From: a virus
Lineage: Duplodnaviria; Caudoviricetes
Virus record (IMG/VR): IMGVR_UViG_3300028025_003274
Location: 4,169 to 68,168 of that record
Reading direction: 5' to 3' (one strand)
DNA length: 64,000 nucleotides
A model generated the notes under the pieces. It had not been told where the DNA came from. It was given only the letters and a program-made list of their open reading frames with translations, and did no database searches. A program made the translations under genes and the position numbers. Numbering within the stretch: position 1 is the stretch's first letter; the number at the start of each line of letters is the position of its first letter. Positions 1 to 64,000 of this stretch are shown here, in pieces.

Positions 1-135
1 TTTGGATATAATAACTTCCAGGTAATAAATGAAATTGATGCTGGTGGTCCTGAAAACGAATGGATGGGTTATTTAGCATTTGGGGCTACAAAATTACCTA
101 TGCAAGGTACAATAGGTCATCCTTTTGTAATTTAA
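1..135 (+). CDS. Partial CDS (3' end), hypothetical
   Basis: Frame 1 open from the window edge (FGYNNFQ...GHPFVI) to TAA at 133-135. Confidence 0.5.
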   Translation, partial: FGYNNFQVINEIDAGGPENEWMGYLAFGATKLPMQGTIGHPFVI

Positions 136-147
136 AAATATAACAAT

Positions 148-423
148 ATGAGTTACACAACAAACGATTTTATTTACATTAGAACAGAATTAACAGGAGA
201 AGAATCTATTAAAATTGTTACTTTTGAGTATATGAATTTTCTTTATTATGTTAGATGTTTTGAAAACATAATTCAATTTATTAAAGGACAAAGACATAGT
301 GAACTATTAACAAACGGAGAAGTTCCAACTCCTGAACAACATATAGAACATGATCTTAGGAGAGAGTTATATAATGGAGATAGACAACCATTACAAGATT
401 GGTTAGATACTAATGGATACTAG
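148..423 (+). CDS. Hypothetical protein
   Basis: 91 aa ORF with A-rich leader, co-oriented with neighbours. Confidence 0.6.
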   Translation: MSYTTNDFIYIRTELTGEESIKIVTFEYMNFLYYVRCFENIIQFIKGQRHSELLTNGEVPTPEQHIEHDLRRELYNGDRQPLQDWLDTNGY

Positions 424-482
424 TAAAAATACTTTATTATAAAAAATATATAAAATTCATTAGAAAAAATATATATTTGCTT

Positions 483-490
483 ATATTTAT
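483..490 (+). promoter_or_regulatory. Putative phage late-promoter box ATATTTAT
   Basis: Same 8-mer recurs just upstream of many structural genes (1864, 4162, 5343/5363, 7254, 8303). Confidence 0.5.
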
Positions 491-511
491 TATAGAACAA
501 AAAAACTATTT

Positions 512-850
512 ATGAACTTAGTAATTATCGTATTAGTCGCTGCTGTTATAGTAGCAATGGTTATTATCTCCAACAGATCTAAAAAAACAGCAGACGAAAC
601 ACCAGAACCTCTGGTCAATCCAAACTTTGGTTTAGATTTGGAAGACCCAGCAGCCCCCGTACAAGCTCCAGAAGAATTGGTAGAAACAAAGTCTGAAGTA
701 TTTAACGAATCGTTGCATAAACTGGAAGAGCCTGTAGTTAGTACTAAAAAAGCAGTAAAAGCCCCGGCTGTAAAAAAAGCAGATAAGCCTGTAGCAAAGA
801 CATCTGCAAAACCAGCGCCTAAAAAGACAGTTGTTAAAAAAATTAAATAA
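512..850 (+). CDS. Membrane-anchored protein with Lys/Ala/Pro-rich tail
   Basis: N-terminal hydrophobic helix, acidic middle, KKAVKAPAVKK low-complexity C-terminus. Confidence 0.65.
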   Translation: MNLVIIVLVAAVIVAMVIISNRSKKTADETPEPLVNPNFGLDLEDPAAPVQAPEELVETKSEVFNESLHKLEEPVVSTKKAVKAPAVKKADKPVAKTSAKPAPKKTVVKKIK

Positions 851-853
851 TAT

Positions 854-1321
854 ATGCAAAAAGTTACGTTAAAGATCTATGAGATGTTAGCCCTAGACGT
901 GGAATTGAACGGGTATACAGATCCTCAAAGCGGAAAACTGTTAGCTGATGGCATCCTAAGTAAAGATTTGAAACTTACTTTGAAGTACTGGTTAAGTGAT
1001 CTTTCTGATAAAGTAAGTAAAGAAAAGGATAAGGTATCAAAATTAAGGGAGGGTATCATTAAGAAGTTTGGTACCGAAGACGAGAAAGGAGGGGTGTTTA
1101 TCCCGATGTACGTAAATCAAGTTCTTGACGAACAAGGTAAAATGATATCAGGAGATGTAAACCCAGCATACGATAGCTTTCAAAAGGAATACCAACTCCT
1201 ATTAGAAGAAACAGTAGAACTTGAGTATAAGGAGTTGAAGCTGTCTGATATAGAAGGTATTGCCCTTAAAGACACTCCTAGAGTATTTTTTAAACTAATA
1301 TCAAAGCCAGAAAGTGAATAA
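854..1321 (+). CDS. Hypothetical phage protein
   Basis: 155 aa ORF in operon. Confidence 0.7.
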   Translation: MQKVTLKIYEMLALDVELNGYTDPQSGKLLADGILSKDLKLTLKYWLSDLSDKVSKEKDKVSKLREGIIKKFGTEDEKGGVFIPMYVNQVLDEQGKMISGDVNPAYDSFQKEYQLLLEETVELEYKELKLSDIEGIALKDTPRVFFKLISKPESE

Positions 1322-1547
1322 ACTACTAGAAATAGCATCAGCTTGGATAACTGCTGCAAACCCTAGTGAAGAAGACAAAGAAAAAGCTGAGAAGAGAATA
1401 GCCACTTGTAATGGGTGCGAAGAAAACAAACTCAGCGAAATATTGGAATATCACTACTGTGGTAAGTGTGGATGTCCACTTAAAAAGAAAATCTTTTCTC
1501 CTTTACCTGGAAGTGAGGCATGTCCTTTAGGCAAATGGGAAATATAA
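1314..1547 (+). CDS. Small Cys-rich (zinc-binding) protein
   Basis: CNGC...CGKCGC...CPLGKW pattern. Confidence 0.65.
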   Translation: MNKLLEIASAWITAANPSEEDKEKAEKRIATCNGCEENKLSEILEYHYCGKCGCPLKKKIFSPLPGSEACPLGKWEI

Positions 1548-1557
1548 AACCAAAGTT

Positions 1558-1830
1558 ATGGCAGAAACAAAAATGCTAAATGCACAAGAGATCAATAGTC
1601 TTAAAGATCTTAATAAAAAGTTTGGAAATACTCTAAACTCTTTAGGAGATATAGAAATTAAATTAAATCTTCTAAAACAAAAAGAAGCAGAACTACTTAA
1701 AGACAAGGAAGGACACCTATCAGATTATAATACTTTAAGAATTAAGGAGACAGAAATAACTACTCAGCTGTTAGAGAAATACGGAGAGGGTCAAATAGAC
1801 ATAGAATCGGGAAAAATAGAGTTGTTATAA
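1558..1830 (+). CDS. Small coiled-coil protein
   Basis: Heptad pattern, C-terminal KYGEGQIDIESG. Confidence 0.65.
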   Translation: MAETKMLNAQEINSLKDLNKKFGNTLNSLGDIEIKLNLLKQKEAELLKDKEGHLSDYNTLRIKETEITTQLLEKYGEGQIDIESGKIELL

Positions 1831-1910
1831 AGTAGGTTTTGTCATTTTTGCTGGAAAATATTGATATTTATTAACGTATCATCAATAATATTTTTCAAAT
1901 TTTATAGAAA

Positions 1911-4157
1911 ATGACAGAACAAATTCTTTCTGCTGGAGTATACTCCTACGAAAATGACCAGAGTTTTTTTACTCAAGGCACGAATGAGACGGGTTTAGCC
2001 CTTGTAGGACCTACTGAAAAGGGTGCTGCTTTCGTTCCTACCGATGTATCTAGCTACAGTCAATACACAGCTTTATTTGGAGCAGACCCTAACGTGTCTT
2101 ATCTTCCACAAACTGCTTACAACTACTTGCAAGCAGGAAATACCGTTAAAGTAACTCGTGTACTTGGTAACGGTGGGTTTGTTTACAACACTACTAGACC
2201 GTTGGTAGCTATAACAAGTGGATCTTATATCCTTACAGTACTTTATCCTACAAAGAATGACACCCCTACTGTGGGTATTTCTGGTTCCATCACAGGAACT
2301 TTTAGTGCTTTTGGTGCTAAGATGCACGGGTTTAGCGGATCGGGAGTACTTGGAACTGCATCTTTTAGTGCCTCTTTGAATCCAACATCTGCTAACTTTA
2401 TTTCAAAAGTATTGGGATCAGATGAAAACTACGCAACTAGTTCAGTATTCCCTTATTTACTTTTTAGTAACTTTATTACTGGAAGTGGCGCATTAGCTTC
2501 TACAGCTGACATTGGTGCAAAACTAGAATACCTTGCAGGTAAGTGTGAATTCTCTAGCTCTAACTCTAGCGGATACGATCATGCAATAACCCCATGGGTT
2601 AATTCAGATAGCGGTGTTCCTTTGTTTAGGTTCCACCACCGGTCTGATGGCTTCAAAACCAACAAAGACGTTAAAGTATGTATAACTAATATCTCAGCAG
2701 GAGTTACAGCAGCAGATTACTCTACCTTTAGTGTAATAGTTCGTTCATGGAATGACTCAGACAGGGCTCCTTCTATCATAGAACAATACAATAATCTAAC
2801 TTTAAACCCAGACGCTCCTAACTATATTGCAAAAGCAATAGGTGACAAGTATCAGCAGTTTAATGAATTGAGTTTAAATGTACTAGAATATGGTGATTTT
2901 GTTAACGTATCTAATTACATTCGTGTAGAAGTAGCAGGTGGGGTAGCTGGAAAAGCAACTCATCCTCAATTGTATCCAAATGGACACGCTGCATTGTATG
3001 AAACTATAACAGGATTTACCAATAGGAATATACCATCAGCATCCATGGTTCAAAGCACAGCATCAAGCGCAACATTCTCAGGATTTGACTATGCAAATGC
3101 TGACAACTACAACTATCTTAATCCAATACCTACTAACGCAGGTAATGGTCTGAACTTAGTATTTACTAAGCCAGCAGGTGATAACAAGTTTGTTCTTCCT
3201 TTCCAAGGTGGTACAGACGGTGTAAACTACACAGTAATCAAGAAATCAGGTGCTGATATTGCACAGGGTAACTTGTTTGGATATGATTTGACTACCAGCA
3301 CATCCCCTGGATCTGTTGCTTACATCAAAGCTTTGAATATCTTAGCTAATAAAGAACTTTACAACTTCGATCTAATAGTATTACCGGGTGTTCTTGAAGA
3401 ATTACACTCAGGAGTAACAGCTATAGCTGAAAACATAGCAGAAGAGCGCACAGATTGTGTATATCTTCGTGACTTGACTACCCTCAATGCCTCTGTGGTA
3501 ACAGCTATAACCACAGCAGCTGGTCTTGATTCTAGCTACAGTGCTGCTTATTTCCCTTGGATTAAGGTTCGCAGTATCGGTAGCTCTAAAGACATCTACG
3601 TTCCACCAACAGTATTGGTTCCACAAGCATATGCCTACAATGATAAGGTAGCTGCCGAATGGTTCGCTCCTGCAGGTTTGAATCGTGGTGGCCTTGGTGG
3701 TGCAATCGACACTCGTATCCGTCTTACTAAGGCTGATAGAGACGCTCTTTACAATGGTAGGGTTAACCCAATCGCTAAATTCCAGAACACTGGAGTAGTA
3801 ATATGGGGTCAGAAGACTCTTCAAGTTAGAGACACAGCTCTTAACCGCATCAATGTACGTAGGTTGTTAATCAATCTCCGTGAATACATTAGTGGTGTAG
3901 CTCTCAACTACGTGTTCGAGAACAACACTGCAGCTACTAGGAACAGGTTGATCTCTGCTATCACCCCATACATGGAGAATGTACAGTCTCGTCAAGGTCT
4001 GTATGCCTTCAGAATTGATATCAGCGACTCATTGAACACTAACGATGTAATCGATCGTAACCAGCTTGTAGGTAAGATCTACGTATCTCCTGTCAAGTCT
4101 ATCGAATTCATCTTGTTGGAATTCAACATCACAGGTACTGGAGTAAGTTTTGAATAA
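1911..4157 (+). CDS. Contractile tail sheath protein
   Basis: N-terminal SAGVYSYE/GPTEKG, C-terminal WFAPAGLNRG, VIWGQKT, RINVRRLL and EFILLEF motifs typical of sheath proteins. Confidence 0.93.
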   Translation: MTEQILSAGVYSYENDQSFFTQGTNETGLALVGPTEKGAAFVPTDVSSYSQYTALFGADPNVSYLPQTAYNYLQAGNTVKVTRVLGNGGFVYNTTRPLVAITSGSYILTVLYPTKNDTPTVGISGSITGTFSAFGAKMHGFSGSGVLGTASFSASLNPTSANFISKVLGSDENYATSSVFPYLLFSNFITGSGALASTADIGAKLEYLAGKCEFSSSNSSGYDHAITPWVNSDSGVPLFRFHHRSDGFKTNKDVKVCITNISAGVTAADYSTFSVIVRSWNDSDRAPSIIEQYNNLTLNPDAPNYIAKAIGDKYQQFNELSLNVLEYGDFVNVSNYIRVEVAGGVAGKATHPQLYPNGHAALYETITGFTNRNIPSASMVQSTASSATFSGFDYANADNYNYLNPIPTNAGNGLNLVFTKPAGDNKFVLPFQGGTDGVNYTVIKKSGADIAQGNLFGYDLTTSTSPGSVAYIKALNILANKELYNFDLIVLPGVLEELHSGVTAIAENIAEERTDCVYLRDLTTLNASVVTAITTAAGLDSSYSAAYFPWIKVRSIGSSKDIYVPPTVLVPQAYAYNDKVAAEWFAPAGLNRGGLGGAIDTRIRLTKADRDALYNGRVNPIAKFQNTGVVIWGQKTLQVRDTALNRINVRRLLINLREYISGVALNYVFENNTAATRNRLISAITPYMENVQSRQGLYAFRIDISDSLNTNDVIDRNQLVGKIYVSPVKSIEFILLEFNITGTGVSFE

Positions 4158-4190
4158 TCAAATATTTATAATAGAATAAAATAACATAAA

Positions 4191-4679
4191 ATGGCATTAC
4201 TTAGTACAGATGAGATGTTGGGTACCTTGTTCGAGCCCATGCTGCAACACAGGTTTATCATGTATATCGATGGTATCCCTTCATACTTGATTAAAAAAGT
4301 AGGCGGTATAGGATACGATGACGGTGAGGTAATCATAGATCATATCAATAGCTACGTTAAATTCCGTGCAAAGCGCAGGTGGAATGACGTTACCCTTAGC
4401 CTTTATAACCCAGTAACTCCTTCAGGTGCGCAAGCAGTAATGGAGTGGGCTCGTCTCGGATATGAGACAGTAACTGGTAGGGCTGGATACGGTGACTTCT
4501 ACTGGAAGGATATCACTTTCAATGCGATAGATCCTGTAGGTAACGTAGTTAATGAGTGGGTGATTAAGAAGGCCTTCATTAGGAGCGTAAGTTCTTTTGG
4601 AGACTGGGATTGGTCAGCTGATGCTTACACTACAATTGAAATGACCCTAGGAAATTCAGGGATGATCTTGAACTTCTAG
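4191..4679 (+). CDS. Tail tube protein (T4 gp19-like)
   Basis: 162 aa directly after sheath; FEPMLQHRF, WNDVTLSLY, QAVMEW, DPVGNVVNEW pattern. Confidence 0.85.
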   Translation: MALLSTDEMLGTLFEPMLQHRFIMYIDGIPSYLIKKVGGIGYDDGEVIIDHINSYVKFRAKRRWNDVTLSLYNPVTPSGAQAVMEWARLGYETVTGRAGYGDFYWKDITFNAIDPVGNVVNEWVIKKAFIRSVSSFGDWDWSADAYTTIEMTLGNSGMILNF

Positions 4680-4696
4680 ATCTATAAACTATCAAG

Positions 4697-4732
4697 AAAG
4701 CCCGTATCATAGCAATATGACGGGCTTTTTTT
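4697..4732 (+). terminator. Rho-independent terminator
   Basis: AAAGCCCGT / ACGGGCTTT stem followed by T-run. Confidence 0.75.
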
Positions 4733-4743
4733 ATCTCTATAAT

Positions 4744-5337
4744 ATGAAAACAGCAGCCTCAAATTTTATAGAACACGTTAAATCAGAGTGCGAACACTAC
4801 CATATCAAGTGTGATTTGAGGGATACTACATATGTAAAGGTATCAGATTCAATAAAAGCCTCAGGGTACTTCGATGAATCAGTTCCTACCTTAGTATGTT
4901 CTATGAAACGTAAGGATAGCATAGAGATACTGGCCCATGAGTACGGACATTTGACTCAGTGGGTAGATAACATACCCCTGTGGAAGACTGTGGAATATAG
5001 TATGCCAAAGTTAGATGCCTGGCTAGGAGGTGAAGAAGTTCCAGATATAGAAGAACATATTTCAAACTGTAGAGATTTAGAACTAGATAATGAAAAACGC
5101 ACAATTAACATTATAAAGAAGTTCAAACTACCTATAGACTTAGGAAACTACAGGAAGAAAGCCAACAGCTATGTTATGTTTTACAACTATATGCTTATTT
5201 CTAGAAGGTGGTGTACTCCGGAAAACAGTCCATACGGTAATAAAAGGATTATAGAGGCTATGCCAAATAGATTTAATATGAATTATACCAAGCTTCCTAA
5301 AAGATTAGAGAGGATTTTTACAGAAGAAGGTTTCTAA
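4744..5337 (+). CDS. Putative zinc metallopeptidase (HExxH)
   Basis: ILAHEYGH motif with downstream ELDNE; start moved from 4717 (inside terminator) to ATG 4744. Confidence 0.6.
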   Translation: MKTAASNFIEHVKSECEHYHIKCDLRDTTYVKVSDSIKASGYFDESVPTLVCSMKRKDSIEILAHEYGHLTQWVDNIPLWKTVEYSMPKLDAWLGGEEVPDIEEHISNCRDLELDNEKRTINIIKKFKLPIDLGNYRKKANSYVMFYNYMLISRRWCTPENSPYGNKRIIEAMPNRFNMNYTKLPKRLERIFTEEGF

Positions 5338-5390
5338 TATTGATATTTATACCGTATATTTGATATTTATATACACAAATTGTATTAAAA

Positions 5391-6410
5391 ATGAAGCAAA
5401 CTCAAAAGCTTGACTCACTTATTAACAGGATAATTAAAGAAGAGTTAGGAAATATAAAGGGTATTAGTGAAGATAGCAAAAAAAAGTTATATCAAAATCC
5501 TGAAATGGAAGATGAAGATGGTATTCATTATCTAGGCAGCGATGATGAGCATGATTATTATTACGATGAAACAGGAGGAGATAATGGAGGTACATTTTTG
5601 GCACAGTTTGATAATGGCGTAGGCCAACACCAATCAGGGTTTCATGCCGCATATTCTAAGCGTTTGGGGTTAAACAAGGCATTAAAGATGGCTTATGATC
5701 AAAAGCTTCTTACAGCCAAAGATAAAAAAAGACTTAAACAAATAGAATTAGAAAGACGTAGGCAAGGTGTGATAAAAGACGAAGATGATATATTCACTTT
5801 ACCAGATGATATAAAAGAAGAAGAGAAAGAATATGTAACTCCAGATGGTACCTCAGCTAGCGCTAATGCTGATCAAATAGCATCTGCAACAAAAGCTAGA
5901 CCAGGAACTATTGTTAAGTATAGAAAAGCCGGAGTTAAACCTATGAAAGAAAACGAAAAAGAAATGCAAGAACTAGATATGGAACAACAACCAACCGGTA
6001 CAGAAATAGCTGGACAAGTAGCAGAGATAGTAGAAAAGCTAAAAGCAATGTCAGAAGTATCTGAAGATCCTAAGAAGCAAAAGCATGTTGTTAAGGTAAT
6101 GAAGTATATGGAATCTGCTAAGGCTGCATTAGAGGCTCTTACAGCGCATGAAACAATGCTTGAAGAGAAAGACCAAGAACAACAAACAAAAGCGGCTGAG
6201 AAGCACAAGAAGAACATAGAGAAGATCTTCAAAAGTATTGTTAAGGATGAAAACATTGTTAATAGACTTAAAGACAAGCTAACCCCTAAAGACATTGCTG
6301 ATTTGACAAAAAAGTTAAAAGACAAAGGAAAAGAGCTTGACGAAGAGAAACTTGCACGAATAGTGCTAAATCGTTCTTTGAAAGAAGGCTGGGAAGTAAA
6401 AAAAAAGTAG
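5391..6410 (+). CDS. Acidic/charged probable virion-internal protein
   Basis: Late box upstream, IIKEE/LKE-type motifs, ends at slippery A-run before TAG. Confidence 0.6.
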   Translation: MKQTQKLDSLINRIIKEELGNIKGISEDSKKKLYQNPEMEDEDGIHYLGSDDEHDYYYDETGGDNGGTFLAQFDNGVGQHQSGFHAAYSKRLGLNKALKMAYDQKLLTAKDKKRLKQIELERRRQGVIKDEDDIFTLPDDIKEEEKEYVTPDGTSASANADQIASATKARPGTIVKYRKAGVKPMKENEKEMQELDMEQQPTGTEIAGQVAEIVEKLKAMSEVSEDPKKQKHVVKVMKYMESAKAALEALTAHETMLEEKDQEQQTKAAEKHKKNIEKIFKSIVKDENIVNRLKDKLTPKDIADLTKKLKDKGKELDEEKLARIVLNRSLKEGWEVKKK

Positions 6411-7147
6411 AAACTGAACAGTTAGACGAAGGTCTTAAGGATGTTTTGGTAGGTGCTTTAATGAGTTTGTCATTTATGACACCTGCTAAAGCACAAAAAA
6501 CAGCAAACGCCTTATCAGGCAATATCCCAGCGGCTAAAGTACAAGCATTAGCACAAGACATTAAATCTGCAGATAATACCGCAGACTTGTCTTCAATTAT
6601 AAAATCCTATAGTGCTGATACAGAGGATATAAAGATTAATAAGAACATCGCTAAACCTTCAGGATACAAACCTTTAACTGTTCAACAAAGAAAAGATTGG
6701 AATGAATATCTACATTCTTTAGGAGATATGGCAGGAAGTCCTGAATTGGATAAAGGTGTGCCTACTTTAGGGAAACAAAAATTAGGAGCTTATTTAAAAG
6801 CTAATCCAAGTAATAGTTTAAATCAATTTAAAAATCAAGATGATTTAGTAAAAAGCATTCAATATGAAATGCAGCTTATTAGAAGAGGAGATGAGTTTCC
6901 TGGTATAACCCCGTTTGAATTAAAAGCCATACAAACCTTACTATTAAAAAATAGAAAGGCATTTATGATGGTAAATAGATCAGAAACAGACGGAAATCCT
7001 GGTCAATTTACTACAGAGGAACATTATCCTGAATTTAATAATGAAACAGATTATTCTAAAGTTATGACTAATGTATATAGAACATTAGTTAAATTGTATA
7101 ATATTACAAATATAGATGGCACAGATATAACTAAACTGTTCAAGTAA
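6407..7147 (+). CDS. -1 frame continuation of 5391 gene (annotated as 6446..7147)
   Basis: -1 frame is open across A AAA AAG (6401-6407) and reads VETEQLDEGLKDVLVGALM; only a TTG start otherwise. Confidence 0.55.
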   Translation, partial: VETEQLDEGLKDVLVGALMSLSFMTPAKAQKTANALSGNIPAAKVQALAQDIKSADNTADLSSIIKSYSADTEDIKINKNIAKPSGYKPLTVQQRKDWNEYLHSLGDMAGSPELDKGVPTLGKQKLGAYLKANPSNSLNQFKNQDDLVKSIQYEMQLIRRGDEFPGITPFELKAIQTLLLKNRKAFMMVNRSETDGNPGQFTTEEHYPEFNNETDYSKVMTNVYRTLVKLYNITNIDGTDITKLFK

Positions 7148-7195
7148 AGATACCCATGCAAGTAAAGAGCCTGCTACCTCAGGGCGCCTCACATA

Positions 7196-7236
7196 GAAAG
7201 CCACATCTCTTAGACCGGGTGTGGTTTTTCTTTTTA
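7196..7236 (+). terminator. Rho-independent terminator
   Basis: GAAAGCCACATC / GGTGTGGTTTTC stem plus T-run. Confidence 0.7.
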
Positions 7237-7279
7237 TAAAAACCCAAATCAATATATTTATATATACAAAATATAGTTT

Positions 7280-8044
7280 ATGTCAGATTTATTAAATGTT
7301 CCAACGCAAGCACTAGACTTACCATCTAAAGGATTACTTTATCCAGAATCCAGTCCTCTCAGTTCAGGACAAATTGAACTCTACCTACCCACAGCAATGC
7401 ATGAGGATATCCTAACCAATAGGAACTTTATCCAGCAAGGTACGGTTATAGACAAGTTCCTACAGGCTATTATAGCTTCAAAAATTGATTATAACGAACT
7501 TGTAGTCGGAGATAAGAACGCTATTATGATAGGAGCTAGGATCCTTGCATATGGAAGCAAGTACACATTCAAGTATACAGACCCTACTTCAAATCAATCA
7601 GAAGAGGTTACTATTGATCTTTCTGAATTAAAAGAGAAAGAACTTGACTGGGATTCTATTAAAAAAGGACAGAATGAGTTTGATTATCAACTCCCTATGT
7701 CAAAGCAACTTATAACCTTTAAGATCCTCACCCACAAAGATGAATCAGCTATTGAAGCCGAATTGAAGGGTTTACAAAAGGTAAACAAGAATATGTCTGC
7801 TGAGATTACCGTGCGTTTAGCACATTCTATTGTGGCTGTTAATGGAGACAGAGATAAGAAGGTTGTAAGAGAATTTATTAAGGCAATGCCAATGAGAGAC
7901 TCACAAGATCTCAGAAAGCATATGACATCTTCTACACCAGACATCATAATGAAGTTTGATTTTACCAGAAAGAATGGAGAGGTAGTGGAGGGCCTAAGCA
8001 TACCGATGACGGTTGACTTTTTTTGGCCTGAACTCGGCGTATAG
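7280..8044 (+). CDS. Tail assembly chaperone / T4 gp26-like baseplate hub assembly protein
   Basis: LPSKGLLYP, EDILT, GDKNAIMIGARILAYG, C-terminal FFWP; upstream of tape measure. Confidence 0.7.
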   Translation: MSDLLNVPTQALDLPSKGLLYPESSPLSSGQIELYLPTAMHEDILTNRNFIQQGTVIDKFLQAIIASKIDYNELVVGDKNAIMIGARILAYGSKYTFKYTDPTSNQSEEVTIDLSELKEKELDWDSIKKGQNEFDYQLPMSKQLITFKILTHKDESAIEAELKGLQKVNKNMSAEITVRLAHSIVAVNGDRDKKVVREFIKAMPMRDSQDLRKHMTSSTPDIIMKFDFTRKNGEVVEGLSIPMTVDFFWPELGV

Positions 8045-8294
8045 GAATCAACTATTTGATGAACTATTGTGGCTATCTATGAATAGCCAAGGCGCTATAA
8101 ACTATGCAATGGCATATCACATGCCGATAGCATATAGACTGATTAACATAAAGAAACTGTCTGACATCATTAAGAAACACAATGATGAGATGGAGAAGGC
8201 TAATAGTAAGGGAACAACCATGAGTATGGACGATTTAGCCAAGAGAAAAGAACAGACCCCGGACTATAAGTCTCCGAGAGCCGCTAAAAAATAG
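8013..8294 (+). CDS. Overlapping +1-frame ORF, probable frameshift extension of chaperone
   Basis: Overlaps previous gene at a T7 run (8018-8024); MAYHMPIAYR motif; lambda G/GT-like position. Confidence 0.6.
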   Translation: MTFFGLNSAYRNQLFDELLWLSMNSQGAINYAMAYHMPIAYRLINIKKLSDIIKKHNDEMEKANSKGTTMSMDDLAKRKEQTPDYKSPRAAKK

Positions 8295-8302
8295 CGGCTT
8301 TC
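8277..8302 (+). terminator. Hairpin/terminator before tape measure
   Basis: AGCCGCTA / TAGCGGCT stem. Confidence 0.5.
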
Positions 8303-8325
8303 ATATTTATATATAAAGCACATAG

Positions 8326-10506
8326 ATGGCCACCCCAGGACAAACTCCATTAGATAAAATAACTAGTGATGTAGCACAAACACAAGTAGAGTTTGCAGCA
8401 ACTACAGATAGTGCAAGAATTTTAAAAGAAGTATTAAAAGATACTAGTAGTCAGTCTCAACTTATTAGTGAGTATTCAACTCAAGTAAAGAACGCCCTTT
8501 TAGATACTCTATCTTTAGCATCTAAATTAGGAACAGAGTATATTACTCTAGAACAGATAGAAAAAAGAAGAAACGAAACTCAAGGATTGGCTAATGGAGT
8601 AGCTGCACAAAGATTAAAAGTAGAACAATCATTAACTAACGCAGGCACTAATGTAGCGGATGTAGAACAAAAAATAGAGGCATTACTATCATCAGGAATT
8701 AAAATAAAGAAAACCGCTCTTACTGTTGATGAGTATAGATTGTATAGAATAATAGGTCAAGAAAAAGCCTTAAAAGCAAATCTAGATAGATTAAATGAAA
8801 TAGAGGGGGCCGTAGAAGCTGGTAATAAGCAGTTTAAAGAGATGAATGTAAAAGCTGCCGCTCTATCTAAAATATTTGGCACCTTCTCAGGAATACCCTT
8901 CCTAAAAGACTTTATGCAGTTTAATATTCTAGCAGATGCTTTTAAAAAAGGAACCAAAGAGGGTTTTACTGAGTTACGGTCTCAATTAAAAAATATACTA
9001 ACAAATCCTTTATTCTTAGCTGCTGCTGGAATAGTAGCATTAATATCTGGTTTTAAAGCTTTAGTAAAATTAGCTTATGACTATGATAAGATTATAACAG
9101 ATATAGCCAACAACACAGCTCTATCTAAAGATTCTACAAAAAGTATGATGGACTCCTTCAGAGCGGTATCTGGAGAGAGTGTTAAATTAGTAGGTTCATT
9201 AGACGCAGCATACCTATCTGTAAAGAATCAGGCAAATGCCCTAATTGAATTAGGAGACAGCTTAGAGACTAATGCATTGTTTACCAACGAGATGATTCAA
9301 AATCAAATGTTGTTGACAAAACAAATGAAAATGTCCAAAGAAGAAGCTGCAGGTATTCAAAAAATGTCTTTACTAACTGGACAGTCAGCCGAAAAGATAT
9401 TGAATACTGCTATGAAGCAGAACACAACTGCAGTATCATACAAAAAGATATTTTCAGAAATATCAAAAGTTAATTCAGAAATAGCAACAGCATATAAAAA
9501 TAATCCGGAATTAATAGCCAAAGCTGTAGTAGAAGCTAATAAACTTGGAATGTCTTTAGAACAGACTAAAAGCATATCTAAAAGCTTGTTAGATTTCGAA
9601 ACATCAATAGCCGGAGAATTAGAATCAGAGCTTTTATTAGGAAAAAGATTTAACTTTGAAAAGGCAAGAGCATTAGCACTTGATGGAAAATCAGTAGAAG
9701 CCGCCAGTGAGTTAATGGGTCAGATAGGTGGCATAAATGCTTTGACCCAAATGAACGTTATCCAACGTGAGAGATTGGCTGCATCTATAGGAATGTCTGC
9801 AGAAGAGCTAACTAAATCTGCTAGAGAACAAGCTATATTAAATTCTTTAGGAGCTCAGAATAAGAAAGCATTAGAAGAAAGGTATGAGATATTAAGAAGG
9901 AATGGGGATGTAGTAGGAATGGAAAAGCTTAAAGCAGAAGCTGCTAGAAAAGAAGGAGGCCAAGCATTAATACAAGACATAGCAAGAGCTAATCTACAAG
10001 ATAGGTTTAATGAGTCTATGGAAAGGATAAAGCAGATATTCACTGAATTAGCTGCTGGTCCTATGATGACTTTTTTAGGAGGTATTACAAAAATATTACA
10101 GAATACTACACTATTAAAAACTGTATTAATAGCAACTGCTGTTGTTGTGGGCGCAATAACTGCAAGTTTAATAGCAGCAGCAGCTGCAATAACTGTAGCC
10201 CTGGGAGGAGCCAATTTAGCAATTGGTGCAGCAGTAACGGGAGGGCTTGTTGGATTAGGAGCTGTTGGGATACCAATGATGCTTAGCGGAACTAATACTG
10301 CAGGAGAAGCGGACATGGCAGTTACAAAACCAACTCTACCAAATAGAAATAATAATTTGCCTAGTTATAATAACAATCAAGGAAATAACTCAGCAGGAAA
10401 TCAAAGAAGTGATGAACAAAGAAGAATTGAGATTTACAACACCTTGAATATGGACGGTAAAGCTGTATCAACAGTTATGAAGACTTCTGACTACAAATAC
10501 TCTTAA
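8326..10506 (+). CDS. Tape measure protein
   Basis: 726 aa, helical Ala/Leu/Lys-rich, two hydrophobic stretches, LLDFETSI..ELE.ELLLG motif, position after chaperones. Confidence 0.8.
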   Translation: MATPGQTPLDKITSDVAQTQVEFAATTDSARILKEVLKDTSSQSQLISEYSTQVKNALLDTLSLASKLGTEYITLEQIEKRRNETQGLANGVAAQRLKVEQSLTNAGTNVADVEQKIEALLSSGIKIKKTALTVDEYRLYRIIGQEKALKANLDRLNEIEGAVEAGNKQFKEMNVKAAALSKIFGTFSGIPFLKDFMQFNILADAFKKGTKEGFTELRSQLKNILTNPLFLAAAGIVALISGFKALVKLAYDYDKIITDIANNTALSKDSTKSMMDSFRAVSGESVKLVGSLDAAYLSVKNQANALIELGDSLETNALFTNEMIQNQMLLTKQMKMSKEEAAGIQKMSLLTGQSAEKILNTAMKQNTTAVSYKKIFSEISKVNSEIATAYKNNPELIAKAVVEANKLGMSLEQTKSISKSLLDFETSIAGELESELLLGKRFNFEKARALALDGKSVEAASELMGQIGGINALTQMNVIQRERLAASIGMSAEELTKSAREQAILNSLGAQNKKALEERYEILRRNGDVVGMEKLKAEAARKEGGQALIQDIARANLQDRFNESMERIKQIFTELAAGPMMTFLGGITKILQNTTLLKTVLIATAVVVGAITASLIAAAAAITVALGGANLAIGAAVTGGLVGLGAVGIPMMLSGTNTAGEADMAVTKPTLPNRNNNLPSYNNNQGNNSAGNQRSDEQRRIEIYNTLNMDGKAVSTVMKTSDYKYS

Positions 10507-10523
10507 TATAAAACAAACACAAC

Positions 10524-12365
10524 GTGCCATCATTACAAGATTTAGCAACTAACTTAGCAAACCACCAGTATTATAGTGGGGTAGGTGTGTTTAATGCAAA
10601 TAATCTCCCTTTTGGTAGAGATACTCCAGGAGGAGGTGATAGCGGACAGCCTTTTGTAGTAAGGAGAATAGATCAAAGATGGTCTCCATCTAATATGACA
10701 GACTCTCTAACTCCCTTTGGAGCTGTCACAACTGTTACTAGAACTTTGAAAGATGTAGAGAGGGTATCTAAGTTTATGTATACTAGTATTATGGGCCCTA
10801 TGTTTTTAATAAAACAGACGGGATTACAGGCTACAAATCCTGATACACAACAGCTGGGGAATAAATTAGGTAGTCTAAGGACATACAATCCTTTAGGAAT
10901 TAACACACTTGCACAAGTAGCAGTAAATGCTAGTGGAGTTAAATTTACAAAACACGGATTAACCCCAACTGTTAGTAAACAAGACTCGTATGAAAAGTTT
11001 GCTTTAAAAAGAGATGAAGATTATGTAGACAGGTTGTACATATTGACGGATAAACTAAGTAATAAAGAAAGACGTAACTACATAGACAAGTATGTAGGAG
11101 GACCAGAATCTTTCTTTGGAATAGGAAGCACTACTATCAATAGATCCTATTATACTTTAAATAATGGAGTAGCAGATGATTTTAGTGGTTTTATATCTGT
11201 ACCTATATCCAATCTTTACAAGATATTTCCAACTATGACTGGAGGGGGAATACCTACTTCTAGAGATATATATGTAGACCCTACTAAGACTATAGAAGCA
11301 GAAGGAGAATTTGTACCCCCTAATTTAATAGCCCCAGGAATAATAACTCCAGAAGCAAGAGGAAATACTTATATTCTTGGGAGTAATTATGACTTTAGAA
11401 TATATAAAAATGCTTTAAATAAAAAAAGTTCTCCTAAAGGAAATGAATTACCGGAATCTAATTACACAATTTATAATTTAGAATCTAGAATAGGTGTAGC
11501 TAGAGTAAGGAAACCAGAACATAGAATAAAATACGAAGCTACAGCAAGTGCAGATGGAAGGTATAATTTTGAAAAAGAGTATTCAGATAGAATAAATGCC
11601 ATTGGTTTGTACTATGCAGCAGGTCCAGCAGCACCTTCTACAGATGTAAATGGCAAACCAGTGAATGACGACACATCAGAAACTTCTATTAGAGACATCA
11701 TAAAGTTCCGTATAAAAATACTGGATAACGATAAAAGACCGGTTGCAAAAACAGGAGACAGTTTCGGAGTATATATAGTGTTCAGAGCATACATATCAAA
11801 CATCAGAAGGAACATTGTATCTAAATGGGACGCATATAAGTATGTAGGAAGAGGTGAGTCATTCTACGCTTATGATGGTTTTACAGAAACTATAACATAC
11901 TCTTTTGTTATAGCTGCCTCTTCTCGTGCAGAAATGAAACCATTATATCAAAAGCTAAACTATTTGATATCTTCAATGGCTCCGGACTATAGAGACAATT
12001 TGATGAGAGGAAATATTGCAGAATTAACTATAGGAGATTTTGTCTTGTATCAACCAGGCATTATTACTAACTTCGATATGAACATAGACGAAGATTCTAA
12101 CTGGGAAATAGCATTGCAAGAACCGGAAGCTGGTGCTACAGGGGTAGATGCAGATATGCACGAACTACCACACCTTATAAAGTGCAATATGACATTTATA
12201 CCTATTTACAACTTCTTGCCTAGGAAGTCTTTCAAAGCTCCATTTATAGGAATAGATGGAATGTCAGAACCAAAAAAAATAAATAAACAGTGGTTACAAG
12301 ATCCTAATAATTATTTAAAGGAAAATAAAAGTAAGGTAATTGTAGGAGACGCAACTAAAGCATAA
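10524..12365 (+). CDS. Baseplate/tail-tube initiator-like structural protein
   Basis: C-terminal FRAYI..WDAYKYVGRGE..YDGF..LTIGD..PGII motif; tail module context. Confidence 0.6.
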   Translation: MPSLQDLATNLANHQYYSGVGVFNANNLPFGRDTPGGGDSGQPFVVRRIDQRWSPSNMTDSLTPFGAVTTVTRTLKDVERVSKFMYTSIMGPMFLIKQTGLQATNPDTQQLGNKLGSLRTYNPLGINTLAQVAVNASGVKFTKHGLTPTVSKQDSYEKFALKRDEDYVDRLYILTDKLSNKERRNYIDKYVGGPESFFGIGSTTINRSYYTLNNGVADDFSGFISVPISNLYKIFPTMTGGGIPTSRDIYVDPTKTIEAEGEFVPPNLIAPGIITPEARGNTYILGSNYDFRIYKNALNKKSSPKGNELPESNYTIYNLESRIGVARVRKPEHRIKYEATASADGRYNFEKEYSDRINAIGLYYAAGPAAPSTDVNGKPVNDDTSETSIRDIIKFRIKILDNDKRPVAKTGDSFGVYIVFRAYISNIRRNIVSKWDAYKYVGRGESFYAYDGFTETITYSFVIAASSRAEMKPLYQKLNYLISSMAPDYRDNLMRGNIAELTIGDFVLYQPGIITNFDMNIDEDSNWEIALQEPEAGATGVDADMHELPHLIKCNMTFIPIYNFLPRKSFKAPFIGIDGMSEPKKINKQWLQDPNNYLKENKSKVIVGDATKA

Positions 12366-12369
12366 AATA

Positions 12370-12672
12370 ATGGCCAGATATTCAAACATAAAAGTATTAA
12401 AAGACAGTGAGAATAGCAGAAGGTATTATAGGGCTTCTAAATATCCTGATATAGCTTTTTCTGATACTGATATTTACATTGAGGCAGCTTATGGAGACAG
12501 GCTCGATATAATATCTTACGACTACTATAAGTCCACAGAATACTACTGGATATTATTAGTAGCAAACAATCTCCCAGGGGATAGTATCTTTGTGCCACCA
12601 GGCACACAATTAAGAATACCAGAAAACTTAGACCAGATATTAGCCGATTATGAAGCACTAAATAGTATATAA
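12370..12672 (+). CDS. LysM-like baseplate protein (tail X / gp53-like)
   Basis: GDRLDIISYDYY...WILLVAN...PGTQLRIP. Confidence 0.75.
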   Translation: MARYSNIKVLKDSENSRRYYRASKYPDIAFSDTDIYIEAAYGDRLDIISYDYYKSTEYYWILLVANNLPGDSIFVPPGTQLRIPENLDQILADYEALNSI

Positions 12673-12677
12673 AAGTT

Positions 12678-15662
12678 ATGTCAATATTCAAAAGCACTTT
12701 AAAACCTTATGTAGTAAGACAAATAAATACTAGGCAGAATCTTCTTTCTGAATCTGGAGTAAAGAGACCTGTAGAGTTTGCTCACTATGTATCCAGCAAG
12801 TCCCCTTGGATAAGAATGACTTCTTTTGTAAATTACGGACCAGTAGGTAGTGAAAACGCAGACCTAGCAAAGAAGTATATACTAATGGGAGGGTCTCTGT
12901 ATAATATGAAATCTGGGGGCTATTCTCAAAGGAGTGGAGTAGGAGGTGCTGGTTCTGTTTATGGAGGAGATTTAGGAACTAATCAATACGGTATTAGACC
13001 TATGCCGGGCATATCAGAATTGAATACAAGATCTCTAGGGGCATATGGATCTCTTACAGAAGCTACTGTTAAATTTTATGCGTGGGATGTAAAGCAACTA
13101 GAAGACTTGACGGTCCTTTTTATGAGACCGGGATATAAAGTATTATTAGAATGGGGATGGTCAATGTATTTAGATACCCTTATTAGCGGAGAAGATTACA
13201 AAAAGAAATCAGACCCTAACTCTTTGAAAGGTAGCTTTACTAATTACAGTATAGAGACTATGCCTTTTAATACCATAGATTGTTTTAACACAGGTATAAC
13301 TCAAGATGCTATATATGATCAACTGGAAAAAATAAGACATAGGTATTCTGGTAATTATGATGGGGTTCTAGGATCTATAAAAAACTACCAATACACTTTA
13401 CTTCCTAATGGTGCATATGAGTGTACTGTTACTTTAATTAGTATTGGAGATGTAATAGATACCATAAGACTTAACGATACTTTAGGGTACGAAGCCTCAG
13501 AAGGAGGAGAACAAACCTCACAAACAGCAACCACAGGATCAGTTACCCCAGACATAAAAAGTGATTTTGAGATTATATTTGATGAGTATGCTAAATTAAG
13601 CCCATTTAATAGTAGGGAAAATTCTCCTATAATAAAAACAATTGATAGCAGAATAAAACCTAAAGACGCCAAATATATAGATCCATACGTGTATAATTAC
13701 CAACTACCGGAAAATTCTATATTTGGAAAACAACAAATTATACAACAAGGCATATTTAAACAGGGCGGTAAAAGATCATATTTTTATCTTCAATTTGGAT
13801 ACGTTTTACATATACTTAACTCTTTAAAGAATGTATTTGCTAGTAAAGGCCAAACTCTATTTGAAATAGAAATACCATCAGATCCAAATAATCCCGACAG
13901 CTTATCTAACGGATTATGCCAAGCTTCGTACAATGTGGTATCCGTAGATCCTAGTGTTTGTTTAATTAGAAATAGTAATGCTACATTATTTATTTCTAAG
14001 GAAGAAGACCCTATTGATAATACTAATATTTTAGATAAAAAAGGATTTAGACCTAACATATATAAAAATGAAAATTTTATAGTAAAACAGGTACCTTCTG
14101 ATTTAGTATCTAACAATAATGATATAAAAGAGTATCTTTATTCTAATACAAACTTTGGATTAATAAGTAACATATATGTGAATATCCTTGAAATAATATC
14201 AATATATAAAGAACAATCTATATCTAATAACGGATATGTTTATTTAGGGGAGTTTATATCTGCTTTATTGTCTAAGATGTCTTATTCTTTAGGATCTATA
14301 AATGATTTTGATAAGTTTGTTAGCAACAATAAAGTAGTAATTATAGACAAACACTATACAGAAGTAGGCGCGGACTCAGCGTACAATAATAAGTTTAAAA
14401 TTAATATTTCTGGTAACAATAGTATAGTAAGGTCTCATAAGATAGAATCAAAGATATTCCCTTCTCAAGCTACTATGATAGCAGTAGCTGCACAAAGTAG
14501 AGAGAATATATCTGCAATCCAAACATCTACATACAATTATATAAATGAGGGATTGGTAGATAGATTGTTAGGGGATAAAACAAACAAAAAAGAAGACCAA
14601 GGAGATAATAAAGAGGGACTGGCGGAAGAAAGAGCTAAAGAAGCAAAATTAAATAGCATACTTAAACTCATCCAGTACGTAAACAATTATGTTATTCCAA
14701 ATAATATAAATAGCGATTCATACGCCTCTAACTTATCCACTATGAATGGATATTTGAATACATTGTTGGTAGAGATGGAAGGCGGCACTAACTATAAAGC
14801 AGTTATACCTATATCAGTAAATTTAACTGTAGACGGACTATCTGGACTAACAATAGGGGAAATATTCACAGTAGATAAAAAGGTACTACCAAGGGATCAC
14901 AAGGATAAATCTATAGGTTTTATAATAACTAAGTTGGCTAATCAAATTATAGGAGGTTCTTGGACAACCAATATAGAATCTCAGATGTGTGTGTTAGACC
15001 AAGAAAGTAAGCAAATAAAAACAAAAGAAAAAGCAGATCAATTATTAAGAGAACTTTTGAATTTAGGGGAGAAAAACAAATTAAAAAATATAGCATCTAT
15101 AACATATTTTAACATACTAGCAGCATTAACAGCTGACGTACTATCTGGTAGAATAAAAGTTGAAAATGAGTACGGCGATTTAGTGGTTAGAGACAATTCA
15201 AAAGTATTGTACACAAGAGCAGCTTTAGCTGAGTTTGTTCCAGGAGGAAAAATAACTTTGGAAGATGTCTTAAAAGATCTTAATCGTTCTTATTTGAGAT
15301 TTTATCCGGATGCTAAAAAAAGAAATTTTTACGATACGTTTTTCTATAGGGATGATAATTTAAACGATGCACAAGTAGCAACTAATATAATCTATGGAAT
15401 GTACTACTATAGCTACATGGTAGATGAAATAAAGACACAGTTTGATGCCGAGTTTAATAGAATTATAGGAAGATATGTAAAAGGAGATTTGACACAACAA
15501 ACAGTAACAAGAGATGGAAAAGGAACAGTAGCAACCTCAGTAGTATTTGATCTTGTGTTTTCTAAAATAGATATAAAAAATGCAGTAGATATGAATACTG
15601 GGATATTAATTCCAAATGTACCATTAATAGCAGGATATGCAATATTACCCATAGTAAAATAA
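12678..15662 (+). CDS. Large baseplate hub-like structural protein
   Basis: RPMPGI, PGYKVLLEWGW, IPISVNLTVDGLSG..IG, WTTNIE motifs; tail module context. Confidence 0.6.
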   Translation: MSIFKSTLKPYVVRQINTRQNLLSESGVKRPVEFAHYVSSKSPWIRMTSFVNYGPVGSENADLAKKYILMGGSLYNMKSGGYSQRSGVGGAGSVYGGDLGTNQYGIRPMPGISELNTRSLGAYGSLTEATVKFYAWDVKQLEDLTVLFMRPGYKVLLEWGWSMYLDTLISGEDYKKKSDPNSLKGSFTNYSIETMPFNTIDCFNTGITQDAIYDQLEKIRHRYSGNYDGVLGSIKNYQYTLLPNGAYECTVTLISIGDVIDTIRLNDTLGYEASEGGEQTSQTATTGSVTPDIKSDFEIIFDEYAKLSPFNSRENSPIIKTIDSRIKPKDAKYIDPYVYNYQLPENSIFGKQQIIQQGIFKQGGKRSYFYLQFGYVLHILNSLKNVFASKGQTLFEIEIPSDPNNPDSLSNGLCQASYNVVSVDPSVCLIRNSNATLFISKEEDPIDNTNILDKKGFRPNIYKNENFIVKQVPSDLVSNNNDIKEYLYSNTNFGLISNIYVNILEIISIYKEQSISNNGYVYLGEFISALLSKMSYSLGSINDFDKFVSNNKVVIIDKHYTEVGADSAYNNKFKINISGNNSIVRSHKIESKIFPSQATMIAVAAQSRENISAIQTSTYNYINEGLVDRLLGDKTNKKEDQGDNKEGLAEERAKEAKLNSILKLIQYVNNYVIPNNINSDSYASNLSTMNGYLNTLLVEMEGGTNYKAVIPISVNLTVDGLSGLTIGEIFTVDKKVLPRDHKDKSIGFIITKLANQIIGGSWTTNIESQMCVLDQESKQIKTKEKADQLLRELLNLGEKNKLKNIASITYFNILAALTADVLSGRIKVENEYGDLVVRDNSKVLYTRAALAEFVPGGKITLEDVLKDLNRSYLRFYPDAKKRNFYDTFFYRDDNLNDAQVATNIIYGMYYYSYMVDEIKTQFDAEFNRIIGRYVKGDLTQQTVTRDGKGTVATSVVFDLVFSKIDIKNAVDMNTGILIPNVPLIAGYAILPIVK

Positions 15663-15668
15663 AAATAT

Positions 15669-16184
15669 ATGTATTATCCTAAATCAGAAATATTAAAAGT
15701 AGACTATACATCAGGAAGTGAGTTCTTAATAAAAAGTACCTTAGTATTTTATAAGGGAGACTACTATGCTACTAATGATGGAAAGTTCTTTTCAGGAAAA
15801 GAGTATAGCCCGTCTACTCAACAACTGGTACCGGTATCTGATAATATTCAAAACATAAATGAAAAAGAATCATACGGATTTCATTATGCAATGCCATCTG
15901 AAGATGATTATTCTAATGGATCGTTCACCAGATATACAATAAAAAGAGTAAACAGTGGGTTTGAAACCATATTAGAAGTAGATCAAACTGAGTACGAGAG
16001 AGCCATTAAAGATCCCTTGTACTCAGCAGTAAAGTTTTTCTGGAAAATAACTGGCCCTCTGTATACAACTCCTGAAGGAATTCCAGGAATAGTAAACGCC
16101 AATCAGAAAACTCTAGAAAATTTAGAGAAAAATATACCGGGTATATCAAATTATTTTACAAATTTGGCACAGTACGCAAAATAA
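15669..16184 (+). CDS. Hypothetical baseplate-associated protein
   Basis: MYYPKS start, YKGDYY, WKITGP; last gene of tail block. Confidence 0.55.
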   Translation: MYYPKSEILKVDYTSGSEFLIKSTLVFYKGDYYATNDGKFFSGKEYSPSTQQLVPVSDNIQNINEKESYGFHYAMPSEDDYSNGSFTRYTIKRVNSGFETILEVDQTEYERAIKDPLYSAVKFFWKITGPLYTTPEGIPGIVNANQKTLENLEKNIPGISNYFTNLAQYAK

Positions 16185-16195
16185 CCCTATCTTTG
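16163..16195 (+). promoter_or_regulatory. Bacteroidota-type sigma70 promoter
   Basis: TTTG (16163) - 21 nt - TATCTTTG (16188). Confidence 0.65.
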
Positions 16196-16211
16196 TACAA
16201 AGGTTATAAAC

Positions 16212-17549
16212 GTGTATTACATAATAGAGACTGAAGAGCAGCTTCAGAAATTTTCTGCATACGACTTCACTAATTGTATTGTTGATGTAATTCCATCAAA
16301 CGATAACTGTCATCCTAAACTGGCAGACATCTCCCTGATCTATATAAAGCCTTTTAGATCCCGTATGGGATTTATGCTATGCCTTGATCATACAGAAGCG
16401 TTTTCTCTCCCTAAAGAGTCTGTAGAGGCCTTTATAGTCAATAAGCTTGGCAATATCTACGCTATAGATGGAAAGAGGATGAGATACTTCACTAAAAGAG
16501 ATAGCGCCTTATACTGCCTTAAAATGGCCAAGTATCTATCTACTGGGGAAATCATAGACGAGTCTAAGTTCAATACTACAGCACACAACTTCTTTTGTCA
16601 GAAATATGAATACCGTCCTGATATAAATAAGATCATCCCTATAGCTAAACACTTTGAAAAGTATGAGAAATTAGCCGCTTCTATCAAGATAGACCAGGCT
16701 TGGTTCAAACCTAAGTACTATAAACTGTATGGGGAGGTAGCCCCTAGACTGTTTAATTCAATAGAATCTAATGGAATTAGTATAGATAATGTAGGATTTT
16801 TCAGTCATTATACCCCAAAAGAGGCCTTAATGTCGGTTAAATCAGACAAAACATACACTCAATACAACCTTTATACTACTACCGGAAGGCCTTCAAATGC
16901 CTTCAATGGTATCAATTATGGGGCCATGAACAAGACAGATGGCAGCAGGAAGTCTTTCATAGCCGGTAAAGATAGATTGGTTGAGTTTGATTACAGTTCG
17001 TATCACATTCGTATATTAGCGTATCATATCGGATATATTTTTGACGATGAAGATATACATACTCACTTAGCCAAGTACTATTTTGATACTAAAGACATCA
17101 CTAAGGAACAATATGAAGAGAGTAAAGGTCTGACTTTTAAACTGCTGTATACTGATTCTATTGCTGAAGAGGTTAAGGATATACCTTTTTTTGCAAAAGT
17201 CAAACAATTTAAAGAGTCATTGTGGAATTTATATAGAAAACAGGGGTATATTGAAAGTTTTTTATCTAAAAGACCTATTAGAGGAATAACTTCTAAGACT
17301 CAAGTACTACCTTTTATTTTACAGAACTACGAAACTGAGAGAAATATCTTTGTTCTTAATGAACTTATTGCCTATCTTTGTAATAAGAACACAAAATTAG
17401 TGTTGTATAACTACGATTCTTTCTTATTTGACTATAGTAAATCGGACGGAAAGCAGACGCTTTGCGACATACAGATGATTTTGGAACAAGACGGATACAA
17501 AACATCTTGTAAATACGGCCAGAACTATCAGGAAATGAAGAATTTATAA
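16212..17549 (+). CDS. Divergent, short family-A DNA polymerase-like protein
   Basis: TTTGRPS, motif A EFDYSSYHIRIL, motif B SKGLTFKLLY, motif C YNYDSFLF; N-terminus lacks clear exonuclease motifs. Confidence 0.75.
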   Translation: MYYIIETEEQLQKFSAYDFTNCIVDVIPSNDNCHPKLADISLIYIKPFRSRMGFMLCLDHTEAFSLPKESVEAFIVNKLGNIYAIDGKRMRYFTKRDSALYCLKMAKYLSTGEIIDESKFNTTAHNFFCQKYEYRPDINKIIPIAKHFEKYEKLAASIKIDQAWFKPKYYKLYGEVAPRLFNSIESNGISIDNVGFFSHYTPKEALMSVKSDKTYTQYNLYTTTGRPSNAFNGINYGAMNKTDGSRKSFIAGKDRLVEFDYSSYHIRILAYHIGYIFDDEDIHTHLAKYYFDTKDITKEQYEESKGLTFKLLYTDSIAEEVKDIPFFAKVKQFKESLWNLYRKQGYIESFLSKRPIRGITSKTQVLPFILQNYETERNIFVLNELIAYLCNKNTKLVLYNYDSFLFDYSKSDGKQTLCDIQMILEQDGYKTSCKYGQNYQEMKNL

Positions 17550-17579
17550 ATTTTTAGCACAATTATTAGATATTTATAT

Positions 17580-18014
17580 ATGAATAATAATTTTTTTGAT
17601 CTAACTTACGATTACTTGAACAAGCTTTTTTGCACGTTTACCAAAAAGGAAGACCTTCAGGTCACCATATCGGATATAAAATCCAGGTATGAAGTAATCT
17701 ATTCTAAGATATTCATATTAGAAACAGATAACGACAACGAGTACGTGTGCACATATAACATTGATAGCGACAATATCAATAAAAACAATGTACTTCCTAA
17801 TACAATTCTTATGCATCGCCGTAAAGAATGCAATGTTCTTTACACTATAAACTCCCTCAACAAGCTTATCGAGTCACTTAATGGTGGTGTTAGGGATAAT
17901 AGCTATAAGGTTAACTGGAAAGACTATGAGAATAGCATACTCCTTACCCAGAAGGACCAGTTCGTTCAACTCAAGACCAAGATCCACGATATAGTTAATG
18001 TGGATAAAAAATAA
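17580..18014 (+). CDS. Conserved-looking hypothetical phage protein
   Basis: KLFCTF...HRRKECNVLYTINSLN; late box at 17570. Confidence 0.65.
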   Translation: MNNNFFDLTYDYLNKLFCTFTKKEDLQVTISDIKSRYEVIYSKIFILETDNDNEYVCTYNIDSDNINKNNVLPNTILMHRRKECNVLYTINSLNKLIESLNGGVRDNSYKVNWKDYENSILLTQKDQFVQLKTKIHDIVNVDKK

Positions 18015-18045
18015 TTTGGAGTAATTGTATTATTCCTTACTTTTG
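18015..18045 (+). promoter_or_regulatory. Bacteroidota-type sigma70 promoter
   Basis: TTTG (18015) - 19 nt - TACTTTTG (18038). Confidence 0.65.
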
Positions 18046-18070
18046 TTCTTCACTTTTTAAAAAACAAGTT

Positions 18071-18940
18071 ATGTCCAAGATTGATTTGATCAAAGAAAGA
18101 CTGAATAAGCTACAGTCTAAAAACTCAGGCTCCGCATTCGAAAAGATCGACTTCACAACCATTTTCTGGAAACCAAAGTTGGGAAAACAAGTAGTTAGGA
18201 TCCTACCCAGGAAAACTAACAAAGACTTCCCATTTGCAGAGGTCAGCTTCCATCAGTACAACATTTTCAAAAAGAATGTTTACAGTCTTGAAAACTTCGG
18301 TGAGAAAGATCCTGTAGTTCAATTGATGCGTGAACTCTATGATGAGAACACAGAAGAAAGTAAAGATTTGGCTCGTAAGCTCAGGCCTCGTACTAAATTC
18401 TTCGCACAAGTATTGGTTCGTGGAGAAGAAGGTATGGGTGCTAGACTTTGGGAGTTTAACAAAACTACTTACGAGAAGTTGCTTAGTATCATGGCCGATG
18501 ATGATTTTGGTGACGTATCAGATGTAACAGAAGGTACTGACCTTACTGTAGAAGGATACAACGATGTGATCAAGATTGGTAAGCGTGATGTCAACTACGT
18601 TGCAGTGAACGTAACTCCAAAGAGAAACATTTCTCCTATCTCCGAAGATGCTACTCTAGTACAGAAAGTATTGGAAACACAAAAAGAGATTACTGAAATC
18701 TACAAGAAGTATTCTTATGATGAAATTAAGAAGATGCTTCATGATTACATTAATCCACAGGAAACTCAACCGGAAGAAGTATCCACTCCTACAGTAGAAG
18801 CAGCTGCTCCAACAGCAACGGAAGATGACGACACTCCTCCATTTGACGGTCCTTACAAAACAGTAGCACCTGCAGCAACGGCGCCAAAGCCTAGCTCAGT
18901 AGCATCTAAGTTTGATGATTTATTTGGAGAAGAAAATTAA
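18071..18940 (+). CDS. Single-stranded DNA-binding protein (T4 gp32-like)
   Basis: FWKPKLGKQVVRILP, GTDLTV, acidic C-tail FDDLFGEEN; upstream of recombinase. Confidence 0.75.
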   Translation: MSKIDLIKERLNKLQSKNSGSAFEKIDFTTIFWKPKLGKQVVRILPRKTNKDFPFAEVSFHQYNIFKKNVYSLENFGEKDPVVQLMRELYDENTEESKDLARKLRPRTKFFAQVLVRGEEGMGARLWEFNKTTYEKLLSIMADDDFGDVSDVTEGTDLTVEGYNDVIKIGKRDVNYVAVNVTPKRNISPISEDATLVQKVLETQKEITEIYKKYSYDEIKKMLHDYINPQETQPEEVSTPTVEAAAPTATEDDDTPPFDGPYKTVAPAATAPKPSSVASKFDDLFGEEN

Positions 18941-18950
18941 AAACTAACAT

Positions 18951-20069
18951 ATGGCAGAATCAAAAAACATCAAAGGTGCTGTAGCCAGCGCCTTAGGTAA
19001 GAGTACGTCTTTTAATTTAGAAAATTTTAAGAAGTCAAAGAATTTAACCGAGAACGGATCCTTTAAGAAACAAGAGTGGATCCCATTATCAGAAGCTTTT
19101 CAACAAGCAATTAGTTTACCAGGACTTCCTCATGGGCACGTTATTAATCTTCGTGGTCATAGCGATACTGGAAAAACCACAGCATTGATTGAAGCAGCGG
19201 TTAGTGTACAGAAAATGGGAAAACTACCAGTCTTTATCATCACTGAGATGAAGTGGGATTGGAGTCATGCTAAGATCATGGGATTTGAAGTAGAAACAAA
19301 AGTTAAAAATGTTACAGATAAAGTTACAGGAGAGGTAACCCAAGTAATATCTTATGAAGGTAATTTTATCTATATTGATAAGAGTAGTATAACTACCGTA
19401 GAAGATGTGGCTGAGTTTATTTTGGATTTGTTGGATGAACAAGCCAAAGGAGTGCTTCCTGTTGATTTAGTATTCCTTTGGGATTCTGTAGGATCCTTGC
19501 CATGTAAGCTATCCGTAGAATCTAATAAGAACAATAATGAGTGGAATGCAGGAGCAATGTCTCAACAGTTCGGCAACTTTATAAACCAAAGAATTGTCGG
19601 CTCTAGAAAAGATAGTTCTCAGTATACAAACACCCTTATTGCTGTAAATAAAGTTTGGGTGGAGAAACCATCTTCATATGGTGAAATGCCAAAGATAAAG
19701 AACAAGGGAGGAAATACAATGTTCTTTGATTCAACAATAGTAGTAACCTTTGGTAACTCTACTGGAGCAGGAACAAACAAGATCAAAGCCACTAAGAATG
19801 GTAAGGATGTTGAGTTTGCAAAGAGAACTAAGATCTCAGTAGACAAGAATCACATCAATGGTGTAACAACCACTGGTAAGATTATTGCAACTCCCCATGG
19901 ATTTATTATAGATGATAAGAAATACATTGACGCCTATAAGAAACAACATTCAGCAGAGTGGTTAAAGATTCTTGGAAGCGAAGACTTCGATGTAATAGAA
20001 GAAGTGGATAATGGAGATATGATAGATAATCATGGAGATGCTACCATTAACAATTTAGGGAATGAATAA
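18951..20069 (+). CDS. uvsX: RecA/UvsX-like recombinase
   Basis: Walker A GHSDTGKT, Walker B FLWDSVG, GGNTMFFDS. Confidence 0.85.
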   Translation: MAESKNIKGAVASALGKSTSFNLENFKKSKNLTENGSFKKQEWIPLSEAFQQAISLPGLPHGHVINLRGHSDTGKTTALIEAAVSVQKMGKLPVFIITEMKWDWSHAKIMGFEVETKVKNVTDKVTGEVTQVISYEGNFIYIDKSSITTVEDVAEFILDLLDEQAKGVLPVDLVFLWDSVGSLPCKLSVESNKNNNEWNAGAMSQQFGNFINQRIVGSRKDSSQYTNTLIAVNKVWVEKPSSYGEMPKIKNKGGNTMFFDSTIVVTFGNSTGAGTNKIKATKNGKDVEFAKRTKISVDKNHINGVTTTGKIIATPHGFIIDDKKYIDAYKKQHSAEWLKILGSEDFDVIEEVDNGDMIDNHGDATINNLGNE

Positions 20070-21099
20070 GGAGAGACTCCTTAATATATTCTCTAGACTT
20101 AAAAACGATGAGAAGCCTGCTAATCTACACTACAATAGTAAAGTGTTGATTATAGATGGGATGAATACATTCCTCAGAAGCTTCGCAGTAGTTAACCGAG
20201 TAAACCTAGCAGGTAATGACGTAGGTGGACTTATTGGATTTTTGAAATCACTTGGGCATGCAATAAAACTGTTATCCCCGACTCGTGTAGTAATCGTCTT
20301 TGATGGTGAAGGCGGGTCGGGCAACAGGAAGTATCTCTACAACCAATACAAAGGAAATAGGGATACCGGGAGAATTATGAATTATAAATCCTTCCAGACA
20401 AAAGGTGCAGAAGAAGATTCTAAATACAATCAGATAACCAGGCTGATAGACTATCTACAATTATTACCTGTGACCTTACTATCTTTTGATAAGCTTGAGG
20501 CAGATGATGTCATGGGGTATTTAACAGGAAGGATCTACAAAGAGTATGACGATTCCCAAGTGTACCTTATGTCTTCAGATAATGATTTTATGCAGCTGGT
20601 AAATGATAGAGTCAAAGTATATAGCCCAACAAAGAAAAAGATATATGGGGTTGAGAATGTGGTAGAAGATTTTGGTATACACCCGGATAACTTCTTATTG
20701 TATAAAGCCCTAGTAGGAGACACATCGGACAATATACCTGGAGTAAATGGATTAGGTGAAAAGAATGTAGTAAAGCTTTTTGAGTTTGTATCAAAGCCAG
20801 AAAGAAAAACATTACAGGACGTTTATCAGGTATGCCAAAACCCTCCTAAGAAGTCAGCACTATATGAAAGAATATTGAGTGTTAGTAAGCAAGTAGAGAT
20901 CTTCTACAAGATTATGAACATCATGGAACCTAATATATCTGAGGAAACGGTTGCAGAGATTATGAAAAAATATTATATTAAGGCTCCGGCTTTAAAGAAG
21001 TATGATTTCATGAAACTATACAATCACGATAAGATGGGAGATGCTATACCGCATTTAGATCTATGGATAAATTTATATTCCACATTGAACAATTATTAA
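20062..21099 (+). CDS. 5'-3' exonuclease / RNase H (FEN family)
   Basis: LIIDGMN, VFDG, YKGNR, EADD, SSDNDF, GDTSDNIPGVNGLG. Confidence 0.9.
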   Translation: MNKERLLNIFSRLKNDEKPANLHYNSKVLIIDGMNTFLRSFAVVNRVNLAGNDVGGLIGFLKSLGHAIKLLSPTRVVIVFDGEGGSGNRKYLYNQYKGNRDTGRIMNYKSFQTKGAEEDSKYNQITRLIDYLQLLPVTLLSFDKLEADDVMGYLTGRIYKEYDDSQVYLMSSDNDFMQLVNDRVKVYSPTKKKIYGVENVVEDFGIHPDNFLLYKALVGDTSDNIPGVNGLGEKNVVKLFEFVSKPERKTLQDVYQVCQNPPKKSALYERILSVSKQVEIFYKIMNIMEPNISEETVAEIMKKYYIKAPALKKYDFMKLYNHDKMGDAIPHLDLWINLYSTLNNY

Positions 21100-21106
21100 A
21101 TAAGTT

Positions 21107-22459
21107 ATGACGCAGCAAAGATTAACAAGTTATGGACATCAATTTCAAATAAAAGTTCTATACTCCTTACTAAACGATAAACAGTTCCTTCAAAACATAG
21201 CGGATGTAATCACAGCTGATTACTTTGAATCTCCTGCACACAAGTGGATCATTGGAATTATTCTTGATTATTATGGAAAGTATAATACTTTTCCTACTAT
21301 GGAAGTTCTCAAGATAGAACTTAAGAAGGAAAAGAATGAGGTACTTCAAATATCAATCAAGGAAGAACTTAAGCAGGCTTACACAGCAACACAGGATGAT
21401 ATTGATTACGTAAAAGAAGAGTTCTTCAACTTCTGTAAAAACCAGAAGCTAAAAGACGCATTACTATCATCAGTGGATCTGCTTACAAGCGGAGAGTTCG
21501 AAGGAATCAGAAAGATTATTGATGAGGCATTGAGGGCCGGTGCTACAAAGGAGATAGGACACGAGTACGATAAAGATATTGAATCCAGATTTAGAGAAGA
21601 AGAGGATAAAAAGATTCCATTCCCATGGAAAGTATTTAATGATATTACAGATGGAGGAATAGGAGGAAGCAATCTTATGCTTCTATTTGCACCTCCTGGT
21701 ATTGGTAAATCTACTGTGGTTTGTAATATTGCATCCCACTGTCTTAAGATGGGGTATAATGTAATCTATTACACTTTAGAGTTGGATGAAAGGTATGTAG
21801 GTAAAAAGATTGACTCTATTCTGACCGGAGTAGAAGTTAAGATGCTAAAGTTCCATCGTAAAGAAGTGGAAGCTGCTGTAAAGAATCTTAAAGGTAAGAT
21901 TGTTATCAAGGAGTATTCACCTGGCAGGGCTTCGCTAAGTACCATAGAATCTCATATAAAACAATTACAGTCCAATAATGACTTCATTCCAGATCTAATC
22001 ATCATAGACTACCCGGATCTATTAAAGCCTCGTAAATCTAGAAAAGAAAGCAAAGAAGAACTAGATGACATCTATACCGATCTAAAAGGGATGGCTAAAG
22101 ATCTCAAGATACCATTTGTTTGTCCTTCCCAGATTAATCGTATGGGAGCTAAGGATGAGATTATCGAGGGTGATAAAGTAGCCGGAAGTTTCCAAAAGAT
22201 GATGATTGCCGATTTAAGCGTGTCATTGTCTAGGCGCAGGAAGGATAAGATAAACGGTACCGGGAGGTTTCACATAATGAAATCCAGACTAGGACCGGAT
22301 GGACAAACTTATGCTGCTAAAATAGATTTGAATAAAGGGTTTATTGACATATCAGAAGATCTTTATGAGGAAGAGTCTGATAGTGAGGACGTTGGGTCCA
22401 AAGGAGATTTTAGTTCAGACGATATGTCTTTGCTAAAGAAAAAGTTCCTTAAATCATAA
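21107..22459 (+). CDS. dnaB: Replicative DnaB-like helicase
   Basis: Walker A APPGIGKS, YTLE, IIIDYPDL, SQINR, KSRLG. Confidence 0.9.
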   Translation: MTQQRLTSYGHQFQIKVLYSLLNDKQFLQNIADVITADYFESPAHKWIIGIILDYYGKYNTFPTMEVLKIELKKEKNEVLQISIKEELKQAYTATQDDIDYVKEEFFNFCKNQKLKDALLSSVDLLTSGEFEGIRKIIDEALRAGATKEIGHEYDKDIESRFREEEDKKIPFPWKVFNDITDGGIGGSNLMLLFAPPGIGKSTVVCNIASHCLKMGYNVIYYTLELDERYVGKKIDSILTGVEVKMLKFHRKEVEAAVKNLKGKIVIKEYSPGRASLSTIESHIKQLQSNNDFIPDLIIIDYPDLLKPRKSRKESKEELDDIYTDLKGMAKDLKIPFVCPSQINRMGAKDEIIEGDKVAGSFQKMMIADLSVSLSRRRKDKINGTGRFHIMKSRLGPDGQTYAAKIDLNKGFIDISEDLYEEESDSEDVGSKGDFSSDDMSLLKKKFLKS

Positions 22460-22567
22460 TCTCATAAGCATCAAAAAAGTAGCAAAAAAAAAGCTGAGCA
22501 AGTCAACTTTTTTTCCCTTTTGAGTGGGTATTTATTTTTACCTTTATAAAAATTTAAAACAAAAAAC

Positions 22568-24421
22568 ATGGAATTAGGATCGGAGATACTAAGTCAGATA
22601 ACTATTTTTTCTAAGTACGCCAAGTACATCCCTGAAGTAAAAAGAAGGGAGACATGGGAAGAAATAGTATCTAGGTATGAGGTTATGTTAATGCAGAAGT
22701 TCCCAAATCTAAAGAAAGAGATAATGGAGAACGCTGGTTATATTGTGGATAAGAAAGTACTCCCATCAATGAGAGCCCTTCAGTTTTCAGGTGTGGCCGC
22801 TGAAGTAAACAATGCACGTATATACAACTGTTGCTACCTTCCAATGGATAGCGTACATTGTTTTTCAGAGTCTATGTTTCTTTTGCTTGGTGGTACCGGA
22901 GTAGGATATTCCGTTCAGTTTCAACACGTAGAGAAGTTACCAGAGATTATAAAGCCAATAAAACAAAAAAGGTATTTAGTACAAGATAGTATTATTGGAT
23001 GGGCTGATGCTGTAAAAGTATTGATGAAGTCTTATTTTGGTAAAGGGGCTAAGCCTGTATTCGATTACAGAGATGTACGTCCTAAAGGAGCTAGACTCAT
23101 TACTGCAGGTGGAAAAGCACCTGGACCAGAGCCTCTTAAGATTTGCCTTACCCATATAGAAGCTATATTGGATCGTAAGCAAAATGGTGAGAAGCTGACT
23201 ACCTTAGAAGTTCACGATATCATGTGCCATATTGCTAACAGCGTATTGTCTGGTGGTATTAGAAGGGCTGCTATGATTGCATTGTTTAGCCATGATGATG
23301 AAGAAATGCTTACCTGTAAGTACGGTAATTGGTGGGAGCTGAACGAACAAAGGGGAAGGTCAAACAACTCCGCAGTATTAGAAAGAGGCCAGATTACAGA
23401 AGAACAGTTCAAAGCTTTGTGGAAGAAGATAGAGTTGAGTAACTCTGGAGAGCCTGGGTTCTATTGGACAAAGAATGCTGAGTGGGGAACTAACCCATGC
23501 TGCGAAATAGCCCTGCGTCCATATCAATTCTGTAACCTGTGTGAGGTGAACGTATCTGATATCAAAGATGAACAAGATCTATTCGATAGAGTGCGTGTAG
23601 CTGCGTTCTTTGGAACCTTACAAGCATCGTTCACTGATTTCCATTATCTACGTCCTATTTGGCAGAAGACTACTGAAAAGGATGCTTTGCTTGGAATAGG
23701 TATGACAGGCATCGGAAGTGGAGAGATTCTTAAATATGATCTTGAAAAAGCCGCTGAGATTGCAAAAGAAGTAAATGCGGAGTATGCAGATCTTATAGGA
23801 ATTAACAGAGCTGCCCGTGTAACTTGTATAAAACCTTCAGGAACAACATCTTGCGTATTGGGTACAGCTTCTGGAATACATGCATGGCATAACGATTATT
23901 ATCTCAGAACAGTGAGATTTAATAAGAGTGAGGACATTGCTAAGTATCTAATGGCAAACCATCCTGAGATGTGTGAGGACGATGTGTTGAGATCTCATGA
24001 TACTCTGTGTGCAAGGATCCCTATCAAAGCACCAGAAGGTTCAATAATGAGAAGCGAAACTCCAATAGAGTTATTGGAAAGGGTAAAGCACTTCTCAGTT
24101 AATTGGATTAAGAGTGGTCATAGAAATGGATACAACACCCACAACGTATCAGCTACTATATCTCTTAAAGAAGATGAATGGCTTCCAGTAGGAGAATGGA
24201 TGTGGAAAAACAGAGAACATTATAATGGGTTGTCAGTATTACCTTATTGGGGAGGTACTTATCAACAGGCTCCTTTTGAAGATATTACTAAAGAGGAGTA
24301 TGAAGAAAGAGTAAGCCGTCTTACTTCTATGGACTTAACTAGTATTGTAGAAGAAGATGATACTGTAAACTTTGGCCAAATAGCTGCCTGTGCCGGGGCT
24401 AACTGTAGCGTTGAACAGTAA
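22568..24421 (+). CDS. nrdJ: Class II (adenosylcobalamin) ribonucleotide reductase, monomeric type
   Basis: PSMR, NCC, RRAA, TNPCCEI, CNL, KPSGTTS, C-terminal CAGANC; no beta subunit nearby. Confidence 0.88.
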   Translation: MELGSEILSQITIFSKYAKYIPEVKRRETWEEIVSRYEVMLMQKFPNLKKEIMENAGYIVDKKVLPSMRALQFSGVAAEVNNARIYNCCYLPMDSVHCFSESMFLLLGGTGVGYSVQFQHVEKLPEIIKPIKQKRYLVQDSIIGWADAVKVLMKSYFGKGAKPVFDYRDVRPKGARLITAGGKAPGPEPLKICLTHIEAILDRKQNGEKLTTLEVHDIMCHIANSVLSGGIRRAAMIALFSHDDEEMLTCKYGNWWELNEQRGRSNNSAVLERGQITEEQFKALWKKIELSNSGEPGFYWTKNAEWGTNPCCEIALRPYQFCNLCEVNVSDIKDEQDLFDRVRVAAFFGTLQASFTDFHYLRPIWQKTTEKDALLGIGMTGIGSGEILKYDLEKAAEIAKEVNAEYADLIGINRAARVTCIKPSGTTSCVLGTASGIHAWHNDYYLRTVRFNKSEDIAKYLMANHPEMCEDDVLRSHDTLCARIPIKAPEGSIMRSETPIELLERVKHFSVNWIKSGHRNGYNTHNVSATISLKEDEWLPVGEWMWKNREHYNGLSVLPYWGGTYQQAPFEDITKEEYEERVSRLTSMDLTSIVEEDDTVNFGQIAACAGANCSVEQ

Positions 24422-24587
24422 ATTAAAAGAAGAGATAGATTATTATATAGATGAGCAGACTGGATACTTTGTATTCACTGCTCTCTATCTTTCCCAAAGA
24501 GGTAAGTGCTGTGGTAATAAATGTAAAGAATGCCCTTACGATCCTAAATGGGTAAAAGGAAATAATAATTTGATAGAACAGGAATAG
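24411..24587 (+). CDS. Small Cys-rich protein (DUF5522-like)
   Basis: RGKCCGNKCKECPY; start uncertain (TTG 24411 or GTG 24390). Confidence 0.6.
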   Translation: MNSKLKEEIDYYIDEQTGYFVFTALYLSQRGKCCGNKCKECPYDPKWVKGNNNLIEQE

Positions 24588-24599
24588 TTCTTATATTTG
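24569..24599 (+). promoter_or_regulatory. Bacteroidota-type sigma70 promoter
   Basis: TTTG (24569) - 19 nt - TATATTTG (24592). Confidence 0.6.
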
Positions 24600-24613
24600 T
24601 TAAAATAATAGTT

Positions 24614-24811
24614 ATGGTTGTATATGCTATATGTACCGGTATAAATCTTTTAGGAATGGGGTTCCTGTTTTATATTTACGAGCAGCAGAAGATTATAAAC
24701 ACAGAGTTTTTAAAAAATGCTATTCTACATAACGCAGTATTAGAAATGCTAAAAGAAAAAACAGATGAGCTAGAAAAGCTTATTAAAGATTTACAAACAG
24801 AAAAAAAATAA
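24614..24811 (+). CDS. Small membrane protein with coiled coil
   Basis: N-terminal hydrophobic helix. Confidence 0.55.
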   Translation: MVVYAICTGINLLGMGFLFYIYEQQKIINTEFLKNAILHNAVLEMLKEKTDELEKLIKDLQTEKK

Positions 24812-24821
24812 AGGTTATATT

Positions 24822-25136
24822 ATGCAATTTAAAGAGTATCAAGAGTTAGCAAAGACAACTGCCATATACCCAGAATCCGCCAGAATATTCTACCCATGCT
24901 TAGGACTAGCTGGAGAAGTTGGTGAAGTATGTGAGAAAGTAAAGAAGCACGTAAGAGATGGCAGACTGTTAGATAAAGAAGATCTTAAGAAGGAACTGGG
25001 AGATATACTATGGTATCTATCAGCAGTAGCAACTGATTTAGGAATTGATCTAGATGACGTAGCTGTTACTAATTACGAAAAGTTAAAATCTAGACAAGAG
25101 AGAAACGTTCTGCAGGGATCAGGAGACAATAGATAA
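24822..25136 (+). CDS. MazG-like nucleotide pyrophosphohydrolase
   Basis: LGLAGEVGEVCEKVKK...KELGDILWY. Confidence 0.88.
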   Translation: MQFKEYQELAKTTAIYPESARIFYPCLGLAGEVGEVCEKVKKHVRDGRLLDKEDLKKELGDILWYLSAVATDLGIDLDDVAVTNYEKLKSRQERNVLQGSGDNR

Positions 25137-25151
25137 TAAAAAATAAAGGTT

Positions 25152-27458
25152 ATGAGTGAGAAGAGATACGTCACGGTGGAAACACCGGATGCATTGAGGC
25201 AGATGGTCAAACACATTAGAGAGCATGACATTATTGCTTTCGATACAGAGACAACCAGTCTTAATGTCAGGAAGGGAAAAATAATAGGAATATCAGTATC
25301 AGGAGAAGTTGGAGTGGGATATTACATGCCAACCATGGTACTAAAAGAAGGAGAGTTAGTAGACGATACTATCTACGGAGAAAGTTGCCATGATCTAGCA
25401 AAGAAAGTAATAACTATCCTGTGCAGTAAAAAACTTATAGGACACAACTTATCATTTGACTCCAGATTTGTAAAAGAGTTTTACGGGATTGATATAGTAC
25501 CAGCTATATACGCAGATACGATGTTACTAGTACATACAGTAGCAGAGGAAGGTGCAGGAGAGGGTTTTGGTAGTTCTTTTGGTCTTAAAGACATTGCAAA
25601 GGCTATACAAGAACACATCGGTCTAGACATGGAGAAAGAGGCCAATGAAGAACAAGTAGAGCTTAAAGAGTCTATAAAAGCCAATGGTGGCACCACCACT
25701 AAAGAAAATTATGAGATATGGAAGGCAGACCTGCCTATCCTATCCAAGTACGCTTGTGCGGATACAGACCTTACCCTAAGAGTATATAACTACTACATAG
25801 AGAAACTTAAGTCAGAAGGACTAGAGAAGTTCTTTTTTGAAGATGAGGTGATGCCGTTATACAAGGAAGTTACTATTCCTATGGAGAGTAATGGTATGAA
25901 GCTTGACATGGATCTTATAGTACAATCTAGAGAAGAGATAATAAAAGACCTTGAGGACTACAAATTACTTGTAATCAAAACTCTTTTAAAAGATCCTAGA
26001 GTAAAAGAATGGGTTATAGACAAGGCACTAGAAAAATATCCTCCTACACATAAAGGAAGTTATGCACAGCAACTGATAACAGAATCAGGACATACTTTAC
26101 CGAAGTCTGAGAAGACTGGCAAGTATACGATGAATGCTGCGACACTAAAGACTTTAGAAGACGGTCCTATTAAGGAGTTCCTAACAACCGGCAACATGGA
26201 TGTACTTGATGCCGACCTAGCTGTAAAAGTTAGCATGAAGTTATGGAAAGAAAGCCAGGATGGAGATTTCTTTAATATTCAATCTAAAGATCACTTAGGC
26301 AGTATTGCATTCACAGCTTTAGGCATGGAACCTATATCTACTACGGATAAAGGAAAAGACAAGTTTGATGATGACTTCATTCAGTCTATTGCAGATAAAC
26401 ATGAGTGGGCTAAGAATCTTCGCATTTATAATAAACTGTTAAAGATAAAGTCTACTTACATGGACAGGTTCCTGGATAAACAGGAAGATGGGATGTATTA
26501 CTTTTACTACAAACAGCATGCTACTGTATCAGGTAGATATGGATCTGATGCACAGCAATTACCTAGGCCTAAAGAAGAAGGGGAAGAGGATCCTATTGTA
26601 CTTAAGTATAACAATATGATCCGTGCGTTCTTTGTTTGCAAACCGAGAACAGTGTTCATAGACTGCGACTACGAATCACTTGAACCTAAAGTATTCTCTC
26701 ACGTAGCTGATGATGAGGGATTAAAAGACATCTTCCGAAATGGGTGGGATTTCTATTCTACAATCGCTATTAAAACAGAAAAGCTAGATCAGTATTCCCC
26801 AGATAAGAAAGCTCCTAACTTTCTAAAAAAACATGCAAACCACATTAGGCAGAAGGCTAAAGCATATTCTTTAGGAATACCTTATGGAATGGGATCATAT
26901 GCTCTAGGTAAGAACATTGACGTATCCACTAAAGAAGCGCAGAAGCTTATTGATGGGTATCTTAATGGATTTCCTAATTTAAAGAAGTGGATGGAAGATT
27001 CTAAAGTGTTTGTAAAAGAACATGGGTATATAAAAACACAAGTGGGAAGAGTTAGACATTTGCCAAAAGTTTCATATCTTTACAAGAAGTTTGGAGATAG
27101 CTTATTAGATTGGGATTTTCAAAATAGACTTTCAGATCAACTGGGAAAAGAATTAGTATCTAATATGGCTAAAGATTATAAGAATGGGCTCAACAACTCT
27201 CTTAACGTACAGATACAAGGACTAGCTGCATCTATTGTAAATAGAGCTGCTATATCCATAAACAGGGAATTTAAAAAAGCTGGCATAAAGGGACAAGTGG
27301 TAGCACAGATTCATGACCAGTTAGTTATGGAAGTTGAAGAAGGAAGGTCTGAAGAGGCGGCAGCTATTGTTAAAGATAGGATGGAGAATACTACAAAATT
27401 GTCATTAGAGTTAGTAGCGCCTCCTGCTTTGGCACATAATTTGAAGGAAGGTCACTAA
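25152..27458 (+). CDS. polA: Family-A DNA polymerase with 3'-5' exonuclease
   Basis: ExoI FDTET, ExoII HNLSFD, ExoIII YACAD, motif A DYESLE, motif B RQKAKAYSLGIPYG, motif C QIHDQ. Confidence 0.93.
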   Translation: MSEKRYVTVETPDALRQMVKHIREHDIIAFDTETTSLNVRKGKIIGISVSGEVGVGYYMPTMVLKEGELVDDTIYGESCHDLAKKVITILCSKKLIGHNLSFDSRFVKEFYGIDIVPAIYADTMLLVHTVAEEGAGEGFGSSFGLKDIAKAIQEHIGLDMEKEANEEQVELKESIKANGGTTTKENYEIWKADLPILSKYACADTDLTLRVYNYYIEKLKSEGLEKFFFEDEVMPLYKEVTIPMESNGMKLDMDLIVQSREEIIKDLEDYKLLVIKTLLKDPRVKEWVIDKALEKYPPTHKGSYAQQLITESGHTLPKSEKTGKYTMNAATLKTLEDGPIKEFLTTGNMDVLDADLAVKVSMKLWKESQDGDFFNIQSKDHLGSIAFTALGMEPISTTDKGKDKFDDDFIQSIADKHEWAKNLRIYNKLLKIKSTYMDRFLDKQEDGMYYFYYKQHATVSGRYGSDAQQLPRPKEEGEEDPIVLKYNNMIRAFFVCKPRTVFIDCDYESLEPKVFSHVADDEGLKDIFRNGWDFYSTIAIKTEKLDQYSPDKKAPNFLKKHANHIRQKAKAYSLGIPYGMGSYALGKNIDVSTKEAQKLIDGYLNGFPNLKKWMEDSKVFVKEHGYIKTQVGRVRHLPKVSYLYKKFGDSLLDWDFQNRLSDQLGKELVSNMAKDYKNGLNNSLNVQIQGLAASIVNRAAISINREFKKAGIKGQVVAQIHDQLVMEVEEGRSEEAAAIVKDRMENTTKLSLELVAPPALAHNLKEGH

Positions 27459-27481
27459 ATAAAATAAAAAACAAATAAACA

Positions 27482-27778
27482 ATGAGTAAATTAATTGCGT
27501 TACACGACAAGGTCATCCTTAAAAAGATTGACTCAGAAGACAAAACAGTAGGTGGTATTATTGTACCAGACATGGGAGCTGAAAAATCAAACTACTTTGA
27601 AGTAGTTAGTGCAGGTCTAGGCATGTACGATACCAATAACGGTAAGTATTATCCTATGCATGTAGAAGTAGGAGATACAGTTATTGTACCAAAAGCAGTA
27701 GTAACACAAATCATTGTAGACGGTGATGAGTATTATGTATGCCGTGAAGTAGAAATTCTTTCAATTATTAAAGACTAA
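27482..27778 (+). CDS. groES: Co-chaperonin GroES
   Basis: LHDKVILK...TVGGIIVPD...VEVGDTV...EILSII. Confidence 0.88.
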   Translation: MSKLIALHDKVILKKIDSEDKTVGGIIVPDMGAEKSNYFEVVSAGLGMYDTNNGKYYPMHVEVGDTVIVPKAVVTQIIVDGDEYYVCREVEILSIIKD

Positions 27779-28029
27779 TGGATATAGTATATTCTATAAC
27801 AGAGTTTAAATGGGTTAAGAAAGATAATACTTTCTATGCTGAGGCAGATAACCTGCACCCTGATGGAGATTATAAGTGTACTTTTCCAAACGGTAGGAAA
27901 AAGTTTTATATAAAGAACCATAGGACAAAAGGATTTAGAAGATTTATACTAAACAAAGAATATGATAACGTCTTACAATTTACAAGCGAAGACGGTATAT
28001 TATGTAAAATACAAACAAAAACAAAATGA
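27778..28029 (+). CDS. Hypothetical protein between groES and groEL
   Basis: 83 aa, overlaps both neighbours. Confidence 0.55.
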   Translation: MDIVYSITEFKWVKKDNTFYAEADNLHPDGDYKCTFPNGRKKFYIKNHRTKGFRRFILNKEYDNVLQFTSEDGILCKIQTKTK

Positions 28030-29681
28030 TAAAGACAGAATTTGGAACAGACCTCAAAAAGAAACTCCTAGAGGGGGTTAACAAGATTAATGCAAGTGTA
28101 TCCTCTACACTGGGACCTGCAGGTAGGAATGTAATCATTAGAGGTGCTGACGGTACTATTAAGATTACTAAGGATGGTGTTACAGTAGCACAATCATTTA
28201 GTAAGCTTGAAGATCCTATTGAGGATATCGGAGCTCAAATGATTAAAAGCGTATCAGTAAGATCAGCAGATAAAGCTGGAGACGGTACAACAACTTCTAC
28301 ATTACTTGCGTCCGTAATGGTGAATGAAGGTATTAAAGCTATCACACAGGGATCTAACGCAGTAGAAGTAAAGAAAGGCATAGATAAAGCTGTATCAGCA
28401 GTAGTGGCCGGTTTAAAGTCTATCTCTAAGGATATCTCCTCAGAAGATCAGATTAAACAAGTAGCAACTATTTCTGCTAACAACGATACTGAGATTGGTA
28501 CATTAATCGCAACTGCTTTGGATAAAGTGGGTACTGATGGTATAGTAGCTATTGAAGAGTCAAAGTCTGGTGAGACTTCTTTAGAAGTAGTAGAAGGTAT
28601 GATGTTTGACAGAGGTTTCAAATCTCCATACTTTGTTACAGACAACTCCACAATGCAGGCTGTATTTGATAAGCCGTTGATCTTCTTGTACGATGGCAGA
28701 CTTACTAGCACTGCACAGGTGTTGCCATTGTTGCAAGCAGCTCACGCAGAAAGCCTTCCGCTACTTATCGTTGCTGAGGACATTGAGCATGAGGCACTGG
28801 CTATCTTGGTAGTTAACAAAGCAAACGCTACAATTAAAGTATGTGCTGTAAAGGCTCCTGACTTTGGTGATCGTAGGACTGCAATCTTAGAAGACATTGC
28901 AATCCTTACTGGTGGTACTGTTGTATCTCCTACTAAAGGTAATAAGATTGAAAAGATGAAGCCTGATGAGTTCAAGCCATTGTTCGGTAAAGCTCGTATG
29001 GTAAATGTATCATCTAAAGATACCACTATCATTGATGGTAAAGGATCAGTAGAAGGAATTGAGCAGAGGTTGAATGATATTAAAAAACAAATCGAGATTG
29101 CCAAATCTAACTTTGAAATTGAAAAACTCCAAGAGAGATTGTCAAAACTTACTGGCGGTGTTGCTATTATCAATGTTGGTGGTATGAGTGAGATTGAGAT
29201 GAAGGAGAAGAAGGACCGTGTAGACGATGCACTACACGCTACTAAAGCTGCCTTAGATCAAGGTATTGTTCCTGGTGGTGGTATGGCATTAATCAACTGT
29301 ATAGACTTGCTTAAAGAGGCTGTATTGAATTGTGATAACGATGATCAAGAACTGGGTGTACGTATTGTTACTAAAGCTTTGTATGCACCATTTAAAACCA
29401 TCCTTACCAATGCTGGTATTGAGAATGCATACGAGATCCTAAGCAATGTAAAGAGCGATGCTAACGGTGAAGAAGATAGCACATGGTACGGATATAATGC
29501 CAAGACTGGAGAGATTCAAAACTTCTTCACAGCAGGTATCTTAGATCCTACTAAAGTAACAAGGACTGCTATTGAGAATGCTGCCAGTGTAGCTGGAACT
29601 ATCCTCACCACAGAATCAGCAGTATACTTTACAGGAGATGAGAAGAAAGATGATATCGATTATAGTCAATTCATGCAATAA
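28026..29681 (+). CDS. groEL: Chaperonin GroEL
   Basis: [48 protein letters not shown]. Confidence 0.96.
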
Positions 29682-29692
29682 AAATAAATAAT

Positions 29693-29971
29693 ATGCAACA
29701 ACAAAACCCGTTAGCAAATGTAAGATTTGACCAGACTACTGGAGTAGTATGTGAAAAATGTGGTAGTAATCTATTCACTGAAGGTTTATACCTTCGTAAG
29801 GTTTCTAAATTCCTTGTAGCTGCTACTAGCGATAAGGATCAAGTTATCCCAGTTCCAACATTCTTCTGCGTGAAGTGTAAGCATGTGAACAAAGAGTTTT
29901 CACCGCTAGGAATGGAAGAAGAAACAAAAGGAGGAGATGAAGAAATGGATAATTACAATCCTATTTTCTAA
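29693..29971 (+). CDS. Zinc-ribbon protein
   Basis: CEKC...CVKC. Confidence 0.65.
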   Translation: MQQQNPLANVRFDQTTGVVCEKCGSNLFTEGLYLRKVSKFLVAATSDKDQVIPVPTFFCVKCKHVNKEFSPLGMEEETKGGDEEMDNYNPIF

Positions 29972-29982
29972 AAATAAATGTT

Positions 29983-30177
29983 ATGACATTAGATGAAATA
30001 AACGAAGGTGTTGAACAGTGCAACAAAAAGTTAGACGATTACAATATTCAGATAGAAGCCCTATCTAATAAGGACGATCTAATGTCTGAAGATGTTCAAG
30101 CACAATTTGACTATTTGCTAAGAGAGATAGAGAAAACAACAGGAGAGCTAGAAGATTTGATAAAACAAATACAATGA
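29983..30177 (+). CDS. Small acidic coiled-coil protein
   Basis: 64 aa ORF in operon. Confidence 0.55.
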   Translation: MTLDEINEGVEQCNKKLDDYNIQIEALSNKDDLMSEDVQAQFDYLLREIEKTTGELEDLIKQIQ

Positions 30178-31115
30178 AAGAAGCAATCGCTTTATCAGAA
30201 AGCTTAGCTCCAAGAATCAGAAGAGAGAAGGGAGAGGGACAAAAACAAATATCCTTCTCCCAATACTCTGTTTATGAGTCATGCCCTCACCGTTGGTACC
30301 TTACTTACGCTCAAGGTCATTATTTATTTTCAGCAAGTATTAATACTGTTTTTGGTACAGCTATACATGAAGCCATACAAAAGTACTTGGCTATATTATT
30401 TAAAGAGTCTGTTAAAGCATCTGATGCTTTTGATATGGTAGAACACTTCGAGAAAGTATTCAGAGATGAGTACATTAAAGAAGTTACTAATAACGGAGGC
30501 GCACACTTCTCTACAAAACAAGAGATGGCAGAGTTTTATCAGGATGGAGTAGATATACTTAATTACTTTAGAAAGAAGAGAGTTGCTTATTTTTCTACAA
30601 AGGATATGGAATTACTTGGTATGGAAATCCCTCTACTAACAGAGATCCGTGATATAACAGATACTTTCTTATTTAATGGGTATATAGATCTAGTTCTTAG
30701 AGATAAGACTGACGGTACCATTTATATTGAGGATTTCAAAACATCTACTAAGGGATGGAGAGATTACGAGAAGAAGGATGAAATAAAACAAGCGCAGATC
30801 CTTTTGTATAAGAAGTATTTTGCAAAACAATTTGCAGTAGATGAATCTAAGATTGTTCCTAGATTTAGAATCCTTAAGAGAAAGCTGTATGAAAATGCTG
30901 ATTTTCCTCAATCTAGAGTGCAAGTACATGAACCTGCTAATGGAAAGGCTAAAGTACATCAAGCTGGACAACGCCTTATCAATTTCATAAACGAATGTTT
31001 TAATGAAGATGGTACTGCTAAGGAGAAATATCATACCAAAATATCATCCGGTAACAACTGCAGATTCTGTCCATTTAAAGATAGGGATGATCTTTGTGAT
31101 AAAAAAAATATGTGA
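30174..31115 (+). CDS. PD-(D/E)XK nuclease (RecB/Cas4-like, probable Fe-S)
   Basis: SFSQ..CP, GTAIH, GYID, EDFKT, Q..LY, CRFCPF....C. Confidence 0.85.
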   Translation: MKEAIALSESLAPRIRREKGEGQKQISFSQYSVYESCPHRWYLTYAQGHYLFSASINTVFGTAIHEAIQKYLAILFKESVKASDAFDMVEHFEKVFRDEYIKEVTNNGGAHFSTKQEMAEFYQDGVDILNYFRKKRVAYFSTKDMELLGMEIPLLTEIRDITDTFLFNGYIDLVLRDKTDGTIYIEDFKTSTKGWRDYEKKDEIKQAQILLYKKYFAKQFAVDESKIVPRFRILKRKLYENADFPQSRVQVHEPANGKAKVHQAGQRLINFINECFNEDGTAKEKYHTKISSGNNCRFCPFKDRDDLCDKKNM

Positions 31116-31166
31116 TAGACTTCATTTTAATGTAATTTTTATATATTTATTATATATAAATACATT

Positions 31167-31361
31167 ATGAAAGATAAATTAAAACTAACAAGTGTTAAAA
31201 TACACAAAGATCTATCTGAAAATTTTAAGATAGAAAGTGCAAGGACAGGGTTATCATTACAAAAATTTGTAAATAGGACTATACATTTGTATCTGACAGA
31301 TCCCGAATTTCAAGTTAAAATGTTGACTTATAATAACTTAGCAACTAGCGGAAGTCTTTAA
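31167..31361 (+). CDS. Small ribbon-helix-helix-like DNA-binding protein
   Basis: LTSVKIHKDL...SLQKFVNRTIHLY; late box at 31143. Confidence 0.55.
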   Translation: MKDKLKLTSVKIHKDLSENFKIESARTGLSLQKFVNRTIHLYLTDPEFQVKMLTYNNLATSGSL

Positions 31362-31378
31362 AAAAATAAAAACAAATA

Positions 31379-32818
31379 ATGAAAGCAGGTTATATCAAAA
31401 AAGAAGACAGGAAAAAAATCCTCTTCATAGGGGACGATATTAGGTTTTTCTCAGGTATCGCAACTATTTCCAGGGAGTTAGTAATAGGAACAGCCCATGC
31501 ATTTAACTACGCTTGTATAGGGGGAGCTATAGATCATCCGGACAAAAATAAAAGGATGGATCTATCACAGTCTACAAATGAAATTGCAGGTATCCCAGAT
31601 GCATCAGTTGTATTGTATCCCACTAATGGATATGGGACACAAGATTTAATAAGACAGCTTGTCAATGTAGAAAAGCCTGACTTACTAGTATTTATAACTG
31701 ATCCTAGATATTACGAGTGGTTGTTTAGATTAGAACAGGAGATTAGAAAAACTATTCCAATGGTTTATATTAACATTTGGGATTGCGAACCTGCTCCTCT
31801 GTATAACAAGAACTACTACAGATCTTGTGATACTCTTTTGGCTATTTCTAAACAAACTAAGATACTTAATGAAGTTGTTTTAGGAGAGTATGCAAAAGAC
31901 AAAACTATTAAATACTTTCCACACGGTATTAATGAGAATAATTTTTACCCTATAAGAAAAGGTCACGACCTATATCTAAAATTACAATCCTTTAAAAACA
32001 ATCTTCTTAAGGATAGAGATTTTGAATTTGTTCTATTGTTCAACAGTAGAAACATCAGAAGGAAATCTATACCAGATACCATAATGGCGTTCAGACATTT
32101 CCTAGATCAACTACCTTCAGAAAAAGCAAACAAGTGTTGTTTAGTGCTGCATACTCATAAAGTAGATGATAACGGTACAGATCTGCCAGCAGTTATTGAT
32201 TTAGTAATGGGAGAAAGAGGAGATCAAATAATCTTTTCAAATCCTGGAGAAGGAATTGAATACATGAATATGTTGTACAATTCTTCTGATGCTACTGTTT
32301 TATTATCTTCTAACGAAGGTTGGGGATTATCTCTTACAGAATCAATGATGTGCGGTAGAATGATTATTGCAAACGTAACTGGCGGTATGCAAGATCAAAT
32401 GAGATTTGAAGATGAAAAAGGTAACTGGATTGAGTTTGATGAGTCTTTCTGTACTAACCATCTGGGAAGATACAAGAAGTGCGGAGAGTGGGCCATTCCG
32501 GTATTCCCTTGCGGAATAAGCATCCAAGGGTCTCCCCCAACTCCATACATCTCAGATGATAGAATAGACTTCAGAGATGCGTCTAAAGCTATTATGGAAG
32601 TTTATAATATGGGTGCAGAAGAGAGAGATAGAAGAGGTTTGATAGCTAGGGATTGGGTAACTTCTTCTGAATCTATGATGAGCGCAAGAGCTATGTCAGA
32701 GAATTTTGTATCAACTATTTACGAGACTTTGGATAAGTGGAAACCTAGAGAGAGGTTTCATATTAAAAAAATAGAAGAAAGACCGTTAAAAACTCTTAAA
32801 CATTATATATCTTTGTAA
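31379..32818 (+). CDS. Glycosyltransferase, GT4/GT-B family
   Basis: PHGI, RNIRRK, NEGWGLSLTESM signature. Confidence 0.88.
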   Translation: MKAGYIKKEDRKKILFIGDDIRFFSGIATISRELVIGTAHAFNYACIGGAIDHPDKNKRMDLSQSTNEIAGIPDASVVLYPTNGYGTQDLIRQLVNVEKPDLLVFITDPRYYEWLFRLEQEIRKTIPMVYINIWDCEPAPLYNKNYYRSCDTLLAISKQTKILNEVVLGEYAKDKTIKYFPHGINENNFYPIRKGHDLYLKLQSFKNNLLKDRDFEFVLLFNSRNIRRKSIPDTIMAFRHFLDQLPSEKANKCCLVLHTHKVDDNGTDLPAVIDLVMGERGDQIIFSNPGEGIEYMNMLYNSSDATVLLSSNEGWGLSLTESMMCGRMIIANVTGGMQDQMRFEDEKGNWIEFDESFCTNHLGRYKKCGEWAIPVFPCGISIQGSPPTPYISDDRIDFRDASKAIMEVYNMGAEERDRRGLIARDWVTSSESMMSARAMSENFVSTIYETLDKWKPRERFHIKKIEERPLKTLKHYISL

Positions 32819-32827
32819 TCAATTGTT

Positions 32828-34093
32828 ATGAATAAACTTACTTGTGTTGTTTCTTGTCCTATAGATATTATTTCGGGATATGGATCTCGGAGCAGAGACT
32901 TTGTTAAAGCTTTAATTAAAGCTAAAGGAGAGGATTGGGATATTAAAATACTGTCCCAAAGATGGGGAGAATGTCCTTACGGGGCATTAAGTAGAGAAGT
33001 TCCGGAAGAGATGGATCTCATTAATAGGGTAATACCTCAGATGGATACTCAGCCAGATATATGGTTTCAGATTACAGTAGCTAATGAATTTCAACCTGTA
33101 GGTAAAGTTAGCATTGGAGTATCTGCTTTAGTAGAAACTACAATCTTACCAGCTGAATTATTAGAAGGCCTCAATAGAATGAATTTTAATATCGTATCTT
33201 CTAACTTTGTAAAAGAAGTAGCACAGAGGACAAGTTTTGATATGATGGATCCTAACACAAATCAAAAACAAAAAACGGTTAAATTAAATAAACCTATAGA
33301 AGTTTTGTTTGAAGGAGTTGACACTACAAAATATAAAAGATTAGAGAAGTCTAATTTTGATCTATCTGAAATAAAAGAAGAGTTTTGTTTTCTGTCTGTA
33401 GGTCATTGGCTAACTGGAGTGATGGGTGAAGATAGGAAGCAGTTGACTATTTTAATAAAAGCATTTCTTACTGCATTCAAAGATAAAAAGAAAAGGCCTG
33501 CCCTCATATTAAAAACAAGCTTAGCTGGTTTCAGTATTATTGAAGAAGAAAGTATACTGGACAGTCTAGATATTATAAGAAAGACTGTAGGTGGTGATAT
33601 GCCAAACATTTACTTATTGTATGGAGAGCTTACTGAAGAGGAGATGAACAATCTTTATAATCATGAAAAGGTAAAAGCCTTTGCTTTGGTAGGTAATGAA
33701 GGATTTGGTAGACCTTACTTAGAGTTCTCTGCTGCGTCTAGTAAGCCTGTAATTGCTTCTCCTTTTAGTGGACATACTGACTTTTTAAATGAAGAGTATA
33801 ATATCTTTGTACAAGGAAAAGTAGAACAGCTACACCCTTCAGCTGTAAATCAATTTTTGATAAAAGAAGCTAGTTGGTTTAAAGCAGATCCTAAATCAGT
33901 AGAGGATACGCTAAAAGCTGTATATGAAAACTATAATAAGTACGTAGATAATGCAAAGAGACAAGGACACCAATCAAGGACACAGTTCAGCTACGACAGT
34001 ATGGTAGAAAAATTGGCTGAGATACTTGAGAATAACGTTCCTAAGTTGAGCGTCCCTCAAATGATAAAACTTCCAAAGCTTAAAACTTTATAG
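32828..34093 (+). CDS. Glycosyltransferase, GT4-like
   Basis: SGYG, EGVD, EDRK, EGFGRPYLE, SGHTDF. Confidence 0.85.
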   Translation: MNKLTCVVSCPIDIISGYGSRSRDFVKALIKAKGEDWDIKILSQRWGECPYGALSREVPEEMDLINRVIPQMDTQPDIWFQITVANEFQPVGKVSIGVSALVETTILPAELLEGLNRMNFNIVSSNFVKEVAQRTSFDMMDPNTNQKQKTVKLNKPIEVLFEGVDTTKYKRLEKSNFDLSEIKEEFCFLSVGHWLTGVMGEDRKQLTILIKAFLTAFKDKKKRPALILKTSLAGFSIIEEESILDSLDIIRKTVGGDMPNIYLLYGELTEEEMNNLYNHEKVKAFALVGNEGFGRPYLEFSAASSKPVIASPFSGHTDFLNEEYNIFVQGKVEQLHPSAVNQFLIKEASWFKADPKSVEDTLKAVYENYNKYVDNAKRQGHQSRTQFSYDSMVEKLAEILENNVPKLSVPQMIKLPKLKTL

Positions 34094-34094
34094 T

Positions 34095-34421
34095 ATGACA
34101 AGTTATGAATTTGTAATTTGGTTAAAAGGATTTACAGAAGCTTGTAACGATTACACTGCTACTCCAAAGCAGTGGGATCGTATTAAAGAAGTGTTGAATG
34201 AAGTAGAAGACTATGAAGAGGATAATGGATTAGATTTAGAAATAGATGATTTTGAACCTGAGGCTCCTCTACACAATCCTTCCTATACAGGAAGTCCTAT
34301 ATTATTTAACCCAGGTTCCTCAGGAACAATCCCAATCCATGGATCAGGATTTGGATACTATACCAGTACCACACTGCATAAAACAACCCCAGAAGAAACA
34401 AAAAAACAATTATTAGATTAA
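34095..34421 (+). CDS. Hypothetical protein
   Basis: EFVIWLKGF...QWDRIKE.L N-terminal motif. Confidence 0.6.
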   Translation: MTSYEFVIWLKGFTEACNDYTATPKQWDRIKEVLNEVEDYEEDNGLDLEIDDFEPEAPLHNPSYTGSPILFNPGSSGTIPIHGSGFGYYTSTTLHKTTPEETKKQLLD

Positions 34422-34422
34422 T

Positions 34423-34866
34423 ATGCAAGATCAATTAACAACCTGCCGAAAATGTAAGAGTCCATTATGTTATGAACGCCATAATGATGGAGTAGTGAGC
34501 TGGGACTGTTTACAGTGTGGATTCACTACAAATACTTTATTACTTCAAAATACAGAAACTGTAGTATCTTATGAGTCTATGATTCCAAACTTGTTTAGAG
34601 ATATTAAGTATTTAGATGAGGATGGATTTGTATGGTACCCGACAACTATAACTAAAGAGGGTGTAGGTATTGTATTTGCGGATGGTACGTCTAAAGATAG
34701 TTGGAAGTGGGCATTCGCTCCTCATGTGCCAGTAACTGAGGAAGAGAAGGAGAGGTTCAAGAAAGCAGATGGAACTTACCACCAGTACAAGACAGACATG
34801 AAACATGTTCTTCATTTTGATCAAGAATATTTCTCAAGGGCTTTAGAGGCCGCAGGATTAATTTAA
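34423..34866 (+). CDS. Zinc-ribbon-containing hypothetical protein
   Basis: CRKC...CLQCGF. Confidence 0.65.
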   Translation: MQDQLTTCRKCKSPLCYERHNDGVVSWDCLQCGFTTNTLLLQNTETVVSYESMIPNLFRDIKYLDEDGFVWYPTTITKEGVGIVFADGTSKDSWKWAFAPHVPVTEEEKERFKKADGTYHQYKTDMKHVLHFDQEYFSRALEAAGLI

Positions 34867-34870
34867 TATC

Positions 34871-35494
34871 ATGGTACCTATATCATATTGTATAACGACT
34901 CATAATGAAGGAGAAGCTTATATAAGACCGCTCCTAGAAAGATTATTAAAGCACCTACAACCGGAAGATGAGGTTGTAATAGTAGATGATTTCTCTACAG
35001 ACGAATCTACAGTAGCCGTATTAGAGGAGTATAGAGATAGAGTTAATTTGTATTTCAATTCATTGGATAATGATTTTGCAGCACATAAAAACTTTGCTAA
35101 GTCTAAATGTACAAAAGATTACATCTTCTTTATAGATGCTGACGAGAACTTACATGAGAATTTATTGATAACTCTAAAAGAGATACTACTTAATAATTTA
35201 AATGTAGACATGTTCCTAGTACCAAGGATTAACGTAGTACCCGGACTTACCCAACAGCACATTCAGAAATGGGGATGGCAAGTAAATGATAAAGGGTATA
35301 TTAATTACCCAGATCTTCAAACCAGGATCGTAGTAAACAAACCTGAGATAGTGTGGGAGAACAAGGTACATGAGAGATTGGTTGGTCATAACACCCACGC
35401 AGCACTTCCATTTGAAACCGAGGACTATTGTCTTCTCCATGTGAAAAGTATAAAAAGACAGGAGGATCAGAATAACTTCTATAATACTTTGTAA
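34871..35494 (+). CDS. Glycosyltransferase, GT2 family
   Basis: ISYCITTHNE, VDDFSTD, FIDADE, VHE. Confidence 0.88.
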   Translation: MVPISYCITTHNEGEAYIRPLLERLLKHLQPEDEVVIVDDFSTDESTVAVLEEYRDRVNLYFNSLDNDFAAHKNFAKSKCTKDYIFFIDADENLHENLLITLKEILLNNLNVDMFLVPRINVVPGLTQQHIQKWGWQVNDKGYINYPDLQTRIVVNKPEIVWENKVHERLVGHNTHAALPFETEDYCLLHVKSIKRQEDQNNFYNTL

Positions 35495-36417
35495 TGAATA
35501 TACTATTCCACTCCAACCAATTAGGAGTTAGAGGAACTGAAGTGGCTTTATATGACTATGCCCACTATAATGAAACTATATTAGGTAATGTATCTTATAT
35601 AGCAGCTCCTGCTAATTCTGATATGTCTGCTTTAGAAAAGTTTAAAAGTAGATTTGGAGATAGAGTTGTATTGTATAATACTTTTGGAGAGTTAGGACTA
35701 TCCTCTTCTTATAAAATAGATGTTGCTTATTTTATAAAGGCTGGATTTAATGATGGTATATTGTTTCCTGGGGCTAAAAACATTGTACATGCAGTATTCG
35801 ATGCCTCTGACAAACATGGAGATGTGTATGTAGCAGTTAGTGAGTGGCTGGGTAAAAAGCACAATGTAGACTATCTTCCTCACATCGTATCTCTACCTGA
35901 TATAAAAGAAGACTTTAGAGACTTCATTGGAGCCTCTCATAGCGATATTATATTTGGAAGATATGGAGGGCTTGATCAATTTGATATTCCATATTTAGGA
36001 GAAGTTATAAAAGCAGCTGCAGACAAAGGAATTAAATTCTTGTTAATGAATACAAAGCAGTTTAATTTTCAACACCCTAACGTTATGTATTCAGAAGCTA
36101 ATACAGATATGAATACAAAGACAGCCTTCATTAATACATGCGATGCTATGATACATGGAAGAAGCGATGGAGAGTCTTTTGGTTTAGCGGTGGCAGAGTT
36201 CCTACATCAAAATAAACCAGTAGTCACTAACATACAATGCAGAGATAGAAATCATATACATGTTCTTGGGGACAAAGGTTTATACTATAGCAATGGCAAT
36301 GAGCTGTATGCAATACTTACATCTTTTGAAAAGAAGAATTACAATGTTAAGCCCCTGGTAGATCAATTTAAACCTGAGGTCATTATGCAAAAATTTAAAA
36401 TAATAACAAATGGCTGA
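35494..36417 (+). CDS. Glycosyltransferase, GT4-like
   Basis: RGTEVALYDYA, GRYGG, GESFGLAVAEF. Confidence 0.8.
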   Translation: MNILFHSNQLGVRGTEVALYDYAHYNETILGNVSYIAAPANSDMSALEKFKSRFGDRVVLYNTFGELGLSSSYKIDVAYFIKAGFNDGILFPGAKNIVHAVFDASDKHGDVYVAVSEWLGKKHNVDYLPHIVSLPDIKEDFRDFIGASHSDIIFGRYGGLDQFDIPYLGEVIKAAADKGIKFLLMNTKQFNFQHPNVMYSEANTDMNTKTAFINTCDAMIHGRSDGESFGLAVAEFLHQNKPVVTNIQCRDRNHIHVLGDKGLYYSNGNELYAILTSFEKKNYNVKPLVDQFKPEVIMQKFKIITNG

Positions 36418-37045
36418 TTACAGTGGCTGGGATGCCACATTAAAATCCACACTAGACAAAGAAGTTCAAGAGGCAGTTGACAGTTTAGAACCTAATGGAG
36501 TGTTATATGACGTAGGTGGAAATGTAGGATCCTTTACAGACTTAGTTTTACAAAAACTTCCTGATGTAGAGGTGTATATATTTGAGCCTATTAAAGATTA
36601 TTATAATTACATTGTGGAACGATTTCAAGATAAACCTAATGTAAAAGCATTTAACTACGCTCTTATAGAATCCAATAGAGAAGTGTCTATATCTAGATCA
36701 GGAGAAAATCCTGGATGGAATACTCTTTCCGAAATAGTTTCTTACGGGCAACAAGAACTAGTATCAGGTAGATCTTTATCAGATTTAATTAATACAGATA
36801 AGATACCCCTACCACAAGTTATAAAAGTAGATATAGAACAATCAGAATATTTATTTATAGAAGGATGTAAAGAGTTGTTCAAACAACATATACCAAGTAA
36901 AATAGTTATGGAGATTGGTTTTATACCTGGAAATCCTATGTGGGATAAAGAGAGAGATATGATAGAATATCTATTCAGCTTAGGGTATAAAAGATATGAG
37001 TATGAAAATAAAACCTCAACTTACGATGCAGTGTTCAGCAAATAA
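36410..37045 (+). CDS. FkbM-family SAM methyltransferase
   Basis: YDVGGNVG, FEP, IKVDIE. Confidence 0.85.
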   Translation: MADYSGWDATLKSTLDKEVQEAVDSLEPNGVLYDVGGNVGSFTDLVLQKLPDVEVYIFEPIKDYYNYIVERFQDKPNVKAFNYALIESNREVSISRSGENPGWNTLSEIVSYGQQELVSGRSLSDLINTDKIPLPQVIKVDIEQSEYLFIEGCKELFKQHIPSKIVMEIGFIPGNPMWDKERDMIEYLFSLGYKRYEYENKTSTYDAVFSK

Positions 37046-37949
37046 AATAGCGTTCATATTTGCACACCGTCCTACGGATGTTTGGAACACGCCATTGAGC
37101 TTGGTTAAAGATTTTGAGTCTAGAGGATGGGAAACTAGAATATACTCTCTATTTGATATATACGACAATTATGTAGATATCAATATACAACGTCTTATCG
37201 ATGATAGTACATCAAAAGAATTTAACCCAGACATTGTAATGTACATGGATTGGGGCAGATTTGATTCTCCTTTACTAGATAGTAAAAATATACCTGGAGC
37301 TTTCTGGGTAATGGAATCAGGAGATGATCCTCAGAACTTTGAACGTAATTCTAGCAAAGCCTCTAAGTTTCATCTTACTTTAACTCCGGCCCATGATTCT
37401 TACTTAGAATATAAGAGGAGGCATATAAATGCAGAGTGGTGGACACACTTTGCAGATAGCAATATACATAAGCCATATTCAGGGTTTACTCCGTTTGATG
37501 AACTTCCAAAGGTTAGATCTACTAGAGGCCCTGGCGGATCTAATCTTATGGATTACTTAAGTCAGATAATGCCTGATAAGTTTATAAATAGGAATGGTTT
37601 ATCTGGAATGGAGTATGGTGACTTTCTTAACAGCGGAGTTATAGTATTTCAACAGAGTAGGTGGCACGAGATAACTAGAAGATTGTTTGAAGGTATGGCT
37701 TGTGGAAAGTTAGTTATAACAGATAGACTTCCTATTCAAAGTAACATAGATGGATTGTTTATAGAAAATGAAGATATAATATATTATGATAGTTTAGGGG
37801 AATGTATTTCAAAAATAAACTACTACCTTAGCGAAGAAGCAAAATTAGAAAGAGAAAGAATAGCTTTAAATGGATACAATAAAGTTATTAATAATCATAC
37901 TCAAATTCAAAGAGTAGATATTATTTTAAAGAAATTCAAAGAGTACTGA
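36996..37949 (+). CDS. Glycosyltransferase (CgeB/Glyco_trans_1_2-like)
   Basis: RRLFEGMACG.LVITD...ERIALNGY..V..NHT...RV. Confidence 0.8.
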   Translation: MSMKIKPQLTMQCSANKIAFIFAHRPTDVWNTPLSLVKDFESRGWETRIYSLFDIYDNYVDINIQRLIDDSTSKEFNPDIVMYMDWGRFDSPLLDSKNIPGAFWVMESGDDPQNFERNSSKASKFHLTLTPAHDSYLEYKRRHINAEWWTHFADSNIHKPYSGFTPFDELPKVRSTRGPGGSNLMDYLSQIMPDKFINRNGLSGMEYGDFLNSGVIVFQQSRWHEITRRLFEGMACGKLVITDRLPIQSNIDGLFIENEDIIYYDSLGECISKINYYLSEEAKLERERIALNGYNKVINNHTQIQRVDIILKKFKEY

Positions 37950-37951
37950 CA

Positions 37952-38611
37952 ATGAATAGGAAGTTTTCAATTGTAATACCTACAATGTTTAAATGTCCGG
38001 ACATTACAAATGAGTTGCTAGGCAATCTGTATGATGATCCTGCTGTTTCTGAAGTGATAGTGATAAACAATACGGAAGAGCCTAACAATGTTACTAAGAT
38101 AAACGTAAGTAGCAAATTACAAATACAATCACAAAGTAAGAATTTATATGTAAACCCTTCTTGGAATCTGGGGGTATCTGTTGCTAAAGAGCCTTATGTA
38201 GGTATTCTTAATGATGACATTATAATTGCTGAGGGTTTGTTTTCTGGTCTTTCTAATGTTCCTATTGAAAATTTAGGTGTAATAGGGGCATCACATGGGT
38301 CTCTTATGCAATTAGATAAGCCGGAAAGGTTTATGTCAAAGGAATTTCAAATTAAAGGTATGCCGGAAAGAACGTGGGGATTTGGTATTTTTATGGTTTT
38401 ACATAAAAATCACTACCCACCAATACCAGAAGACATGAAAATATGGTGTGGAGATGATTATATATACCACCAGAATAGAATAGCAGGAAGACAAAATTGC
38501 ATACTTATTTGCCCTATTCAAACTAAAATGAGTACTACTTCTGATAATCCTATCTTTGATGAAATAAAAAACAATGATGTAGAGATATATAATTCAAAAT
38601 ATAAAGTATGA
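37952..38611 (+). CDS. Glycosyltransferase, GT2-like
   Basis: SIVIPT, VNPSWNLG, ILNDD, WCGDD. Confidence 0.8.
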   Translation: MNRKFSIVIPTMFKCPDITNELLGNLYDDPAVSEVIVINNTEEPNNVTKINVSSKLQIQSQSKNLYVNPSWNLGVSVAKEPYVGILNDDIIIAEGLFSGLSNVPIENLGVIGASHGSLMQLDKPERFMSKEFQIKGMPERTWGFGIFMVLHKNHYPPIPEDMKIWCGDDYIYHQNRIAGRQNCILICPIQTKMSTTSDNPIFDEIKNNDVEIYNSKYKV

Positions 38612-39237
38612 AAAGATACGAAATTATAAACAAGTTCATAAAAGAAAGGGGATATAAAGATTATTTAGAGATAGGAGTATACACCGGACAATGCATGAGA
38701 GAAGTCATTGCAGAAAATAGAACCGGAGTAGATCCAGGATCCGAAGGTCATATAGCTGAAGAAGTAACTCACCCAGTAACATCAGATGCTTTCTTTAAGA
38801 GTATTAAAGGATCTGATAAGATGTACGATATTATCTTCATAGATGGATTACATCATTCCTATCAAGTAGACGTTGATATAGAAAACGCATTAGTACATCT
38901 TAAAGATGGTGGAGTTATAGTAATGCATGACTGTAACCCAGAACAAGAGGTATACACATTAGTACCTAGAGTAAGCCCTATATGGCATGGAGATGTCTAT
39001 AAGTCTGTTTTAAGGTTTAGATCTAAGAGCTTACATAGTTTCTTTACAGTAGACACAGACTGCGGATGTGGGGTTATATTTAAAGATTATAAAGGTGACT
39101 CACATAATAGTGTAGAAGATTACAAAAAAGCATTATCTTCTTGGAGTTATTTCTTTGACAACAAACAAAGACTTTTAAATTTAATTAGTATAGAAGCCTT
39201 TATAAACACAGATTACAATGAGGTGGGACGTAATTAA
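38608..39237 (+). CDS. Class I SAM methyltransferase (Methyltransf_24-like)
   Basis: YLEIGV, GVDP, DIIFIDGLH, GGVIVMHD. Confidence 0.85.
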   Translation: MKRYEIINKFIKERGYKDYLEIGVYTGQCMREVIAENRTGVDPGSEGHIAEEVTHPVTSDAFFKSIKGSDKMYDIIFIDGLHHSYQVDVDIENALVHLKDGGVIVMHDCNPEQEVYTLVPRVSPIWHGDVYKSVLRFRSKSLHSFFTVDTDCGCGVIFKDYKGDSHNSVEDYKKALSSWSYFFDNKQRLLNLISIEAFINTDYNEVGRN

Positions 39238-39817
39238 TTATTTAGTAGAGCAAAACAACTACAAAAGATATCTAGAGATAGGGGTGCAAGAATACTACTC
39301 AAACTGCGATAAAATAAAGGTAGAATTTAAAATAGCAGTAGACCCAGCCCCCAAAAGTAAATGTGATTTTATAGGTACATCAGACGAGTATTTTTCTTCT
39401 ATAGATAAAGATGTTATGTTTGATATAGTCTTTATAGACGGGTTGCATCAAAGCGATCAAGTATTAAAAGATATACAGAATTCTTTAGATCACTTATCTG
39501 AAGGGGGTTCTATAGTTGTACATGACTGTCTTCCAGAAGCGGAATATCAGCAAGTAAGAGAGGATAATCATAGGGAGTGGACAGGAGATGTGTGGAAAGC
39601 TATAGCTATGTTAAAAGGCACTAGAGAAGATTTGGATATTAAAGTTTTAGATCATGATTGGGGATGTGGGATTATACAAAAAGGTATCCAAGAACTAGGC
39701 AAATATAAGACAGTAGAAGAGCTTAACTGGCCAATATTTGAGTTTAATAGGAACACATTGATGGGAGTTATCTCAGAGGGAGAATTTATAAATTACTACA
39801 AAAATGACAAAGCTTAA
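39218..39817 (+). CDS. Class I SAM methyltransferase (paralog of 38608)
   Basis: YLEIGV, VDP, DIVFIDGLH, GGSIVVHD, WTGDVWK. Confidence 0.85.
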   Translation: MRWDVINYLVEQNNYKRYLEIGVQEYYSNCDKIKVEFKIAVDPAPKSKCDFIGTSDEYFSSIDKDVMFDIVFIDGLHQSDQVLKDIQNSLDHLSEGGSIVVHDCLPEAEYQQVREDNHREWTGDVWKAIAMLKGTREDLDIKVLDHDWGCGIIQKGIQELGKYKTVEELNWPIFEFNRNTLMGVISEGEFINYYKNDKA

Positions 39818-40526
39818 TCTATCTATAGGCATCCTTACGTGGAATGCACACAGTACTCTTAAGAATACTTTAGAAAGTTATAAATTATCTGGGTTACTAG
39901 ACATGGTAAACGATGTCTGTATTTTCGCACAAGAAGGAAAAGAATTAGATTACAAAATAGCATCTGACTATGGTACGGATATAATAATGAGTCCTACCAA
40001 CGTAGGTATAGGAAAGGGTTTAAGTACTTTAGCACACGCAGCAGAGACTGATAATATATTACTTCTAGAGAATGATTGGATTATTCTGCCTGAACTTTTT
40101 CCTGTCGTATACAGTGAGGTATTTAAAGGACTGTATATGGTAGAACAAAAAAAGGCAGACGTAGTTAAATTTAGGAGTAGAAGAGCTCCAGGAGATCCTT
40201 TATACACTTTGCAATTCGCAAATTGCGAAATGACTAGCCCTAAGCATTTGTTTGAGTGTGTTCATTGGAGAGAAAATCCAGACCAAGATTTCCCTGAATA
40301 CATTAGTAAAGATCCAGAAACAGGACTGTACTATGCTAAAGCAAAGTACGCTAACCAAACTAACAATCCTTGTATTTATAATAAAGAGTTCTATATTAAA
40401 ACCATATCACCATTTTCCGGAGAGGGTAATGAACTAGAGGGTAAGATAGATGGATGGTGGCAAGAACAGGATATCACAGTTGCGCATGGAGAAGGATTGT
40501 TTACACATTACAGACTTGATAGATGA
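39804..40526 (+). CDS. Putative GT-A fold glycosyltransferase
   Basis: SIGILTW, NVGI, LLLENDW, TNNP. Confidence 0.6.
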   Translation: MTKLNLSIGILTWNAHSTLKNTLESYKLSGLLDMVNDVCIFAQEGKELDYKIASDYGTDIIMSPTNVGIGKGLSTLAHAAETDNILLLENDWIILPELFPVVYSEVFKGLYMVEQKKADVVKFRSRRAPGDPLYTLQFANCEMTSPKHLFECVHWRENPDQDFPEYISKDPETGLYYAKAKYANQTNNPCIYNKEFYIKTISPFSGEGNELEGKIDGWWQEQDITVAHGEGLFTHYRLDR

Positions 40527-41155
40527 AACAAATAACGCTTGCTACTTTATTAGTAATTTTAAGTATTACCGCATTTACACAGCACACAGTATTGCTAAAG
40601 CATAAACAATACGAAACCAATTTTGATACGTCTTTAAAGTATCCTAAAAAAGTTTATTGGGTAGTAACTAAGAAATCATTAACTTGCGTTACCAAGTATC
40701 CAAGATCTAATAGATTTGTATCTGACCCTTTACTGCCTAAACAGACTGATCTAGATAAAGATTATGTGAGGTCTGGGTATGATAGAGGCCATAATTTTAC
40801 AGCGGCTGATGCTGCTTGTGATTCCACATCTATGAGAGAATCTTTTTTCTTTTCTAATATGACACCCCAACACCCTACAGTAAATAGGGGAGACTGGAAA
40901 CAACTAGAAGAGTTTACAAGAGAACTATCTCTAAAGCATGACTCAGTAAAAGTATGGTCAGGATCTTGGGGAGTTCAAAGTAAGATAGGAAGAGTTACAG
41001 TACCAACCGATTGTTGGAAAGTTATTTATATAGTTAGTAGTAAAGAGTGGATGGCATTTCATTTCTTTAATACAAGGTCTGGTACTTTAGGATTAAAAGC
41101 CCACGAGGTATCTTTAGACTTCATAGAAAAGCAAACAGGTTATAAATTTAAATAA
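40523..41155 (+). CDS. DNA/RNA non-specific endonuclease (NucA/EndoG family) with signal peptide
   Basis: SGYDRGH, SNMTPQ..NRG.W..LE, VP..CWKV; N-terminal signal peptide. Confidence 0.9.
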   Translation: MKQITLATLLVILSITAFTQHTVLLKHKQYETNFDTSLKYPKKVYWVVTKKSLTCVTKYPRSNRFVSDPLLPKQTDLDKDYVRSGYDRGHNFTAADAACDSTSMRESFFFSNMTPQHPTVNRGDWKQLEEFTRELSLKHDSVKVWSGSWGVQSKIGRVTVPTDCWKVIYIVSSKEWMAFHFFNTRSGTLGLKAHEVSLDFIEKQTGYKFK

Positions 41156-41162
41156 TGTTATT

Positions 41163-42014
41163 ATGATTTTTGATTGTTTTACTTTCTTCAATGAACTCGA
41201 TCTACTTGAGTTTAGGCTAAGGTTATTGTCAAATGTAGTAGATAAATTTGTTATATGTGAATCCAACTACACACATAGTGGTAAACTAAAGCCATATTAT
41301 TTTGAAGAGAACAAAAGTAGGTATGCTAAATGGATAGATAAAATAATATACCTACCTATAGAACAATCTGTAGAAGGTTTAAATTTTGATAAAGTAACTA
41401 CATACACTCCTACAAATGGTTCTTGGATATTAGAAAACGAACAAAGGATGGCACTGCTACATGCTGGGGAGATTATGAAGGATGATGACTTTATATTAGT
41501 AGGAGACCTAGATGAAATACCTAACCCAGAAGCTATACTAGCATTAGAACAAAGCGGTATAATAGTAAACGGTATAAACAATGCAGTTTCTTTTCCAATG
41601 ATATTCCATTACTATTATATGAATTGTCAGATGGAAGGGTATGATAGAATTTGGAATGGAACTGTTGCATGTTTTGCAGACTACTTTAAACAGGTTGGAC
41701 CTCAATATTTTAGAGATCATAGGAACCACTTTACCCGAATACCAGTAAATGCAGGATACCATTTCTCATATCTGGGAGGGCCTGATAAAGTTAAAACAAA
41801 GATTGAATCATTTGCACACACTGAATTTAATAGGCCGGATATAACATCTGACGTTAATATATCTAATGCTGTTAACAATGGACAGGATATATTCAAAAGA
41901 CCTGGAATATCTTATAAGGTAGTGCCCATTGAAAGCTATCCAGAATCTATAAGATCCCTAATGCTTGAGTATCCACAATTCATTAAAAATGAAGTTACAG
42001 TCCCTAACTCCTAA
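41163..42014 (+). CDS. GT17-like (MGAT3-type) glycosyltransferase
   Basis: FDCFTFFNELDLLEFRL, ENEQR, GDLDEIP, GYHFSY, KIESFAH. Confidence 0.85.
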   Translation: MIFDCFTFFNELDLLEFRLRLLSNVVDKFVICESNYTHSGKLKPYYFEENKSRYAKWIDKIIYLPIEQSVEGLNFDKVTTYTPTNGSWILENEQRMALLHAGEIMKDDDFILVGDLDEIPNPEAILALEQSGIIVNGINNAVSFPMIFHYYYMNCQMEGYDRIWNGTVACFADYFKQVGPQYFRDHRNHFTRIPVNAGYHFSYLGGPDKVKTKIESFAHTEFNRPDITSDVNISNAVNNGQDIFKRPGISYKVVPIESYPESIRSLMLEYPQFIKNEVTVPNS

Positions 42015-42819
42015 GTCTTGCTACGCAACCATAGCTACTATTACTAAAGATAGTATGGATAAGCTGAATTTATTTATGCAGTATAATGCTGACTTGATAA
42101 AACAGTTCCCACACGTCATTATCTCCACAAATAGCTTGGATGACACTTCAATACACACAATCAACCTATATCATAATACATGGCGTAAATTGGTCCCTAA
42201 TTGCATTATACTGAACTCTACTGTAAATAGAGGACATATGTTCGGTACTATAGACCTGGAAGAGGCTATATTAAAGTATATCAAGAGAGAACTGCCTGAA
42301 GTTCAATATTTATGGAAGTCGATGGATGATGTTATAACTACTACCGATCTATTAAATTTAGAAGTAGAAGAGGCTGAGTTTTACTATATTCCGGGATTTA
42401 GCTATGAATCAATACAAAAAGCAGGTGGAAGAGAGAATCTACGTAAAGTTTATGAAGTGTTTGACTCAGGTTTTTACACTCCTCAAACTACTTTTTTTAT
42501 TCTTAATGTCACTAATATTGATAGTATTTACGGGAACGATGTCGATACTAAGATTAATATTTATCAGGAAGTTAAGGCACGGAACCCGTCTATAAAGCCT
42601 TGGGAAGTTCCTTTTGATATTAAATTTGATTGTGAGACTCACTTGGGTAGGACTACCAAAGATCTAAGAAAATATTGTTTAATCGAAGACCAATTCGAGG
42701 AACTTCTCGAAATGGTGTACTATCACAGAATGGGAGACCCATCCCACAAGAATATATATTTCTACAAACCAGGAGTTTGTCATTACCATTTTTATAAAGA
42801 TTTGATATATAACGTATAA
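41989..42819 (+). CDS. Hypothetical protein, possibly GT-A fold
   Basis: NRGH..G..D, KSMDD; end of glycan island; ATG 41989 preferred over 41965. Confidence 0.55.
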   Translation: MKLQSLTPKSCYATIATITKDSMDKLNLFMQYNADLIKQFPHVIISTNSLDDTSIHTINLYHNTWRKLVPNCIILNSTVNRGHMFGTIDLEEAILKYIKRELPEVQYLWKSMDDVITTTDLLNLEVEEAEFYYIPGFSYESIQKAGGRENLRKVYEVFDSGFYTPQTTFFILNVTNIDSIYGNDVDTKINIYQEVKARNPSIKPWEVPFDIKFDCETHLGRTTKDLRKYCLIEDQFEELLEMVYYHRMGDPSHKNIYFYKPGVCHYHFYKDLIYNV

Positions 42820-42849
42820 TAACTATCTTTGCTATAGATATTTATATGC

Positions 42850-43641
42850 GTGAGAAACTTAATTAATTTACTACTAGAAGCCCCCATGGACGATGCTACA
42901 GCACAGAAGATGCTATCTTCTGGTAAGCAAGTGTCTATATACTATCAAGGGGATAACGATTCCAAAAAAGGCTGGAGAAAGATAGAACCTGTTCGCATAG
43001 AAGGCGAAGGGGATGATAAGGCCATGGTAGCCTATGAGATAGAAGGGTTAGGTAAGAAGCCAGTCCTCAAAAAGTATGTACAGAAGAAGATTACCAACTG
43101 GAACGTACTGAGTACAACCCCTGCTACTATAGCTGCTAAGGAGAAAGAGAAAGAAAAGAAGGCACCAAAAAAGCCTGGAGCTAAGCCTCCCACCCCACAA
43201 AAAAGAAGTTTAGGTACTCAAGGAGATGACTTCTGTGATGCAATAACTAACAAAAGGATAGTTAAGATGTATTATAAAGGAGACGAAGAAGAAGCTCCTG
43301 GATGGCGTACAGATGTGCAGGCCGTGTGTTATGGATCTCGTAAAGGAGTTAAGTATGTCAGGGCTTGGGTAGGCGCAGGTAAATCAGTAAGTGCAGACAA
43401 AAGTCCAGAAAAGAAAGCATTACCAGGGTGGAGGTTTTTCCGTCAAGACAGAATACAGAAGTGGGAAGTAGATGCTACTAAAACATTTAAAGCACCTCCT
43501 AAGGCAGACTTTAATCCTAAAGGAGATAAACTTATGGATACCGTATTCTGTATATCAGACTTTGCACCAGACGCACCACCAACAGGATTGCAAGAAGCTA
43601 CTATGCTATCAGCAATAAAGGAGGCTATCAATATTTTTTAA
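42850..43641 (+). CDS. Tandem WYL-like domain protein
   Basis: Two repeats YY.GD....GWR...; second has VRAW...PGWRFFRQDRI; late box 42838. Confidence 0.7.
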   Translation: MRNLINLLLEAPMDDATAQKMLSSGKQVSIYYQGDNDSKKGWRKIEPVRIEGEGDDKAMVAYEIEGLGKKPVLKKYVQKKITNWNVLSTTPATIAAKEKEKEKKAPKKPGAKPPTPQKRSLGTQGDDFCDAITNKRIVKMYYKGDEEEAPGWRTDVQAVCYGSRKGVKYVRAWVGAGKSVSADKSPEKKALPGWRFFRQDRIQKWEVDATKTFKAPPKADFNPKGDKLMDTVFCISDFAPDAPPTGLQEATMLSAIKEAINIF

Positions 43642-43644
43642 ACT

Positions 43645-44007
43645 ATGAATATGAACCAGAAAAGAAATAAGGAGCTTAAGAAAAAGAGAACGGTGCCTTT
43701 TCTGAATTATACCGTTAGAGACTTCTCTGACTATAGTGAGATATCTTCTATGCCGGAGACTCAAAAAATAGTATTTGATAATCTTATAGATGCGATAAAC
43801 TTTAGTATACAAAAGAAAAAAGAGTATGCTGAAATTTTTAAAGTAAGTGAAGATAACTCCGTATCTTTAAGTAAAGATAATTGGGTTCCTGCTGTAGAGA
43901 AAGCAATAGAGTTCTACGCAGAACTTGAGGATTATGAGAAGTGTAAACAGTGTAAAGATATAATACAAACAGTAAGTTATGAGAAAGGAATTCGATCCAC
44001 AGAATAG
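43645..44007 (+). CDS. Protein with C-terminal UVR-like motif
   Basis: EKAIEFYAELEDYEKCKQCKD. Confidence 0.6.
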   Translation: MNMNQKRNKELKKKRTVPFLNYTVRDFSDYSEISSMPETQKIVFDNLIDAINFSIQKKKEYAEIFKVSEDNSVSLSKDNWVPAVEKAIEFYAELEDYEKCKQCKDIIQTVSYEKGIRSTE

Positions 44008-44392
44008 CCACGATCAGAATGTTAAAGTAGCTATAGATAAAATAATAGGGCAAGAGACTTCATTTAGAAAAGTAAAGAAGACTCAAGACGATCATAAAAG
44101 AATACTGTTCAATAGAATAATAGAGTCCATTATAGTAGCTGAAGAAAGATCTGTAATGTTAGATGAGGCTCACAGCATGGACATGTCTAAGTATAATCAA
44201 GTATTCTTTGATGTAATCACAGATTTCCTATCGTTTAGTTTTAACAAACAGCAAGTAAACCTAATAAACTTTTTCTTGTATGACAGGTATTGTACAGATG
44301 GTTCTGTACTGGATCTGATAGACGATGATGGCAATACGGTGCCATTAAACACAGCAAGCGATCTGTGGTATCTAGTAAGTAAAAACGCGTAG
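43979..44392 (+). CDS. Hypothetical protein
   Basis: 137 aa ORF in operon. Confidence 0.65.
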   Translation: MRKEFDPQNSHDQNVKVAIDKIIGQETSFRKVKKTQDDHKRILFNRIIESIIVAEERSVMLDEAHSMDMSKYNQVFFDVITDFLSFSFNKQQVNLINFFLYDRYCTDGSVLDLIDDDGNTVPLNTASDLWYLVSKNA

Positions 44393-44394
44393 TT

Positions 44395-45093
44395 ATGGAA
44401 ATCAAATCATTTAAAAAGCAGAAGTCCAACAGAGGACAAGACTTAAATATAGAAAGGCAAGCTATTGAAAGGGCCATGCGTGATACCATGTCTAATAAAG
44501 CCGCTGCTAAATCCATAGGAGTATCATTCAAGACTTACAAGAAGTATGCCCAGATGTATCGTAATGCAGAGGGTATAACCCTGTACGATCTACATAAGAA
44601 CCAAGCTGCTAAAGGTATCCCCAAGTTCGGTAAGAGAAGACATGATAAAGCTTCCATCATAGATATAATGGAGGGGAAAGTATCTAAAAGCTTCGTATCA
44701 ATTAAGATATTAAAGCATCAGATTATACAGCACGGTATATTAAAAGAAGAATGTTGTAGGTGTGGATTCAAAGAGCAGAGAGTGTTAGATTACAAAACAC
44801 CTTTGATAATGAACTTCAGAGATGGGGATAAGAAGAACTGGGCTCTAGATAACGTAGAATTCTTATGTTATAACTGTTTTTTTCTTTGTGTAGGAGAAGT
44901 ATTTACAAACAAACAACTCTCTGTAATAGAGGACTATACAGATTTAAGATCTGTCAATATAGATCTAGACCTGCCGGTAAAACATGAACAGGCTATAAAG
45001 GAATCCATTAACCTAGAAAATAAGAATATTTATAGTAGTGATGAGAGGCCGGAGGACTATGGAAGTGATTTGATATCTACATACAGGAAGTGA
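44395..45093 (+). CDS. HTH plus degenerate HNH/zinc-finger protein
   Basis: SNKAAAKSIGVSFKTYKKY (HTH); CCRCG...DGDKKN...N.EFLCYNC. Confidence 0.65.
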   Translation: MEIKSFKKQKSNRGQDLNIERQAIERAMRDTMSNKAAAKSIGVSFKTYKKYAQMYRNAEGITLYDLHKNQAAKGIPKFGKRRHDKASIIDIMEGKVSKSFVSIKILKHQIIQHGILKEECCRCGFKEQRVLDYKTPLIMNFRDGDKKNWALDNVEFLCYNCFFLCVGEVFTNKQLSVIEDYTDLRSVNIDLDLPVKHEQAIKESINLENKNIYSSDERPEDYGSDLISTYRK

Positions 45094-45458
45094 TGACTAG
45101 AAAAGATTATGTTGACAAGACAGCTGATGATCTTATAAAGAAGAAAGATGCATCAGAAAAGTTGTTAGCATTTGCCAATAGAGCCTCAGGACTTACTGCA
45201 TTTCTGGTGAACAAATCTAAAGACGATGTACTACTAAAGGAGGTTAATAATAAACTACCTGCCTTAAAAGAAAAGTTAGTAGAGCATAAAGCGTTTTTTG
45301 AAAGGAAAGAATTTAAAAGCGACCACATTAGAAACTTAAACAATGAGATCACCAAGTGTGAAAAGTTTATCGAAGGGTTGGGAGAAAAAACTACTCTTGA
45401 AGATCTCAAGCTTATTATGGACTGGTACTATAAAACCTCGGAGAAGTATGGATTTTGA
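45090..45458 (+). CDS. Hypothetical protein
   Basis: 122 aa ORF in operon. Confidence 0.6.
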   Translation: MMTRKDYVDKTADDLIKKKDASEKLLAFANRASGLTAFLVNKSKDDVLLKEVNNKLPALKEKLVEHKAFFERKEFKSDHIRNLNNEITKCEKFIEGLGEKTTLEDLKLIMDWYYKTSEKYGF

Positions 45459-45786
45459 TAAGGAAAACTTGTACATTATAGAGGTCTTAGATAAGGAGAA
45501 GACGATTAAAGATGTTCTATCAGAACATGAAAGAGATCTTTCTATGGCTATAGTTGAAAAGATATGCTATGCAATGGATAATGATATAAAGAAAATTAAC
45601 ATAGCTAGAATATACACAGACTCAATAGCAATAACCTTACACACATCATTCCCAAACTTCCAGGAGACATTAGAAACAAACATACAGAATCTAATAAAGC
45701 ACGAGGAGTATGAGATGTGCGCCATAGGTAAAAAGCATTTAGATATTCTAAAAGAAAAACCTAATAGAAAATATTTGAATATATAA
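45448..45786 (+). CDS. Protein with C-terminal UVR-like motif
   Basis: IKHEEYEMCAIGKK; in-frame ATG 45448 (MDFDKE) preferred over 45343. Confidence 0.6.
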   Translation: MDFDKENLYIIEVLDKEKTIKDVLSEHERDLSMAIVEKICYAMDNDIKKINIARIYTDSIAITLHTSFPNFQETLETNIQNLIKHEEYEMCAIGKKHLDILKEKPNRKYLNI

Positions 45787-45805
45787 AAATATATATTTAT
45801 ATTTG
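45774..45805 (+). promoter_or_regulatory. Bacteroidota-type promoter for tmRNA, overlapping a late box
   Basis: TTTG (45774) - 20 nt - TATATTTG (45798); ATATTTAT at 45793. Confidence 0.65.
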
Positions 45806-45815
45806 TAAAACATAT

Positions 45816-46224
45816 GGGCCTAACCGGTATCGATTCGTAATCGGAGGGTAGTACCACACGCAGAGACACCGTACTAGTTCTCTTTAAATCTGTACGAAAC
45901 AATAAATGACGAGATGTCAACTATGACCTTCGATGACCTTATGGCCTTCGTTGGTGCCGATGAAGCAACATTTGCTTAATCCGCCGAGGTGTCTACAACC
46001 TCGCTTCAAACAAAGTGGAACACAGAGTTTCCCCGATCGACTCATTAAATAAGGACTGGGGTGGTGGTTAGCTGTCTCCGGACATCCCCTTACTGATCAG
46101 CTTGCAGATCAAAACTACGGTGCAGATGACGGGGGATCTCCCTCTTGATTGTCAGTACTAAGCGTGTGAGATGCTGGTGCTATTGTTCATTGCGAAGACG
46201 TGGGTTCGAATCCCACTAGGTCCA
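45816..46224 (+). ncRNA. ssrA: tmRNA
   Basis: Acceptor GGGCCTA/TAGGTCC-A with G3:U, T-arm GTGGG-TTCGAAT-CCCAC, internal tag ORF after ATAAAT at 45908-45979; CCA not encoded. Confidence 0.92.
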
Positions 46225-46257
46225 CTCAAAGGTTTAGGTTAGGATTATGGTTAAAAC

Positions 46258-46290
46258 GAAGGGGGGTGTCTACCCCCTTTCTCTTTTTTC
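46258..46290 (+). terminator. Rho-independent terminator after tmRNA
   Basis: GAAGGGGG / CCCCCTTT stem followed by T-rich tract. Confidence 0.75.
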
Positions 46291-46308
46291 CTATATTTAT
46301 ATAGGAAT

Positions 46309-46470
46309 ATGTGTCCTATATGTATAACAACTATGGTTCTTAATGGTCTATTCTGGTTAGCAGGATCACTAGGATTATTAAAGGCAGTTAGTTATGTAAA
46401 AAAAAGATACTATCTCTGGAGTAGTAAAAAATGCAAAAAGTGCAGAGATAGAGAATGTTCTTCTGAATAA
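46309..46470 (+). CDS. 53 aa membrane protein with CxxC at both ends (not in ORF track)
   Basis: MCPICITTMVLNGLFWLAGSLGLLKAVSYVKKRYYLWSSKKCKKCRDRECSSE; late box at 46293. Confidence 0.6.
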   Translation: MCPICITTMVLNGLFWLAGSLGLLKAVSYVKKRYYLWSSKKCKKCRDRECSSE

Positions 46471-46521
46471 ATTAGTGTTTTGTAATAATAGGTTTCGGTT
46501 TATTAAAACCTTATTATTATT

Positions 46522-46779
46522 ATGAAAAAATTTCTCTCTCAATTGTTTAATGACAAGAATACTATTAACGAAAAAAGTTTTATTGGATTTTGTGCGTTCC
46601 TAATGATGGTAGTGTTTGCTATTGCAGATATTATAACAGGGTCTTTAGGCAAAGAGCTTATTATTCAAGACTTTATATTTAATTCTTTCTTATGGATGAC
46701 TTTAGGATGTTTTGGTATAGCATCCGTAGATAAGTTTATAAATAAGAAAAACGAAACCAATAACGAAGAACAATTATAA
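46522..46779 (+). CDS. Two-TM membrane protein, holin-like
   Basis: 85 aa, two hydrophobic helices, charged C-tail. Confidence 0.6.
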   Translation: MKKFLSQLFNDKNTINEKSFIGFCAFLMMVVFAIADIITGSLGKELIIQDFIFNSFLWMTLGCFGIASVDKFINKKNETNNEEQL

Positions 46780-46790
46780 AAAACAAATAA

Positions 46791-47048
46791 ATGAAAAAAG
46801 TACCAGTAAACAAATTGATCTCCCTGATTAACGCAGTAAAAGGAAAAAAGCCAGTGGTAATCATAGCTTCTGTAGTCGCCATTGCTGCAGCTATATTTGC
46901 AATAAGTAAAGGCTATATATCAGAAGATATGTTAAATGTAGACGCTGTAGTTAGTTTTATAGAGGACGCTGTTAGTAAAGAAGCCGAAGTAAATGTTATT
47001 GATACTGTGGCTACACAAGTTGTAGTTGATAGTGTAATAACTCAATAA
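46791..47048 (+). CDS. Single-TM membrane protein
   Basis: Basic N-terminus, one hydrophobic helix, acidic C-terminus. Confidence 0.55.
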   Translation: MKKVPVNKLISLINAVKGKKPVVIIASVVAIAAAIFAISKGYISEDMLNVDAVVSFIEDAVSKEAEVNVIDTVATQVVVDSVITQ

Positions 47049-48161
47049 ATGAAGAATCTATCTAAAGAAGAACTACTTAGTAGGCTTGAAGCGATTAATC
47101 GTAGCAATGCTATCATCTATTTTGATCTAAATGGAAAAATTTTAGGCGTTAATGCTATTTTTCTACAAGCAATGGGATATGGTGTAGATGAACATGAGGA
47201 GCTTATTGGTAAGCACCATAGTATTTTTGTATGTGAAGATTATGCAAGGTCATTGGAGTATGAAAAGTTTTGGGATATATTAAGGAGTGGTAAATACTAT
47301 CAAGGAGAATTCGAAAGAAGGAAAAGAGATGGTAGTCTTATCAACTTACAAGCAACATACAATCCTATTTACGATGAGAGTGGTACTATTACTAAAGTAA
47401 TGAAAGTTGCTACTGACATTACTACGATTGTTAATAGTAAAAAACAGATAGATGCTATTAATAAGAGTACTGCAACTATTAGTTTTGATATGGATGGTTT
47501 TATTTTAGATGCCAATGCTGTGTTTTTAGAAACAATGGGTTATAAGGCTAATGAAAAAAACCAAGTAATAGGAAAGCATCATAGTATTTTTGTAACTTAT
47601 GAGTATTCAAAATCAGATGAGTATAGTAAGTTTTGGAAATCCTTAAAAAGTGGTAAGTTTTTTGATGGGATATTTGAAAGAAAAAGAGTAGATGGCTCTA
47701 CTATCTATTTACAAGCCACATATAATCCAGTCTTTGACAGCAAAGGAAACGTTACAAATGTAATTAAAATTGCTACTGACGTTACTGAAGCTGTCAATAG
47801 TAAAAACAAGATAGACACTCTCTCAAAAGATTTACAGATTGAGTTAGATAACTCCAAAAAACTTAAAGACGCAATTGAAGTAGAGAAGAACGCTGCGTTA
47901 AATGATTTGGATATAGTGATGAAGAAAAGCCAATCTGAGCTAATCAAGACGATTGTAAAAGTAGCATTAGGGGTAATTGTTGGTGTTGGATTAGTAACAA
48001 CTGTACTATATTGGATGGCAATTGTTACACAGAAGGATACCCAAATAATTGGATCAACTTGGTCAAACATGTTCAGCGTATTACTGACCAATGCATTTTC
48101 AATAGTTGGAACAATTATGGGTATAAAATATGCTACTCAAGATGATAAAAATAAAAAATAA
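47049..48161 (+). CDS. Tandem PAS-domain protein with coiled coil and two C-terminal TM helices
   Basis: Two repeats of AI..S.A.I.FD..G.IL..N..FL..MGY...IGKHHSIFV...FW..L.SG...G.FER....G..I.LQATYNP..D..G....V.K.ATD; no MCP or kinase output domain. Confidence 0.88.
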   Translation: MKNLSKEELLSRLEAINRSNAIIYFDLNGKILGVNAIFLQAMGYGVDEHEELIGKHHSIFVCEDYARSLEYEKFWDILRSGKYYQGEFERRKRDGSLINLQATYNPIYDESGTITKVMKVATDITTIVNSKKQIDAINKSTATISFDMDGFILDANAVFLETMGYKANEKNQVIGKHHSIFVTYEYSKSDEYSKFWKSLKSGKFFDGIFERKRVDGSTIYLQATYNPVFDSKGNVTNVIKIATDVTEAVNSKNKIDTLSKDLQIELDNSKKLKDAIEVEKNAALNDLDIVMKKSQSELIKTIVKVALGVIVGVGLVTTVLYWMAIVTQKDTQIIGSTWSNMFSVLLTNAFSIVGTIMGIKYATQDDKNKK

Positions 48162-48207
48162 ATTGGTTTATATTTATTATATATATAACTTTGGTAAAAA
48201 TAACAGT

Positions 48208-48379
48208 TATGAACAATACAAACATTACTCCAGAACAGCAACTGATCATAGAAAAAGTTGAATATCAACTATCTAATATAAAAGATCAGGATCTTCTTTA
48301 CTCTTCCATCAGAGAACTTCTTTGTAAAATACCCAATAACTACGATCTAGGGGTAGCAATCAGACGATTATTTAGTTAA
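48208..48379 (+). CDS. Small hypothetical protein
   Basis: PNNYDLG motif; TAACTTTG promoter element at 48186; start near 48209 (MNNT). Confidence 0.5.
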
Positions 48380-48394
48380 AAACATATTAACAGT

Positions 48395-48685
48395 ATGGAA
48401 AAGTTTTCAAAACAGTGGTGCGAGATATGGGACCCCTCTAGGCCTTATGACTTTGATATTGAGGCAATTGTAAAAGATATGCATAACGATAGGTACTATC
48501 CTATATTTTGTGAAGGGTTTGGTTTTAATTGTATTCATAAAGATGGTTATGATAACATATGGTTATCTTTTGGGTATGATAAAAATGGCAATAGTGCTGT
48601 CTGGAGAAGATATAAATCTTTAATAATAGAACAAGAGAAAAAAGCAACCAAGAATGAAAGTAGCAGTATTCAGCGACACTCATAA
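48395..48685 (+). CDS. Hypothetical protein
   Basis: FSKQWCE...DFDI...CEGFGF. Confidence 0.6.
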   Translation: MEKFSKQWCEIWDPSRPYDFDIEAIVKDMHNDRYYPIFCEGFGFNCIHKDGYDNIWLSFGYDKNGNSAVWRRYKSLIIEQEKKATKNESSSIQRHS

Positions 48686-49391
48686 TAAACATAAACAGGT
48701 AATACTCCCGGAGTGTGACATTGCTATATTTGGTGGAGATTTATCCTCTGTGGGACACAGGCACGAAGTAGAAAGCTTTCTTAATTGGTATGGTAAGCAA
48801 CACCAGTGTAAGCACAAGGTATTTATTGCTGGCAACCATGATAAATCATTTGATAAGAAATTCTTCCATAGCTTTGAAGATCATGACTTATTCAAACAAA
48901 ATGAACATCTAGGTAAGCCTGGGTGGTTAGTAGACATGCTGGATAGAGCCAAGGCTGTATTACATATACACTATCTTGAGAATAGTTCTGTCATAATAGA
49001 AGGTATAAAGATATGGGGTAGTCCTATTACTCCAAGCTTTTATAAGCAGTACTGGGCCTTCAATGCCGATAGGAACGAAGATATCCAATCTTATTGGAAT
49101 ACTATACCCAAAGATGCTAACATCGTTGTAACTCACGGACCAGTGCATGGCAAGCTAGATTTTATACCAGAGAGTAGCGAGTATGTAGGATGTATAGATC
49201 TTAAAGCTAAGATAGAGGAAATAAGCCCTATGATGTTTGTTTGCGGTCATATACATTCAGGAAGAGGTATATTTAGGACAGATAAAACATTTTATGTCAA
49301 CGCTTCTATAATGGATAATACCTATAACAAACAAGGAGATCCCATGGTTTTTAATGTAGATGTGGATAACATGTCTATGGATTTTAGATAA
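48654..49391 (+). CDS. Calcineurin-like metallophosphoesterase (MPPED/239FB-like)
   Basis: SDTH, GD, AGNHD, THGP, CGHIH. Confidence 0.9.
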   Translation: MKVAVFSDTHNKHKQVILPECDIAIFGGDLSSVGHRHEVESFLNWYGKQHQCKHKVFIAGNHDKSFDKKFFHSFEDHDLFKQNEHLGKPGWLVDMLDRAKAVLHIHYLENSSVIIEGIKIWGSPITPSFYKQYWAFNADRNEDIQSYWNTIPKDANIVVTHGPVHGKLDFIPESSEYVGCIDLKAKIEEISPMMFVCGHIHSGRGIFRTDKTFYVNASIMDNTYNKQGDPMVFNVDVDNMSMDFR

Positions 49392-49399
49392 AATATCTG

Positions 49400-49424
49400 T
49401 ACATTTGCTACAGATCTTTGAAAT
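49400..49424 (+). promoter_or_regulatory. Bacteroidota -7 element followed by boxA-like GATCTTTGAAA
   Basis: TACATTTG at 49400-49407, GATCTTTGAAA at about 49414-49423. Confidence 0.4.
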
Positions 49425-49452
49425 AAAAAAAGGGCCGATGTAAATCGACCCT
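49425..49452 (-). terminator. Terminator of the minus-strand holin-like gene
   Basis: Minus strand AGGGTCGAT-TTAC-ATCGGCCC-TTTTTTT. Confidence 0.7.
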
Positions 49453-49479
49453 AGTGTTTTAAAAATAAACTTGGTTATA

Positions 49480-49641
49480 CTACTTCTTTTTAGAAGCAAT
49501 AGACCAACCAGCACCGACAAGTGTCATGATGCCTCCGAGTACTTCTTGGAATAATACGTCATCAACTAAACCTTTTGCAACGATAACGCCACCAACAAAG
49601 GTTAATGCATGTCTGATGAGTCCTAATACTTGATCTTTCAT
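49480..49641 (-). CDS. 53 aa two-TM putative holin (not in ORF track)
   Basis: MKDQVLGLIRHALTFVGGVIVAKGLVDDVLFQEVLGGIMTLVGAGWSIASKKK; own late box on minus strand (49688-49695) and own terminator. Confidence 0.75.
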   Translation of the reverse strand: MKDQVLGLIRHALTFVGGVIVAKGLVDDVLFQEVLGGIMTLVGAGWSIASKKK

Positions 49642-49715
49642 TTTGATTGATTTAAGTTTAAAAAAAATTCATAACATTTGATCACATATAAATATCTGAA
49701 AAACCAAAATAACAA

Positions 49716-50086
49716 GCCCGAAGGCCACGGGATCGAAAACTCAGGAACGCCTCTCTAATTGCCTTGAGATAGTATCGACTAGGATTACGAAGCGCACCAA
49801 TCCTCTAAATCGTTAGTTAGCGGTGTAAAGCAACCCCCACTGGAGAATAGGATTGCAATTAAGGTTGATTGGGATAGGGTTGCAGGGTAATGCCTGACCT
49901 GACAGGTTAGAAATGCCAATCGTAAAAGCAGATGTCCACGCACCCATCTTCTGCTTTCCTAAACTTTTGACACGCACGACAACTTGGAATGGTGCACGCT
50001 GAACAAGCTCTGTGAACGAACACGAAGAATACCTCACGGTGCGTAGGTAAGTATCAAGTTCTTCTGACTGTGGGGAATAGACCCAC
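49716..50086 (+). ncRNA. Unannotated structured RNA(s)
   Basis: GC-richer non-coding stretch with many short perfect stems and crossing pairings (see findings); strand inferred from neighbouring tRNAs. Confidence 0.6.
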
Positions 50087-50091
50087 TCTAT

Positions 50092-50168
50092 AGTCGGGAG
50101 GCGTAATGAGGAATGGTTCCAAGTCCTTTAAAAAGGTTGCTTTACCGGTTCGATTCCGGCCCTGACTG
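50092..50168 (+). ncRNA. Degenerate tRNA-like element
   Basis: Acceptor AGTCGGG/CCTGACT-G, T-arm CCGG-TTCGATT-CCGG; no canonical D or anticodon arm. Confidence 0.65.
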
Positions 50169-50169
50169 C

Positions 50170-50285
50170 GAGGCCAAAGTAACTTAAAGAGAGGGCCAAA
50201 TGGAGAATCTCGTAAACTATTCTTAGTTATGACGAGTGCGACCGCCGGTAAAGATCTCAGCAAGTGACACACGGGGAGAGACCCG
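50170..50285 (+). ncRNA. Possible structured RNA between tRNA-like element and tRNA-Leu
   Basis: CTCGT/ACGAG and AACTA/TAGTT stems; ends in TGACA-CA-CGGG-GAGAGA-CCCG hairpin. Confidence 0.45.
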
Positions 50286-50289
50286 ACCA

Positions 50290-50374
50290 GCCTCGGTGGT
50301 GGAATTGGTAGACACGCAAGACTTAAAATCTTGTTCGCTGAAAGCGAGTACGGGTTCGATTCCCGTTTGAGGCA
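50290..50374 (+). tRNA. tRNA-Leu(TAA)
   Basis: Acceptor GCCTCGG/TTGAGGC-A, D-loop GGAATTGGTAGAC, anticodon arm CAAGA-CTTAAAA-TCTTG, long variable arm, TTCGATT. Confidence 0.93.
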
Positions 50375-50376
50375 CA

Positions 50377-50680
50377 GCTGTTGTTCTTTGACATATAAGG
50401 AGAAATAAATTATGGAAACATTATCATTCATTTTAGGGATAGCGTTTGTGGTAGTTATTGTAATTGCAATAGTTGCTGTTTATGCTTTCGTTAAGGTAAA
50501 CAAAACAAGAAAAGAACTAGATGACACTCAAAGAGACGTATCTCATAACATAGAAGAAGTCTATAGGCACATAGGAGATCGTGCTGAAGAGATTATTCGT
50601 ATGGTAGATTCACGTTGTGACAAATTAGAAAACAAATTAATTAACAAAAAGTAAAATAAAATAAGTTAAAGAACAACAGC
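50377..50680. repeat. 16-bp inverted repeat enclosing ORF 50412..50654
   Basis: GCTGTTGTTCTTTGAC (50377-50392) vs GTTAAAGAACAACAGC (50665-50680); 15 Watson-Crick pairs plus one G:U. Confidence 0.8.
50412..50654 (+). CDS. Membrane-anchored coiled-coil protein
   Basis: N-terminal TM helix, C-terminal DSRCDKLE. Confidence 0.7.
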   Translation: METLSFILGIAFVVVIVIAIVAVYAFVKVNKTRKELDDTQRDVSHNIEEVYRHIGDRAEEIIRMVDSRCDKLENKLINKK

Positions 50681-50684
50681 AAAA

Positions 50685-50758
50685 GGACTTATAGCTCAGT
50701 CGGTTAGAGCATCTGACTCATAATCAGAGGGTCCCTGGTTCAAGTCCAGGTGGGTCCA
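50685..50758 (+). tRNA. tRNA with CAT anticodon, most likely tRNA-Ile2
   Basis: GGACTTA/TGGGTCC-A acceptor, TCTGA-CTCATAA-TCAGA arm; overall sequence resembles bacterial Ile2 more than Met. Confidence 0.88.
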
Positions 50759-50780
50759 CAAACTTTAAAAACAAACAGTT

Positions 50781-50951
50781 ATGACAGCACAAGCACTAAC
50801 AATGACAATCGCATGGGTATTATTAATCGCATCATGGATTATCCCATTTGCATTTAAAACAAAAGCAAACTCAAGAGTTATAGGGATTATTATATCTGCT
50901 ATATCTTGTGGCATGTTTTTATCTTCTTGGATCTTCACAATTTTTAAATAA
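50781..50951 (+). CDS. 56 aa two-TM protein (not in ORF track)
   Basis: MTAQALTMTIAWVLLIASWIIPFAF...IFTIFK; AAACAGTT-ATG leader. Confidence 0.55.
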   Translation: MTAQALTMTIAWVLLIASWIIPFAFKTKANSRVIGIIISAISCGMFLSSWIFTIFK

Positions 50952-50956
50952 CAATT

Positions 50957-51181
50957 ATGAAAGCAATATTAGAATTTAACTTACCAGATGATGATAGCGA
51001 GTTTACTTTTGCAACCAAAGGTTCAAAGTATTATGTAGCTCTTTGGGATATAGACCAATGGCTCAGAGCTAGAATTAAGTATGACGATACTGTAACCGGA
51101 GAACAGTATGAGGCATATGAAAAGACTAGAGAGGAGTTAAGAGACATAATGTCCAGCCGGGGTGTTAGCTTTGACGATTAA
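50957..51181 (+). CDS. Hypothetical phage protein
   Basis: MKAILEFNLPDD...LWDIDQWLR. Confidence 0.7.
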   Translation: MKAILEFNLPDDDSEFTFATKGSKYYVALWDIDQWLRARIKYDDTVTGEQYEAYEKTREELRDIMSSRGVSFDD

Positions 51182-51190
51182 AAAATACAA

Positions 51191-51814
51191 ATGAAAAACA
51201 GTAAGTTCTATGTAAAAACTCCTTTCAAAGAAAGACTGATTGACTTTATGAAAGGGTTATTGTTTTGGAAAGGCAGGAAAAAAGGCATGATCCATACTAG
51301 AGATATTAAGTGGGACGACATCCGTGCTGTGTTCTTTCCTAAAGACTTCTACGAGAAGTACAAATACTTAGGATCTGTACCATGGAAGGAAGATGGGGAT
51401 ATCTTTAAGGCTATGGAACCTTTAGTTATATTCATGGACCACAAGGCAAAACCATGGTGGTGTCCAAGATGGTTCTTAAGATTCTTACATTTGTTTGGTT
51501 CTGATAATTCCATTGTAAGAGTTAGGAACAGAGTTTTATCTAACTTGCTACAAAGAATAACTAAAGGCTATTTAATCTTTGATTATAAAACAAAGTGGCA
51601 TGATTACGATCTTAGAATCAGTGTACATGGCACTAGTCAGATGCAGGACCTGTCTGACGCAATAGAACGTAAATTCTACGATGATGGACTTAGGGTAGAT
51701 TTGTATGAACAAATCCTAGGACTAGACCCCCATACAAAGTATAGCTCAGGACATCTACCATCAGATTTAAGAAAAGAACTTGATAGGTTAGAAGATATTA
51801 ACGAAGAAAATTAA
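51191..51814 (+). CDS. Hypothetical phage protein
   Basis: KPWWCPRWFLRFLHLFG motif. Confidence 0.7.
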   Translation: MKNSKFYVKTPFKERLIDFMKGLLFWKGRKKGMIHTRDIKWDDIRAVFFPKDFYEKYKYLGSVPWKEDGDIFKAMEPLVIFMDHKAKPWWCPRWFLRFLHLFGSDNSIVRVRNRVLSNLLQRITKGYLIFDYKTKWHDYDLRISVHGTSQMQDLSDAIERKFYDDGLRVDLYEQILGLDPHTKYSSGHLPSDLRKELDRLEDINEEN

Positions 51815-51820
51815 AACAAT

Positions 51821-52954
51821 ATGCAGAATCAAAACTCAGTATGTTACGTAGCCAGAATAAATGAAATCAAACCAATCGAAGGGGCAGACAAGATTGAACT
51901 AGCTGTTGTAGGTGGATGGAATTGTATTATTCAAAAAGGCCAATATGCAGAAGGAGGCTTAGTAGTTGTAGCGACTACTGACGCTGTTATACCTCAGGAA
52001 CTATCTGATGCCATGAATGTAACCAGTTACTTACGTAAAGGCCAGAGAGTCAGAACTGTGAAACTAAAAGGAGTATACTCAGAATGTTTAATTATTCCAT
52101 TTAGTATGACAGTGGGAAGGACTAAGGTTGTCAAGACTTGGAAAGAAGGAGATGATCTAATGGAAGCAATGGGCGTGTTCAAATATGAACCTCCAGTTAA
52201 AACAATATCATTAGGCGGTGGTAGGAAGATAAAGTACAAAGACAATCCTAACTTTGGTGTTTACTACAAGTTTCCAAACATTAAGAACGTGCCTGATATG
52301 TTCACTGGAAGTGATCTTGTAGAGATTACAAGAAAGATACATGGCACCAATGCCAGATACGGTATTGTAAAAAAGAATAAGCTTTCTATTTGGGATAAGA
52401 TAAAAAGATTCTTTGGAGATCGTTGGGTAGGGTATGAGTTTGTTGTAGGCTCACACAACGTGGAGAAAGGATCTGATTCACAAGGATACTACGATACTAA
52501 TGTATGGTATGAGATTGCAGAGAAGTATAACCTAAAAGAGAAAATGTGGAACATAGCTAAGACTAGAGGTGTGGATGATATTGGTTCTGGAATGGTGTTA
52601 TATGGAGAAATATACGGAGCTGGCATTCAGAAAGGGTATGACTATGGGCTTAGTGAGATTAAGTTTGTTGGGTTTGATGTTATGATCAATGGTAAATATG
52701 TAGACACCCAAAAAGCTAAATACATTATAGAAGCGCACTTTAGAGTACCATATGTGCCTATTCTATACGTAGGATTCTGGTCTAAGGAAACCCAGGATTC
52801 ATATGTGATTGATAATTTTATCGAGGGTACTAAAGTGCCTCATGAAGGAGTTGTTGTGAAGGAAGTATCAGGAGACAGAAGAAAGATTGCTAAGGTTATT
52901 AATCCAGCATATCTTATCTTTGGGGAGAAGCATGATATTGGTGACTCTCATTAA
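51821..52954 (+). CDS. ATP-dependent RNA ligase (DRB0094/Rnl2-like, N-terminal OB domain)
   Basis: IEGADKIELA OB domain; motif I KIHGTN, YGEIYG, FDV, EGVVVK, AKVIN. Confidence 0.88.
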   Translation: MQNQNSVCYVARINEIKPIEGADKIELAVVGGWNCIIQKGQYAEGGLVVVATTDAVIPQELSDAMNVTSYLRKGQRVRTVKLKGVYSECLIIPFSMTVGRTKVVKTWKEGDDLMEAMGVFKYEPPVKTISLGGGRKIKYKDNPNFGVYYKFPNIKNVPDMFTGSDLVEITRKIHGTNARYGIVKKNKLSIWDKIKRFFGDRWVGYEFVVGSHNVEKGSDSQGYYDTNVWYEIAEKYNLKEKMWNIAKTRGVDDIGSGMVLYGEIYGAGIQKGYDYGLSEIKFVGFDVMINGKYVDTQKAKYIIEAHFRVPYVPILYVGFWSKETQDSYVIDNFIEGTKVPHEGVVVKEVSGDRRKIAKVINPAYLIFGEKHDIGDSH

Positions 52955-52983
52955 AAGTATATTTAAACGCATACTGGTTTTTG

Positions 52984-53058
52984 ATACCGCTTTACCGTTA
53001 GGAATGGGTATACCCCAGAACAGAATACAAAGTGGTATGACAGCTCGGAAAGACGAGC
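52984..53058 (+). ncRNA. Structured element upstream of tRNA-like gene
   Basis: 10-bp stem ATACCGCTTT/AAAGTGGTAT followed by GACA-GCTCG-GAAAGA-CGAGC hairpin. Confidence 0.55.
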
Positions 53059-53062
53059 AAAT

Positions 53063-53165
53063 AGTCAGGTGGCGGAATTGGTAGACGCATAGGTTGAAAT
53101 AGGATTTGCTTTAAAAAGCTACCTAACTCATTAAGGGTGTACAGGTTCGAGTCCTGTCCTGACTG
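53063..53165 (+). ncRNA. Class II tRNA-like RNA with 26-nt anticodon loop
   Basis: Acceptor AGTCAGG/CCTGACT-G, Leu-type D-arm GGCGGAATTGGTAGACGC, stem TAGGT/ACCTA, variable arm ACTC/GGGT, T-arm ACAGG-TTCGAGT-CCTGT. Confidence 0.8.
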
Positions 53166-53180
53166 CAAAAATAAAAGTAT

Positions 53181-53396
53181 ATGAGTCCATTAGAGTTAGC
53201 AACTAAAATCTATAACCATGTTACTGGTCTTAATAGAAGCAGAGAACAGTGGGATGAATGGGATGATAAACGAGAGATTGAATTTATTAAAAATCTAATT
53301 GTTGATAACGAACATAAACCAGTAAGAGAACATAAACGTTTTACCGATGAATGGGGTAAGAGTGATTGGAGAGACACTGGTGAAATGAAAGGATAA
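53181..53396 (+). CDS. Hypothetical protein
   Basis: 71 aa ORF, A-rich leader. Confidence 0.55.
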   Translation: MSPLELATKIYNHVTGLNRSREQWDEWDDKREIEFIKNLIVDNEHKPVREHKRFTDEWGKSDWRDTGEMKG

Positions 53397-53408
53397 AAAA
53401 ATAATATT

Positions 53409-53606
53409 ATGGACGAACAAGAATTTCTAGACACCCTAATTAATCTACCCGAAGAGGAAGCAACAAACAAAGCAAATGAGAACGGATATCACGTGAGAAT
53501 TACTCAGAGAGATGATAGAGTGTATATGATAACGTGTGATTTCACACTCAATAGAATTAATTTTCATATTGAAAATGGACTCGTAACAAAAGCAACAACT
53601 GGATAG
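53409..53606 (+). CDS. Small protein resembling potato-inhibitor-I/I78 fold
   Basis: VRI......MITCDF..NRINF.IENG.V.KA..G. Confidence 0.55.
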   Translation: MDEQEFLDTLINLPEEEATNKANENGYHVRITQRDDRVYMITCDFTLNRINFHIENGLVTKATTG

Positions 53607-53609
53607 ATT

Positions 53610-53879
53610 ATGAAAACATACAGAAAAATAGCAACAGTACAAGCTAAACTATTTGAAGAAGGAGATGAAGACGGATTTATACATCCTCAAGGGTTTATGG
53701 GAATGTTGGAAGATGCACACTGGGGGATAAAATCAACACCCATTCCATTTGTTAAGACGTTGGAAAACGATCATCACAAAGGAGAATTTGGTAAGCATTA
53801 TATATGTGAAGGTGTTAAAGGAGAGAGGTGGCTTGTAGAAAAGGAAATATTTGAATCAACATACGAAGAAGTAAAATAA
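53610..53879 (+). CDS. PGDYG-like hypothetical phage protein
   Basis: YRKIATVQA...KTLE...YICEGVKGERWLVEKEIFESTYE. Confidence 0.65.
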   Translation: MKTYRKIATVQAKLFEEGDEDGFIHPQGFMGMLEDAHWGIKSTPIPFVKTLENDHHKGEFGKHYICEGVKGERWLVEKEIFESTYEEVK

Positions 53880-53887
53880 AAACAGTT

Positions 53888-54163
53888 ATGAAAGAATACC
53901 AAATTATAAGGAAACAGTATATAGATGATCAGGGTAGAGAAGGTACTCCGTATTATGTAGTAAAATATAAGGTCCCATTTCTATGGTTTTGGAGGAGATG
54001 GAAATGGGTTAAACACGAAGTGTGTTATATGGATTGTTACAGAACTATAACTGAGTTTGATACTTTGGCGAAAGCACAATTATTCGTGAATAAGTTTATA
54101 TGTGGCGGAGAAATTCGTGATGGTTTTAAAAAGGAAATAGTTGAACATAAAGCTTGTAATTAA
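53888..54163 (+). CDS. Hypothetical protein
   Basis: 91 aa ORF in operon. Confidence 0.6.
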   Translation: MKEYQIIRKQYIDDQGREGTPYYVVKYKVPFLWFWRRWKWVKHEVCYMDCYRTITEFDTLAKAQLFVNKFICGGEIRDGFKKEIVEHKACN

Positions 54164-54169
54164 AATAAT

Positions 54170-54331
54170 ATGAAAACATTTGGACTATTTATGCTTTTAA
54201 TGCTAGTGTGGATACTAGCTACATTTAATATATTTAAAGGAGTTGGAGATCGTGAAATTCAACTAATGACTCTATCAGTACTAATGGCGTATATATCTTA
54301 TAAATTAATTAAAGACGAATCAAAAAACTAA
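54170..54331 (+). CDS. 53 aa two-TM protein (not in ORF track)
   Basis: MKTFGLFMLLMLVWILATFNIF...YKLIKDESKN. Confidence 0.5.
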   Translation: MKTFGLFMLLMLVWILATFNIFKGVGDREIQLMTLSVLMAYISYKLIKDESKN

Positions 54332-54334
54332 ATC

Positions 54335-54604
54335 ATGGAAAACAATCGTAGATCATTTTTTAAAGGACTAGCAGCATTCGCTAGCGGAGTAGTAGCAGCT
54401 AAAGTATCTGCTTATGTACCAAAGAAAGAAGAACCAAAAGAAGAGCCGATGGTAACTAGCCATGTTACTATTGTGCACGAAGGAGTAGAATACCATCCGC
54501 TTATTGTAAAGAAGACAGATGAAGATAAAATGATACCCCAACAACCAAAAAATCAATTCGACATAGTAGGATTCAAAGCAACACTCAGAAAAGCAAACGT
54601 ATGA
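54335..54604 (+). CDS. Small protein with twin-arginine (Tat)-like signal
   Basis: NRRSFFKGLAAFASGVVAAKVSA. Confidence 0.65.
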   Translation: MENNRRSFFKGLAAFASGVVAAKVSAYVPKKEEPKEEPMVTSHVTIVHEGVEYHPLIVKKTDEDKMIPQQPKNQFDIVGFKATLRKANV

Positions 54605-55035
54605 GCCTAGAACCAATTCATAAGTTTAACGGGGGTAGAGGGGCAACCCTCTGCCACTCCTGCAGAGTAATCATATCTGAAGGGTTTACAGACTATCTAT
54701 ACTGTCAGGAGTGCGATCCTGTGTACTACAAAGCAAAGCAGGAAGAAGAGCTGGAGGTTGATTATGATGATGAGTCAAAGTACAGATTGTATAGATCGGA
54801 CGGATTACAGAAAAGGGGACACAATGTTATGTGGATAGAGTGGAATGAAGATCGTACATTTAAAGCCGTCCATAAAGATCCGGCTGTAGGCAGGAGTCTT
54901 ATTTTAGATGGGAATAGATTTACTTACACCTGGTTGACAACTCCTGTAAAAGAAATTTTGGAGCAGAAAGAAAATTTCATTAGCTTTACAACAGAGAATA
55001 GCCAGTATAAACTGTACACGTATGAACAACATTGA
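54601..55035 (+). CDS. Zinc-finger hypothetical protein
   Basis: KFNGGRGATLCHSC...CQEC. Confidence 0.65.
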   Translation: MSLEPIHKFNGGRGATLCHSCRVIISEGFTDYLYCQECDPVYYKAKQEEELEVDYDDESKYRLYRSDGLQKRGHNVMWIEWNEDRTFKAVHKDPAVGRSLILDGNRFTYTWLTTPVKEILEQKENFISFTTENSQYKLYTYEQH

Positions 55036-56053
55036 TCGTCAGTATAAAGAACTTCTCGATCATATTCTACATTTCGGAGTAGATAAGAAAGATCGTACAG
55101 GTACAGGAACCAAATCAGTATTCGGTTGGCAGATCAGACACAACATGAAGGAAGGATTTCCATTGCTAACTACAAAGAAGATGGCTTGGAAAACTATGGT
55201 GACAGAGTTGATATGGTTCTTGAGAGGTGATACTAATATCAAATTCTTACACGATAATAATTGTCATATATGGGACGGTGACTATGAAAAATCAGGTAGA
55301 ACAGATGGTGAATTAGGTCCAATCTATGGTAAGCAATGGAGAAATTGGAACGGAAAACCAGAACAAATATCAAACTATGGTGGAGGTGATGTGAATCCAT
55401 ATTTTTGTGATTGTCAAGAACTTTTTGAGGATGGACATTCTAAAGTTAGAAAGAAAAATAAAGGTATAGACCAAATCTCAAACCTAATATCAGAACTCAA
55501 AACAAATCCAGATAGTAGAAGATTAATGGTTAGTGCTTGGAATGTAGGTGAATTAAATCAAATGGTACTTCCGCCTTGTCATTATGGTTTTCAAGTTTAT
55601 ACGAGAAAGTTGAGTTTAAAAGAAAGGTATAGCATTGCCAAATATGACTGGCCGCCAGATGGTTTACATAATGTAGCTATAAATCGTTTAGAACAACGAA
55701 ACATTCCAAGAAGAGCAATCTCTCTAATGTGGAACCAACGTTCAGTAGATACATTTTTAGGTTTGCCGTTTAACATTGCTTCATACGCACTACTACTTGA
55801 GATTATTGCTAAAGAAGTAAACATGGTCCCTGAAGATTTGATTGGTAATTTAGGTGATGTTCATTTATATAATAATCATATTGAACAAGCTAAAGAGCAA
55901 ATAACAAGAACACCATTTGAATTACCTAAATTAAAAATAGAAGATGAAGTAATATGGAAAGAATATGACTGTTTACCTTCATATAAAGTAGCTGATTTTA
56001 CTTTAGAAAACTATCAATCACACCCAGCAATCAAAGCACCCCTCTCAAATTAA
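55022..56053 (+). CDS. thyA: Thymidylate synthase
   Basis: DRTGTGT, FPLLTTKK, ELIWFL, LPPCH, QRSVD.FLGLPFN, GDVHLY.NH. Confidence 0.95.
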   Translation: MNNIDRQYKELLDHILHFGVDKKDRTGTGTKSVFGWQIRHNMKEGFPLLTTKKMAWKTMVTELIWFLRGDTNIKFLHDNNCHIWDGDYEKSGRTDGELGPIYGKQWRNWNGKPEQISNYGGGDVNPYFCDCQELFEDGHSKVRKKNKGIDQISNLISELKTNPDSRRLMVSAWNVGELNQMVLPPCHYGFQVYTRKLSLKERYSIAKYDWPPDGLHNVAINRLEQRNIPRRAISLMWNQRSVDTFLGLPFNIASYALLLEIIAKEVNMVPEDLIGNLGDVHLYNNHIEQAKEQITRTPFELPKLKIEDEVIWKEYDCLPSYKVADFTLENYQSHPAIKAPLSN

Positions 56054-56058
56054 AAATA

Positions 56059-57204
56059 ATGAGATATAAAATAAGACCGGTAGGAGTAGGCAGACGATTA
56101 GTAGAAGAGGGAACAAGGTATTATGATACTGAATACCCACACGATTTTCCCATAGGTAATTATTTTGTAGACAAGTTTAAATGTATCCCATCTTTCTTCG
56201 ATAGCGGAAAGAATAGGTATAAGATGGACGTACATAAGTGTTTCCTTAATGAAGACTTTGCTCTAATATGGGTATACAACAAACCAACAAAAGATGGTAT
56301 GGATACCATAATGCAAGTGTTTGAAGGCGATAACACGTTAGTAATCATTAAGTACAAAGGCACTTCTAAAAACTCATTAGGAGGATTAAACTACTTTGAT
56401 CAAGAAGAGGAAGAGGTATCCCCAGACTATGCGTTGATAACAGTCTACCATAGCAATACAGAGTTACTATCCAGTATAAATAAAAAGATATGTAAGTATG
56501 TACAAGACTCAAAAATAAAGTCCAAGATATCTTTAGTAACAACTACTCGTGCAGGTTTAGGAACAGTAGAGCAAAACATAAAGCCAACCAATATAGACAT
56601 ACCAATGAACTATGGTGAAGGCTTTGTAAAGATACATGATAAGATTGTAAGCAGGTTAAATGAAGATAAAGGGAAAGGGCTAGTATTACTACATGGTTTA
56701 CCTGGAACAGGTAAGACCAATTACATCAGGCACCTGTGCGGCCAGTTGAATAAAGAGATTATATTTATCCCACCATTCATGGCAGACAGCATATCCAGCC
56801 CAGACTTCATAACATTTCTTCTGGAGCATACCAATTCTATACTGGTAATAGAAGATGCAGAGAAGGTGGTTCTAGATAGAGATGGTGATGGCAGCAGCAG
56901 GCAGGGAGTATCCAATCTGTTAAACATCACAGATGGATTGCTTAGCGACTGTCTGTCAATACAGATCATCGCCACGTTTAATACTAGCAGAGATAGAATA
57001 GATAAGGCACTGTTGAGGAAGGGAAGATTGATTGCAGAATGGAAGTTTGACGCACTAAGCGTAGAAGATAGCAACAAGCTATTGAAGAGTATAGGAAGGG
57101 AAGACGTGACAAACAAGCCTATGACACTCACAGAGATCTATAACATGGACGAAGAAGTTAACGTAGTGCAGGAGGAGAGGAGGACTATAGGTTTCGGAAG
57201 ATAG
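56059..57204 (+). CDS. AAA+ ATPase
   Basis: GLPGTGKT, ILVIEDAE, DGL, DKALLRKGRL, C-terminal IGF. Confidence 0.88.
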   Translation: MRYKIRPVGVGRRLVEEGTRYYDTEYPHDFPIGNYFVDKFKCIPSFFDSGKNRYKMDVHKCFLNEDFALIWVYNKPTKDGMDTIMQVFEGDNTLVIIKYKGTSKNSLGGLNYFDQEEEEVSPDYALITVYHSNTELLSSINKKICKYVQDSKIKSKISLVTTTRAGLGTVEQNIKPTNIDIPMNYGEGFVKIHDKIVSRLNEDKGKGLVLLHGLPGTGKTNYIRHLCGQLNKEIIFIPPFMADSISSPDFITFLLEHTNSILVIEDAEKVVLDRDGDGSSRQGVSNLLNITDGLLSDCLSIQIIATFNTSRDRIDKALLRKGRLIAEWKFDALSVEDSNKLLKSIGREDVTNKPMTLTEIYNMDEEVNVVQEERRTIGFGR

Positions 57205-57232
57205 TATTTAGTAACAATCAAAATAGACAGTT

Positions 57233-57442
57233 ATGGCAAACACAAAGAGTCAGCAACAAAAGTTGTTTAATTACCTCCGTAGGACAGGTAAGATCACAGC
57301 TAAGCAAGCAGAGAAGATGTTCGGAACTAAAAACCTCCGGGCCAGGATCACTAACCTGCGTGAGCAAGGATGGGAAATCGAATCAGTTCGTAACCCTAAG
57401 AACCCACGTACAGTTACCTACATGGTAAAGACCGCTGCTTAA
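57233..57442 (+). CDS. Winged-helix DNA-binding protein
   Basis: ITAKQA...NLRARITNLREQGWEI. Confidence 0.75.
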   Translation: MANTKSQQQKLFNYLRRTGKITAKQAEKMFGTKNLRARITNLREQGWEIESVRNPKNPRTVTYMVKTAA

Positions 57443-57451
57443 TGAAAAAAT

Positions 57452-57480
57452 CCGGAGGGAGCAATCTCTCCGGTTATTTT
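57452..57480 (+). terminator. Rho-independent terminator
   Basis: CCGGAGGGA-GCAA-TCTCTCCGG then T-rich tract. Confidence 0.7.
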
Positions 57481-57496
57481 ATTTAAAACAACTACT

Positions 57497-58219
57497 ATGG
57501 CAATAATTGGAGTATTTGGATATGCCGGTTCAGGTAAAGACACTGTAGGGAAACTTATACAGTATAACATGTCTAAGACTAGGATTCCTATTAAAGAGGT
57601 AATAGAAGACTACAGCAATAATGAGTGGTGGTTGGAAGAACAGTCCGGATGGGAGATTAAGAAGTGGGCTGGTAAATTGAAAACTATTGCATCTCTGATC
57701 ACCGGGATAGAGGTAGAAAAGTTTGAGGATCAGGAGTTCAAGAAAACCAACTTGGGTCCTGAGTGGAATATAACTAAACAATACGAGAGTGACGCTCCAT
57801 GGATAGCTGAAGGTGGAGAATCATATGAAGAGCCTATGACTGTTAGAGACTTACTACAGATATTAGGGACTGAGGCTATGAGGGAAGGTCTCCATACCAA
57901 CGTATGGGTCAACGCTTTGATGGCGGATTATAAACCAGGACCTTTCTATCCGGATGTATCTGCAGAAGATCATGCTAAGCTGCCCAACTGGATAATCACA
58001 GACACTAGGTTCCCTAATGAGGCTCAGGCTATCAAAGATAAGGGAGGGATGGTTATAAAAGTAGACCGCCCAGGAGTTGGCCCAGTTAACGGGCACCCAA
58101 GTGAAGACGCTCTAAAAGATTACAACTTTGACTATGTTATACATAACAATGGGAGTATCAATGACTTAGATAAAAAGGTCATAGAGTTTATCAACAATTT
58201 TATTTTTACACCAAATTAA
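57497..58219 (+). CDS. Deoxynucleoside monophosphate kinase
   Basis: GYAGSGKDT, R.LLQ.LGTE, ITDTRFPNE, HPSE, NNG. Confidence 0.88.
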   Translation: MAIIGVFGYAGSGKDTVGKLIQYNMSKTRIPIKEVIEDYSNNEWWLEEQSGWEIKKWAGKLKTIASLITGIEVEKFEDQEFKKTNLGPEWNITKQYESDAPWIAEGGESYEEPMTVRDLLQILGTEAMREGLHTNVWVNALMADYKPGPFYPDVSAEDHAKLPNWIITDTRFPNEAQAIKDKGGMVIKVDRPGVGPVNGHPSEDALKDYNFDYVIHNNGSINDLDKKVIEFINNFIFTPN

Positions 58220-58233
58220 GATATTTATTATAT

Positions 58234-58434
58234 ATGTCAATACCTAAGAACATGCCTCTTTTTGGATTTGAAATATTCAGAGAGATTGAAATAGAACTAG
58301 AGAGTGTGAAAAGCATATTTCCATACTCAACAAACAACGACTCTTACAGCGCAGTGGTGAACTTGTGTATAGAGAAAATGAGAGAGTTAGCCGAAAAAAA
58401 AAGAGCAGAGATAGAAAATAAGATTTGGGACTAA
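58234..58434 (+). CDS. Hypothetical protein
   Basis: 66 aa, late box at 58221. Confidence 0.5.
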   Translation: MSIPKNMPLFGFEIFREIEIELESVKSIFPYSTNNDSYSAVVNLCIEKMRELAEKKRAEIENKIWD

Positions 58435-58455
58435 CCCATTCACCAAACCCCATTT

Positions 58456-59643
58456 ATGGCAAATAAACCAGTTACAAAAAAAGCAAAGGCTAACAAGCCT
58501 GTTCCTTCAAAGACAGTTAATAGCATAGCAGAGAAAAAAAGAATACAGAAAGAAGCTGGGAGAAAAGCCGCTGAGACCAAGAGAAGAAACAAGGAACTCC
58601 TAGAAGGAGCAAAGTTCAGCACAGAAGAGCCGTTTAAGATTACCGAACAGATTGTTCTAAGGAGAGAGAATGCAGAGATCAAATCCCTAAAGAAACAATT
58701 AGAAGAAGCCGTAAAGGACTACGAGCAACTGTCAGATCTTTATGACATTGCTCTGGCTCTAAAGACTCAGGACATCTCAAAGATAAAGTCTCCTGAAGTT
58801 AAGCCAAACAATTCTATAAAGAATGAGGCAACCGCCATAGTGCAGTTGTCCGATACTCACTTCGGTAAGATCATCTTGCCTGCCACGGTAAACGGTTTGA
58901 ATGAGCACAATCCGGACATCGCTAAGAAGCGTATGGACAAGTTGGCTGAGAACCTATTATCCCTAATAAACAAGGAGAGAGCGGAGGTAAAGATTGAAAA
59001 CCTAGTACTTGGATTGGGTGGAGATTTCATGGAGAATTCCATGTTGCATGATCATAGCCAGATGGCTACAGCGTTCTCACAGATGGAAGAACTGTTATTC
59101 AGCAGGGAACTGTTGCATAAGTTCATAAAGACTATTGCTGAGAATGGGAAGTTTAAAAAGATTATACTTCCTTGCGTAAGGGGCAACCACAGTAGGACTA
59201 CTAAGAAGATGAACTCTACTATAGATTATAGAACTAACTTTGAAGCCTTGCTATATAATCTGTTGAAGCAAGACTTCAGGGACAGTATGTTTGAATGGTA
59301 TGCACCAGATAGTGATATCTGTGAGTTCCAAGTCTTTAACAAGAGGATCCGCAGCTTGCATGGATGGCAGGTGAAGAGTGGTGGAGGTATTGGAGGATTG
59401 ACTATCCCACTTAACAAATACATTCTAAGGATGGACCAGATCAGTAAGTGTGACTACAACCTAATGCACCACTACCACAGTCTGTCTTACCCTACAGCTA
59501 ACTGTACATTGAATGGAAGCTTGTGTGGGTATGATACCTTTGCAATGCAGATAGGAGCCAGCTTCCAGAAGCCAATGCAGTCATTTCAATTGCTAGATAA
59601 AAACAGAGGGTTTACAATCAAAGCACCTATTTTTTGCGATTAA
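58456..59643 (+). CDS. Calcineurin-like phosphoesterase with basic/coiled-coil N-terminus
   Basis: LSDTHFG, GGDFME, RGNHSR, LHG, HHYH, NGSL. Confidence 0.8.
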   Translation: MANKPVTKKAKANKPVPSKTVNSIAEKKRIQKEAGRKAAETKRRNKELLEGAKFSTEEPFKITEQIVLRRENAEIKSLKKQLEEAVKDYEQLSDLYDIALALKTQDISKIKSPEVKPNNSIKNEATAIVQLSDTHFGKIILPATVNGLNEHNPDIAKKRMDKLAENLLSLINKERAEVKIENLVLGLGGDFMENSMLHDHSQMATAFSQMEELLFSRELLHKFIKTIAENGKFKKIILPCVRGNHSRTTKKMNSTIDYRTNFEALLYNLLKQDFRDSMFEWYAPDSDICEFQVFNKRIRSLHGWQVKSGGGIGGLTIPLNKYILRMDQISKCDYNLMHHYHSLSYPTANCTLNGSLCGYDTFAMQIGASFQKPMQSFQLLDKNRGFTIKAPIFCD

Positions 59644-59653
59644 AATAAAGTAT

Positions 59654-59914
59654 ATGACAATGTTAGAAGCTTTAATAGAAGCACATCCAGAGACAGAGTT
59701 TCTTATAGCAGACGGATTTGACGATGCTATTATAGGGTACCACCCAGGATCAGAAAGACTTATCTATTCTATATCTAAAGCTATTAAGATATTAATAGAA
59801 GAAGGGATGAGTGAGGAAGATGCTATGGAACATTTTTACTATAATGTAGAAGGATCATACGTGGGAGAGAAAACTCCTATATGGTCTGACGATACAAACT
59901 TAGTAGGATGGTAG
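59654..59914 (+). CDS. Hypothetical phage protein
   Basis: ADGFDDAIIG...EDAMEHFYYNVEGSYVGEKTP. Confidence 0.75.
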   Translation: MTMLEALIEAHPETEFLIADGFDDAIIGYHPGSERLIYSISKAIKILIEEGMSEEDAMEHFYYNVEGSYVGEKTPIWSDDTNLVGW

Positions 59915-60042
59915 GGCTTATTATACTGGGAGTAGCAATCCTAGGTAGCTTGGTATGGCTATGGGCCGGAGGTATAGATTACATGAAAGAAAACCACCCT
60001 GATTATAAAGGTGAGGATCTATTTGGGGAGGGGGACAATTAG
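59908..60042 (+). CDS. 44 aa membrane protein (not in ORF track)
   Basis: MVGLIILGVAILGSLVWLWAGGIDYMKENHPDYKGEDLFGEGDN. Confidence 0.55.
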   Translation: MVGLIILGVAILGSLVWLWAGGIDYMKENHPDYKGEDLFGEGDN

Positions 60043-60149
60043 TCCCTCTTTCTCTTTTGTACCTTTTGCCCTCAAAAGCAAAAAACCCAACTCACAAATG
60101 CAGACATATTTTTACAGGGACTTTGATTTTTTAGGAAAGACACAGGATT

Positions 60150-60539
60150 ATGAAAAGATATCAACTGGGGAATTACATTCAAGACTGGCAGAAAAAAATA
60201 GCCAAGGCAGTAGAAATAAACCAGAAAGGAATACTGGCGGAGTACTCTGATAAGCAGACGTACTTTCTTGAATGGCACGACATGAAGCCGTTAGAAATAA
60301 CTGTACAACTAATGAAGGAGATGGGATTTACTGTAGCAAGAGAAAAAGACAATCCCTACCATAAAGAGATAGGGATGTCTATATTACTCGGAGGTAAGTT
60401 CTACAACTCAAGGGGCATAATATACAACGATAGAAGTATATGGACATTCAATAGCACAACACTACTGTACATACACCAGATACAAAATATCATATCTATA
60501 ATAGATCCTACTAAAGATATGTGTGTTTCCGGGTTTTAG
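60150..60539 (+). CDS. Hypothetical protein
   Basis: QLGNYI...KPLEIT...MGF...YIHQIQN pattern. Confidence 0.6.
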   Translation: MKRYQLGNYIQDWQKKIAKAVEINQKGILAEYSDKQTYFLEWHDMKPLEITVQLMKEMGFTVAREKDNPYHKEIGMSILLGGKFYNSRGIIYNDRSIWTFNSTTLLYIHQIQNIISIIDPTKDMCVSGF

Positions 60540-61177
60540 ATGTTATGCCAATAATCTATATCAAACATATTCGAAGAGTATTCTTCAGGATCATCGTACC
60601 CTATTATTTTAAACTTATTACTAATAATAAGACCCAACCTTATCAGGAAAGGTATTACCTTACTATAATAAGGCATCTGTCCAAAGCTACCGTGGTTCTT
60701 AGATATGATCCATGGCCAGTCCTCCGTAGAATGATTACCACTTTTTATAATACTCATGCATTTCAAACAGAGTGCATCGTAATGAGAAATAGGTTTTTCT
60801 ATCATCTCTATAGGAGTAGACATAACAGATAATACTCTCACACAATACCCAAACATAAACTTGTCTGTGAACACTCCTCTAGGCACTCTCCTGCTATGAC
60901 CAAACATTTTCTTATCCAAATCAAAGAATGTGTTGTATGGCCAGGTATAGGTATACCCACTGTCTACAAGGTAGACGTGTATTTTAATAGTTGAGTCAGC
61001 TCTAAACTTCTTATCGTATATAGGTTCTATTCTATATCTACCGAAGTATCCATTGTTATCTAGAAGCTTACTTACTGACTTAACATTAGGTCTATAAGGT
61101 CTACTGAACAGTAACTCATTCAATGATACTGAAAACTTGTCACTCTTAAGTTCATCATCTATCAGTAGGTCGCTCAT
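60536..61177 (-). CDS. Hypothetical protein
   Basis: 213 aa, last gene of minus-strand block. Confidence 0.55.
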   Translation of the reverse strand: MSDLLIDDELKSDKFSVSLNELLFSRPYRPNVKSVSKLLDNNGYFGRYRIEPIYDKKFRADSTIKIHVYLVDSGYTYTWPYNTFFDLDKKMFGHSRRVPRGVFTDKFMFGYCVRVLSVMSTPIEMIEKPISHYDALCLKCMSIIKSGNHSTEDWPWIISKNHGSFGQMPYYSKVIPFLIRLGLIISNKFKIIGYDDPEEYSSNMFDIDYWHNI

Positions 61178-61179
61178 AG

Positions 61180-61506
61180 TTAGTTAAGGTTTATAGTTAT
61201 CTTATCAATGACAGAATCGTCTACTATTCTTTCGGACTCAGTCTCTAGTTCATTGACTAGTGTTACAATCTTAGCTATCTTACGATAGTCTTCTATCTCT
61301 GTGTAGTATGTGTAACACAATCTAATGTTGAAGATAGCTACATCTAAAAGATCTGGCTTGTCTTTGACATTCCTACCCAAGAAAAGGAGAGATTGAAGGG
61401 ATAGAGCCATGTACTCCTCTATAGTCTGATCAGTCTCTTCTATATTACTCTTACCTATCTCTAGAGCTGCTTCAAACTCTGATCGGTCAAATTCTAAAAT
61501 ACTCAT
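61180..61506 (-). CDS. Protein with UVR-like motif
   Basis: YYTEIEDYRKIAKIVTL. Confidence 0.55.
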   Translation of the reverse strand: MSILEFDRSEFEAALEIGKSNIEETDQTIEEYMALSLQSLLFLGRNVKDKPDLLDVAIFNIRLCYTYYTEIEDYRKIAKIVTLVNELETESERIVDDSVIDKITINLN

Positions 61507-61521
61507 ATGGTTGGTTTTTGT

Positions 61522-61899
61522 TTATGTAAAGATAATTAAAGGTTTGTTGCCATTGTCAATTATTTCCCCCACAGTCTTAAGAACCCTACTATACCAGGTA
61601 AACTTGTCTAGTTGATTCTGTGACATAATCCAATTGTTATCCACTACCTCTCTAAGAATGTCAGTTAGTTTAAATAGAAGAAAGTCCTTGAACTCCTCAA
61701 TAGACTTATCCCCCTTCAAACTATTACACTTCCTACAGGCGAAGACTTTATTGTTTACTAATGTATTGCCCTCTGATATAGGCAAGAAGTGATCCCTAGT
61801 GATGTCCTCATAAGGGAAGTCCTTCTTACAGTAGTAGCACCCTCCTCCCTGCTTCATGTACTGCTCATACAGCTGTTGACTAAATTTTCTTTGGTTCAT
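61522..61899 (-). CDS. HNH endonuclease
   Basis: CYYC...TRDHFLP..EG....N.VFACRKCNSLKG. Confidence 0.85.
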   Translation of the reverse strand: MNQRKFSQQLYEQYMKQGGGCYYCKKDFPYEDITRDHFLPISEGNTLVNNKVFACRKCNSLKGDKSIEEFKDFLLFKLTDILREVVDNNWIMSQNQLDKFTWYSRVLKTVGEIIDNGNKPLIIFT

Positions 61900-61901
61900 A
61901 A

Positions 61902-63023
61902 TTAAAACGGTAAATATAAAGAATCATCACTAACCTTCAAAGGTATATTTCTTTCAGTTATTATAACATTTAATTCTGCTAAGGCCGCAGTAACCGCAAC
62001 ACGTAGCTCATTAGATACAGAAGAGTTTCTTTTACCAAATAGTTGGTTCAACCTAAGTATGTTGTTATTTGATTTTGCATTACTTAAAATATTCAAACCT
62101 AGACTAGCTTCCTCTCCCATCCAGCTTATATGATATGCTAAAAAGTTTCCACTATCTATATAAGTCCAGTAGTTAGTATATACACAATGTTGCATAATAC
62201 TTCCTTCCATAAACACTCTCTTCTGAGTATCCAAGGGTTCAAAGAACTCCGGCACAAACTCAGCTATCTTTTTATAGTTGTTTACTTTAACCTCTTTATC
62301 CGGTATACTGTGTATCTCAGCAGCCATGATCTCTTTAGTCCAGAGGGTATGCTCTTCGTTCATCCTTTTAGGAGACCACTTAAAATCAATCTTCTTTTCT
62401 AATATCCTAGACTGAGATATCAAGTCATCTAAATGAGTATAATTTGAGGTATCCCCCAAATGAAACTCTAGGTAATGATTAACATCCTTAGCAGCATAAG
62501 CACCACGAAGTAATGAAATCTTAGTTAGTCTCATTTTTTTACACAAAGAGTACAGTAGCTTAGGTGAAGCATTTATACGAGATAGCTTAAGATATCCACT
62601 CAAGTAGTCTATAGGATTAGTTATCTTACCTGTAATAACTTTTTCAAATAGAGTCTTGGTCATGAAAGGCCAAAGCTTCTCGTCCTCATTTGTAAACCAA
62701 TCTATATTCAATGCTCTCAAAGCAGTACAGAAATGGGGATTAGATGCTACATCTGACCCGTACCACACTTTAAGTTTACCCTTCTCATCTACAGTAAACC
62801 CCTTCTTACTCTTGAGTTTTACATAATACTTCTTACCCTTCTTAACTTTATAAACACTGTAACCGTAATGTATCTTACCATCATCAGTCTTTATAAGATC
62901 AGATTCTATAAACTCCTTATTGGTAATAGTTCTGTTGTATATAATATTCTTATACACACCATCTTCCATTTCTAGGAACTCAGCTATTTCAGTAGGCTTA
63001 GTGTTTATTATTATCCTCTCCAT
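61902..63023 (-). CDS. PcfJ-like domain protein
   Basis: C-terminal EGSIMQHCV..Y...Q..G.RN. Confidence 0.65.
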   Translation of the reverse strand: MERIIINTKPTEIAEFLEMEDGVYKNIIYNRTITNKEFIESDLIKTDDGKIHYGYSVYKVKKGKKYYVKLKSKKGFTVDEKGKLKVWYGSDVASNPHFCTALRALNIDWFTNEDEKLWPFMTKTLFEKVITGKITNPIDYLSGYLKLSRINASPKLLYSLCKKMRLTKISLLRGAYAAKDVNHYLEFHLGDTSNYTHLDDLISQSRILEKKIDFKWSPKRMNEEHTLWTKEIMAAEIHSIPDKEVKVNNYKKIAEFVPEFFEPLDTQKRVFMEGSIMQHCVYTNYWTYIDSGNFLAYHISWMGEEASLGLNILSNAKSNNNILRLNQLFGKRNSSVSNELRVAVTAALAELNVIITERNIPLKVSDDSLYLPF

Positions 63024-63171
63024 TAGATTTTTCTTGATGAATGAATATTTTCATAGTCCTTCCCTCATCTTGTATTGAGATGTTTACTACGTTATCTTTA
63101 TTCCAATTAACATAAGACCTTCCGTTCTCATCTATAACTTCTACTCTTACAACACCTTCTTGATATTCCAT
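62998..63171 (-). CDS. 57 aa hypothetical protein (not in ORF track)
   Basis: VRVEVIDENGRSYVNW...SIQDEGRTMKIFI. Confidence 0.55.
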   Translation of the reverse strand: MEYQEGVVRVEVIDENGRSYVNWNKDNVVNISIQDEGRTMKIFIHQEKSNGEDNNKH

Positions 63172-63182
63172 AGTTGTTTGTT

Positions 63183-63395
63183 TTAAAGTACAATACCTTT
63201 AAAGTCTTCTGGTCTTCCATCAAGTATCTCCTCATGAGGTCCGTAGTACCACTCTTCGTTCCTATCTTTTTGAAACTTTGTTACGTGGTTACTAAACACA
63301 ACTTCCCGGAAACCCCCCTCGTATCCAGGAACAAGTACTACTAGTTCGGGATCTACTGTCTGTAGTTTTTCAATAAGATCTTTTACTGTTATCAT
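63183..63395 (-). CDS. Hypothetical phage protein
   Basis: TVKDLIEKLQ.VDP...GYEGG...WYYGPHE. Confidence 0.7.
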   Translation of the reverse strand: MITVKDLIEKLQTVDPELVVLVPGYEGGFREVVFSNHVTKFQKDRNEEWYYGPHEEILDGRPEDFKGIVL

Positions 63396-63643
63396 GTTGT
63401 TTTATTTAGTTTTTTAATTAAGTACTTCATTGCGTCTAATTGCCCCCAGGTTATAGAGAATGTCTGAGGATCGGTCTTATGTATGTCAACATCAATTCCC
63501 TCACCGTTAGCCCACTTCGTGATCTCAATGTAGTCATGTTCTTTAGAGAACAGAGGATCGAACTGATCAAGATCAGCAAATATTGCTTTCCTAGAATATA
63601 GCTCTGATACAAACATTTCTTTATCTTTTTTACTATTCTTCAT
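63392..63643 (-). CDS. Hypothetical phage protein
   Basis: DYIEITKWANGEGIDV...TWGQ; ATG at 63643 preferred over 63670. Confidence 0.65.
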   Translation of the reverse strand: MKNSKKDKEMFVSELYSRKAIFADLDQFDPLFSKEHDYIEITKWANGEGIDVDIHKTDPQTFSITWGQLDAMKYLIKKLNKTT

Positions 63644-63797
63644 GTTGTTCTTTATTATATTTTTCTTCAATAATACTAATAACTAAATTAACTAAAGTCT
63701 CTGGACCTATGAAAGTAACCCAATCACAATCTTCTGCAATCTGGTTTACCCTTCTCATGTATTCCTCATAGACTTCCTTCCTGTCTATTTGTGCCAT
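63633..63797 (-). CDS. 54 aa hypothetical protein (not in ORF track)
   Basis: MAQIDRKEVYEEYMRRVNQIAEDCDWVT... Confidence 0.5.
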   Translation of the reverse strand: MAQIDRKEVYEEYMRRVNQIAEDCDWVTFIGPETLVNLVISIIEEKYNKEQHEE

Positions 63798-63800
63798 AGT

Positions 63801-64000
63801 TTATTTGTATTTAACAATTTCAATTAACTTCTTGAGACAAGCAAGTTCTGCTTCTTCGTAGGTGCATTCTTGCAAAAAATCATCAACCCTATTGTGTGTT
63901 GTTATTTCTACCACATAATATTCTGTATCTTCTTCCCAAACTTCTTCGATAATATACATTAAATTATACTTCTCCCTAAACCATCTAAACGCTTGTTGGT
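63801..64000 (-). CDS. Partial CDS running off window edge
   Basis: QAFRWFREKY...TYEEAELACLKKLIEIVKYK-stop. Confidence 0.6.
   Translation of the reverse strand, partial: QQAFRWFREKYNLMYIIEEVWEEDTEYYVVEITTHNRVDDFLQECTYEEAELACLKKLIEIVKYK

Follow-up and report, generated by a model that had tools for sequence, protein, structure and literature searches.

An uncultured aquatic phage encodes, within a cluster of small membrane genes, a protein of 370 aa in which two PAS domains are joined by a long helix to a C-terminal hairpin of two membrane helices. We consider this protein to be the form, with its sensor in cis, of a modular signal-to-membrane device that is specific to phages and would act in host lysis, and assign this reading a probability of roughly 0.55. 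In such a device, the protein would time lysis as a signal-controlled holin partner, as an antiholin or as a gated holin; a regulatory role (antiholin or holin partner) seems slightly more likely than that of a self-sufficient gated holin.

The timing of lysis determines burst size and phage fitness. To our knowledge, it is controlled by an intrinsic holin "clock" or, in T4, by a superinfection signal. Since the hairpin gene lies among lysis genes in related phages, it may let a phage time lysis by a sensed signal, and environmental phages would then lyse according to what they sense of the host or the environment. With hundreds of stretches in IMG/VR and, for the 370-aa protein alone, over 120 metagenome clusters, the family is abundant, and so the effect could matter for virus-driven mortality in lakes and seas. 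Synthetic biology would also gain a compact, exchangeable sensor-to-membrane switch, and signal transmission from a coiled coil to a two-helix membrane effector could be studied in a concrete example. Coordinates below refer to the window, that is, the whole 64-kb stretch of DNA analysed here, which belongs to a 68-kb record.

Domain architecture of the 370-aa protein

The gene occupies 47049..48161 on the plus strand (370 aa plus stop). Pfam finds only PAS families in its product (PAS_3, PAS_9, PAS and PAS_4), among which PAS_3 (PF08447) scores 94.8 bits against a cut-off of 25.6 in two stretches of the protein; the NCBIfam model sensory_box (TIGR00229) also matches two stretches (E 7.9e-32, 110 bits against 22.9). 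An AlphaFold2 model (mean pLDDT 82.5, about 84-91 over both PAS domains) contains two PAS folds of strands and helices at residues 21-123 and 142-244, followed by one unbroken helix (246-327), a turn (328-330) and a further helix (331-368), and hydropathy places TM segments at 302-320 and 341-359. These results confirm the two PAS repeats and two C-terminal TM helices that a preliminary description of this DNA had reported.

Based on Pfam and the model, PAS domain 1 spans 47106..47420 (residues 20-124, ending in ATDIT) and PAS domain 2 spans 47469..47783 (residues 141-245, ending in ATDVT), both on the plus strand, as are all parts that follow. The linker helix (47784..47942, residues 246-298), cytoplasmic and presumed to be a coiled coil, leads into TM1 (47943..48029, residues 299-327), which contains a run of small residues, GVIVGVG. 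A short outer loop (48030..48059, residues 328-337, ...KDTQIIGST) connects TM1 to TM2 (48060..48134, residues 338-362, WSNMFSVLLTNAFSIVGTIMGIKYA), and a charged C-terminal tail, TQDDKNKK (48135..48158, residues 363-370), closes the protein. The C-terminal ending ...NAFSIVGTIMGIKYATQDDKNKK with its charged tail is as first described, and the hairpin would have an N-in/C-in topology. No MCPsignal (PF00015), HAMP, HisKA/HATPase or GGDEF domain was found by Pfam, which bears out the early claim that MCP, kinase and GGDEF outputs are absent, and neither Pfam nor NCBIfam detects an enzymatic or DNA-binding output domain beside the PAS pair.

The linker helix ends in the motif NDLDxxxKKSQxELI, which is conserved across the tail family. 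Where the preliminary description spoke of a coiled coil, the model supplies the single unbroken helix, from which a dimeric coiled coil may be deduced. In the family members that carry a small N-domain instead of PAS domains (see below), 15 of the 22 distinct linker lengths, and with them 78 of 87 sequences, belong to classes 2 or 3 mod 7, a hint only of a register-sensitive coiled coil, the classes having been picked post hoc and the sequences being related.

The two PAS domains are 55% identical to each other. Their best identity to the PAS domains of histidine kinases in sister phages is 45-46% (46% for PAS2), and their closest longer cellular homologues, multi-PAS MCPs and GGDEF/EAL proteins, share 36-48% identity over the PAS part only; it is in this sense that the PAS type can be called chemoreceptor-like, as had been proposed. 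The identities to phage kinase PAS and MCP PAS are alike, and the pair may have come from either a phage kinase or a bacterial MCP. Among solved structures, the best sequence matches to the pair are MmoS (3ewk, E 1.4e-9), NifL (2gj3) and Aer (8dik), and the top Foldseek matches are MmoS, DosP, NifL, LOV-HK and FixL, with E values down to 6e-17. A flavin or heme cofactor may be bound, the only evidence being this similarity to flavin and heme sensors. One source labels homologues "methyl-accepting chemotaxis protein". An MCP identity was rejected for the 370-aa protein itself, which has no MCP signalling domain; the bacterial homologues that bear PF00015 align with it over the PAS part only.

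An unannotated hairpin family found almost only on viral contigs

Conservation was scored site by site over 59 unique proteins with two PAS domains (PASx2). All 25 sites of TM2 are invariant in this set, and more than one codon is used at 22 of them, i.e., synonymous changes are present. The outer loop (7 of 10 sites invariant), PAS1 (51 of 105), TM1 (14 of 29), PAS2 (35 of 105) and the variable charged tail (1 of 8) all rank below TM2. No other element of the protein is conserved to this degree, and TM2 also holds the top-conserved columns of the wider family. TM2 is under selection and is, judged from these alignments, the functional core of the protein.

The two-helix tail defines an unannotated family that occurs almost only on viral contigs. 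It has 102 representative matches; the form with the small N-domain is present in at least 596 IMG/VR stretches and the PAS form in 163, and the 370-aa protein alone has more than 120 metagenome clusters at 82-95% identity. The tail has no match in 50,697 phage records, and tblastn of the 370-aa protein against phage records gave PAS-part matches only, in 3 records. According to the preliminary description, an architecture common in bacterial chromosomes would have spoken against a lysis role. It is not common there, since the tail family does not belong to bacterial chromosomes: a scan of 185,579 species genomes with the tail alignment returned 6 loci, all on MAG contigs of 3-36 kb.

Family members with intact ORFs are about 185-390 aa long, and in the PAS lineage the ORF is intact, at 360-389 aa, in every one of the 81 loci. 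Stand-alone homologues of the tail beside endolysins, which the preliminary description had led us to look for, were not found, and the representative matches include no clear case of a stand-alone homologue. Short matches (42-140 aa) mostly begin mid-protein or join foreign N-termini or internal deletions to TM2, and for this reason were taken as fragments, chimeras or deletion variants rather than genuine stand-alone genes. An ESM Atlas query with the tail was uninformative (top score 0.78).

Interchangeable inputs on one tail

The same tail is fed by different inputs, namely two PAS domains, one PAS domain (PASx1), a GAF domain or the small N-domain. Counted as unique proteins, these comprise 59 PASx2, 6 PASx1, 3 GAF and 134 N-domain forms. 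Of the 134 N-domain forms, 128 have a phage receiver gene within 1.5 kb and 124 have a PAS histidine kinase gene within 2.5 kb; the N-domain hairpin gene follows the receiver gene and the kinase gene in the sister phages, not in the window. Around the sensor-fused forms (PASx2, PASx1 and GAF), a receiver or kinase is found nearby in 0 of 68. The inputs thus follow an either/or pattern, a sensor in cis or a kinase-receiver pair.

The sister phages possess the features of a two-component system, with an H-box and HATPase_c in the kinase and an acidic pocket, phospho-Asp, Ser/Thr and Lys in the receiver. The kinase matches HATPase_c (49.9 bits against 26.4) as well as PAS_3, and the receiver matches Response_reg (35.4 bits against a cut-off of 30.2). 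RHDMHSGINTY, DNGRG and GLGL are conserved in 79 kinases, and DDE, VFVDLN, GIISSS and K in 118 receivers. The triad of kinase, receiver and hairpin recurs on a high-GC MAG contig, and tblastn of the phage kinase against phage records gave weak generic kinase or PAS matches only. With regard to lysis enzymes, 58 of the 68 sensor-fused forms have an endolysin within 1.5 kb, whereas only 35 of the 134 N-domain forms do (78 of 134 within 4 kb), so the triad can sit apart from the lysis enzymes.

Lysis genes around the hairpin gene in related phages

Gene neighbourhoods were counted over 81 PAS-PAS loci, consisting of 80 related loci that were fetched and the window's own. In 70 of the 81, the hairpin gene has an endolysin no more than 1.5 kb away; this and the other neighbourhood counts are not independent events, because the loci are kin to one another. 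The endolysins are of four unrelated types (GH19 in 35 loci, Phage_lysozyme in 14, the PG_binding_1 type in 13 and Peptidase_M15_3 in 8) and are positioned downstream of the hairpin gene in 54 loci and upstream in 16. Gene orders are diverse, such as A85-hairpin-GH19-holin, hairpin-A85-GH24, GH19-A85-x-hairpin and M15-hairpin. No endolysin occurs within 4 kb in 11 of the 81 loci; in three of these the sequence ends within 531 bases after the hairpin gene, and one of the 11 (L016) has an endolysin about 9 kb off. In a complete relative of 123,450 bp with terminal repeats, the sole Phage_lysozyme and Peptidase_M15_3 matches are about 0.3-1.1 kb downstream of the hairpin gene, and no GH19 or PG_binding_1 match exists genome-wide. 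A credible holin in the same cassettes matches TIGR01593 (E 3.4e-8, under the model's cut-off) and NF035928, with a weak match to Phage_holin_4_1. Further unannotated membrane ORFs populate these regions in relatives.

A small companion gene accompanies the hairpin gene in most of these loci. In the window, this gene, A85 (46522..46779, plus strand), encodes 85 aa with two TM segments by hydropathy and a charged C-terminus. By HMM, 57 of 81 PAS-lineage loci have a homologue of A85 no farther than 600 bp from the hairpin gene. Of 59 homologues, 58 share the strand of the hairpin gene, and A85 is usually directly upstream of the endolysin in relatives. A85 is a candidate holin or holin partner, and its conserved adjacency to the hairpin gene is only suggestive of an antiholin or holin-regulator role for the 370-aa protein. 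A85 belongs to no Pfam, PHROG or NCBIfam family; 24 of its members compared with PHROGs yielded one insignificant match, from one member, and the ESM Atlas returned viral hypothetical clusters only, with DUF2644 as a weak lead (0.91, 38% of members). A predicted complex of the tail with A85 scored 0.00, which is evidence neither way. That A85 and the tail are diverged homologues was rejected because hhalign gave a probability of 0.2%.

The lysis role first proposed for the 370-aa protein thus stands in part. It gains from the endolysins and A85 near the gene in related loci and from the interchangeable inputs. On the other side, the tail and A85 match no known holin family, and the hairpin gene, which adjoins an endolysin in the 70 lineage loci and in the complete genome, does not do so in the window: no endolysin of the five neighbour types and no TIGR01593-like holin occurs anywhere in its 64 kb, and the 68-kb record has no GH19. 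A membrane-tethered sensor might instead act late on a non-lysis target, such as a host membrane protein, a transporter or a respiratory component, in which case its linkage with lysis genes would mean no more than that both occupy a common "late membrane gene" neighbourhood within a hypervariable region. The endolysin adjacency, which outlasts many rearrangements and four endolysin replacements, makes this account unlikely, as do the sensor-fused forms, which are embedded most tightly among lysis genes, and the complete genome, whose only endolysin matches in a search of four families neighbour the hairpin gene. The account retains some weight from the window copy, which has no endolysin nearby, from the 99 of 134 unique N-domain proteins whose triads are separated from an endolysin by more than 1.5 kb, and from the other unannotated membrane ORFs of these regions; a conserved membrane protein of the host would be just as possible a binding partner of the invariant TM2.

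The gene cluster in the window

Upstream of the cluster, the window contains a tmRNA gene followed by a putative intrinsic terminator (46258..46281, plus strand), a G+C-rich hairpin of 10 pairs, 6 of them G-C, with a T-run behind it, TCTTTTTTCC. This terminator-like hairpin divides the tmRNA gene from the membrane genes. A candidate late-type promoter element, the 11-mer ATATTTATATA (46293..46303, plus strand), stands 5 nt before the ATG at 46309. The window holds five exact copies of the 11-mer, all on the plus strand, against 0.41 expected, a count reached in 0 of 100 shuffles. The other copies, at 5363, 7254, 8303 and 17570, are each ahead of an ORF; three copies precede ORFs of the tail/baseplate module, and the ORF following the copy at 7254 is the baseplate hub (phrog_150). 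We infer from this pattern that the 11-mer may act as a late promoter. The late box of the preliminary description is supported by this recurrence, but the copy fronts a 53-aa ORF and not the gene at 46522 directly.

The 53-aa ORF (46309..46470, plus strand) is the first gene of the cluster and has a hydrophobic middle, CxxC at both ends and a strongly basic C-terminus. It weakly matches the holin phrog_28727 (E 0.0057) and has a tblastn match in 0 of 80 related loci, i.e., it is not kept in relatives. After A85 comes B85 (46791..47048, plus strand), an 85-aa protein with a single TM at the N-terminus and a C-terminal half that is acidic; the stop of its gene directly abuts the ATG of the 370-aa ORF; it has a tblastn match in 5 of 80 related loci, the closest relatives only. 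The three ORFs at 46522-46779, 46791-47048 and 47049-48161 are located where the preliminary description had put them, and the two TM and one TM that hydropathy gives for the first two agree with it. Other neighbours in the window are seldom retained in the 80 related loci (phosphoesterase in 9, orf80 in 6, orf96 in 1 and RNA ligase in 0). The region is a mosaic between close relatives, and blastn of it against phage records gave no match. In addition, the window's DNA polymerase is 54% identical to a Flavobacterium phage polymerase, and an SD-like 4-mer is found upstream of only 2 of 54 window genes; the host is probably an aquatic member of Bacteroidota.

Small membrane proteins in variable phage regions often serve exclusion or immunity, e.g., T4 Imm and Sp. 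A superinfection-exclusion or immunity membrane protein, or a defence or counter-defence sensor, that is switched by the PAS pair would suit a mosaic region and modular inputs, which resemble many defence sensors. Such a function is nevertheless rather improbable in view of the late-type motif ahead of the cluster and the consistent linkage to endolysin and holin genes, not early genes; furthermore, an outer loop of about 10 residues gives little surface for incoming DNA or virions. The decoy for host signalling that was also raised at first, a mimic of host PAS chemoreceptors to which the 36-48% PAS identity to bacterial multi-PAS MCPs and the MCP label noted above would point, is very improbable, because the protein has no MCP signalling domain or HAMP and therefore cannot join a receptor array, and because TM2 rather than the PAS pair is its most constrained part; the same tail also works with GAF or a kinase-receiver pair, and the host is probably from Bacteroidota, many of which lack flagellar chemotaxis.

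A proposed model for signal-controlled lysis

In the lysis-timing reading that we prefer, the two cytoplasmic PAS domains would perceive a cytoplasmic or membrane-proximal cue, and their change would pass via the dimeric linker helix to the C-terminal N-in/C-in two-helix hairpin. The near-invariant TM2 might then associate with holin-type proteins, either A85 or the TIGR01593-like holin where present; alternatively, TM2 might itself assemble in the membrane. By either route, membrane permeabilisation and endolysin release would be timed by the sensed state. In sister phages, the hairpin with the small N-domain would be fed by the phage PAS histidine kinase and a single-domain receiver. As in holins, the 370-aa protein has at least one TM helix and a charged C-terminal tail, and neither this protein nor its short-form relatives match a holin or antiholin family in Pfam, PHROGs or NCBIfam.

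Beyond this locus, it is conceivable, at somewhat less than even odds, that many uncultured aquatic phages carry their own signalling pathway, which ends in a membrane hairpin of the lysis cassette and gates holin triggering at the protein level. The input to such a pathway might, with the same reserve, be either a cis sensor (PAS-PAS, PAS or GAF) or a phage histidine kinase with a CheY-like receiver that acts on the N-domain. If so, a virus would have, besides a clock-like holin, a means to decide lysis by host redox, energy or ligand state, the proteins would form a "sensor holin/antiholin" class not described before, and the kinase-receiver pair would be the first two-component system of a phage to possess a direct membrane effector. 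A full-text literature search on phage-encoded or viral histidine kinases, two-component systems, response regulators and PAS proteins returned no description of such a sensor-to-hairpin lysis system.

Comparison with known systems

Class II two-TM holins and pinholins, with S107/S105-type antiholins, are known from lambda S and phage 21 S21. The 370-aa protein shares with them a two-TM hairpin (for which N-in/C-in would apply here), a charged C-terminal tail and helices rich in small or polar residues, here GVIVGVG in TM1 and G/T/S spaced through TM2; in many relatives, the hairpin gene is also directly upstream of the endolysin gene. In contrast to these holins of about 60-150 aa, it has 370 aa, with about 300 cytoplasmic sensor and linker residues before the hairpin, and matches no holin model.

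T4 employs holin T with the antiholins RI and RIII in lysis inhibition, an earlier example of a sensor within a holin system. In both cases, membrane proteins with a sizeable sensing or regulatory domain, encoded among lysis genes, set (here, would set) lysis timing post-translationally. No sequence or fold relation to the T4 proteins was found for the 370-aa protein. The sensing domain of T4 is periplasmic and reports superinfection, whereas the phages described here have cytoplasmic PAS or GAF domains, or a kinase-receiver relay, linked to a long helix and a hairpin.

The PAS type is shared with Aer-type and multi-PAS chemoreceptors, GGDEF-EAL proteins, MmoS, NifL, DosP and FixL, and, as in Aer-type and tandem-PAS sensors, each PAS domain closes with a D(I/V)T motif that leads into a helix. 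Unlike those sensors, the 370-aa protein has no HAMP, MCP, kinase or cyclase domain, and its output would be the C-terminal membrane hairpin. Vibriophage VP882 encodes a VqmA-type PAS receptor, a soluble transcription factor working on the lysis-lysogeny switch. Like it, the 370-aa protein would be a phage-encoded PAS receptor that ties a lysis decision to a sensed signal; unlike VqmA, it has no DNA-binding domain, ends in a membrane hairpin and belongs, in relatives, inside a lysis cassette.

In Firmicutes, the LytSR two-component system is reported to control the holin-like CidAB/LrgAB (PMC3507848, PMC6997555), and the common element is a two-component system coupled to holin-like membrane proteins. 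LytSR is cellular and transcriptional, with a DNA-binding regulator, whereas the phage-encoded kinase and receiver-only protein described here adjoin the membrane protein, which suggests direct control at the protein level.

Results

The gene of interest (47049-48161, +) encodes a 370-aa protein and follows two 85-aa ORFs that hydropathy predicts to have two transmembrane (TM) segments (A85, 46522-46779) and one (B85, 46791-47048); all three ORFs are present as first described. The preliminary description had also given the protein two PAS domains with no MCP, kinase or GGDEF output, and this is borne out by Pfam and NCBIfam, where it matches PAS families only, twice. MCP identity was rejected, as the protein has no MCP domain. 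An AlphaFold2 model (pLDDT 82.5) places PAS domains at residues 21-123 and 142-244, a single helix at 246-327, a turn, and a helix at 331-368, with TM segments by hydropathy at 302-320 and 341-359. The 55% identity between PAS1 and PAS2 points to a tandem duplication. The PAS domains themselves are ordinary: among longer cellular proteins, the closest are multi-PAS MCPs and GGDEF/EAL proteins (36-48% identity, PAS part only), the top matches of solved structure are the tandem-PAS sensors MmoS, NifL, Aer, DosP and FixL, and the resemblance to flavin and heme sensors is generic.

The 11-mer ATATTTATATA occurs five times in the window against 0.41 expected, always on the + strand. Copies stand ahead of ORFs for tail and baseplate, and the one at 46293 lies in front of the first ORF of the membrane-gene cluster, which encodes 53 aa. 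Of the "late box" originally proposed here, the motif stands as statistically significant, whereas its role as a promoter is only presumed. Directly upstream of the cluster lies a tmRNA gene (45816-46227, +; Rfam RF00023, 67.4 bits against a cut-off of 47; also called by ARAGORN), with a near-copy of the motif before it at 45793 and a terminator-like hairpin 3' of it, just upstream of the 46293 motif and the 53-aa ORF; in close relatives, pieces of the tmRNA gene are located about 5 kb beyond the far end of the PAS gene. The tag peptide predicted by ARAGORN has an unusual end, ATFA. Farther upstream are an ORF resembling an HNH endonuclease (44395-45093, +; phrog_14736) and a 263-aa protein with a WYL-domain match (42850-43641, +; E 7e-7), which, from a by-eye reading of its translation, appears to be built of two similar halves.

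The source, a 68-kb IMG/VR viral record, is estimated to be 40% complete; the window covers 64 kb of it. Structural genes for tail sheath, tail tube and baseplate hub are accompanied by ribonucleotide reductase, family A DNA polymerase, thymidylate synthase, RNA ligase and GroEL (a phage-encoded chaperonin, 28026-29681, +; phrog_5725, E 1.7e-147), and by tRNAs as well as the tmRNA. The closest phages in culture are, by DNA polymerase, Flavobacterium phage vB_FspM_immuto (54% identity, full length) and, by sheath, Microcystis phage Mel-JY01 (38%). Just 2 of 54 window genes have an SD-like 4-mer ahead of them, compared with 16% of random positions, and A makes up 50% of the upstream regions; both features fit a host of Bacteroidota type, a group not known to use SD sequences. 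A 103-nt tRNA-like gene (53063-53165, +; Rfam 42.9 bits, no ARAGORN call), with about 25 nt in the anticodon-loop region where the model has 6 and with a long variable arm, could represent a tRNA that is interrupted or atypical in some other way. At about 60000-64000 the GC skew flips sign and long ORFs move to the minus strand (60536-61177, 61902-63023), which marks a module boundary.

When residues 255-370, the tail that includes TM1, an outer loop and TM2, were searched against 1.84 billion representatives, 102 matches were obtained, 70 of them with E 1e-10 or better. They are mainly 130-230 aa long and differ in their N-termini. The commonest form joins a small conserved N-domain (LEGNILKLI...RRKRLEITKQ) through a helix of variable length to the same hairpin, and is modelled by AlphaFold2 (pLDDT 90) as an N-domain of about 37 residues, a single helix at 38-158 and a second at 163-199. 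Other forms carry one PAS domain (P0133, P0122), a GAF domain (P0132) or a start resembling a zinc finger (P0123). In three further metagenome proteins (P0166, P0195, P0200) the start of a PAS protein or N-domain protein is joined straight to TM2; these arose either by natural internal deletion or as chimeras during assembly. Neither tail nor N-domain has a matching model in Pfam, PHROG or NCBIfam. The PAS-PAS form is encoded by 163 IMG/VR stretches and the N-domain form by at least 596 (596 of 599 among the matches listed); a relative is encoded in 253 of 258 stretches matched with P0132 and in 348 of 358 matched with P0133. The tail was found in none of 50,697 deposited phage genome records. 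A scan of 185,579 species genomes with two conserved peptide patterns, which may miss distant cellular relatives, yielded six tail loci, every one on a 3-36 kb MAG contig; these contigs are assigned to unrelated phyla and have phage-like neighbours, and we read them as mis-binned viral contigs. Judged from these sequence comparisons, the tail family is essentially viral, and its proteins form a real, abundant and previously undescribed phage family.

Among 59 unique PAS-PAS proteins, all 25 sites of TM2 (338-362) are invariant, compared with 7/10 in the outer loop, 14/29 in TM1, 17/53 in the linker helix, 51/105 in PAS1 and 35/105 in PAS2. Synonymous codon variation at 22 of these 25 TM2 positions places the constraint at the level of the protein, not of the DNA. 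In the wider family the top-conserved columns again lie in TM2 (F-S-I-x-G-T-I-x-G); a simple anchor would not be expected to show such conservation. Small and polar residues at helical spacing in TM2, and GxxxGxG in TM1, would be characteristic of helices that pack tightly or line a pore. For the N-domain linkers, 15 of 22 distinct lengths fall in two adjacent classes modulo 7 (a post hoc test), which hints at a register-sensitive coiled coil.

To survey neighbourhoods, ORFs were called at 161 loci, neighbours were clustered and cluster representatives annotated. Five mutually unrelated endolysin types were found: Glyco_hydro_19 (phrog_181, E 3e-61), Phage_lysozyme (E 3.6e-43), Peptidase_M15_3 (E 6e-21), and PG_binding_1 with either Amidase_2 or phrog_3000. 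The neighbours also include A85 homologues and a holin-like protein (TIGR01593, E 3.4e-8, under the model cut-off; weak Phage_holin_4_1 match). In the PAS-PAS lineage (81 loci, the window's own included), an endolysin lies within 1.5 kb of the hairpin gene at 70 loci (GH19 35, GH24 14, PG_binding_1 type 13, M15 8) and an A85 homologue within 600 bp at 57. Gene order is widely variable, the enzymes change and the window's other neighbours are rarely kept, so the linkage to lysis genes has survived heavy reshuffling and enzyme replacement. In a complete 123-kb relative with terminal repeats, the hairpin gene and A85 are closely followed by the genome's sole Phage_lysozyme and M15_3 matches, and GH19 and PG_binding_1 have no match anywhere. 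By a crude hydropathy test, 14 of the 81 loci lack any further small TM ORF close to the paired hairpin and endolysin genes. At L123 (8376-9488) and 33 other short-family loci, a different conserved protein, also of 370 aa, is encoded directly 3' of the short hairpin gene or the holin-like gene. It has TM helices at its N-terminus, a long coiled coil and no family match, and may be a further component of lysis or of the envelope.

Some results speak against a lysis role. Eleven PAS-PAS loci have no nearby endolysin; three of them end shortly after the gene and one has an endolysin about 9 kb off. The 64-kb window contains no endolysin of the five types and no TIGR01593-like holin; in its closest relatives (L002-L007) GH19 lies directly upstream of A85, and the region is mosaic. 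That the window copy has no adjacent endolysin would suit a membrane sensor that acts late in infection on a target outside lysis, an explanation we consider unlikely given how the lysis-gene linkage outlasts reshuffling and endolysin replacement across the lineage.

Phages with the N-domain form have a single-domain receiver gene (Response_reg, 35.4 bits; cut-off 30.2) immediately before the hairpin gene. Before the receiver gene comes one for a histidine kinase of about 415 aa that combines two TM helices with PAS_3 and HATPase_c domains; in some phages (e.g. at L153 and L132) the kinase has about 300 aa and no PAS domain. Such kinase-receiver pairs are represented by L083:4308-5558, L093:5564-6001 and about 200 further loci among L082-L318. 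The pair qualifies as a two-component system: 79 kinases share conserved H-box, N, G1 and G2 motifs, and 118 receivers share the acidic pocket, Asp, Ser and Lys. The kinase PAS shares up to 46% identity with the window PAS domains. The triad of kinase, receiver and N-domain hairpin genes is also found on one high-GC MAG contig.

Counting unique hairpin proteins over all 318 loci, 128 of 134 N-domain forms have a receiver within 1.5 kb, 124 a kinase within 2.5 kb and 35 an endolysin within 1.5 kb. At the same distances, receiver or kinase accompanies none of the 68 sensor-fused proteins (PASx2, 0/59; PASx1, 0/6; GAF, 0/3), while endolysins accompany 58 (50, 6 and 2, respectively). This either/or pattern is like a Rosetta stone, with the hairpin as the putative common output, to which a signal would pass via a fused sensor or via kinase and receiver.

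Discussion

The comparative evidence argues strongly that the hairpin family would have a role in signal-dependent lysis control. For the 370-aa protein, the best-supported reading, to which we give a probability of about 0.55, is that it works in the lysis apparatus under the control of a signal: input from the cytoplasmic PAS pair would pass along the linker helix to the hairpin, and the hairpin would then either modulate the cassette's holin-type proteins or form a membrane assembly of its own. Within this reading we lean toward a regulator or antiholin, because credible holin-like genes co-occur with the hairpin gene, because the protein is large, and because in N-domain phages the hairpin belongs to a regulatory triad able to sit apart from the endolysin. 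A role in exclusion or defence seems improbable, and a chemoreceptor decoy scarcely credible. In a full-text search of the literature, no account emerged of lysis control by phage-encoded kinases, receivers or PAS proteins.

As a signal-controlled lysis component, the 370-aa protein would be alike in concept to the T4-type regulated holin-antiholin system and to the S107-type antiholin, and its size and homology place it outside the holin families. Regulated lysis timing is a known kind of control; the new part is the membrane module, which carries no annotation.

Follow-up and report, generated by a model that had tools for sequence, protein, structure and literature searches.

The three hairpins that recur ahead of tRNA and tRNA-like genes in the window (the whole 64-kb stretch of viral DNA analyzed here) are copies of an undescribed, portable RNA module, one of them canonical and two diverged. 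The module consists of 5′-UGAC, usually followed by an A, a 5-bp stem closed by a G-C pair, a purine loop of the GAAAGA type with six and sometimes seven bases, an A, and a short G-poor tail, and its conserved part amounts to only ~26 nt. All three hairpins were confirmed where an earlier reading, made without database searches (the sequence-only reading), had placed them, 4–5 nt ahead of tRNA-Leu and two tRNA-like genes. The features are as follows:

49706–49965, plus strand: nc1a, a large conserved non-coding RNA heading the plus-strand unit (context, outside the hairpin proper)
49967–50064, plus strand: nc1b, a conserved structured "cargo" RNA of ~100 nt, its 3′ stem closing directly ahead of hairpin 1
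50065–50086, plus strand: hairpin 1, diverged copy; TGACT, stem GTGGG/CCCAC, 7-nt loop GAATAGA
50087–50091, plus strand: linker after hairpin 1, 5 nt (TCTAT), a presumed RNase P leader
50092–50169, plus strand: tl1, a tRNA-like RNA with a 7-bp acceptor stem, T arm CCGG-TTCGATT-CCGG and a conserved central domain
50170–50264, plus strand: nc2, the spacer RNA from tl1 to hairpin 2, fold z-score only −0.69
50265–50285, plus strand: hairpin 2, diverged copy; TGACA, CA, stem CGGG/CCCG, loop GAGAGA
50286–50289, plus strand: linker after hairpin 2, 4 nt (ACCA)
50290–50375, plus strand: tRNA-Leu, anticodon taa (ARAGORN; Rfam tRNA 56.9 bits)
52955–53037, plus strand: nc3, the RNA from the RNA-ligase stop codon to hairpin 3, folding as a long stem-loop
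53038–53058, plus strand: hairpin 3, canonical copy; TGACA, stem GCTCG/CGAGC, loop GAAAGA
53059–53062, plus strand: linker after hairpin 3, 4 nt (AAAT)
53063–53166, plus strand: tl3, a member of the AGTCAGG...CCTGACT family of tRNA-like scaffolds with an enlarged anticodon region

This threefold recurrence in the window exceeds chance. Across both strands, only four hairpins combine a GA[AG]T?AGA loop with a stem of 4 bp or more; hairpins 1–3 account for three of them, and the fourth, at 20862, has an ATAT stem and lacks TGAC. No hairpin of this kind accompanies the tRNA-Met at 50685. With R1, a covariance model derived from 50 foreign copies of the hairpin, the scores were 38.9 bits (E 1.6e-8) for hairpin 3, 11.7 bits (E 0.66) for hairpin 1 and 7.8 bits (E 8) for hairpin 2, and because of the latter two low scores we refer to hairpins 1 and 2 as diverged copies, whose membership in the family rests on position, not on model score. 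In three other loci (L047, L050, and L119) a canonical hairpin follows an RNA homologous to nc1b and is thus the positional equivalent of hairpin 1, the GAATAGA loop of which is also present in L098. Hairpin 2 recurs with its upstream RNA, nearly unchanged, in L103, the hairpin copy itself being identical, and the 21-mer of hairpin 3 was found identical in IMG/VR, bacterial genomes and cultured phages.

The observation on the window copies that the stems differ in sequence yet pair, while TGAC and the purine loop are kept, was borne out by covarying stems across the family. Among 63 distinct hairpins gathered by a pattern without a pairing requirement, the 315 stem cells comprised 270 Watson-Crick, 27 G-U, 0 A-C or C-A and 18 other combinations, and these Watson-Crick and G-U counts against zero A-C therefore place the fold on the sense strand, most simply as RNA. 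For 50 distinct copies picked for full pairing, the covariation score was 0.84 vs. 0.28 in shuffles (0/500 shuffles reached 0.84), with 64 cells changed on both sides. When the search was anchored on the tRNA-like scaffold alone, so that the hairpin was not forced by it, the hairpin was present in 10 of 49 distinct upstream contexts, with a variant in one more, and all 10 keep TGAC and GGAAAGAC. The flanks of the fixed hairpin were compared over 138 distinct contexts: an A follows the stem in 124, G occurs 4, 5, 6, and 17 times at positions +2, +3, +4, and +5, all four bases are about equally common before TGAC (A 34, C 37, G 30, T 37), and no conservation is seen from −12 to −1. The hairpin is oriented as the nearest ORF of at least 150 aa in 95/112 cases upstream and 106/117 downstream.

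These data bear on the notion of a sigma-70-type promoter, with TGACA as the −35 element and the hairpin as spacer, which we judge to be very improbable. A consensus scan did find ATGACA, 17 nt and AATAGT at 53037–53065 (9/12 positions matched), and T often precedes TGAC among the scaffold-linked copies, but over the 138 contexts there is neither a T preference before TGAC nor a −10 element after it, and the 27 G-U vs. 0 A-C pairs are the mark of a single-strand fold. Furthermore, the region holds 13 promoter-like sites vs. 11.6 ± 3.3 in shuffles, a start 7 nt past the putative −10 would land inside the tRNA-like gene, and the carriers include Bacteroides phages. Promoter identity was consequently rejected on the missing −10, the strand-specific pairing and the lack of enrichment over shuffles.

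The hairpin was found in at least 119 IMG/VR stretches by one pattern and at least 118 by another, as well as in 45 bacterial genome stretches and 102 cultured-phage records. The carriers are phages of Bacteroidota, Bacillota, Pseudomonadota, Actinomycetota, and Cyanobacteriota, their hosts spanning at least six phyla, and include the cultured Bacteroides phage BS-TP2, Bacillus phage 055SW001, Vibrio phage 1.012.O, and Microcystis phage Mvi-JY20. Each phage record has 1–4 copies, and in the cultured-phage records listed or inspected the hairpin carries no annotation or, twice, is overlapped by a protein gene. A search of 5,426 complete E. coli genomes yielded no copy, and R1 gave a single match in the one whole bacterial genome searched with it. 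Tandem 21-nt units, in 2 to at least 4 copies, occur in four loci (L336, L347, L350, and L375), and three tandem copies lie inside one cellular tmRNA, where no RNase P site follows; a tmRNA with the module was seen in 1/61 genomes sampled in its order.

Searches against Rfam 15 at the gathering score returned only tRNA and tmRNA, both for the window and for 27 other carrier loci. At E ≤ 5 there were zero matches on the hairpins or upstream RNAs within 45500–53400 (nc1a likewise gave none), and the 61 nt at 53015–53075 had none at E ≤ 10. The hairpin is accordingly not a described Rfam element, a possibility that the sequence-only reading had raised against itself, and this covers the hammerhead, twister, pistol, hatchet, HDV-like, GOLLD, ROOL, and skipping-rope families. 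Other known elements were also considered and rejected: an intrinsic terminator (A follows the stem in 124/138, the stem is only 5 bp, and no window copy appeared in a terminator scan), a CRISPR or solitary repeat (judged by repeat architecture, the tandems being contiguous 21-nt units or whole repeats of 78 nt that lack unique spacers), and a REP/RAYT repeat (1–4 copies per phage, one R1 match in one bacterial genome, and no transposase noted in the 15 commonest neighbor clusters). REP elements are species-specific, number tens to hundreds per genome and have been proposed as 3′ stabilizers of upstream mRNA. Like the module, they lie between genes, carry a conserved tetranucleotide on the 5′ side of a hairpin, occasionally form tandems and have a proposed 3′ stabilizing role, whereas the phage hairpin occurs in 1–4 copies per phage and has the same sequence across phyla.

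The linkage of the hairpin to tRNAs is strong but not exclusive. A same-strand tRNA called by ARAGORN begins 4–7 nt after the stem in 27 of 139 distinct contexts, at 4 nt (7), 5 nt (12), 6 nt (6) or 7 nt (2), against a chance expectation of ~0.04 calculated from 185 tRNAs in 1.34 Mb. The 27 tRNAs bear 14 ARAGORN labels (12 amino acids, "Stop" and "???"), and the acceptor stems that follow the hairpin vary widely. In the remaining 112/139 contexts an ARAGORN tRNA is absent within 10 nt; by a looser closure test, 34 of 105 scored contexts have a downstream tRNA or tRNA-like fold (~4 of them apparently spurious) and 71 do not. The proposed positional linkage hence holds far above chance, while the scattering independent of tRNAs that had been named as counter-evidence is partly seen. 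Away from tRNAs, the hairpin abuts long closing helices of stem-closed RNAs without a single-stranded linker, or lies 8–36 nt ahead of ORF starts or 15–40 nt ahead of intrinsic terminators. In Bacteroides phage BS-TP2 it begins 2 nt past the stop codon of a protein gene, and in Microcystis phage Mvi-JY20 a promoter-like site leads into ~300 nt of non-coding RNA and then the hairpin, with an annotated tRNA-Leu 3 nt further on. Conversely, none of 13 scaffolds in 46 related loci has the hairpin, R1 giving zero matches in their 548,384 bases, from which it follows that tRNA-like genes can do without it.

The RNAs on either side of the window hairpins recur in other loci. The tRNA-like RNA tl1, called by neither ARAGORN nor Rfam, has homologs in L035, L204, L289, and L061, with compensatory changes in the acceptor stem (AGTCAGG/CCTGACT, ATTAGG/CCTAAT, and TGTTAGG/CCTGACA) and in the T stem, and a canonical hairpin precedes the L204 copy. 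Homologs of tl3 occur in at least 12 loci (nhmmer); it scores 42.9 bits with Rfam tRNA (gathering score 29) with a 25-nt insertion in the anticodon loop, and when introns are allowed ARAGORN reports it as a tRNA-Stop(tta) that contains a 13-nt intron. The nc1a region lacks a long plus-strand ORF and has, as judged by eye, a homologous stretch in L050. For nc1b, nhmmer gave a match to L021 (E 8e-9), and its homologs lie within tRNA-like scaffolds in L021 and L102 and ahead of the canonical hairpin in L047, L050, and L119. The longer stems described just upstream of two of the hairpins were recovered: nc1b ends in a covarying stem in which 6/6 pairs are changed on both sides in at least one homolog (6-sequence alignment), and the minimum-energy fold of nc3 (z-score −3.31), which has homologs ahead of hairpins in L100 and L115, includes a predicted 10-bp closing stem that abuts GACA and ends at 53039.

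The suggestion that the upstream RNAs form one small-ncRNA family did not hold, as they belong to several unrelated families and the BS-TP2 hairpin follows a protein gene. That of tRNA-like elements as punctuation fared better, since they alternate with other RNAs in arrays: the order scaffold, 40–80 nt RNA, hairpin, next scaffold is found in L102, L064, and L115, and in L047 nc1b exactly fills the gap from the scaffold 3′ end to the hairpin. The closing stems of cargo RNAs abut the module. Partners are exchanged at this point, as in 59 of 62 pairs sharing an upstream family the hairpin meets a different downstream partner. The window and L103 are a further case: the last 30 nt of nc2 differ by one base, and the hairpin 2 copy is followed in L103 by an AGTCAGG scaffold where the window has tRNA-Leu.

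Such exchange could also arise from an element acting as DNA, a single-stranded hairpin with a 5′ tetranucleotide serving as a recombination or nicking site that shuffles modules, by analogy to the ends used by HUH enzymes or to T4-type stem-loop cassettes. The exchange points lie exactly beside the hairpin (the sequence is identical through ACCA and then continues as tRNA-Leu or scaffold), nc1b is found both inside and outside scaffolds, the occurrence in a cellular tmRNA is sporadic (one of the 61 genomes), and G-T pairs are tolerated in single-stranded DNA too. We nonetheless regard this explanation as decidedly doubtful: the module is co-oriented with transcription in 85–91%, lies within promoter-to-terminator non-coding units, and is present in only 1–4 copies per phage, the 15 commonest neighbor clusters showed no transposase or nickase family, and tight spacing relative to the mature 5′ end of the tRNA belongs to the RNA level.

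The reading we tentatively prefer, while giving it somewhat less than an even chance, is that of a portable boundary module at which an RNase P cut leaves a protective 3′ hairpin on the upstream RNA. Its starting points, namely the motif, its fold, strand and spread, and the spacing to tRNAs, are matters of observation. The module would fold in the sense transcript at the joints of independently folded units of phage polycistronic transcripts, most characteristically 4–7 nt ahead of the first base of a tRNA or tRNA-like gene. RNase P would cut at that first base, and the upstream RNA, which may be structured cargo (nc1b and nc3) or an mRNA such as the RNA-ligase message, would then end in the hairpin and a 3–6 nt tail. 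Such a tail would be too short for the grip of a 3′ exonuclease, and the upstream RNA would therefore gain a defined, protected 3′ end. In this scheme the hairpin would cap the preceding RNA while the tRNA-like elements served as punctuation, and release of that RNA by RNase P is plausible.

On the other side of the ledger for a boundary role, a plain protective hairpin needs neither a fixed loop nor UGAC, the 112 contexts in which no ARAGORN tRNA lies within 10 nt were counted as well, tandem 21-nt units exceed the needs of a 3′ cap, no RNase P site comes after the three copies in the cellular tmRNA, and some scaffolds (all 13 in the 46 related loci) are hairpin-free.

There is precedent for the use of tRNAs or tRNA-like structures in 3′-end formation in mitochondrial tRNA punctuation, plant mitochondrial t-elements, MALAT1-mascRNA, and the tRNA-like units of murid herpesvirus 68. 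As in these systems, a tRNA or tRNA-like fold directly follows another RNA (all three window copies have one), and if RNase P acts here, a tRNA-processing cut would set the RNA end and a structure would protect the new 3′ end. The system described here differs in belonging to bacteriophages, in that the putative cap is a short fixed-sequence hairpin and not a triple helix, in that the hairpin also occurs where no tRNA follows, and in that we infer the cleavage. A second parallel is the recombinant "tRNA scaffold" for RNA expression, in which an engineered RNA is presented inside a tRNA, together with RNAs that are embedded in tRNAs in nature. Relatives likewise carry nc1b in the anticodon position of a conserved tRNA-like scaffold, although this is a natural family with many different inserts, and nc1b in the window is not embedded but followed by the hairpin and a separate tRNA-like gene.

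It is also conceivable, although quite unlikely, that the module is an autonomous processing site, where cleavage within or next to UGACA or in the G-poor tail, by an endonuclease or by the RNA itself, separates units and leaves the hairpin capping a 5′ or 3′ end, with or without a tRNA downstream. In favor of this, the module lies between units of every kind (ORF/tRNA-like, RNA/RNA, and ORF/ORF), self-contained RNA devices typically keep their sequence across phyla, and the tail is A-led and G-poor. Against it, no Rfam self-cleaving ribozyme or other family matched, even at E ≤ 10 on the 61 nt, the ~26 nt of conserved sequence are few, and the stem is below the need of RNase III, for which 5 bp is too short.

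A third view of the module is that of a binding site for a protein or RNA acting on the transcript or polymerase, analogous to boxB, which would serve terminator read-through or other control of long untranslated phage transcripts; we consider this unlikely. In the boxB hairpin of lambdoid nut sites, a small peptide grips the purine-rich loop that tops a 5-bp stem, and the module broadly resembles this hairpin in its 5-bp stem and conserved purine-rich GAAAGA loop, in a stem that varies while the loop is kept, and in its location in intergenic phage transcripts, often before terminators. The invariance of loop and 5′ flank beside a covarying stem fits such a site, the 21-nt tandem spacing suggests cooperative or multiple binding, and many copies either lie just past an ORF and 15–40 nt ahead of an intrinsic terminator or stand first in a non-coding unit. 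The module differs from boxB in its loop of six (sometimes seven) bases, one base longer in the six-base form, in its G-C closing pair, in having UGACA directly at the stem, and in hosts far beyond the enterobacteria, with none in the E. coli genomes. Clustering of 1,395 ORFs of at least 80 aa, a size range that would miss small peptides, within 4 kb of the hairpins in 156 loci yielded no family in more than 14 loci, the largest being ordinary phage genes, and no N-like gene was found among these ORFs. The boxA plus N arrangement of a nut site was hence rejected, positions −12 to −1 having no boxA-like element and the neighbors (ORFs of at least 80 aa only) no common protein family. Nor would a binding site explain the fixed 4–7 nt spacing to tRNA starts; hosts in at least six phyla make a single phage protein family unlikely, and no universal host factor is named.

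The boundary module that we prefer may have an additional partner, as the retention of UGAC, the closing G-C pair and the loop across many phyla suggests a further specific contact with something widely conserved. A bolder extension, which we hold to be possible and yet on balance improbable, is that a factor common to all bacteria reads the UGACA-GAAAGA hairpin as a universal RNA tag, and that phages of at least six phyla build modular ncRNA operons from this tag and the scaffolds, in which cargo RNAs would be cut out, capped and presented. Candidate readers would be RNase P, the ribosome with the tmRNA machinery, or RNA polymerase, and the tag would be portable enough to have entered a cellular tmRNA.

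Conservation of a 21–26 nt element this wide points to a shared host process, and the element marks whole ncRNA islands left blank by annotation, where cargo RNAs and large RNAs lie together with scaffolds whose inserts can be exchanged. A capping role on RNAs that RNase P releases, if real, would extend to bacteriophages the tRNA punctuation familiar from organelles and animal nuclei, and the module could provide a compact natural part for producing stable, defined RNAs in bacteria. Should it prove to be a universal tag, it would represent a phage-wide grammar of RNA processing that has so far gone unnoticed.

The sequence-only reading had placed three hairpins of one design (TGAC, a paired stem and a GA(A/G)(T)AGA loop) 4-5 nt before tRNA or tRNA-like genes, and direct reading of the window sequence located all three:

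50065-50086, copy 1: TGACT, GTGGG, GAATAGA, CCCAC; 5 nt before the tRNA-like element at 50092
50265-50285, copy 2: TGACA, CA, CGGG, GAGAGA, CCCG; 4 nt before tRNA-Leu(taa) at 50290
53038-53058, copy 3: TGACA, GCTCG, GAAAGA, CGAGC; 4 nt before the tRNA-like element at 53063

Both strands of the window together contain four hairpins with this loop type whose stems have 4 bp or more, namely these three copies and a fourth hairpin without TGAC. ARAGORN and Rfam identified a tRNA-Leu, a tRNA-Met (50685) and a tmRNA (45816-46227) in the window, and no such hairpin precedes the tRNA-Met. The element after copy 3, tl3, matched the Rfam tRNA family at 53063-53165 (42.9 bits), its anticodon loop enlarged by an insertion of 25 nt; when introns were allowed, ARAGORN labeled 53063-53166 a tRNA-Stop (anticodon tta, 13-nt intron). 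The element after copy 1, tl1 (50092-50169), was called by neither ARAGORN nor Rfam. We consider it a real tRNA-like RNA because in its four homologs (L035, L204, L289, and L061; L-numbers denote the other loci compared) the acceptor stem and the T stem have both changed in a compensatory manner. Amid these tRNA and tRNA-like genes lies an RNA ligase gene (51821-52951; N-terminal OB fold, Pfam RNA_ligase and PHA02142), and the same region encodes a calcineurin-like phosphoesterase (48654-49388) and a protein containing two PAS domains (47049-48158); the ligase and phosphoesterase could form an RNA-repair set.

Sixty-three distinct hairpins were gathered with a pattern free of any pairing demand. 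Their 315 stem cells comprised 270 Watson-Crick pairs, 27 G-U pairs, no A-C or C-A, and 18 others, and the closing pair was G-C in 60 of the 63. The presence of G-U without A-C indicates that only this strand forms the fold. Among 50 distinct copies chosen for full pairing, four of the five pairs had changed on both sides (64 cells) and the covariation score was 0.84 vs. 0.28 in shuffles, the former being reached by none of 500 shuffles. Because two of the three search patterns fixed TGAC and the loop, the third was anchored solely on the scaffold, i.e., the tRNA-like family that includes tl3 (67 stretches, 49 distinct upstream contexts). The hairpin was present in 10 of these 49 contexts, every time with TGAC and GGAAAGAC, in agreement with the claim that both are kept, and one further context had a variant with a GAGATA loop. 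Rare variants elsewhere carry CGAC or AGAC in place of TGAC, or have GAGAGA, GAATAGA, or in one case a longer loop. No position upstream of TGAC is conserved in 138 distinct contexts of the fixed hairpin; an A directly follows the stem in 124 of them, and G is scarce at the next four positions.

The nearest long ORF runs in the same direction as the hairpin in 95 of 112 cases on the upstream side and in 106 of 117 on the downstream side, and in three cultured phages the hairpin lies within non-coding units that run from promoter to terminator. These observations make RNA the simplest carrier of the fold, with single-stranded DNA of the same strand as the alternative.

The hairpin is widespread. 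The pattern of TGAC, loop and scaffold start occurred in at least 119 IMG/VR stretches (123 matches among those listed), and the commonest hairpin alone, TGACAGCTYGGAAAGACRAGC, in at least 118 further IMG/VR stretches. By our own calculation, as for our other chance expectations, a 21-mer in which two positions are twofold would turn up by chance about once per 596 billion bases. The same TGACAGCTYGGAAAGACRAGC was found in 45 bacterial genome stretches, whose record titles name Flavobacterium, Sphingobacterium, Pedobacter, and Parabacteroides, several Clostridia, Gilliamella, Proteus, Pseudomonas, Vitreoscilla, Snodgrassella, and Methylococcaceae, as well as an Actinomycetota MAG, Binatia, and others; a search of 5,426 complete E. 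coli genomes found no copy. In cultured phages, 102 records matched a 30-nt query built on copy 3, including 61 phages of Vibrio, 9 of Ralstonia, 7 of Bacillus, and 6 of Gordonia, along with Sinorhizobium phiM9, Erwinia phiEt88, a crAss-like phage, and Microcystis Mvi-JY20, in which the hairpin lies 3 nt before a tRNA-Leu. A longer query also matched Bacteroides phage BS-TP2. Bacillus phage 055SW001 and Gordonia phage Sour are further named carriers. Among the matches listed or inspected, the annotation beneath the hairpin in cultured phages was "none" or, twice, a hypothetical protein. The 46 IMG/VR loci related to the window through its RNA-ligase gene lack the hairpin: it precedes none of their 13 tRNA-like scaffolds, and R1, a covariance model built from 50 copies outside the window, had no match at E ≤ 1 in their 548,384 bases. 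In DNA searches, the whole region matched cultured phages only at tRNAs, and the L068 and L355 stretches had no match.

Linkage to tRNAs, as claimed for the window, held for a part of the family. The hairpin-only searches gave 139 distinct contexts, de-duplicated by short flanks so that related phages are still counted more than once. Of these, 27 had a same-strand tRNA, called by ARAGORN, that begins 4-7 nt past the stem (14 different labels), and 12 more had a tRNA 11-300 nt away; the remaining contexts are of other kinds. A looser, ad hoc test for closure of an acceptor stem and T arm flagged 34 of 105 scored contexts, about 4 of them apparently spuriously. The acceptor sequences in these contexts are quite different from each other, which rules out pairing of TGAC with a GTCA of the next acceptor stem, as TGAC is kept before wholly different acceptors and in non-tRNA contexts. 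The latter are of three kinds: long ORF-free regions in which the hairpin abuts the long closing helix of an uncharacterized RNA and may directly adjoin the helix of the preceding RNA; an ORF starting 8-36 nt downstream; and an intrinsic terminator 15-40 nt downstream. Four of the ORF-free regions, 0.5-1.2 kb in length [L229 (minus) 150-1100, L238:3250-4080, L253:380-1400, and L171 (minus) 4060-4600], lie between SSB-like and DNA-polymerase genes and contain several RNAs, each with a long closing helix ACTATCA...TGATAGT and with the hairpin at the joints; Rfam matched only tRNAs in them. In Vibrio phage 1.012.O (L377:1600-1670; MG592397.1), the annotated tRNA-Tyr is on the strand opposite to the Rfam tRNA (33.1 bits), whose T loop is GGTTCGAGTCC, and the whole non-coding unit, with its promoter-like site and terminator, is antisense to the flanking structural genes.

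Upstream of the hairpin we found not the single small RNA family that had been proposed, but several recurrent and unrelated RNA families, with homologs elsewhere for all three window RNAs (nc1b, nc2, and nc3, upstream of copies 1, 2, and 3, respectively). The cargo RNA nc1b is a conserved structured RNA of ~100 nt (window 49967-50064). It contains invariant blocks, and all six pairs of its terminal stem are changed on both sides. It precedes canonical hairpins in L047, L050, and L119, whereas in L021 (3828-3925) and L102 (1070-1170) it is embedded in tRNA-like scaffolds, at the anticodon position. Its 5′ start, TGACA followed by a stem strand, resembles the hairpin, and it has no Rfam match. 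nc2 recurs in L103, and nc3 in L100 and L115. In BS-TP2 the hairpin begins 2 nt past the stop codon of a protein gene, gp31, and 4 nt separate it from the tRNA-like gene that comes next. A ~260-nt, G+C-richer non-coding stretch (window 49706-49965) heads the unit; it comes after a holin gene transcribed divergently (49480-49641, Pfam Phage_holin_10), is near-identical in L050 (minus strand) and has no Rfam match.

The scaffolds have conserved ends (5′ AGTCAGGTGGCGGAAT.GGTAGACGC, 3′ ACAGGTTCGAATCCTGTCCTGACTAC) and a quite variable insert of ~25-130 nt in place of the anticodon arm, and often occur several per phage, in arrays. The BS-TP2 scaffold (L280:2526-2633) has a different acceptor stem. 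Members are as follows:

window 53063-53166
L018:769-908
L001:5081-5169
L015:1882-1989
L032:4799-4932 and 5059-5169
L021:3571-3678 and 3797-3956
L115:1400-3700
L014, L017, L013, and L042

TGAC resembles part of a scaffold 3′ strand; in the window, neither a 5′ half nor a T arm was found upstream that would make it a remnant of such a strand or part of a permuted tRNA. When we asked whether the hairpin travels with its upstream or its downstream unit, 3 of 62 pairs that share an upstream family also had the downstream family in common, and only 4 pairs had a common downstream unit. A rival explanation is that the hairpin is a site in single-stranded DNA at which modules are exchanged; such DNA, of the same strand, could carry the fold, and RNA would do so most simply.

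Some hairpins are repeated in tandem. Units of 21 nt occur twice in L336 and L347, three times in L375, and at least four times in L350, between two tRNA-Leu genes. In a 322-kb viral contig [L170 (minus) 8885-9060], a 78-nt repeat occurs three times in tandem, each with a canonical hairpin, and a fourth hairpin lies 133 nt before the repeats. The copies of L375, from an Actinomycetota MAG, are inside the pseudoknot region of a tmRNA gene (L375:6429-6824; 63.9 bits), which we take to be cellular because it is directly downstream of smpB (Pfam SmpB, 170.6 bits). Such copies did not emerge as a clade feature, as under strict filters R1 matched only the original genome, 1 of 61 sampled in the order. 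The window tmRNA (45816-46227; Rfam, 67.4 bits) has counterparts at L013:5088-5466 and L015:6934-7315, and its tag predicted by ARAGORN, DEMSTMTFDDLMAFVGADEATFA, resembles that of L015; in related contigs the tmRNA is beside large tRNA arrays.

Neither the hairpin nor the upstream RNAs match any Rfam 15 family, so the motif is not an element already described there. A search with 61 nt had no match even at E ≤ 10, with ribozyme families included, a result that speaks against the rival proposal of an autonomous cleavage site. The exact 16-mers were in none of the papers of the library searched, which gave only short chance matches, and keyword searches returned no description of the motif. A 2023 catalog of ~10,000 viral candidate RNAs (PMC10690425) has supplementary tables that could include it.

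As to function, readings as a promoter and as a terminator both failed their defining tests. The constant parts of the module are a short stable hairpin and an A-led, G-poor tail of 3-6 nt, after which the first base of a tRNA fold very often comes. In all bacteria RNase P cleaves at the first base of the tRNA. After that cut, the upstream RNA would end in the hairpin and a tail too short for 3′ exonucleases. We tentatively favor, at somewhat below an even chance and judging from sequence, a protective 3′ hairpin left by RNase P on the upstream RNA, together with a putative conserved partner. A protective hairpin accounts for the hairpin-tRNA spacing, for arrays alternating scaffolds and cargo RNAs, for L047, where nc1b and the hairpin exactly fill the space between two scaffolds, and for one cargo with its hairpin meeting different downstream partners. 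It leaves the fixed loop and UGAC unexplained, as well as the tandem, tRNA-less, and tmRNA copies, which is why the partner is added and our confidence is restrained. The fixed loop and UGAC are also where a rival explanation, a boxB-type binding site for a protein, comes into consideration; clustering of 1,395 ORFs of 80 aa or more within 4 kb of hairpins at 156 loci identified no dedicated partner protein and no family shared by more than 14 of these loci.

In organelles and animal cells, the tRNA fold serves as punctuation and structure protects the new 3′ end. The reading we favor, a protective hairpin left by RNase P, would share this principle, the tRNA fold marking the cut and structure guarding the end it leaves. 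The hairpin itself and its wide distribution, in phages from at least six phyla, appear to be undescribed, as do the modular non-coding RNA islands that it marks.

What the first reader, a model, noticed from the sequence alone, without database searches (positions are those of the whole stretch)
49716..50086. Unannotated, highly structured non-coding RNA array with crossing pairings
Seen: about 370 nt of GC-richer DNA with no credible ORF. Stems: CCCG/CGGG (49717/49728), CTCAGG/CCTTGAG (49740/49762), AGGATT/AATCCT (49781/49799), GCAACCC/GGGTTGC (49830/49877), AAAGCAG/CTGCTTT (49925/49951), AACTTG/CAAGTT (49981/50055), TACCT/AGGTA (50030/50045). Crossing pairings: TAATTGC/GCAATTA (49756/49855), GATTGG/CCAATC (49867/49916) and a 7-bp loop-loop match ACGCACC/GGTGCGT (49938/50038). 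CGCAC recurs three times, twice in hairpin loops. I do not recognise RNase P, SRP, 6S, group I/II intron or small ribozyme cores. Established: large structured RNAs such as GOLLD and ROOL occur in phage tRNA regions. Inference: one large or several tandem novel ncRNAs.
Basis: partly seen in the sequence, partly recalled or inferred. Interest (0 to 1): 0.82.

Follow-up and report, generated by a model that had tools for sequence, protein, structure and literature searches.

The report
Phage tRNA-operon island of small RNAs
A GC-rich gap in an uncultured phage genome holds a row of separate, conserved, folded small RNAs sitting among its tRNA genes; none is in the RNA family catalogue, and one seems built to pair with a copy of itself.

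Summary
The non-coding, GC-richer block is real but wider than reported: 49716-50289, ending at tRNA-Leu. It is not one knotted RNA. It is a row of modules that occur separately, shuffled, duplicated or split by tRNAs or genes in related uncultured phages. The modules are a 5' domain (49716-49860), "motif 1" (49861-49960), module B (49968-50064), a leader hairpin, a tRNA-like element C (50092-50168) and module D (50169-50289). Each of the four RNA modules shows compensatory base changes well above slid and shuffled controls. None matches Rfam 15, even at E<=10.

Two long-range stems are contradicted by covarying local stems. Two further pairings lie in an optional insertion. One crossing pair is not conserved, and the loop-loop match is not kept by compensation.

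New findings:
- B's first hairpin loop carries a hexamer that differs between relatives yet stays self-complementary, which suggests a kissing-loop homodimer.
- In other phages B is embedded in a tRNA-Leu-like frame. That frame carries hypervariable inserts, is present in at least 120 viral contigs, and occurs up to 15 times per record.

Function is unknown. The likeliest reading is stable small RNAs cut out by tRNA-processing enzymes, as with T4 rnaC/rnaD.

The parts
49716..49860 (+). 5' domain (A5'). Hairpins: 49717-49720/49728-49731; 49802-49808/49817-49823; 49830-49837/49850-49856. Optional insertion at about 49756-49790.
   Evidence: 11 unique homologues. 7 of 20 predicted pairs change on both sides. 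98.2% of cells are paired, against 30-45.5% when the 3' partner is slid. The insertion is present in 4 of 11. An RNA-library contig of 211 nt spans 49729-49939.
49861..49960 (+). Motif 1, a three-way junction. P1 is 49862-49864/49958-49960. P2 is 49866-49872/49916-49922 and encloses a variable insert. P3 is 49925-49932/49950-49957, with a 17-nt loop at 49933-49949.
   Evidence: P2 and P3 covary (covariation score 0.141 against 0.047 in shuffles, 0 of 500 shuffles as high). U-G pairs fit the + strand only. 63 of 143 unique copies have an ARAGORN tRNA within 10 nt. There are tandem duplicates in 5 loci.
49968..50064 (+). Module B: a conserved single-stranded 5' stretch (49968-49978), hairpin 1 (49979-50013) and hairpin 2 (50024-50064, with an inner stem 50031-50034/50045-50048 and a 10-nt loop).
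   Evidence: 39 unique homologues. 10 of 18 pairs change on both sides. 97.7% of cells are paired, against 15.7-39.7% when slid. The pattern occurs in 45 viral contigs. B is embedded in a tRNA-Leu-like frame in 11 unique sequences of other phages.
49992..49997 (+). Self-complementary hexamer in the apical loop of B hairpin 1.
   Evidence: 20 of 30 unique apical regions carry a perfect self-complementary hexamer near the loop centre. 11 hexamers are listed, two of which overlap in one sequence. Shuffles give 4.3 on average, at most 11, and 0 of 2000 reach 20. The 6 sequences that fail even when G-U pairs are allowed all keep a 4-base self-complementary core.
50065..50091 (+). Leader hairpin (50070-50074/50082-50086) ahead of the tRNA-like element.
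   Evidence: The stem differs but still pairs in L003, as read in the alignment. A like hairpin with a purine-rich loop ends 12 nt or less before 33 of 247 unique frame 5' ends. The window holds a second one before 53063.
50092..50168 (+). tRNA-like element C: a 7-bp acceptor stem (50092-50098/50161-50167), a T arm (50145-50148/50156-50159, loop 50149-50155) and discriminator G50168. It has no recognisable anticodon arm.
   Evidence: Read from the sequence. ARAGORN does not call it, and the Rfam tRNA model does not call it even at E<=10. A pattern finds 6 unique relatives of the same type, and nhmmer adds a hit in L116.
50169..50289 (+). Module D: a structured RNA that begins right after the 3' end of C and ends at the first base of tRNA-Leu.
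   Evidence: 17 homologues, after one spurious row was dropped. 9 of 26 pairs change on both sides. 100% of cells are paired, against 22-48% when slid. The pattern occurs in 18 viral contigs.
50290..50375 (+). tRNA-Leu(taa), which closes the block.
   Evidence: ARAGORN. Rfam tRNA at 56.9 bits.
53063..53165 (+). Second tRNA-Leu-like frame with a non-tRNA insert. It belongs to the same frame family that carries B in other phages.
   Evidence: Rfam tRNA at 42.9 bits, but no ARAGORN call. Listed as a frame member. Its 5' part matches tRNA-Leu genes of two cultured phages at 93.8% over 31 nt.

Best explanation
The block is an island of separate small structured RNAs inside the tRNA operon of a large uncultured myovirus. 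In this phage they lie head to tail: 5' domain plus motif 1, then module B, a leader hairpin, a tRNA-like element C, module D, and tRNA-Leu.

Shown here:
- Each module is a conserved family with compensatory changes.
- The modules occur independently, duplicated, or separated by tRNAs or genes in relatives.
- Module ends coincide with tRNA or tRNA-like ends.
- None matches an Rfam family.

Inferred:
- The operon is transcribed as a precursor. RNase P cuts at the 5' ends of C and of tRNA-Leu (50091/50092 and 50289/50290), and tRNA 3' processing cuts after C.
- This would release stable RNAs of about 375 nt (5' domain + motif 1 + B + leader, unless it is cut further), 77 nt (C) and 121 nt (D), much as T4 releases rnaC and rnaD from its tRNA cluster.
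- B forms a homodimer through the self-complementary hexamer in its first hairpin loop.
- The RNAs act in trans during infection. The target is unknown. Host takeover or counter-defence is a guess.
For: Modularity:
- nhmmer splits the block into parts that match different places in relatives.
- L002 has four protein genes between motif 1 and B.
- In L225 an ARAGORN tRNA-Leu(cag) sits exactly between B and D, and D ends at tRNA-Leu(taa). In L212, B ends one base before a tRNA-Leu.
- D starts right after the tRNA-like 3' end in all 17 homologues.

Covariation:
- Motif 1, B, D and A5'.
- Slid-partner and shuffle controls are far lower in every case.

tRNA neighbourhood of motif 1:
- 46 of 143 unique copies have a tRNA starting 4-10 nt downstream, and 36 have one ending 0-8 nt upstream.

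Not a known family:
- Rfam.
- No blastn match in 50,697 GenBank phage records.
- No paper text holds the core strings.

Dimer signal:
-.

Presence in RNA libraries:
- A freshwater metatranscriptome holds a 211-nt contig over 49729-49939, which bridges the A5'/motif-1 junction.
- It also holds a 94-nt contig of depth 90.4 over 49923-49968.
- None of the four RNA runs covered the flanking protein genes at 49300-49623. This is a weak hint only.
Against: - No direct evidence of transcript ends, of stability or of processing. The RNA-library data are assembled contigs, which may include DNA, and some come from relatives.
- No promoter-like site was found upstream on the + strand.
- In this window motif 1 is not followed by a tRNA, so 5' domain, motif 1 and B may stay joined as one RNA.
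- The single-sequence fold energy is unremarkable.
- The homologue sets were gathered with exact sequence patterns, which hides variation in the pattern itself.
- 6 of 30 unique B loops keep only a 4-base self-complementary core.
- Nothing here indicates a function.
Confidence: 0.68

Rival explanations
1. The block is one large ornate RNA of about 375-575 nt, with a single global fold held by long-range and crossing pairings, of the GOLLD/ROOL kind.
For: The modules are contiguous here, with no tRNA between 49716 and 50091. Motif 1 is followed directly by B in several relatives too: L235, L309 and L353, and L212. GOLLD and ROOL lie near phage tRNA islands (passages read). One RNA-library contig bridges the 5' domain and motif 1.
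Against: There is no GOLLD or ROOL match even at E<=10. The proposed long-range stems are not conserved: one is present in 1 of 11 relatives and another has 43.6% of cells paired. The loop-loop match is not kept by compensation (6 of 13). The modules occur apart or in another order in relatives. No column covaries with the variable loop letters of motif 1 apart from a stem pair that tracks the subfamilies.
Confidence: 0.12
2. The modules are cis-acting spacer structures of the tRNA operon. They would guide or time processing by RNase P, RNase E or RNase Z, or protect the precursor, with no function of their own once released.
For: The positions are strictly inter-tRNA, and module ends abut tRNA ends. 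A leader hairpin recurs before tRNA-like frames.
Against: The conservation is far beyond what a spacer needs: an invariant 17-nt loop frame, pseudoknot-like invariant stretches in D, and a covarying self-complementary loop in B. Many motif-1 copies lie at the end of an array ahead of a protein gene rather than between tRNAs. Most phage tRNA arrays in the related loci lack these modules: the motif-1 model hit 6 of 100 sources.
Confidence: 0.15
3. The block is decayed tRNA genes and neutral filler, or hidden small protein genes.
For: Element C and the frames are tRNA-derived. Short ORFs exist on both strands.
Against: Compensatory changes keep helices in all four modules. Indels between relatives are not in multiples of three. 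U-G pairs fit the + strand only. The longest ORF is 74 aa on the opposite strand.
Confidence: 0.03

Closest known systems
Phage T4 rnaC and rnaD (species 1 and species 2 RNAs)
   Same: These are small RNAs annotated as 'small, stable RNA' that lie inside a phage tRNA gene cluster and abut tRNA genes (T4 record). rnaC ends in a T-arm-like stretch, as element C does here. That their function is still unknown and that RNase P processes them is recalled, not from a call.
   Different: There is no detectable similarity. The motif-1 model found nothing in the T4 locus, and blastn of the block found nothing in GenBank phages. This phage is not T4-like: it has a family-A-type polymerase, a DnaB helicase and GroEL. 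There are more modules here, of other shapes.
GOLLD and ROOL large ornate RNAs
   Same: They are phage or prophage RNAs near tRNA islands, of unknown function, with intermolecular kissing loops that include self-interacting ones (passages read). Module B shows a covarying self-complementary loop.
   Different: There is no covariance-model match. GOLLD and ROOL are single RNAs of about 580 to more than 800 nt, whereas this is a set of modules of about 100-145 nt that occur apart.
Engineered 'tRNA scaffolds' for expressing recombinant RNA, and viral tRNA-linked small RNAs (gammaherpesvirus 68 tRNA-miRNA units). Both are recalled; one scaffold paper, PMC3753655, was seen only in the search listing.
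   Same: In relatives, B replaces the anticodon and variable arms of a tRNA-Leu-like frame whose acceptor, D and T arms are kept.
   Different: These are natural and phage-encoded, with many different inserts in one frame. In this window B itself is unframed.
Retroviral dimerisation-initiation hairpins (recalled)
   Same: A hairpin loop with a six-base self-complementary sequence that differs between lineages yet stays self-complementary.
   Different: The context is unrelated, and dimer formation was not tested here.
Candidate structured RNAs 'DNAVirus_N' predicted from IMG/VR (PMC10690425; abstract and passages read)
   Same: The data source is the same, and that paper reports tRNA-like candidates. 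Motif 1, found in at least 119 contigs, may well be one of its 8,495 unnamed candidates.
   Different: The main-text passages I read give no description of these modules.

Membership tests
GOLLD (Rfam) / ROOL (Rfam) | Match to the family covariance model | tested here: not met
   There is no match in 49716-50289 at gathering score or at E<=10 with permissive filters.
GOLLD / ROOL | One contiguous RNA conserved as a unit | tested here: not met
   The modules match separate places in relatives, and protein genes or tRNAs lie between them.
T4 rnaC/rnaD-type small stable RNAs of phage tRNA clusters | Lies in a phage tRNA cluster, bounded by tRNA genes | tested here: met
   tRNA-Leu abuts D. Relatives hold the modules inside arrays of up to 24 tRNAs. 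For motif 1, 63 of 143 unique copies have a tRNA within 10 nt.
T4 rnaC/rnaD-type small stable RNAs of phage tRNA clusters | Sequence or structure homology to T4 rnaC or rnaD | tested here: not met
   The motif-1 model has no hit in the T4 locus L247. There is no blastn match to GenBank phages. Models of B, D and A5' were not run against T4.
T4 rnaC/rnaD-type small stable RNAs of phage tRNA clusters | Accumulates as a stable processed RNA | not testable with these tools
   Only assembled contigs of RNA libraries were available, and these cannot show ends or stability.
tRNA (element C, 50092-50168) | Cloverleaf with an anticodon arm, recognised by tRNA finders | tested here: not met
   ARAGORN does not call it, and there is no Rfam tRNA hit at E<=10. 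Only the acceptor stem and T arm are readable.
Kissing-loop dimerisation hairpin | Self-complementary hexamer in a hairpin loop, kept self-complementary through sequence change | tested here: met
   20 of 30 unique loops have one, against 4.3 expected, with 0 of 2000 shuffles reaching 20. 11 hexamers are listed.
Kissing-loop dimerisation hairpin | The RNA forms a dimer | not testable with these tools
   This needs a native gel, SEC-MALS or cryo-EM.
tRNA-Leu-like frame with insert (seen here; no published name found) | Shared acceptor + D-arm 5' half and T-arm + acceptor 3' half around a non-tRNA insert | tested here: inconclusive
   B homologues are framed in 11 unique sequences of other phages. 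In this window B is not framed. Element C is a variant frame, and 53063-53165 is a typical one.
23S rRNA GTPase-associated-centre mimic (my own lead for motif 1) | Detectable likeness to helices 43-44 of 23S rRNA | tested here: not met
   The motif-1 model scored E. coli 23S at noise level, and elsewhere in the molecule. The best local alignments lie elsewhere and are no better than shuffles.

The most novel reading that the evidence does not exclude
This phage lineage uses a tRNA-Leu-derived frame as a natural 'tRNA scaffold'. Under this reading the host's tRNA-processing and CCA-adding enzymes cut out, cap and stabilise a changing repertoire of structured cargo RNAs, up to 15 frames per genome. 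The modules of this block (B for certain; motif 1, D and the 5' domain as unframed cousins) would be such cargo. Some of them would assemble into RNA-only dimers or larger complexes through covarying self-complementary loops. That would make them small modular counterparts of the GOLLD and ROOL cages. Because the frames keep the Leu-type D arm and discriminator A in 176 of 199 cases, they might even be charged with leucine.
Probability: 0.3. Interest if true: 0.9.

Novelty: new variant of a known kind. Interest (0 to 1): 0.74.

Why it matters
Small stable RNAs in phage tRNA clusters have been known since T4, and their purpose has not been explained (recalled). GOLLD and ROOL show that tRNA-island RNAs of phages can build RNA-only assemblies, but their function is also unknown.

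This block adds four compact, widespread and well-covarying families, of 100-145 nt. That size is easy to synthesise and probe. One of them carries a clear evolutionary signature of self-pairing. The block also links these RNAs to a large family of tRNA-Leu-like frames carrying hypervariable inserts.

If the frames are natural expression scaffolds, two things follow. Phages would have arrived at a trick that was engineered independently in the laboratory. And the inserts would form a ready-made library of phage RNAs whose targets, whether host defence, translation or RNA repair, can be screened.

For annotation, the lesson is that gaps in phage tRNA arrays should not be written off as spacers or failed tRNA calls.

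Tried and rejected
- **Motif 1 as a mimic of the 23S rRNA L11/GTPase-associated centre.** I saw a likeness from memory and fetched E. coli rrlH to test it. The covariance model and local alignment both gave only noise. Rejected.
- **T4-type late promoter upstream of the block.** TATAAATA at 49687 looked like one. The octamer is not enriched ahead of + strand genes and the phage is not T4-like. Dropped.
- **GATG/CATC extension of the motif-1 P3 stem.** Natural variants change one side only. Rejected.
- **Kissing between the motif-1 loop and the B loop.** Not kept by compensation.
- **Pseudoknot between B's 5' stretch and its hairpin-2 loop.** Both sides are near-invariant: 1 of 42 differs, without compensation. 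Untestable here.
- **A partner for the four variable loop letters of motif 1.** The only mutual information found was with a stem pair that tracks the subfamilies.
- **Cultured relatives.** No blastn match was found for the block or for motif 1. The RNA ligase next door is at most 28.5% identical to any GenBank phage protein among the 15 rows listed.
- **Prokaryote genomes.** Only 2 short contigs in two Bacteroidota MAGs hold motif 1. That is too little to name a host.
- **Promoter and terminator scan.** Nothing useful on the + strand.
- **Parts of the block without cover in the four RNA runs** (50110-50271). No inference is drawn from this.
- **Literature searches** found no description of these RNAs. 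One search, on T4 species 1 RNA, found no paper at all in the held library.

Full report
**What is there**

The window is part of a 68-kb viral contig, estimated to be 40% complete. The phage is a myovirus with a tail sheath, a family-A-type DNA polymerase, a DnaB helicase, ribonucleotide reductase and GroEL. It also has its own tmRNA at 45816-46227.

Between a holin-family gene on the minus strand (49480-49641) and tRNA-Leu(taa) (50290-50375) lies a stretch of GC 0.465-0.51 in a genome of about 0.30-0.37. It has no credible ORF. So the reported feature is real, but it runs to 50289, not 50086.

Rfam 15 has nothing inside it at gathering score or at E<=10. Taken as a single sequence its fold energy is ordinary: z = -1.22 on the + strand and +0.98 on the minus strand. 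Only comparison with relatives could decide the question.

**Relatives show a modular block**

I fetched 126 loci around relatives of the two flanking enzymes, a metallophosphoesterase and an RNA ligase. I then searched them with the 591-nt block.

- The first half matched L002 at one place, and the second half matched 2.5 kb further on.
- Between those two places lie four protein genes: a YceI-like protein, a histidine kinase, a response regulator and a membrane protein.
- L003 and L004 hold only the second half.
- L015 to L018 hold only about 100 nt of the first half, inside arrays of 16-24 tRNA genes.

Searching part by part, and then with exact patterns across IMG/VR, defined these units:

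- a 5' domain (49716-49860);
- motif 1 (49861-49960);
- module B (49968-50064);
- a leader hairpin (50065-50091);
- a tRNA-like element C (50092-50168);
- module D (50169-50289).

Module borders coincide with tRNA borders.

- In L225 an ARAGORN tRNA-Leu(cag) fills the slot of C, and D ends where tRNA-Leu(taa) begins.
- In L212, B ends one base before a tRNA-Leu.
- D starts directly after the tRNA-like 3' end in all 17 homologues.

**Motif 1**

It is absent from 50,697 GenBank phage records. It occurs in only two short Bacteroidota MAG contigs among the genomes of 185,579 species.

Ninety unique copies align to a three-way junction. P2 shows GC/AU/GU and UA/CG exchanges. P3 shows up to four pair types at one position.

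On a second set, chosen by a different anchor, 96.3% of cells pair, against 38-57% with slid partners. The covariation score is 0.141, against 0.047 in shuffles, and 0 of 500 shuffles are as high. P1 (3 bp) hardly varies, so it is only weakly supported.

The 17-nt loop has an invariant frame around four variable letters.

Of 143 unique copies, 46 have a tRNA starting 4-10 nt downstream and 36 have one ending 0-8 nt upstream. Five loci carry two copies in tandem. The model found 6 copies in 100 unselected sources and none in the T4 tRNA cluster.

**The 5' domain, B and D**

| Module | Homologues | Pairs changed on both sides | Cells paired | Cells paired when slid |
|---|---|---|---|---|
| 5' domain | 11 unique | 7 of 20 | 98.2% | 30-45.5% |
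| B | 39 unique | 10 of 18 | 97.7% | 15.7-39.7% |
| D | 17 (one spurious row dropped) | 9 of 26 | 100% | 22-48% |

In each case no shuffle, of 300, reached the observed number of doubly changed paired cells.

D also has invariant stretches that RNAalifold pairs over a long range, which may be a pseudoknot with the loop of its first hairpin. Invariance leaves this untested.

U-G pairs in motif 1 and in B fit the + strand only.

Four of the ten survive, and they fall in three groups.

- CCCG/CGGG, AAAGCAG/CTGCTTT and GATTGG/CCAATC are supported by covariation.
- TACCT/AGGTA is invariant, but it was fixed by my search pattern.
- GATTGG/CCAATC is nested rather than crossing once the false partner of GCAACCC is removed.

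The others do not survive.

- GCAACCC pairs locally with 49850-49856, and that pairing covaries. Its proposed partner at 49877 exists in 1 of 11 relatives.
- AACTTG/CAAGTT has 43.6% of cells paired in 39 homologues. Two local stems with covariation replace it.
- The 7-bp loop-loop match between motif 1 and B is not maintained. Of 13 loci with both loops, 6 carry a change on one side only.

**A self-complementary loop in B**

The apical loop of B's first hairpin carries, at one position, a hexamer that differs between relatives but is its own reverse complement. In the window it is 49992-49997.

- Of 30 unique apical regions, 20 have a perfect one near the loop centre. Eleven hexamers are listed, two of which overlap in one sequence. 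Shuffles give 4.3 on average, at most 11, and 0 of 2000 reach 20.
- With G-U pairs allowed the count is 24 of 30, against 10.3 expected.
- The remaining six all keep a four-base self-complementary core.

A six-base palindrome cannot fold on itself. A DNA-binding protein would not tolerate eleven different sites. The simplest reading is therefore an intermolecular loop-loop (kissing) contact between two copies of B. This is an inference from sequence, and no dimer has been shown. Intermolecular and self-interacting kissing loops are what hold GOLLD, ROOL and OLE assemblies together (passages read).

**B inside a tRNA-like frame**

In 11 unique sequences from other phages, B is not free. It replaces the anticodon and variable arms of an RNA whose acceptor stem, D arm and T arm are those of a tRNA-Leu.

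The same frame recurs with many unrelated inserts.

- There are 199 unique framed RNAs in 154 loci, 83-220 nt long.
- ARAGORN calls a tRNA in only 32 of them.
- The discriminator is A in 176.
- Single records hold 2, 4, 7, 12 and 15 copies, with 0 in the reversed-pattern control.
- The frame's 5' part matches annotated tRNA-Leu genes of two cultured phages.

The window has one typical member at 53063-53165. Rfam scores it as tRNA at 42.9 bits, and ARAGORN does not call it. Element C is a variant with its own small family: 6 unique sequences by pattern, plus an nhmmer hit in L116.

**Expression**

One search of public runs found 6 RNA libraries holding small shares of the stretch. All four runs laid are kept only as contigs.

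- One freshwater metatranscriptome has a 211-nt contig on 49729-49939, with 6 differences and 2 gaps, so it comes from a close relative.
- The same run has a 94-nt contig of depth 90.4 on 49923-49968. It continues into a second motif-1-like copy, so it comes from a relative with a tandem pair.
- tRNA-Leu and tRNA-Met are covered.
- The protein genes at 49300-49623 are not covered in any of the four runs.

Contigs cannot show ends, strand or level, and DNA can be present in RNA libraries. This is no more than a hint that motif 1 is abundant in RNA.

**How it most likely works**

Shown: separate conserved structured modules, tRNA-bounded, on the + strand.

Inferred: co-transcription with the tRNAs. 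RNase P would define the 3' ends of the RNA upstream of C and of D. tRNA 3'-end processing would define the 5' end of D. The excised RNAs would be stable because they are compact.

In this phage the first product may be a composite of about 375 nt (5' domain + motif 1 + B + leader), because no tRNA interrupts it. Its parts are independent domains rather than one knot.

B probably dimerises.

What the RNAs do is open. They are flanked by a metallophosphoesterase and an RNA ligase, enzymes of the kind used in tRNA repair. A role in the contest over tRNAs is therefore a reasonable guess and nothing more.

**Comparison and novelty**

- The closest known things by position are T4 rnaC and rnaD. By neighbourhood and self-association they are GOLLD and ROOL. 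Membership in either fails.
- No paper in the held library contains the core strings, and six keyword searches found no description.
- A catalogue of 8,495 unnamed candidates predicted from the same database (PMC10690425; abstract and passages read) may include some of these modules.
- I therefore rate the block as a new variant of a known kind: structured RNAs of phage tRNA islands. It has two features I could not find described. One is the covarying self-complementary loop. The other is the tRNA-Leu-like frame family with hypervariable inserts.

**Limits**

- All homologue sets were gathered with exact patterns or from protein-anchored loci (500 loci, 4.8 Mb in the end). Variation inside the patterns is therefore hidden, and the counts are lower bounds.
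- Related sequences are not independent, so shuffle counts are not probabilities. The slid-partner controls keep relatedness and are equally clear.

Noticed in passing
window 53063-53165; loci L336, L315, L254, L344, L399 and many others: There is a family of tRNA-Leu-like frames: shared acceptor, D and T arms, and discriminator A in 176 of 199. They carry unrelated inserts of about 30-120 nt or more. I found 199 unique members in 154 loci, and ARAGORN calls only 32. There are up to 15 per viral record, and an exact 23-mer of the frame is in at least 120 viral contigs.
   Followed up: partly
window 45816-46227: The phage encodes a tmRNA (Rfam 67.4 bits) with the predicted tag DEMSTMTFDDLMAFVGADEATFA. 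Relatives L228 and L212 carry tmRNAs with similar tags that end in ADYAVAA.
   Followed up: no
window 48654-49391 and 51821-52954: A calcineurin-like metallophosphoesterase and an RNA ligase with an OB-fold domain flank the RNA island. This is a pairing of the kind used for RNA or tRNA repair. The ligase is at most 28.5% identical to any cultured-phage match among the 15 rows listed.
   Followed up: partly
window + strand: 4163, 5364, 7255, 8304, 17571, 42839, 45794 (complement of the TATAAATA matches): The octamer TATTTATA lies 2-21 nt upstream of several + strand gene starts and 15 nt upstream of the tmRNA. It may be part of a phage promoter or leader. Counting both strands, there are 21 matches against 12.6 expected.
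   Followed up: no
L002 7389-9824: A related phage carries a YceI-like gene, a histidine kinase, a response regulator and a membrane protein. They are inserted between motif 1 and module B.
   Followed up: no
L222 4007-4272, L236 1703-1968, L154 390-651, L169 3590-3848, L186 8034-8292: Motif 1 occurs as two directly adjacent copies. The second scores lower (59-75 bits against 100-118).
   Followed up: partly
window 47049-48161: A phage gene encodes two PAS domains followed by a predicted membrane-spanning tail. The tail resembles the end of the L002 9264-9824 product.
   Followed up: no
L248, L249 (genome contigs): The only prokaryote-genome hits to motif 1 are two short contigs (593 and 1687 bp) binned into Bacteroidota MAGs. 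They hold full-length copies at 84.9 and 102.3 bits. This may be a hint about the host, or a binning artefact.
   Followed up: partly
L221 4530-7011 and many motif-1 loci: In a large subgroup, motif 1 closes the tRNA array about 28 nt before a small conserved gene whose product begins MVQDVY or MKQEVY. In L221 a 734-aa ORF follows that gene.
   Followed up: no
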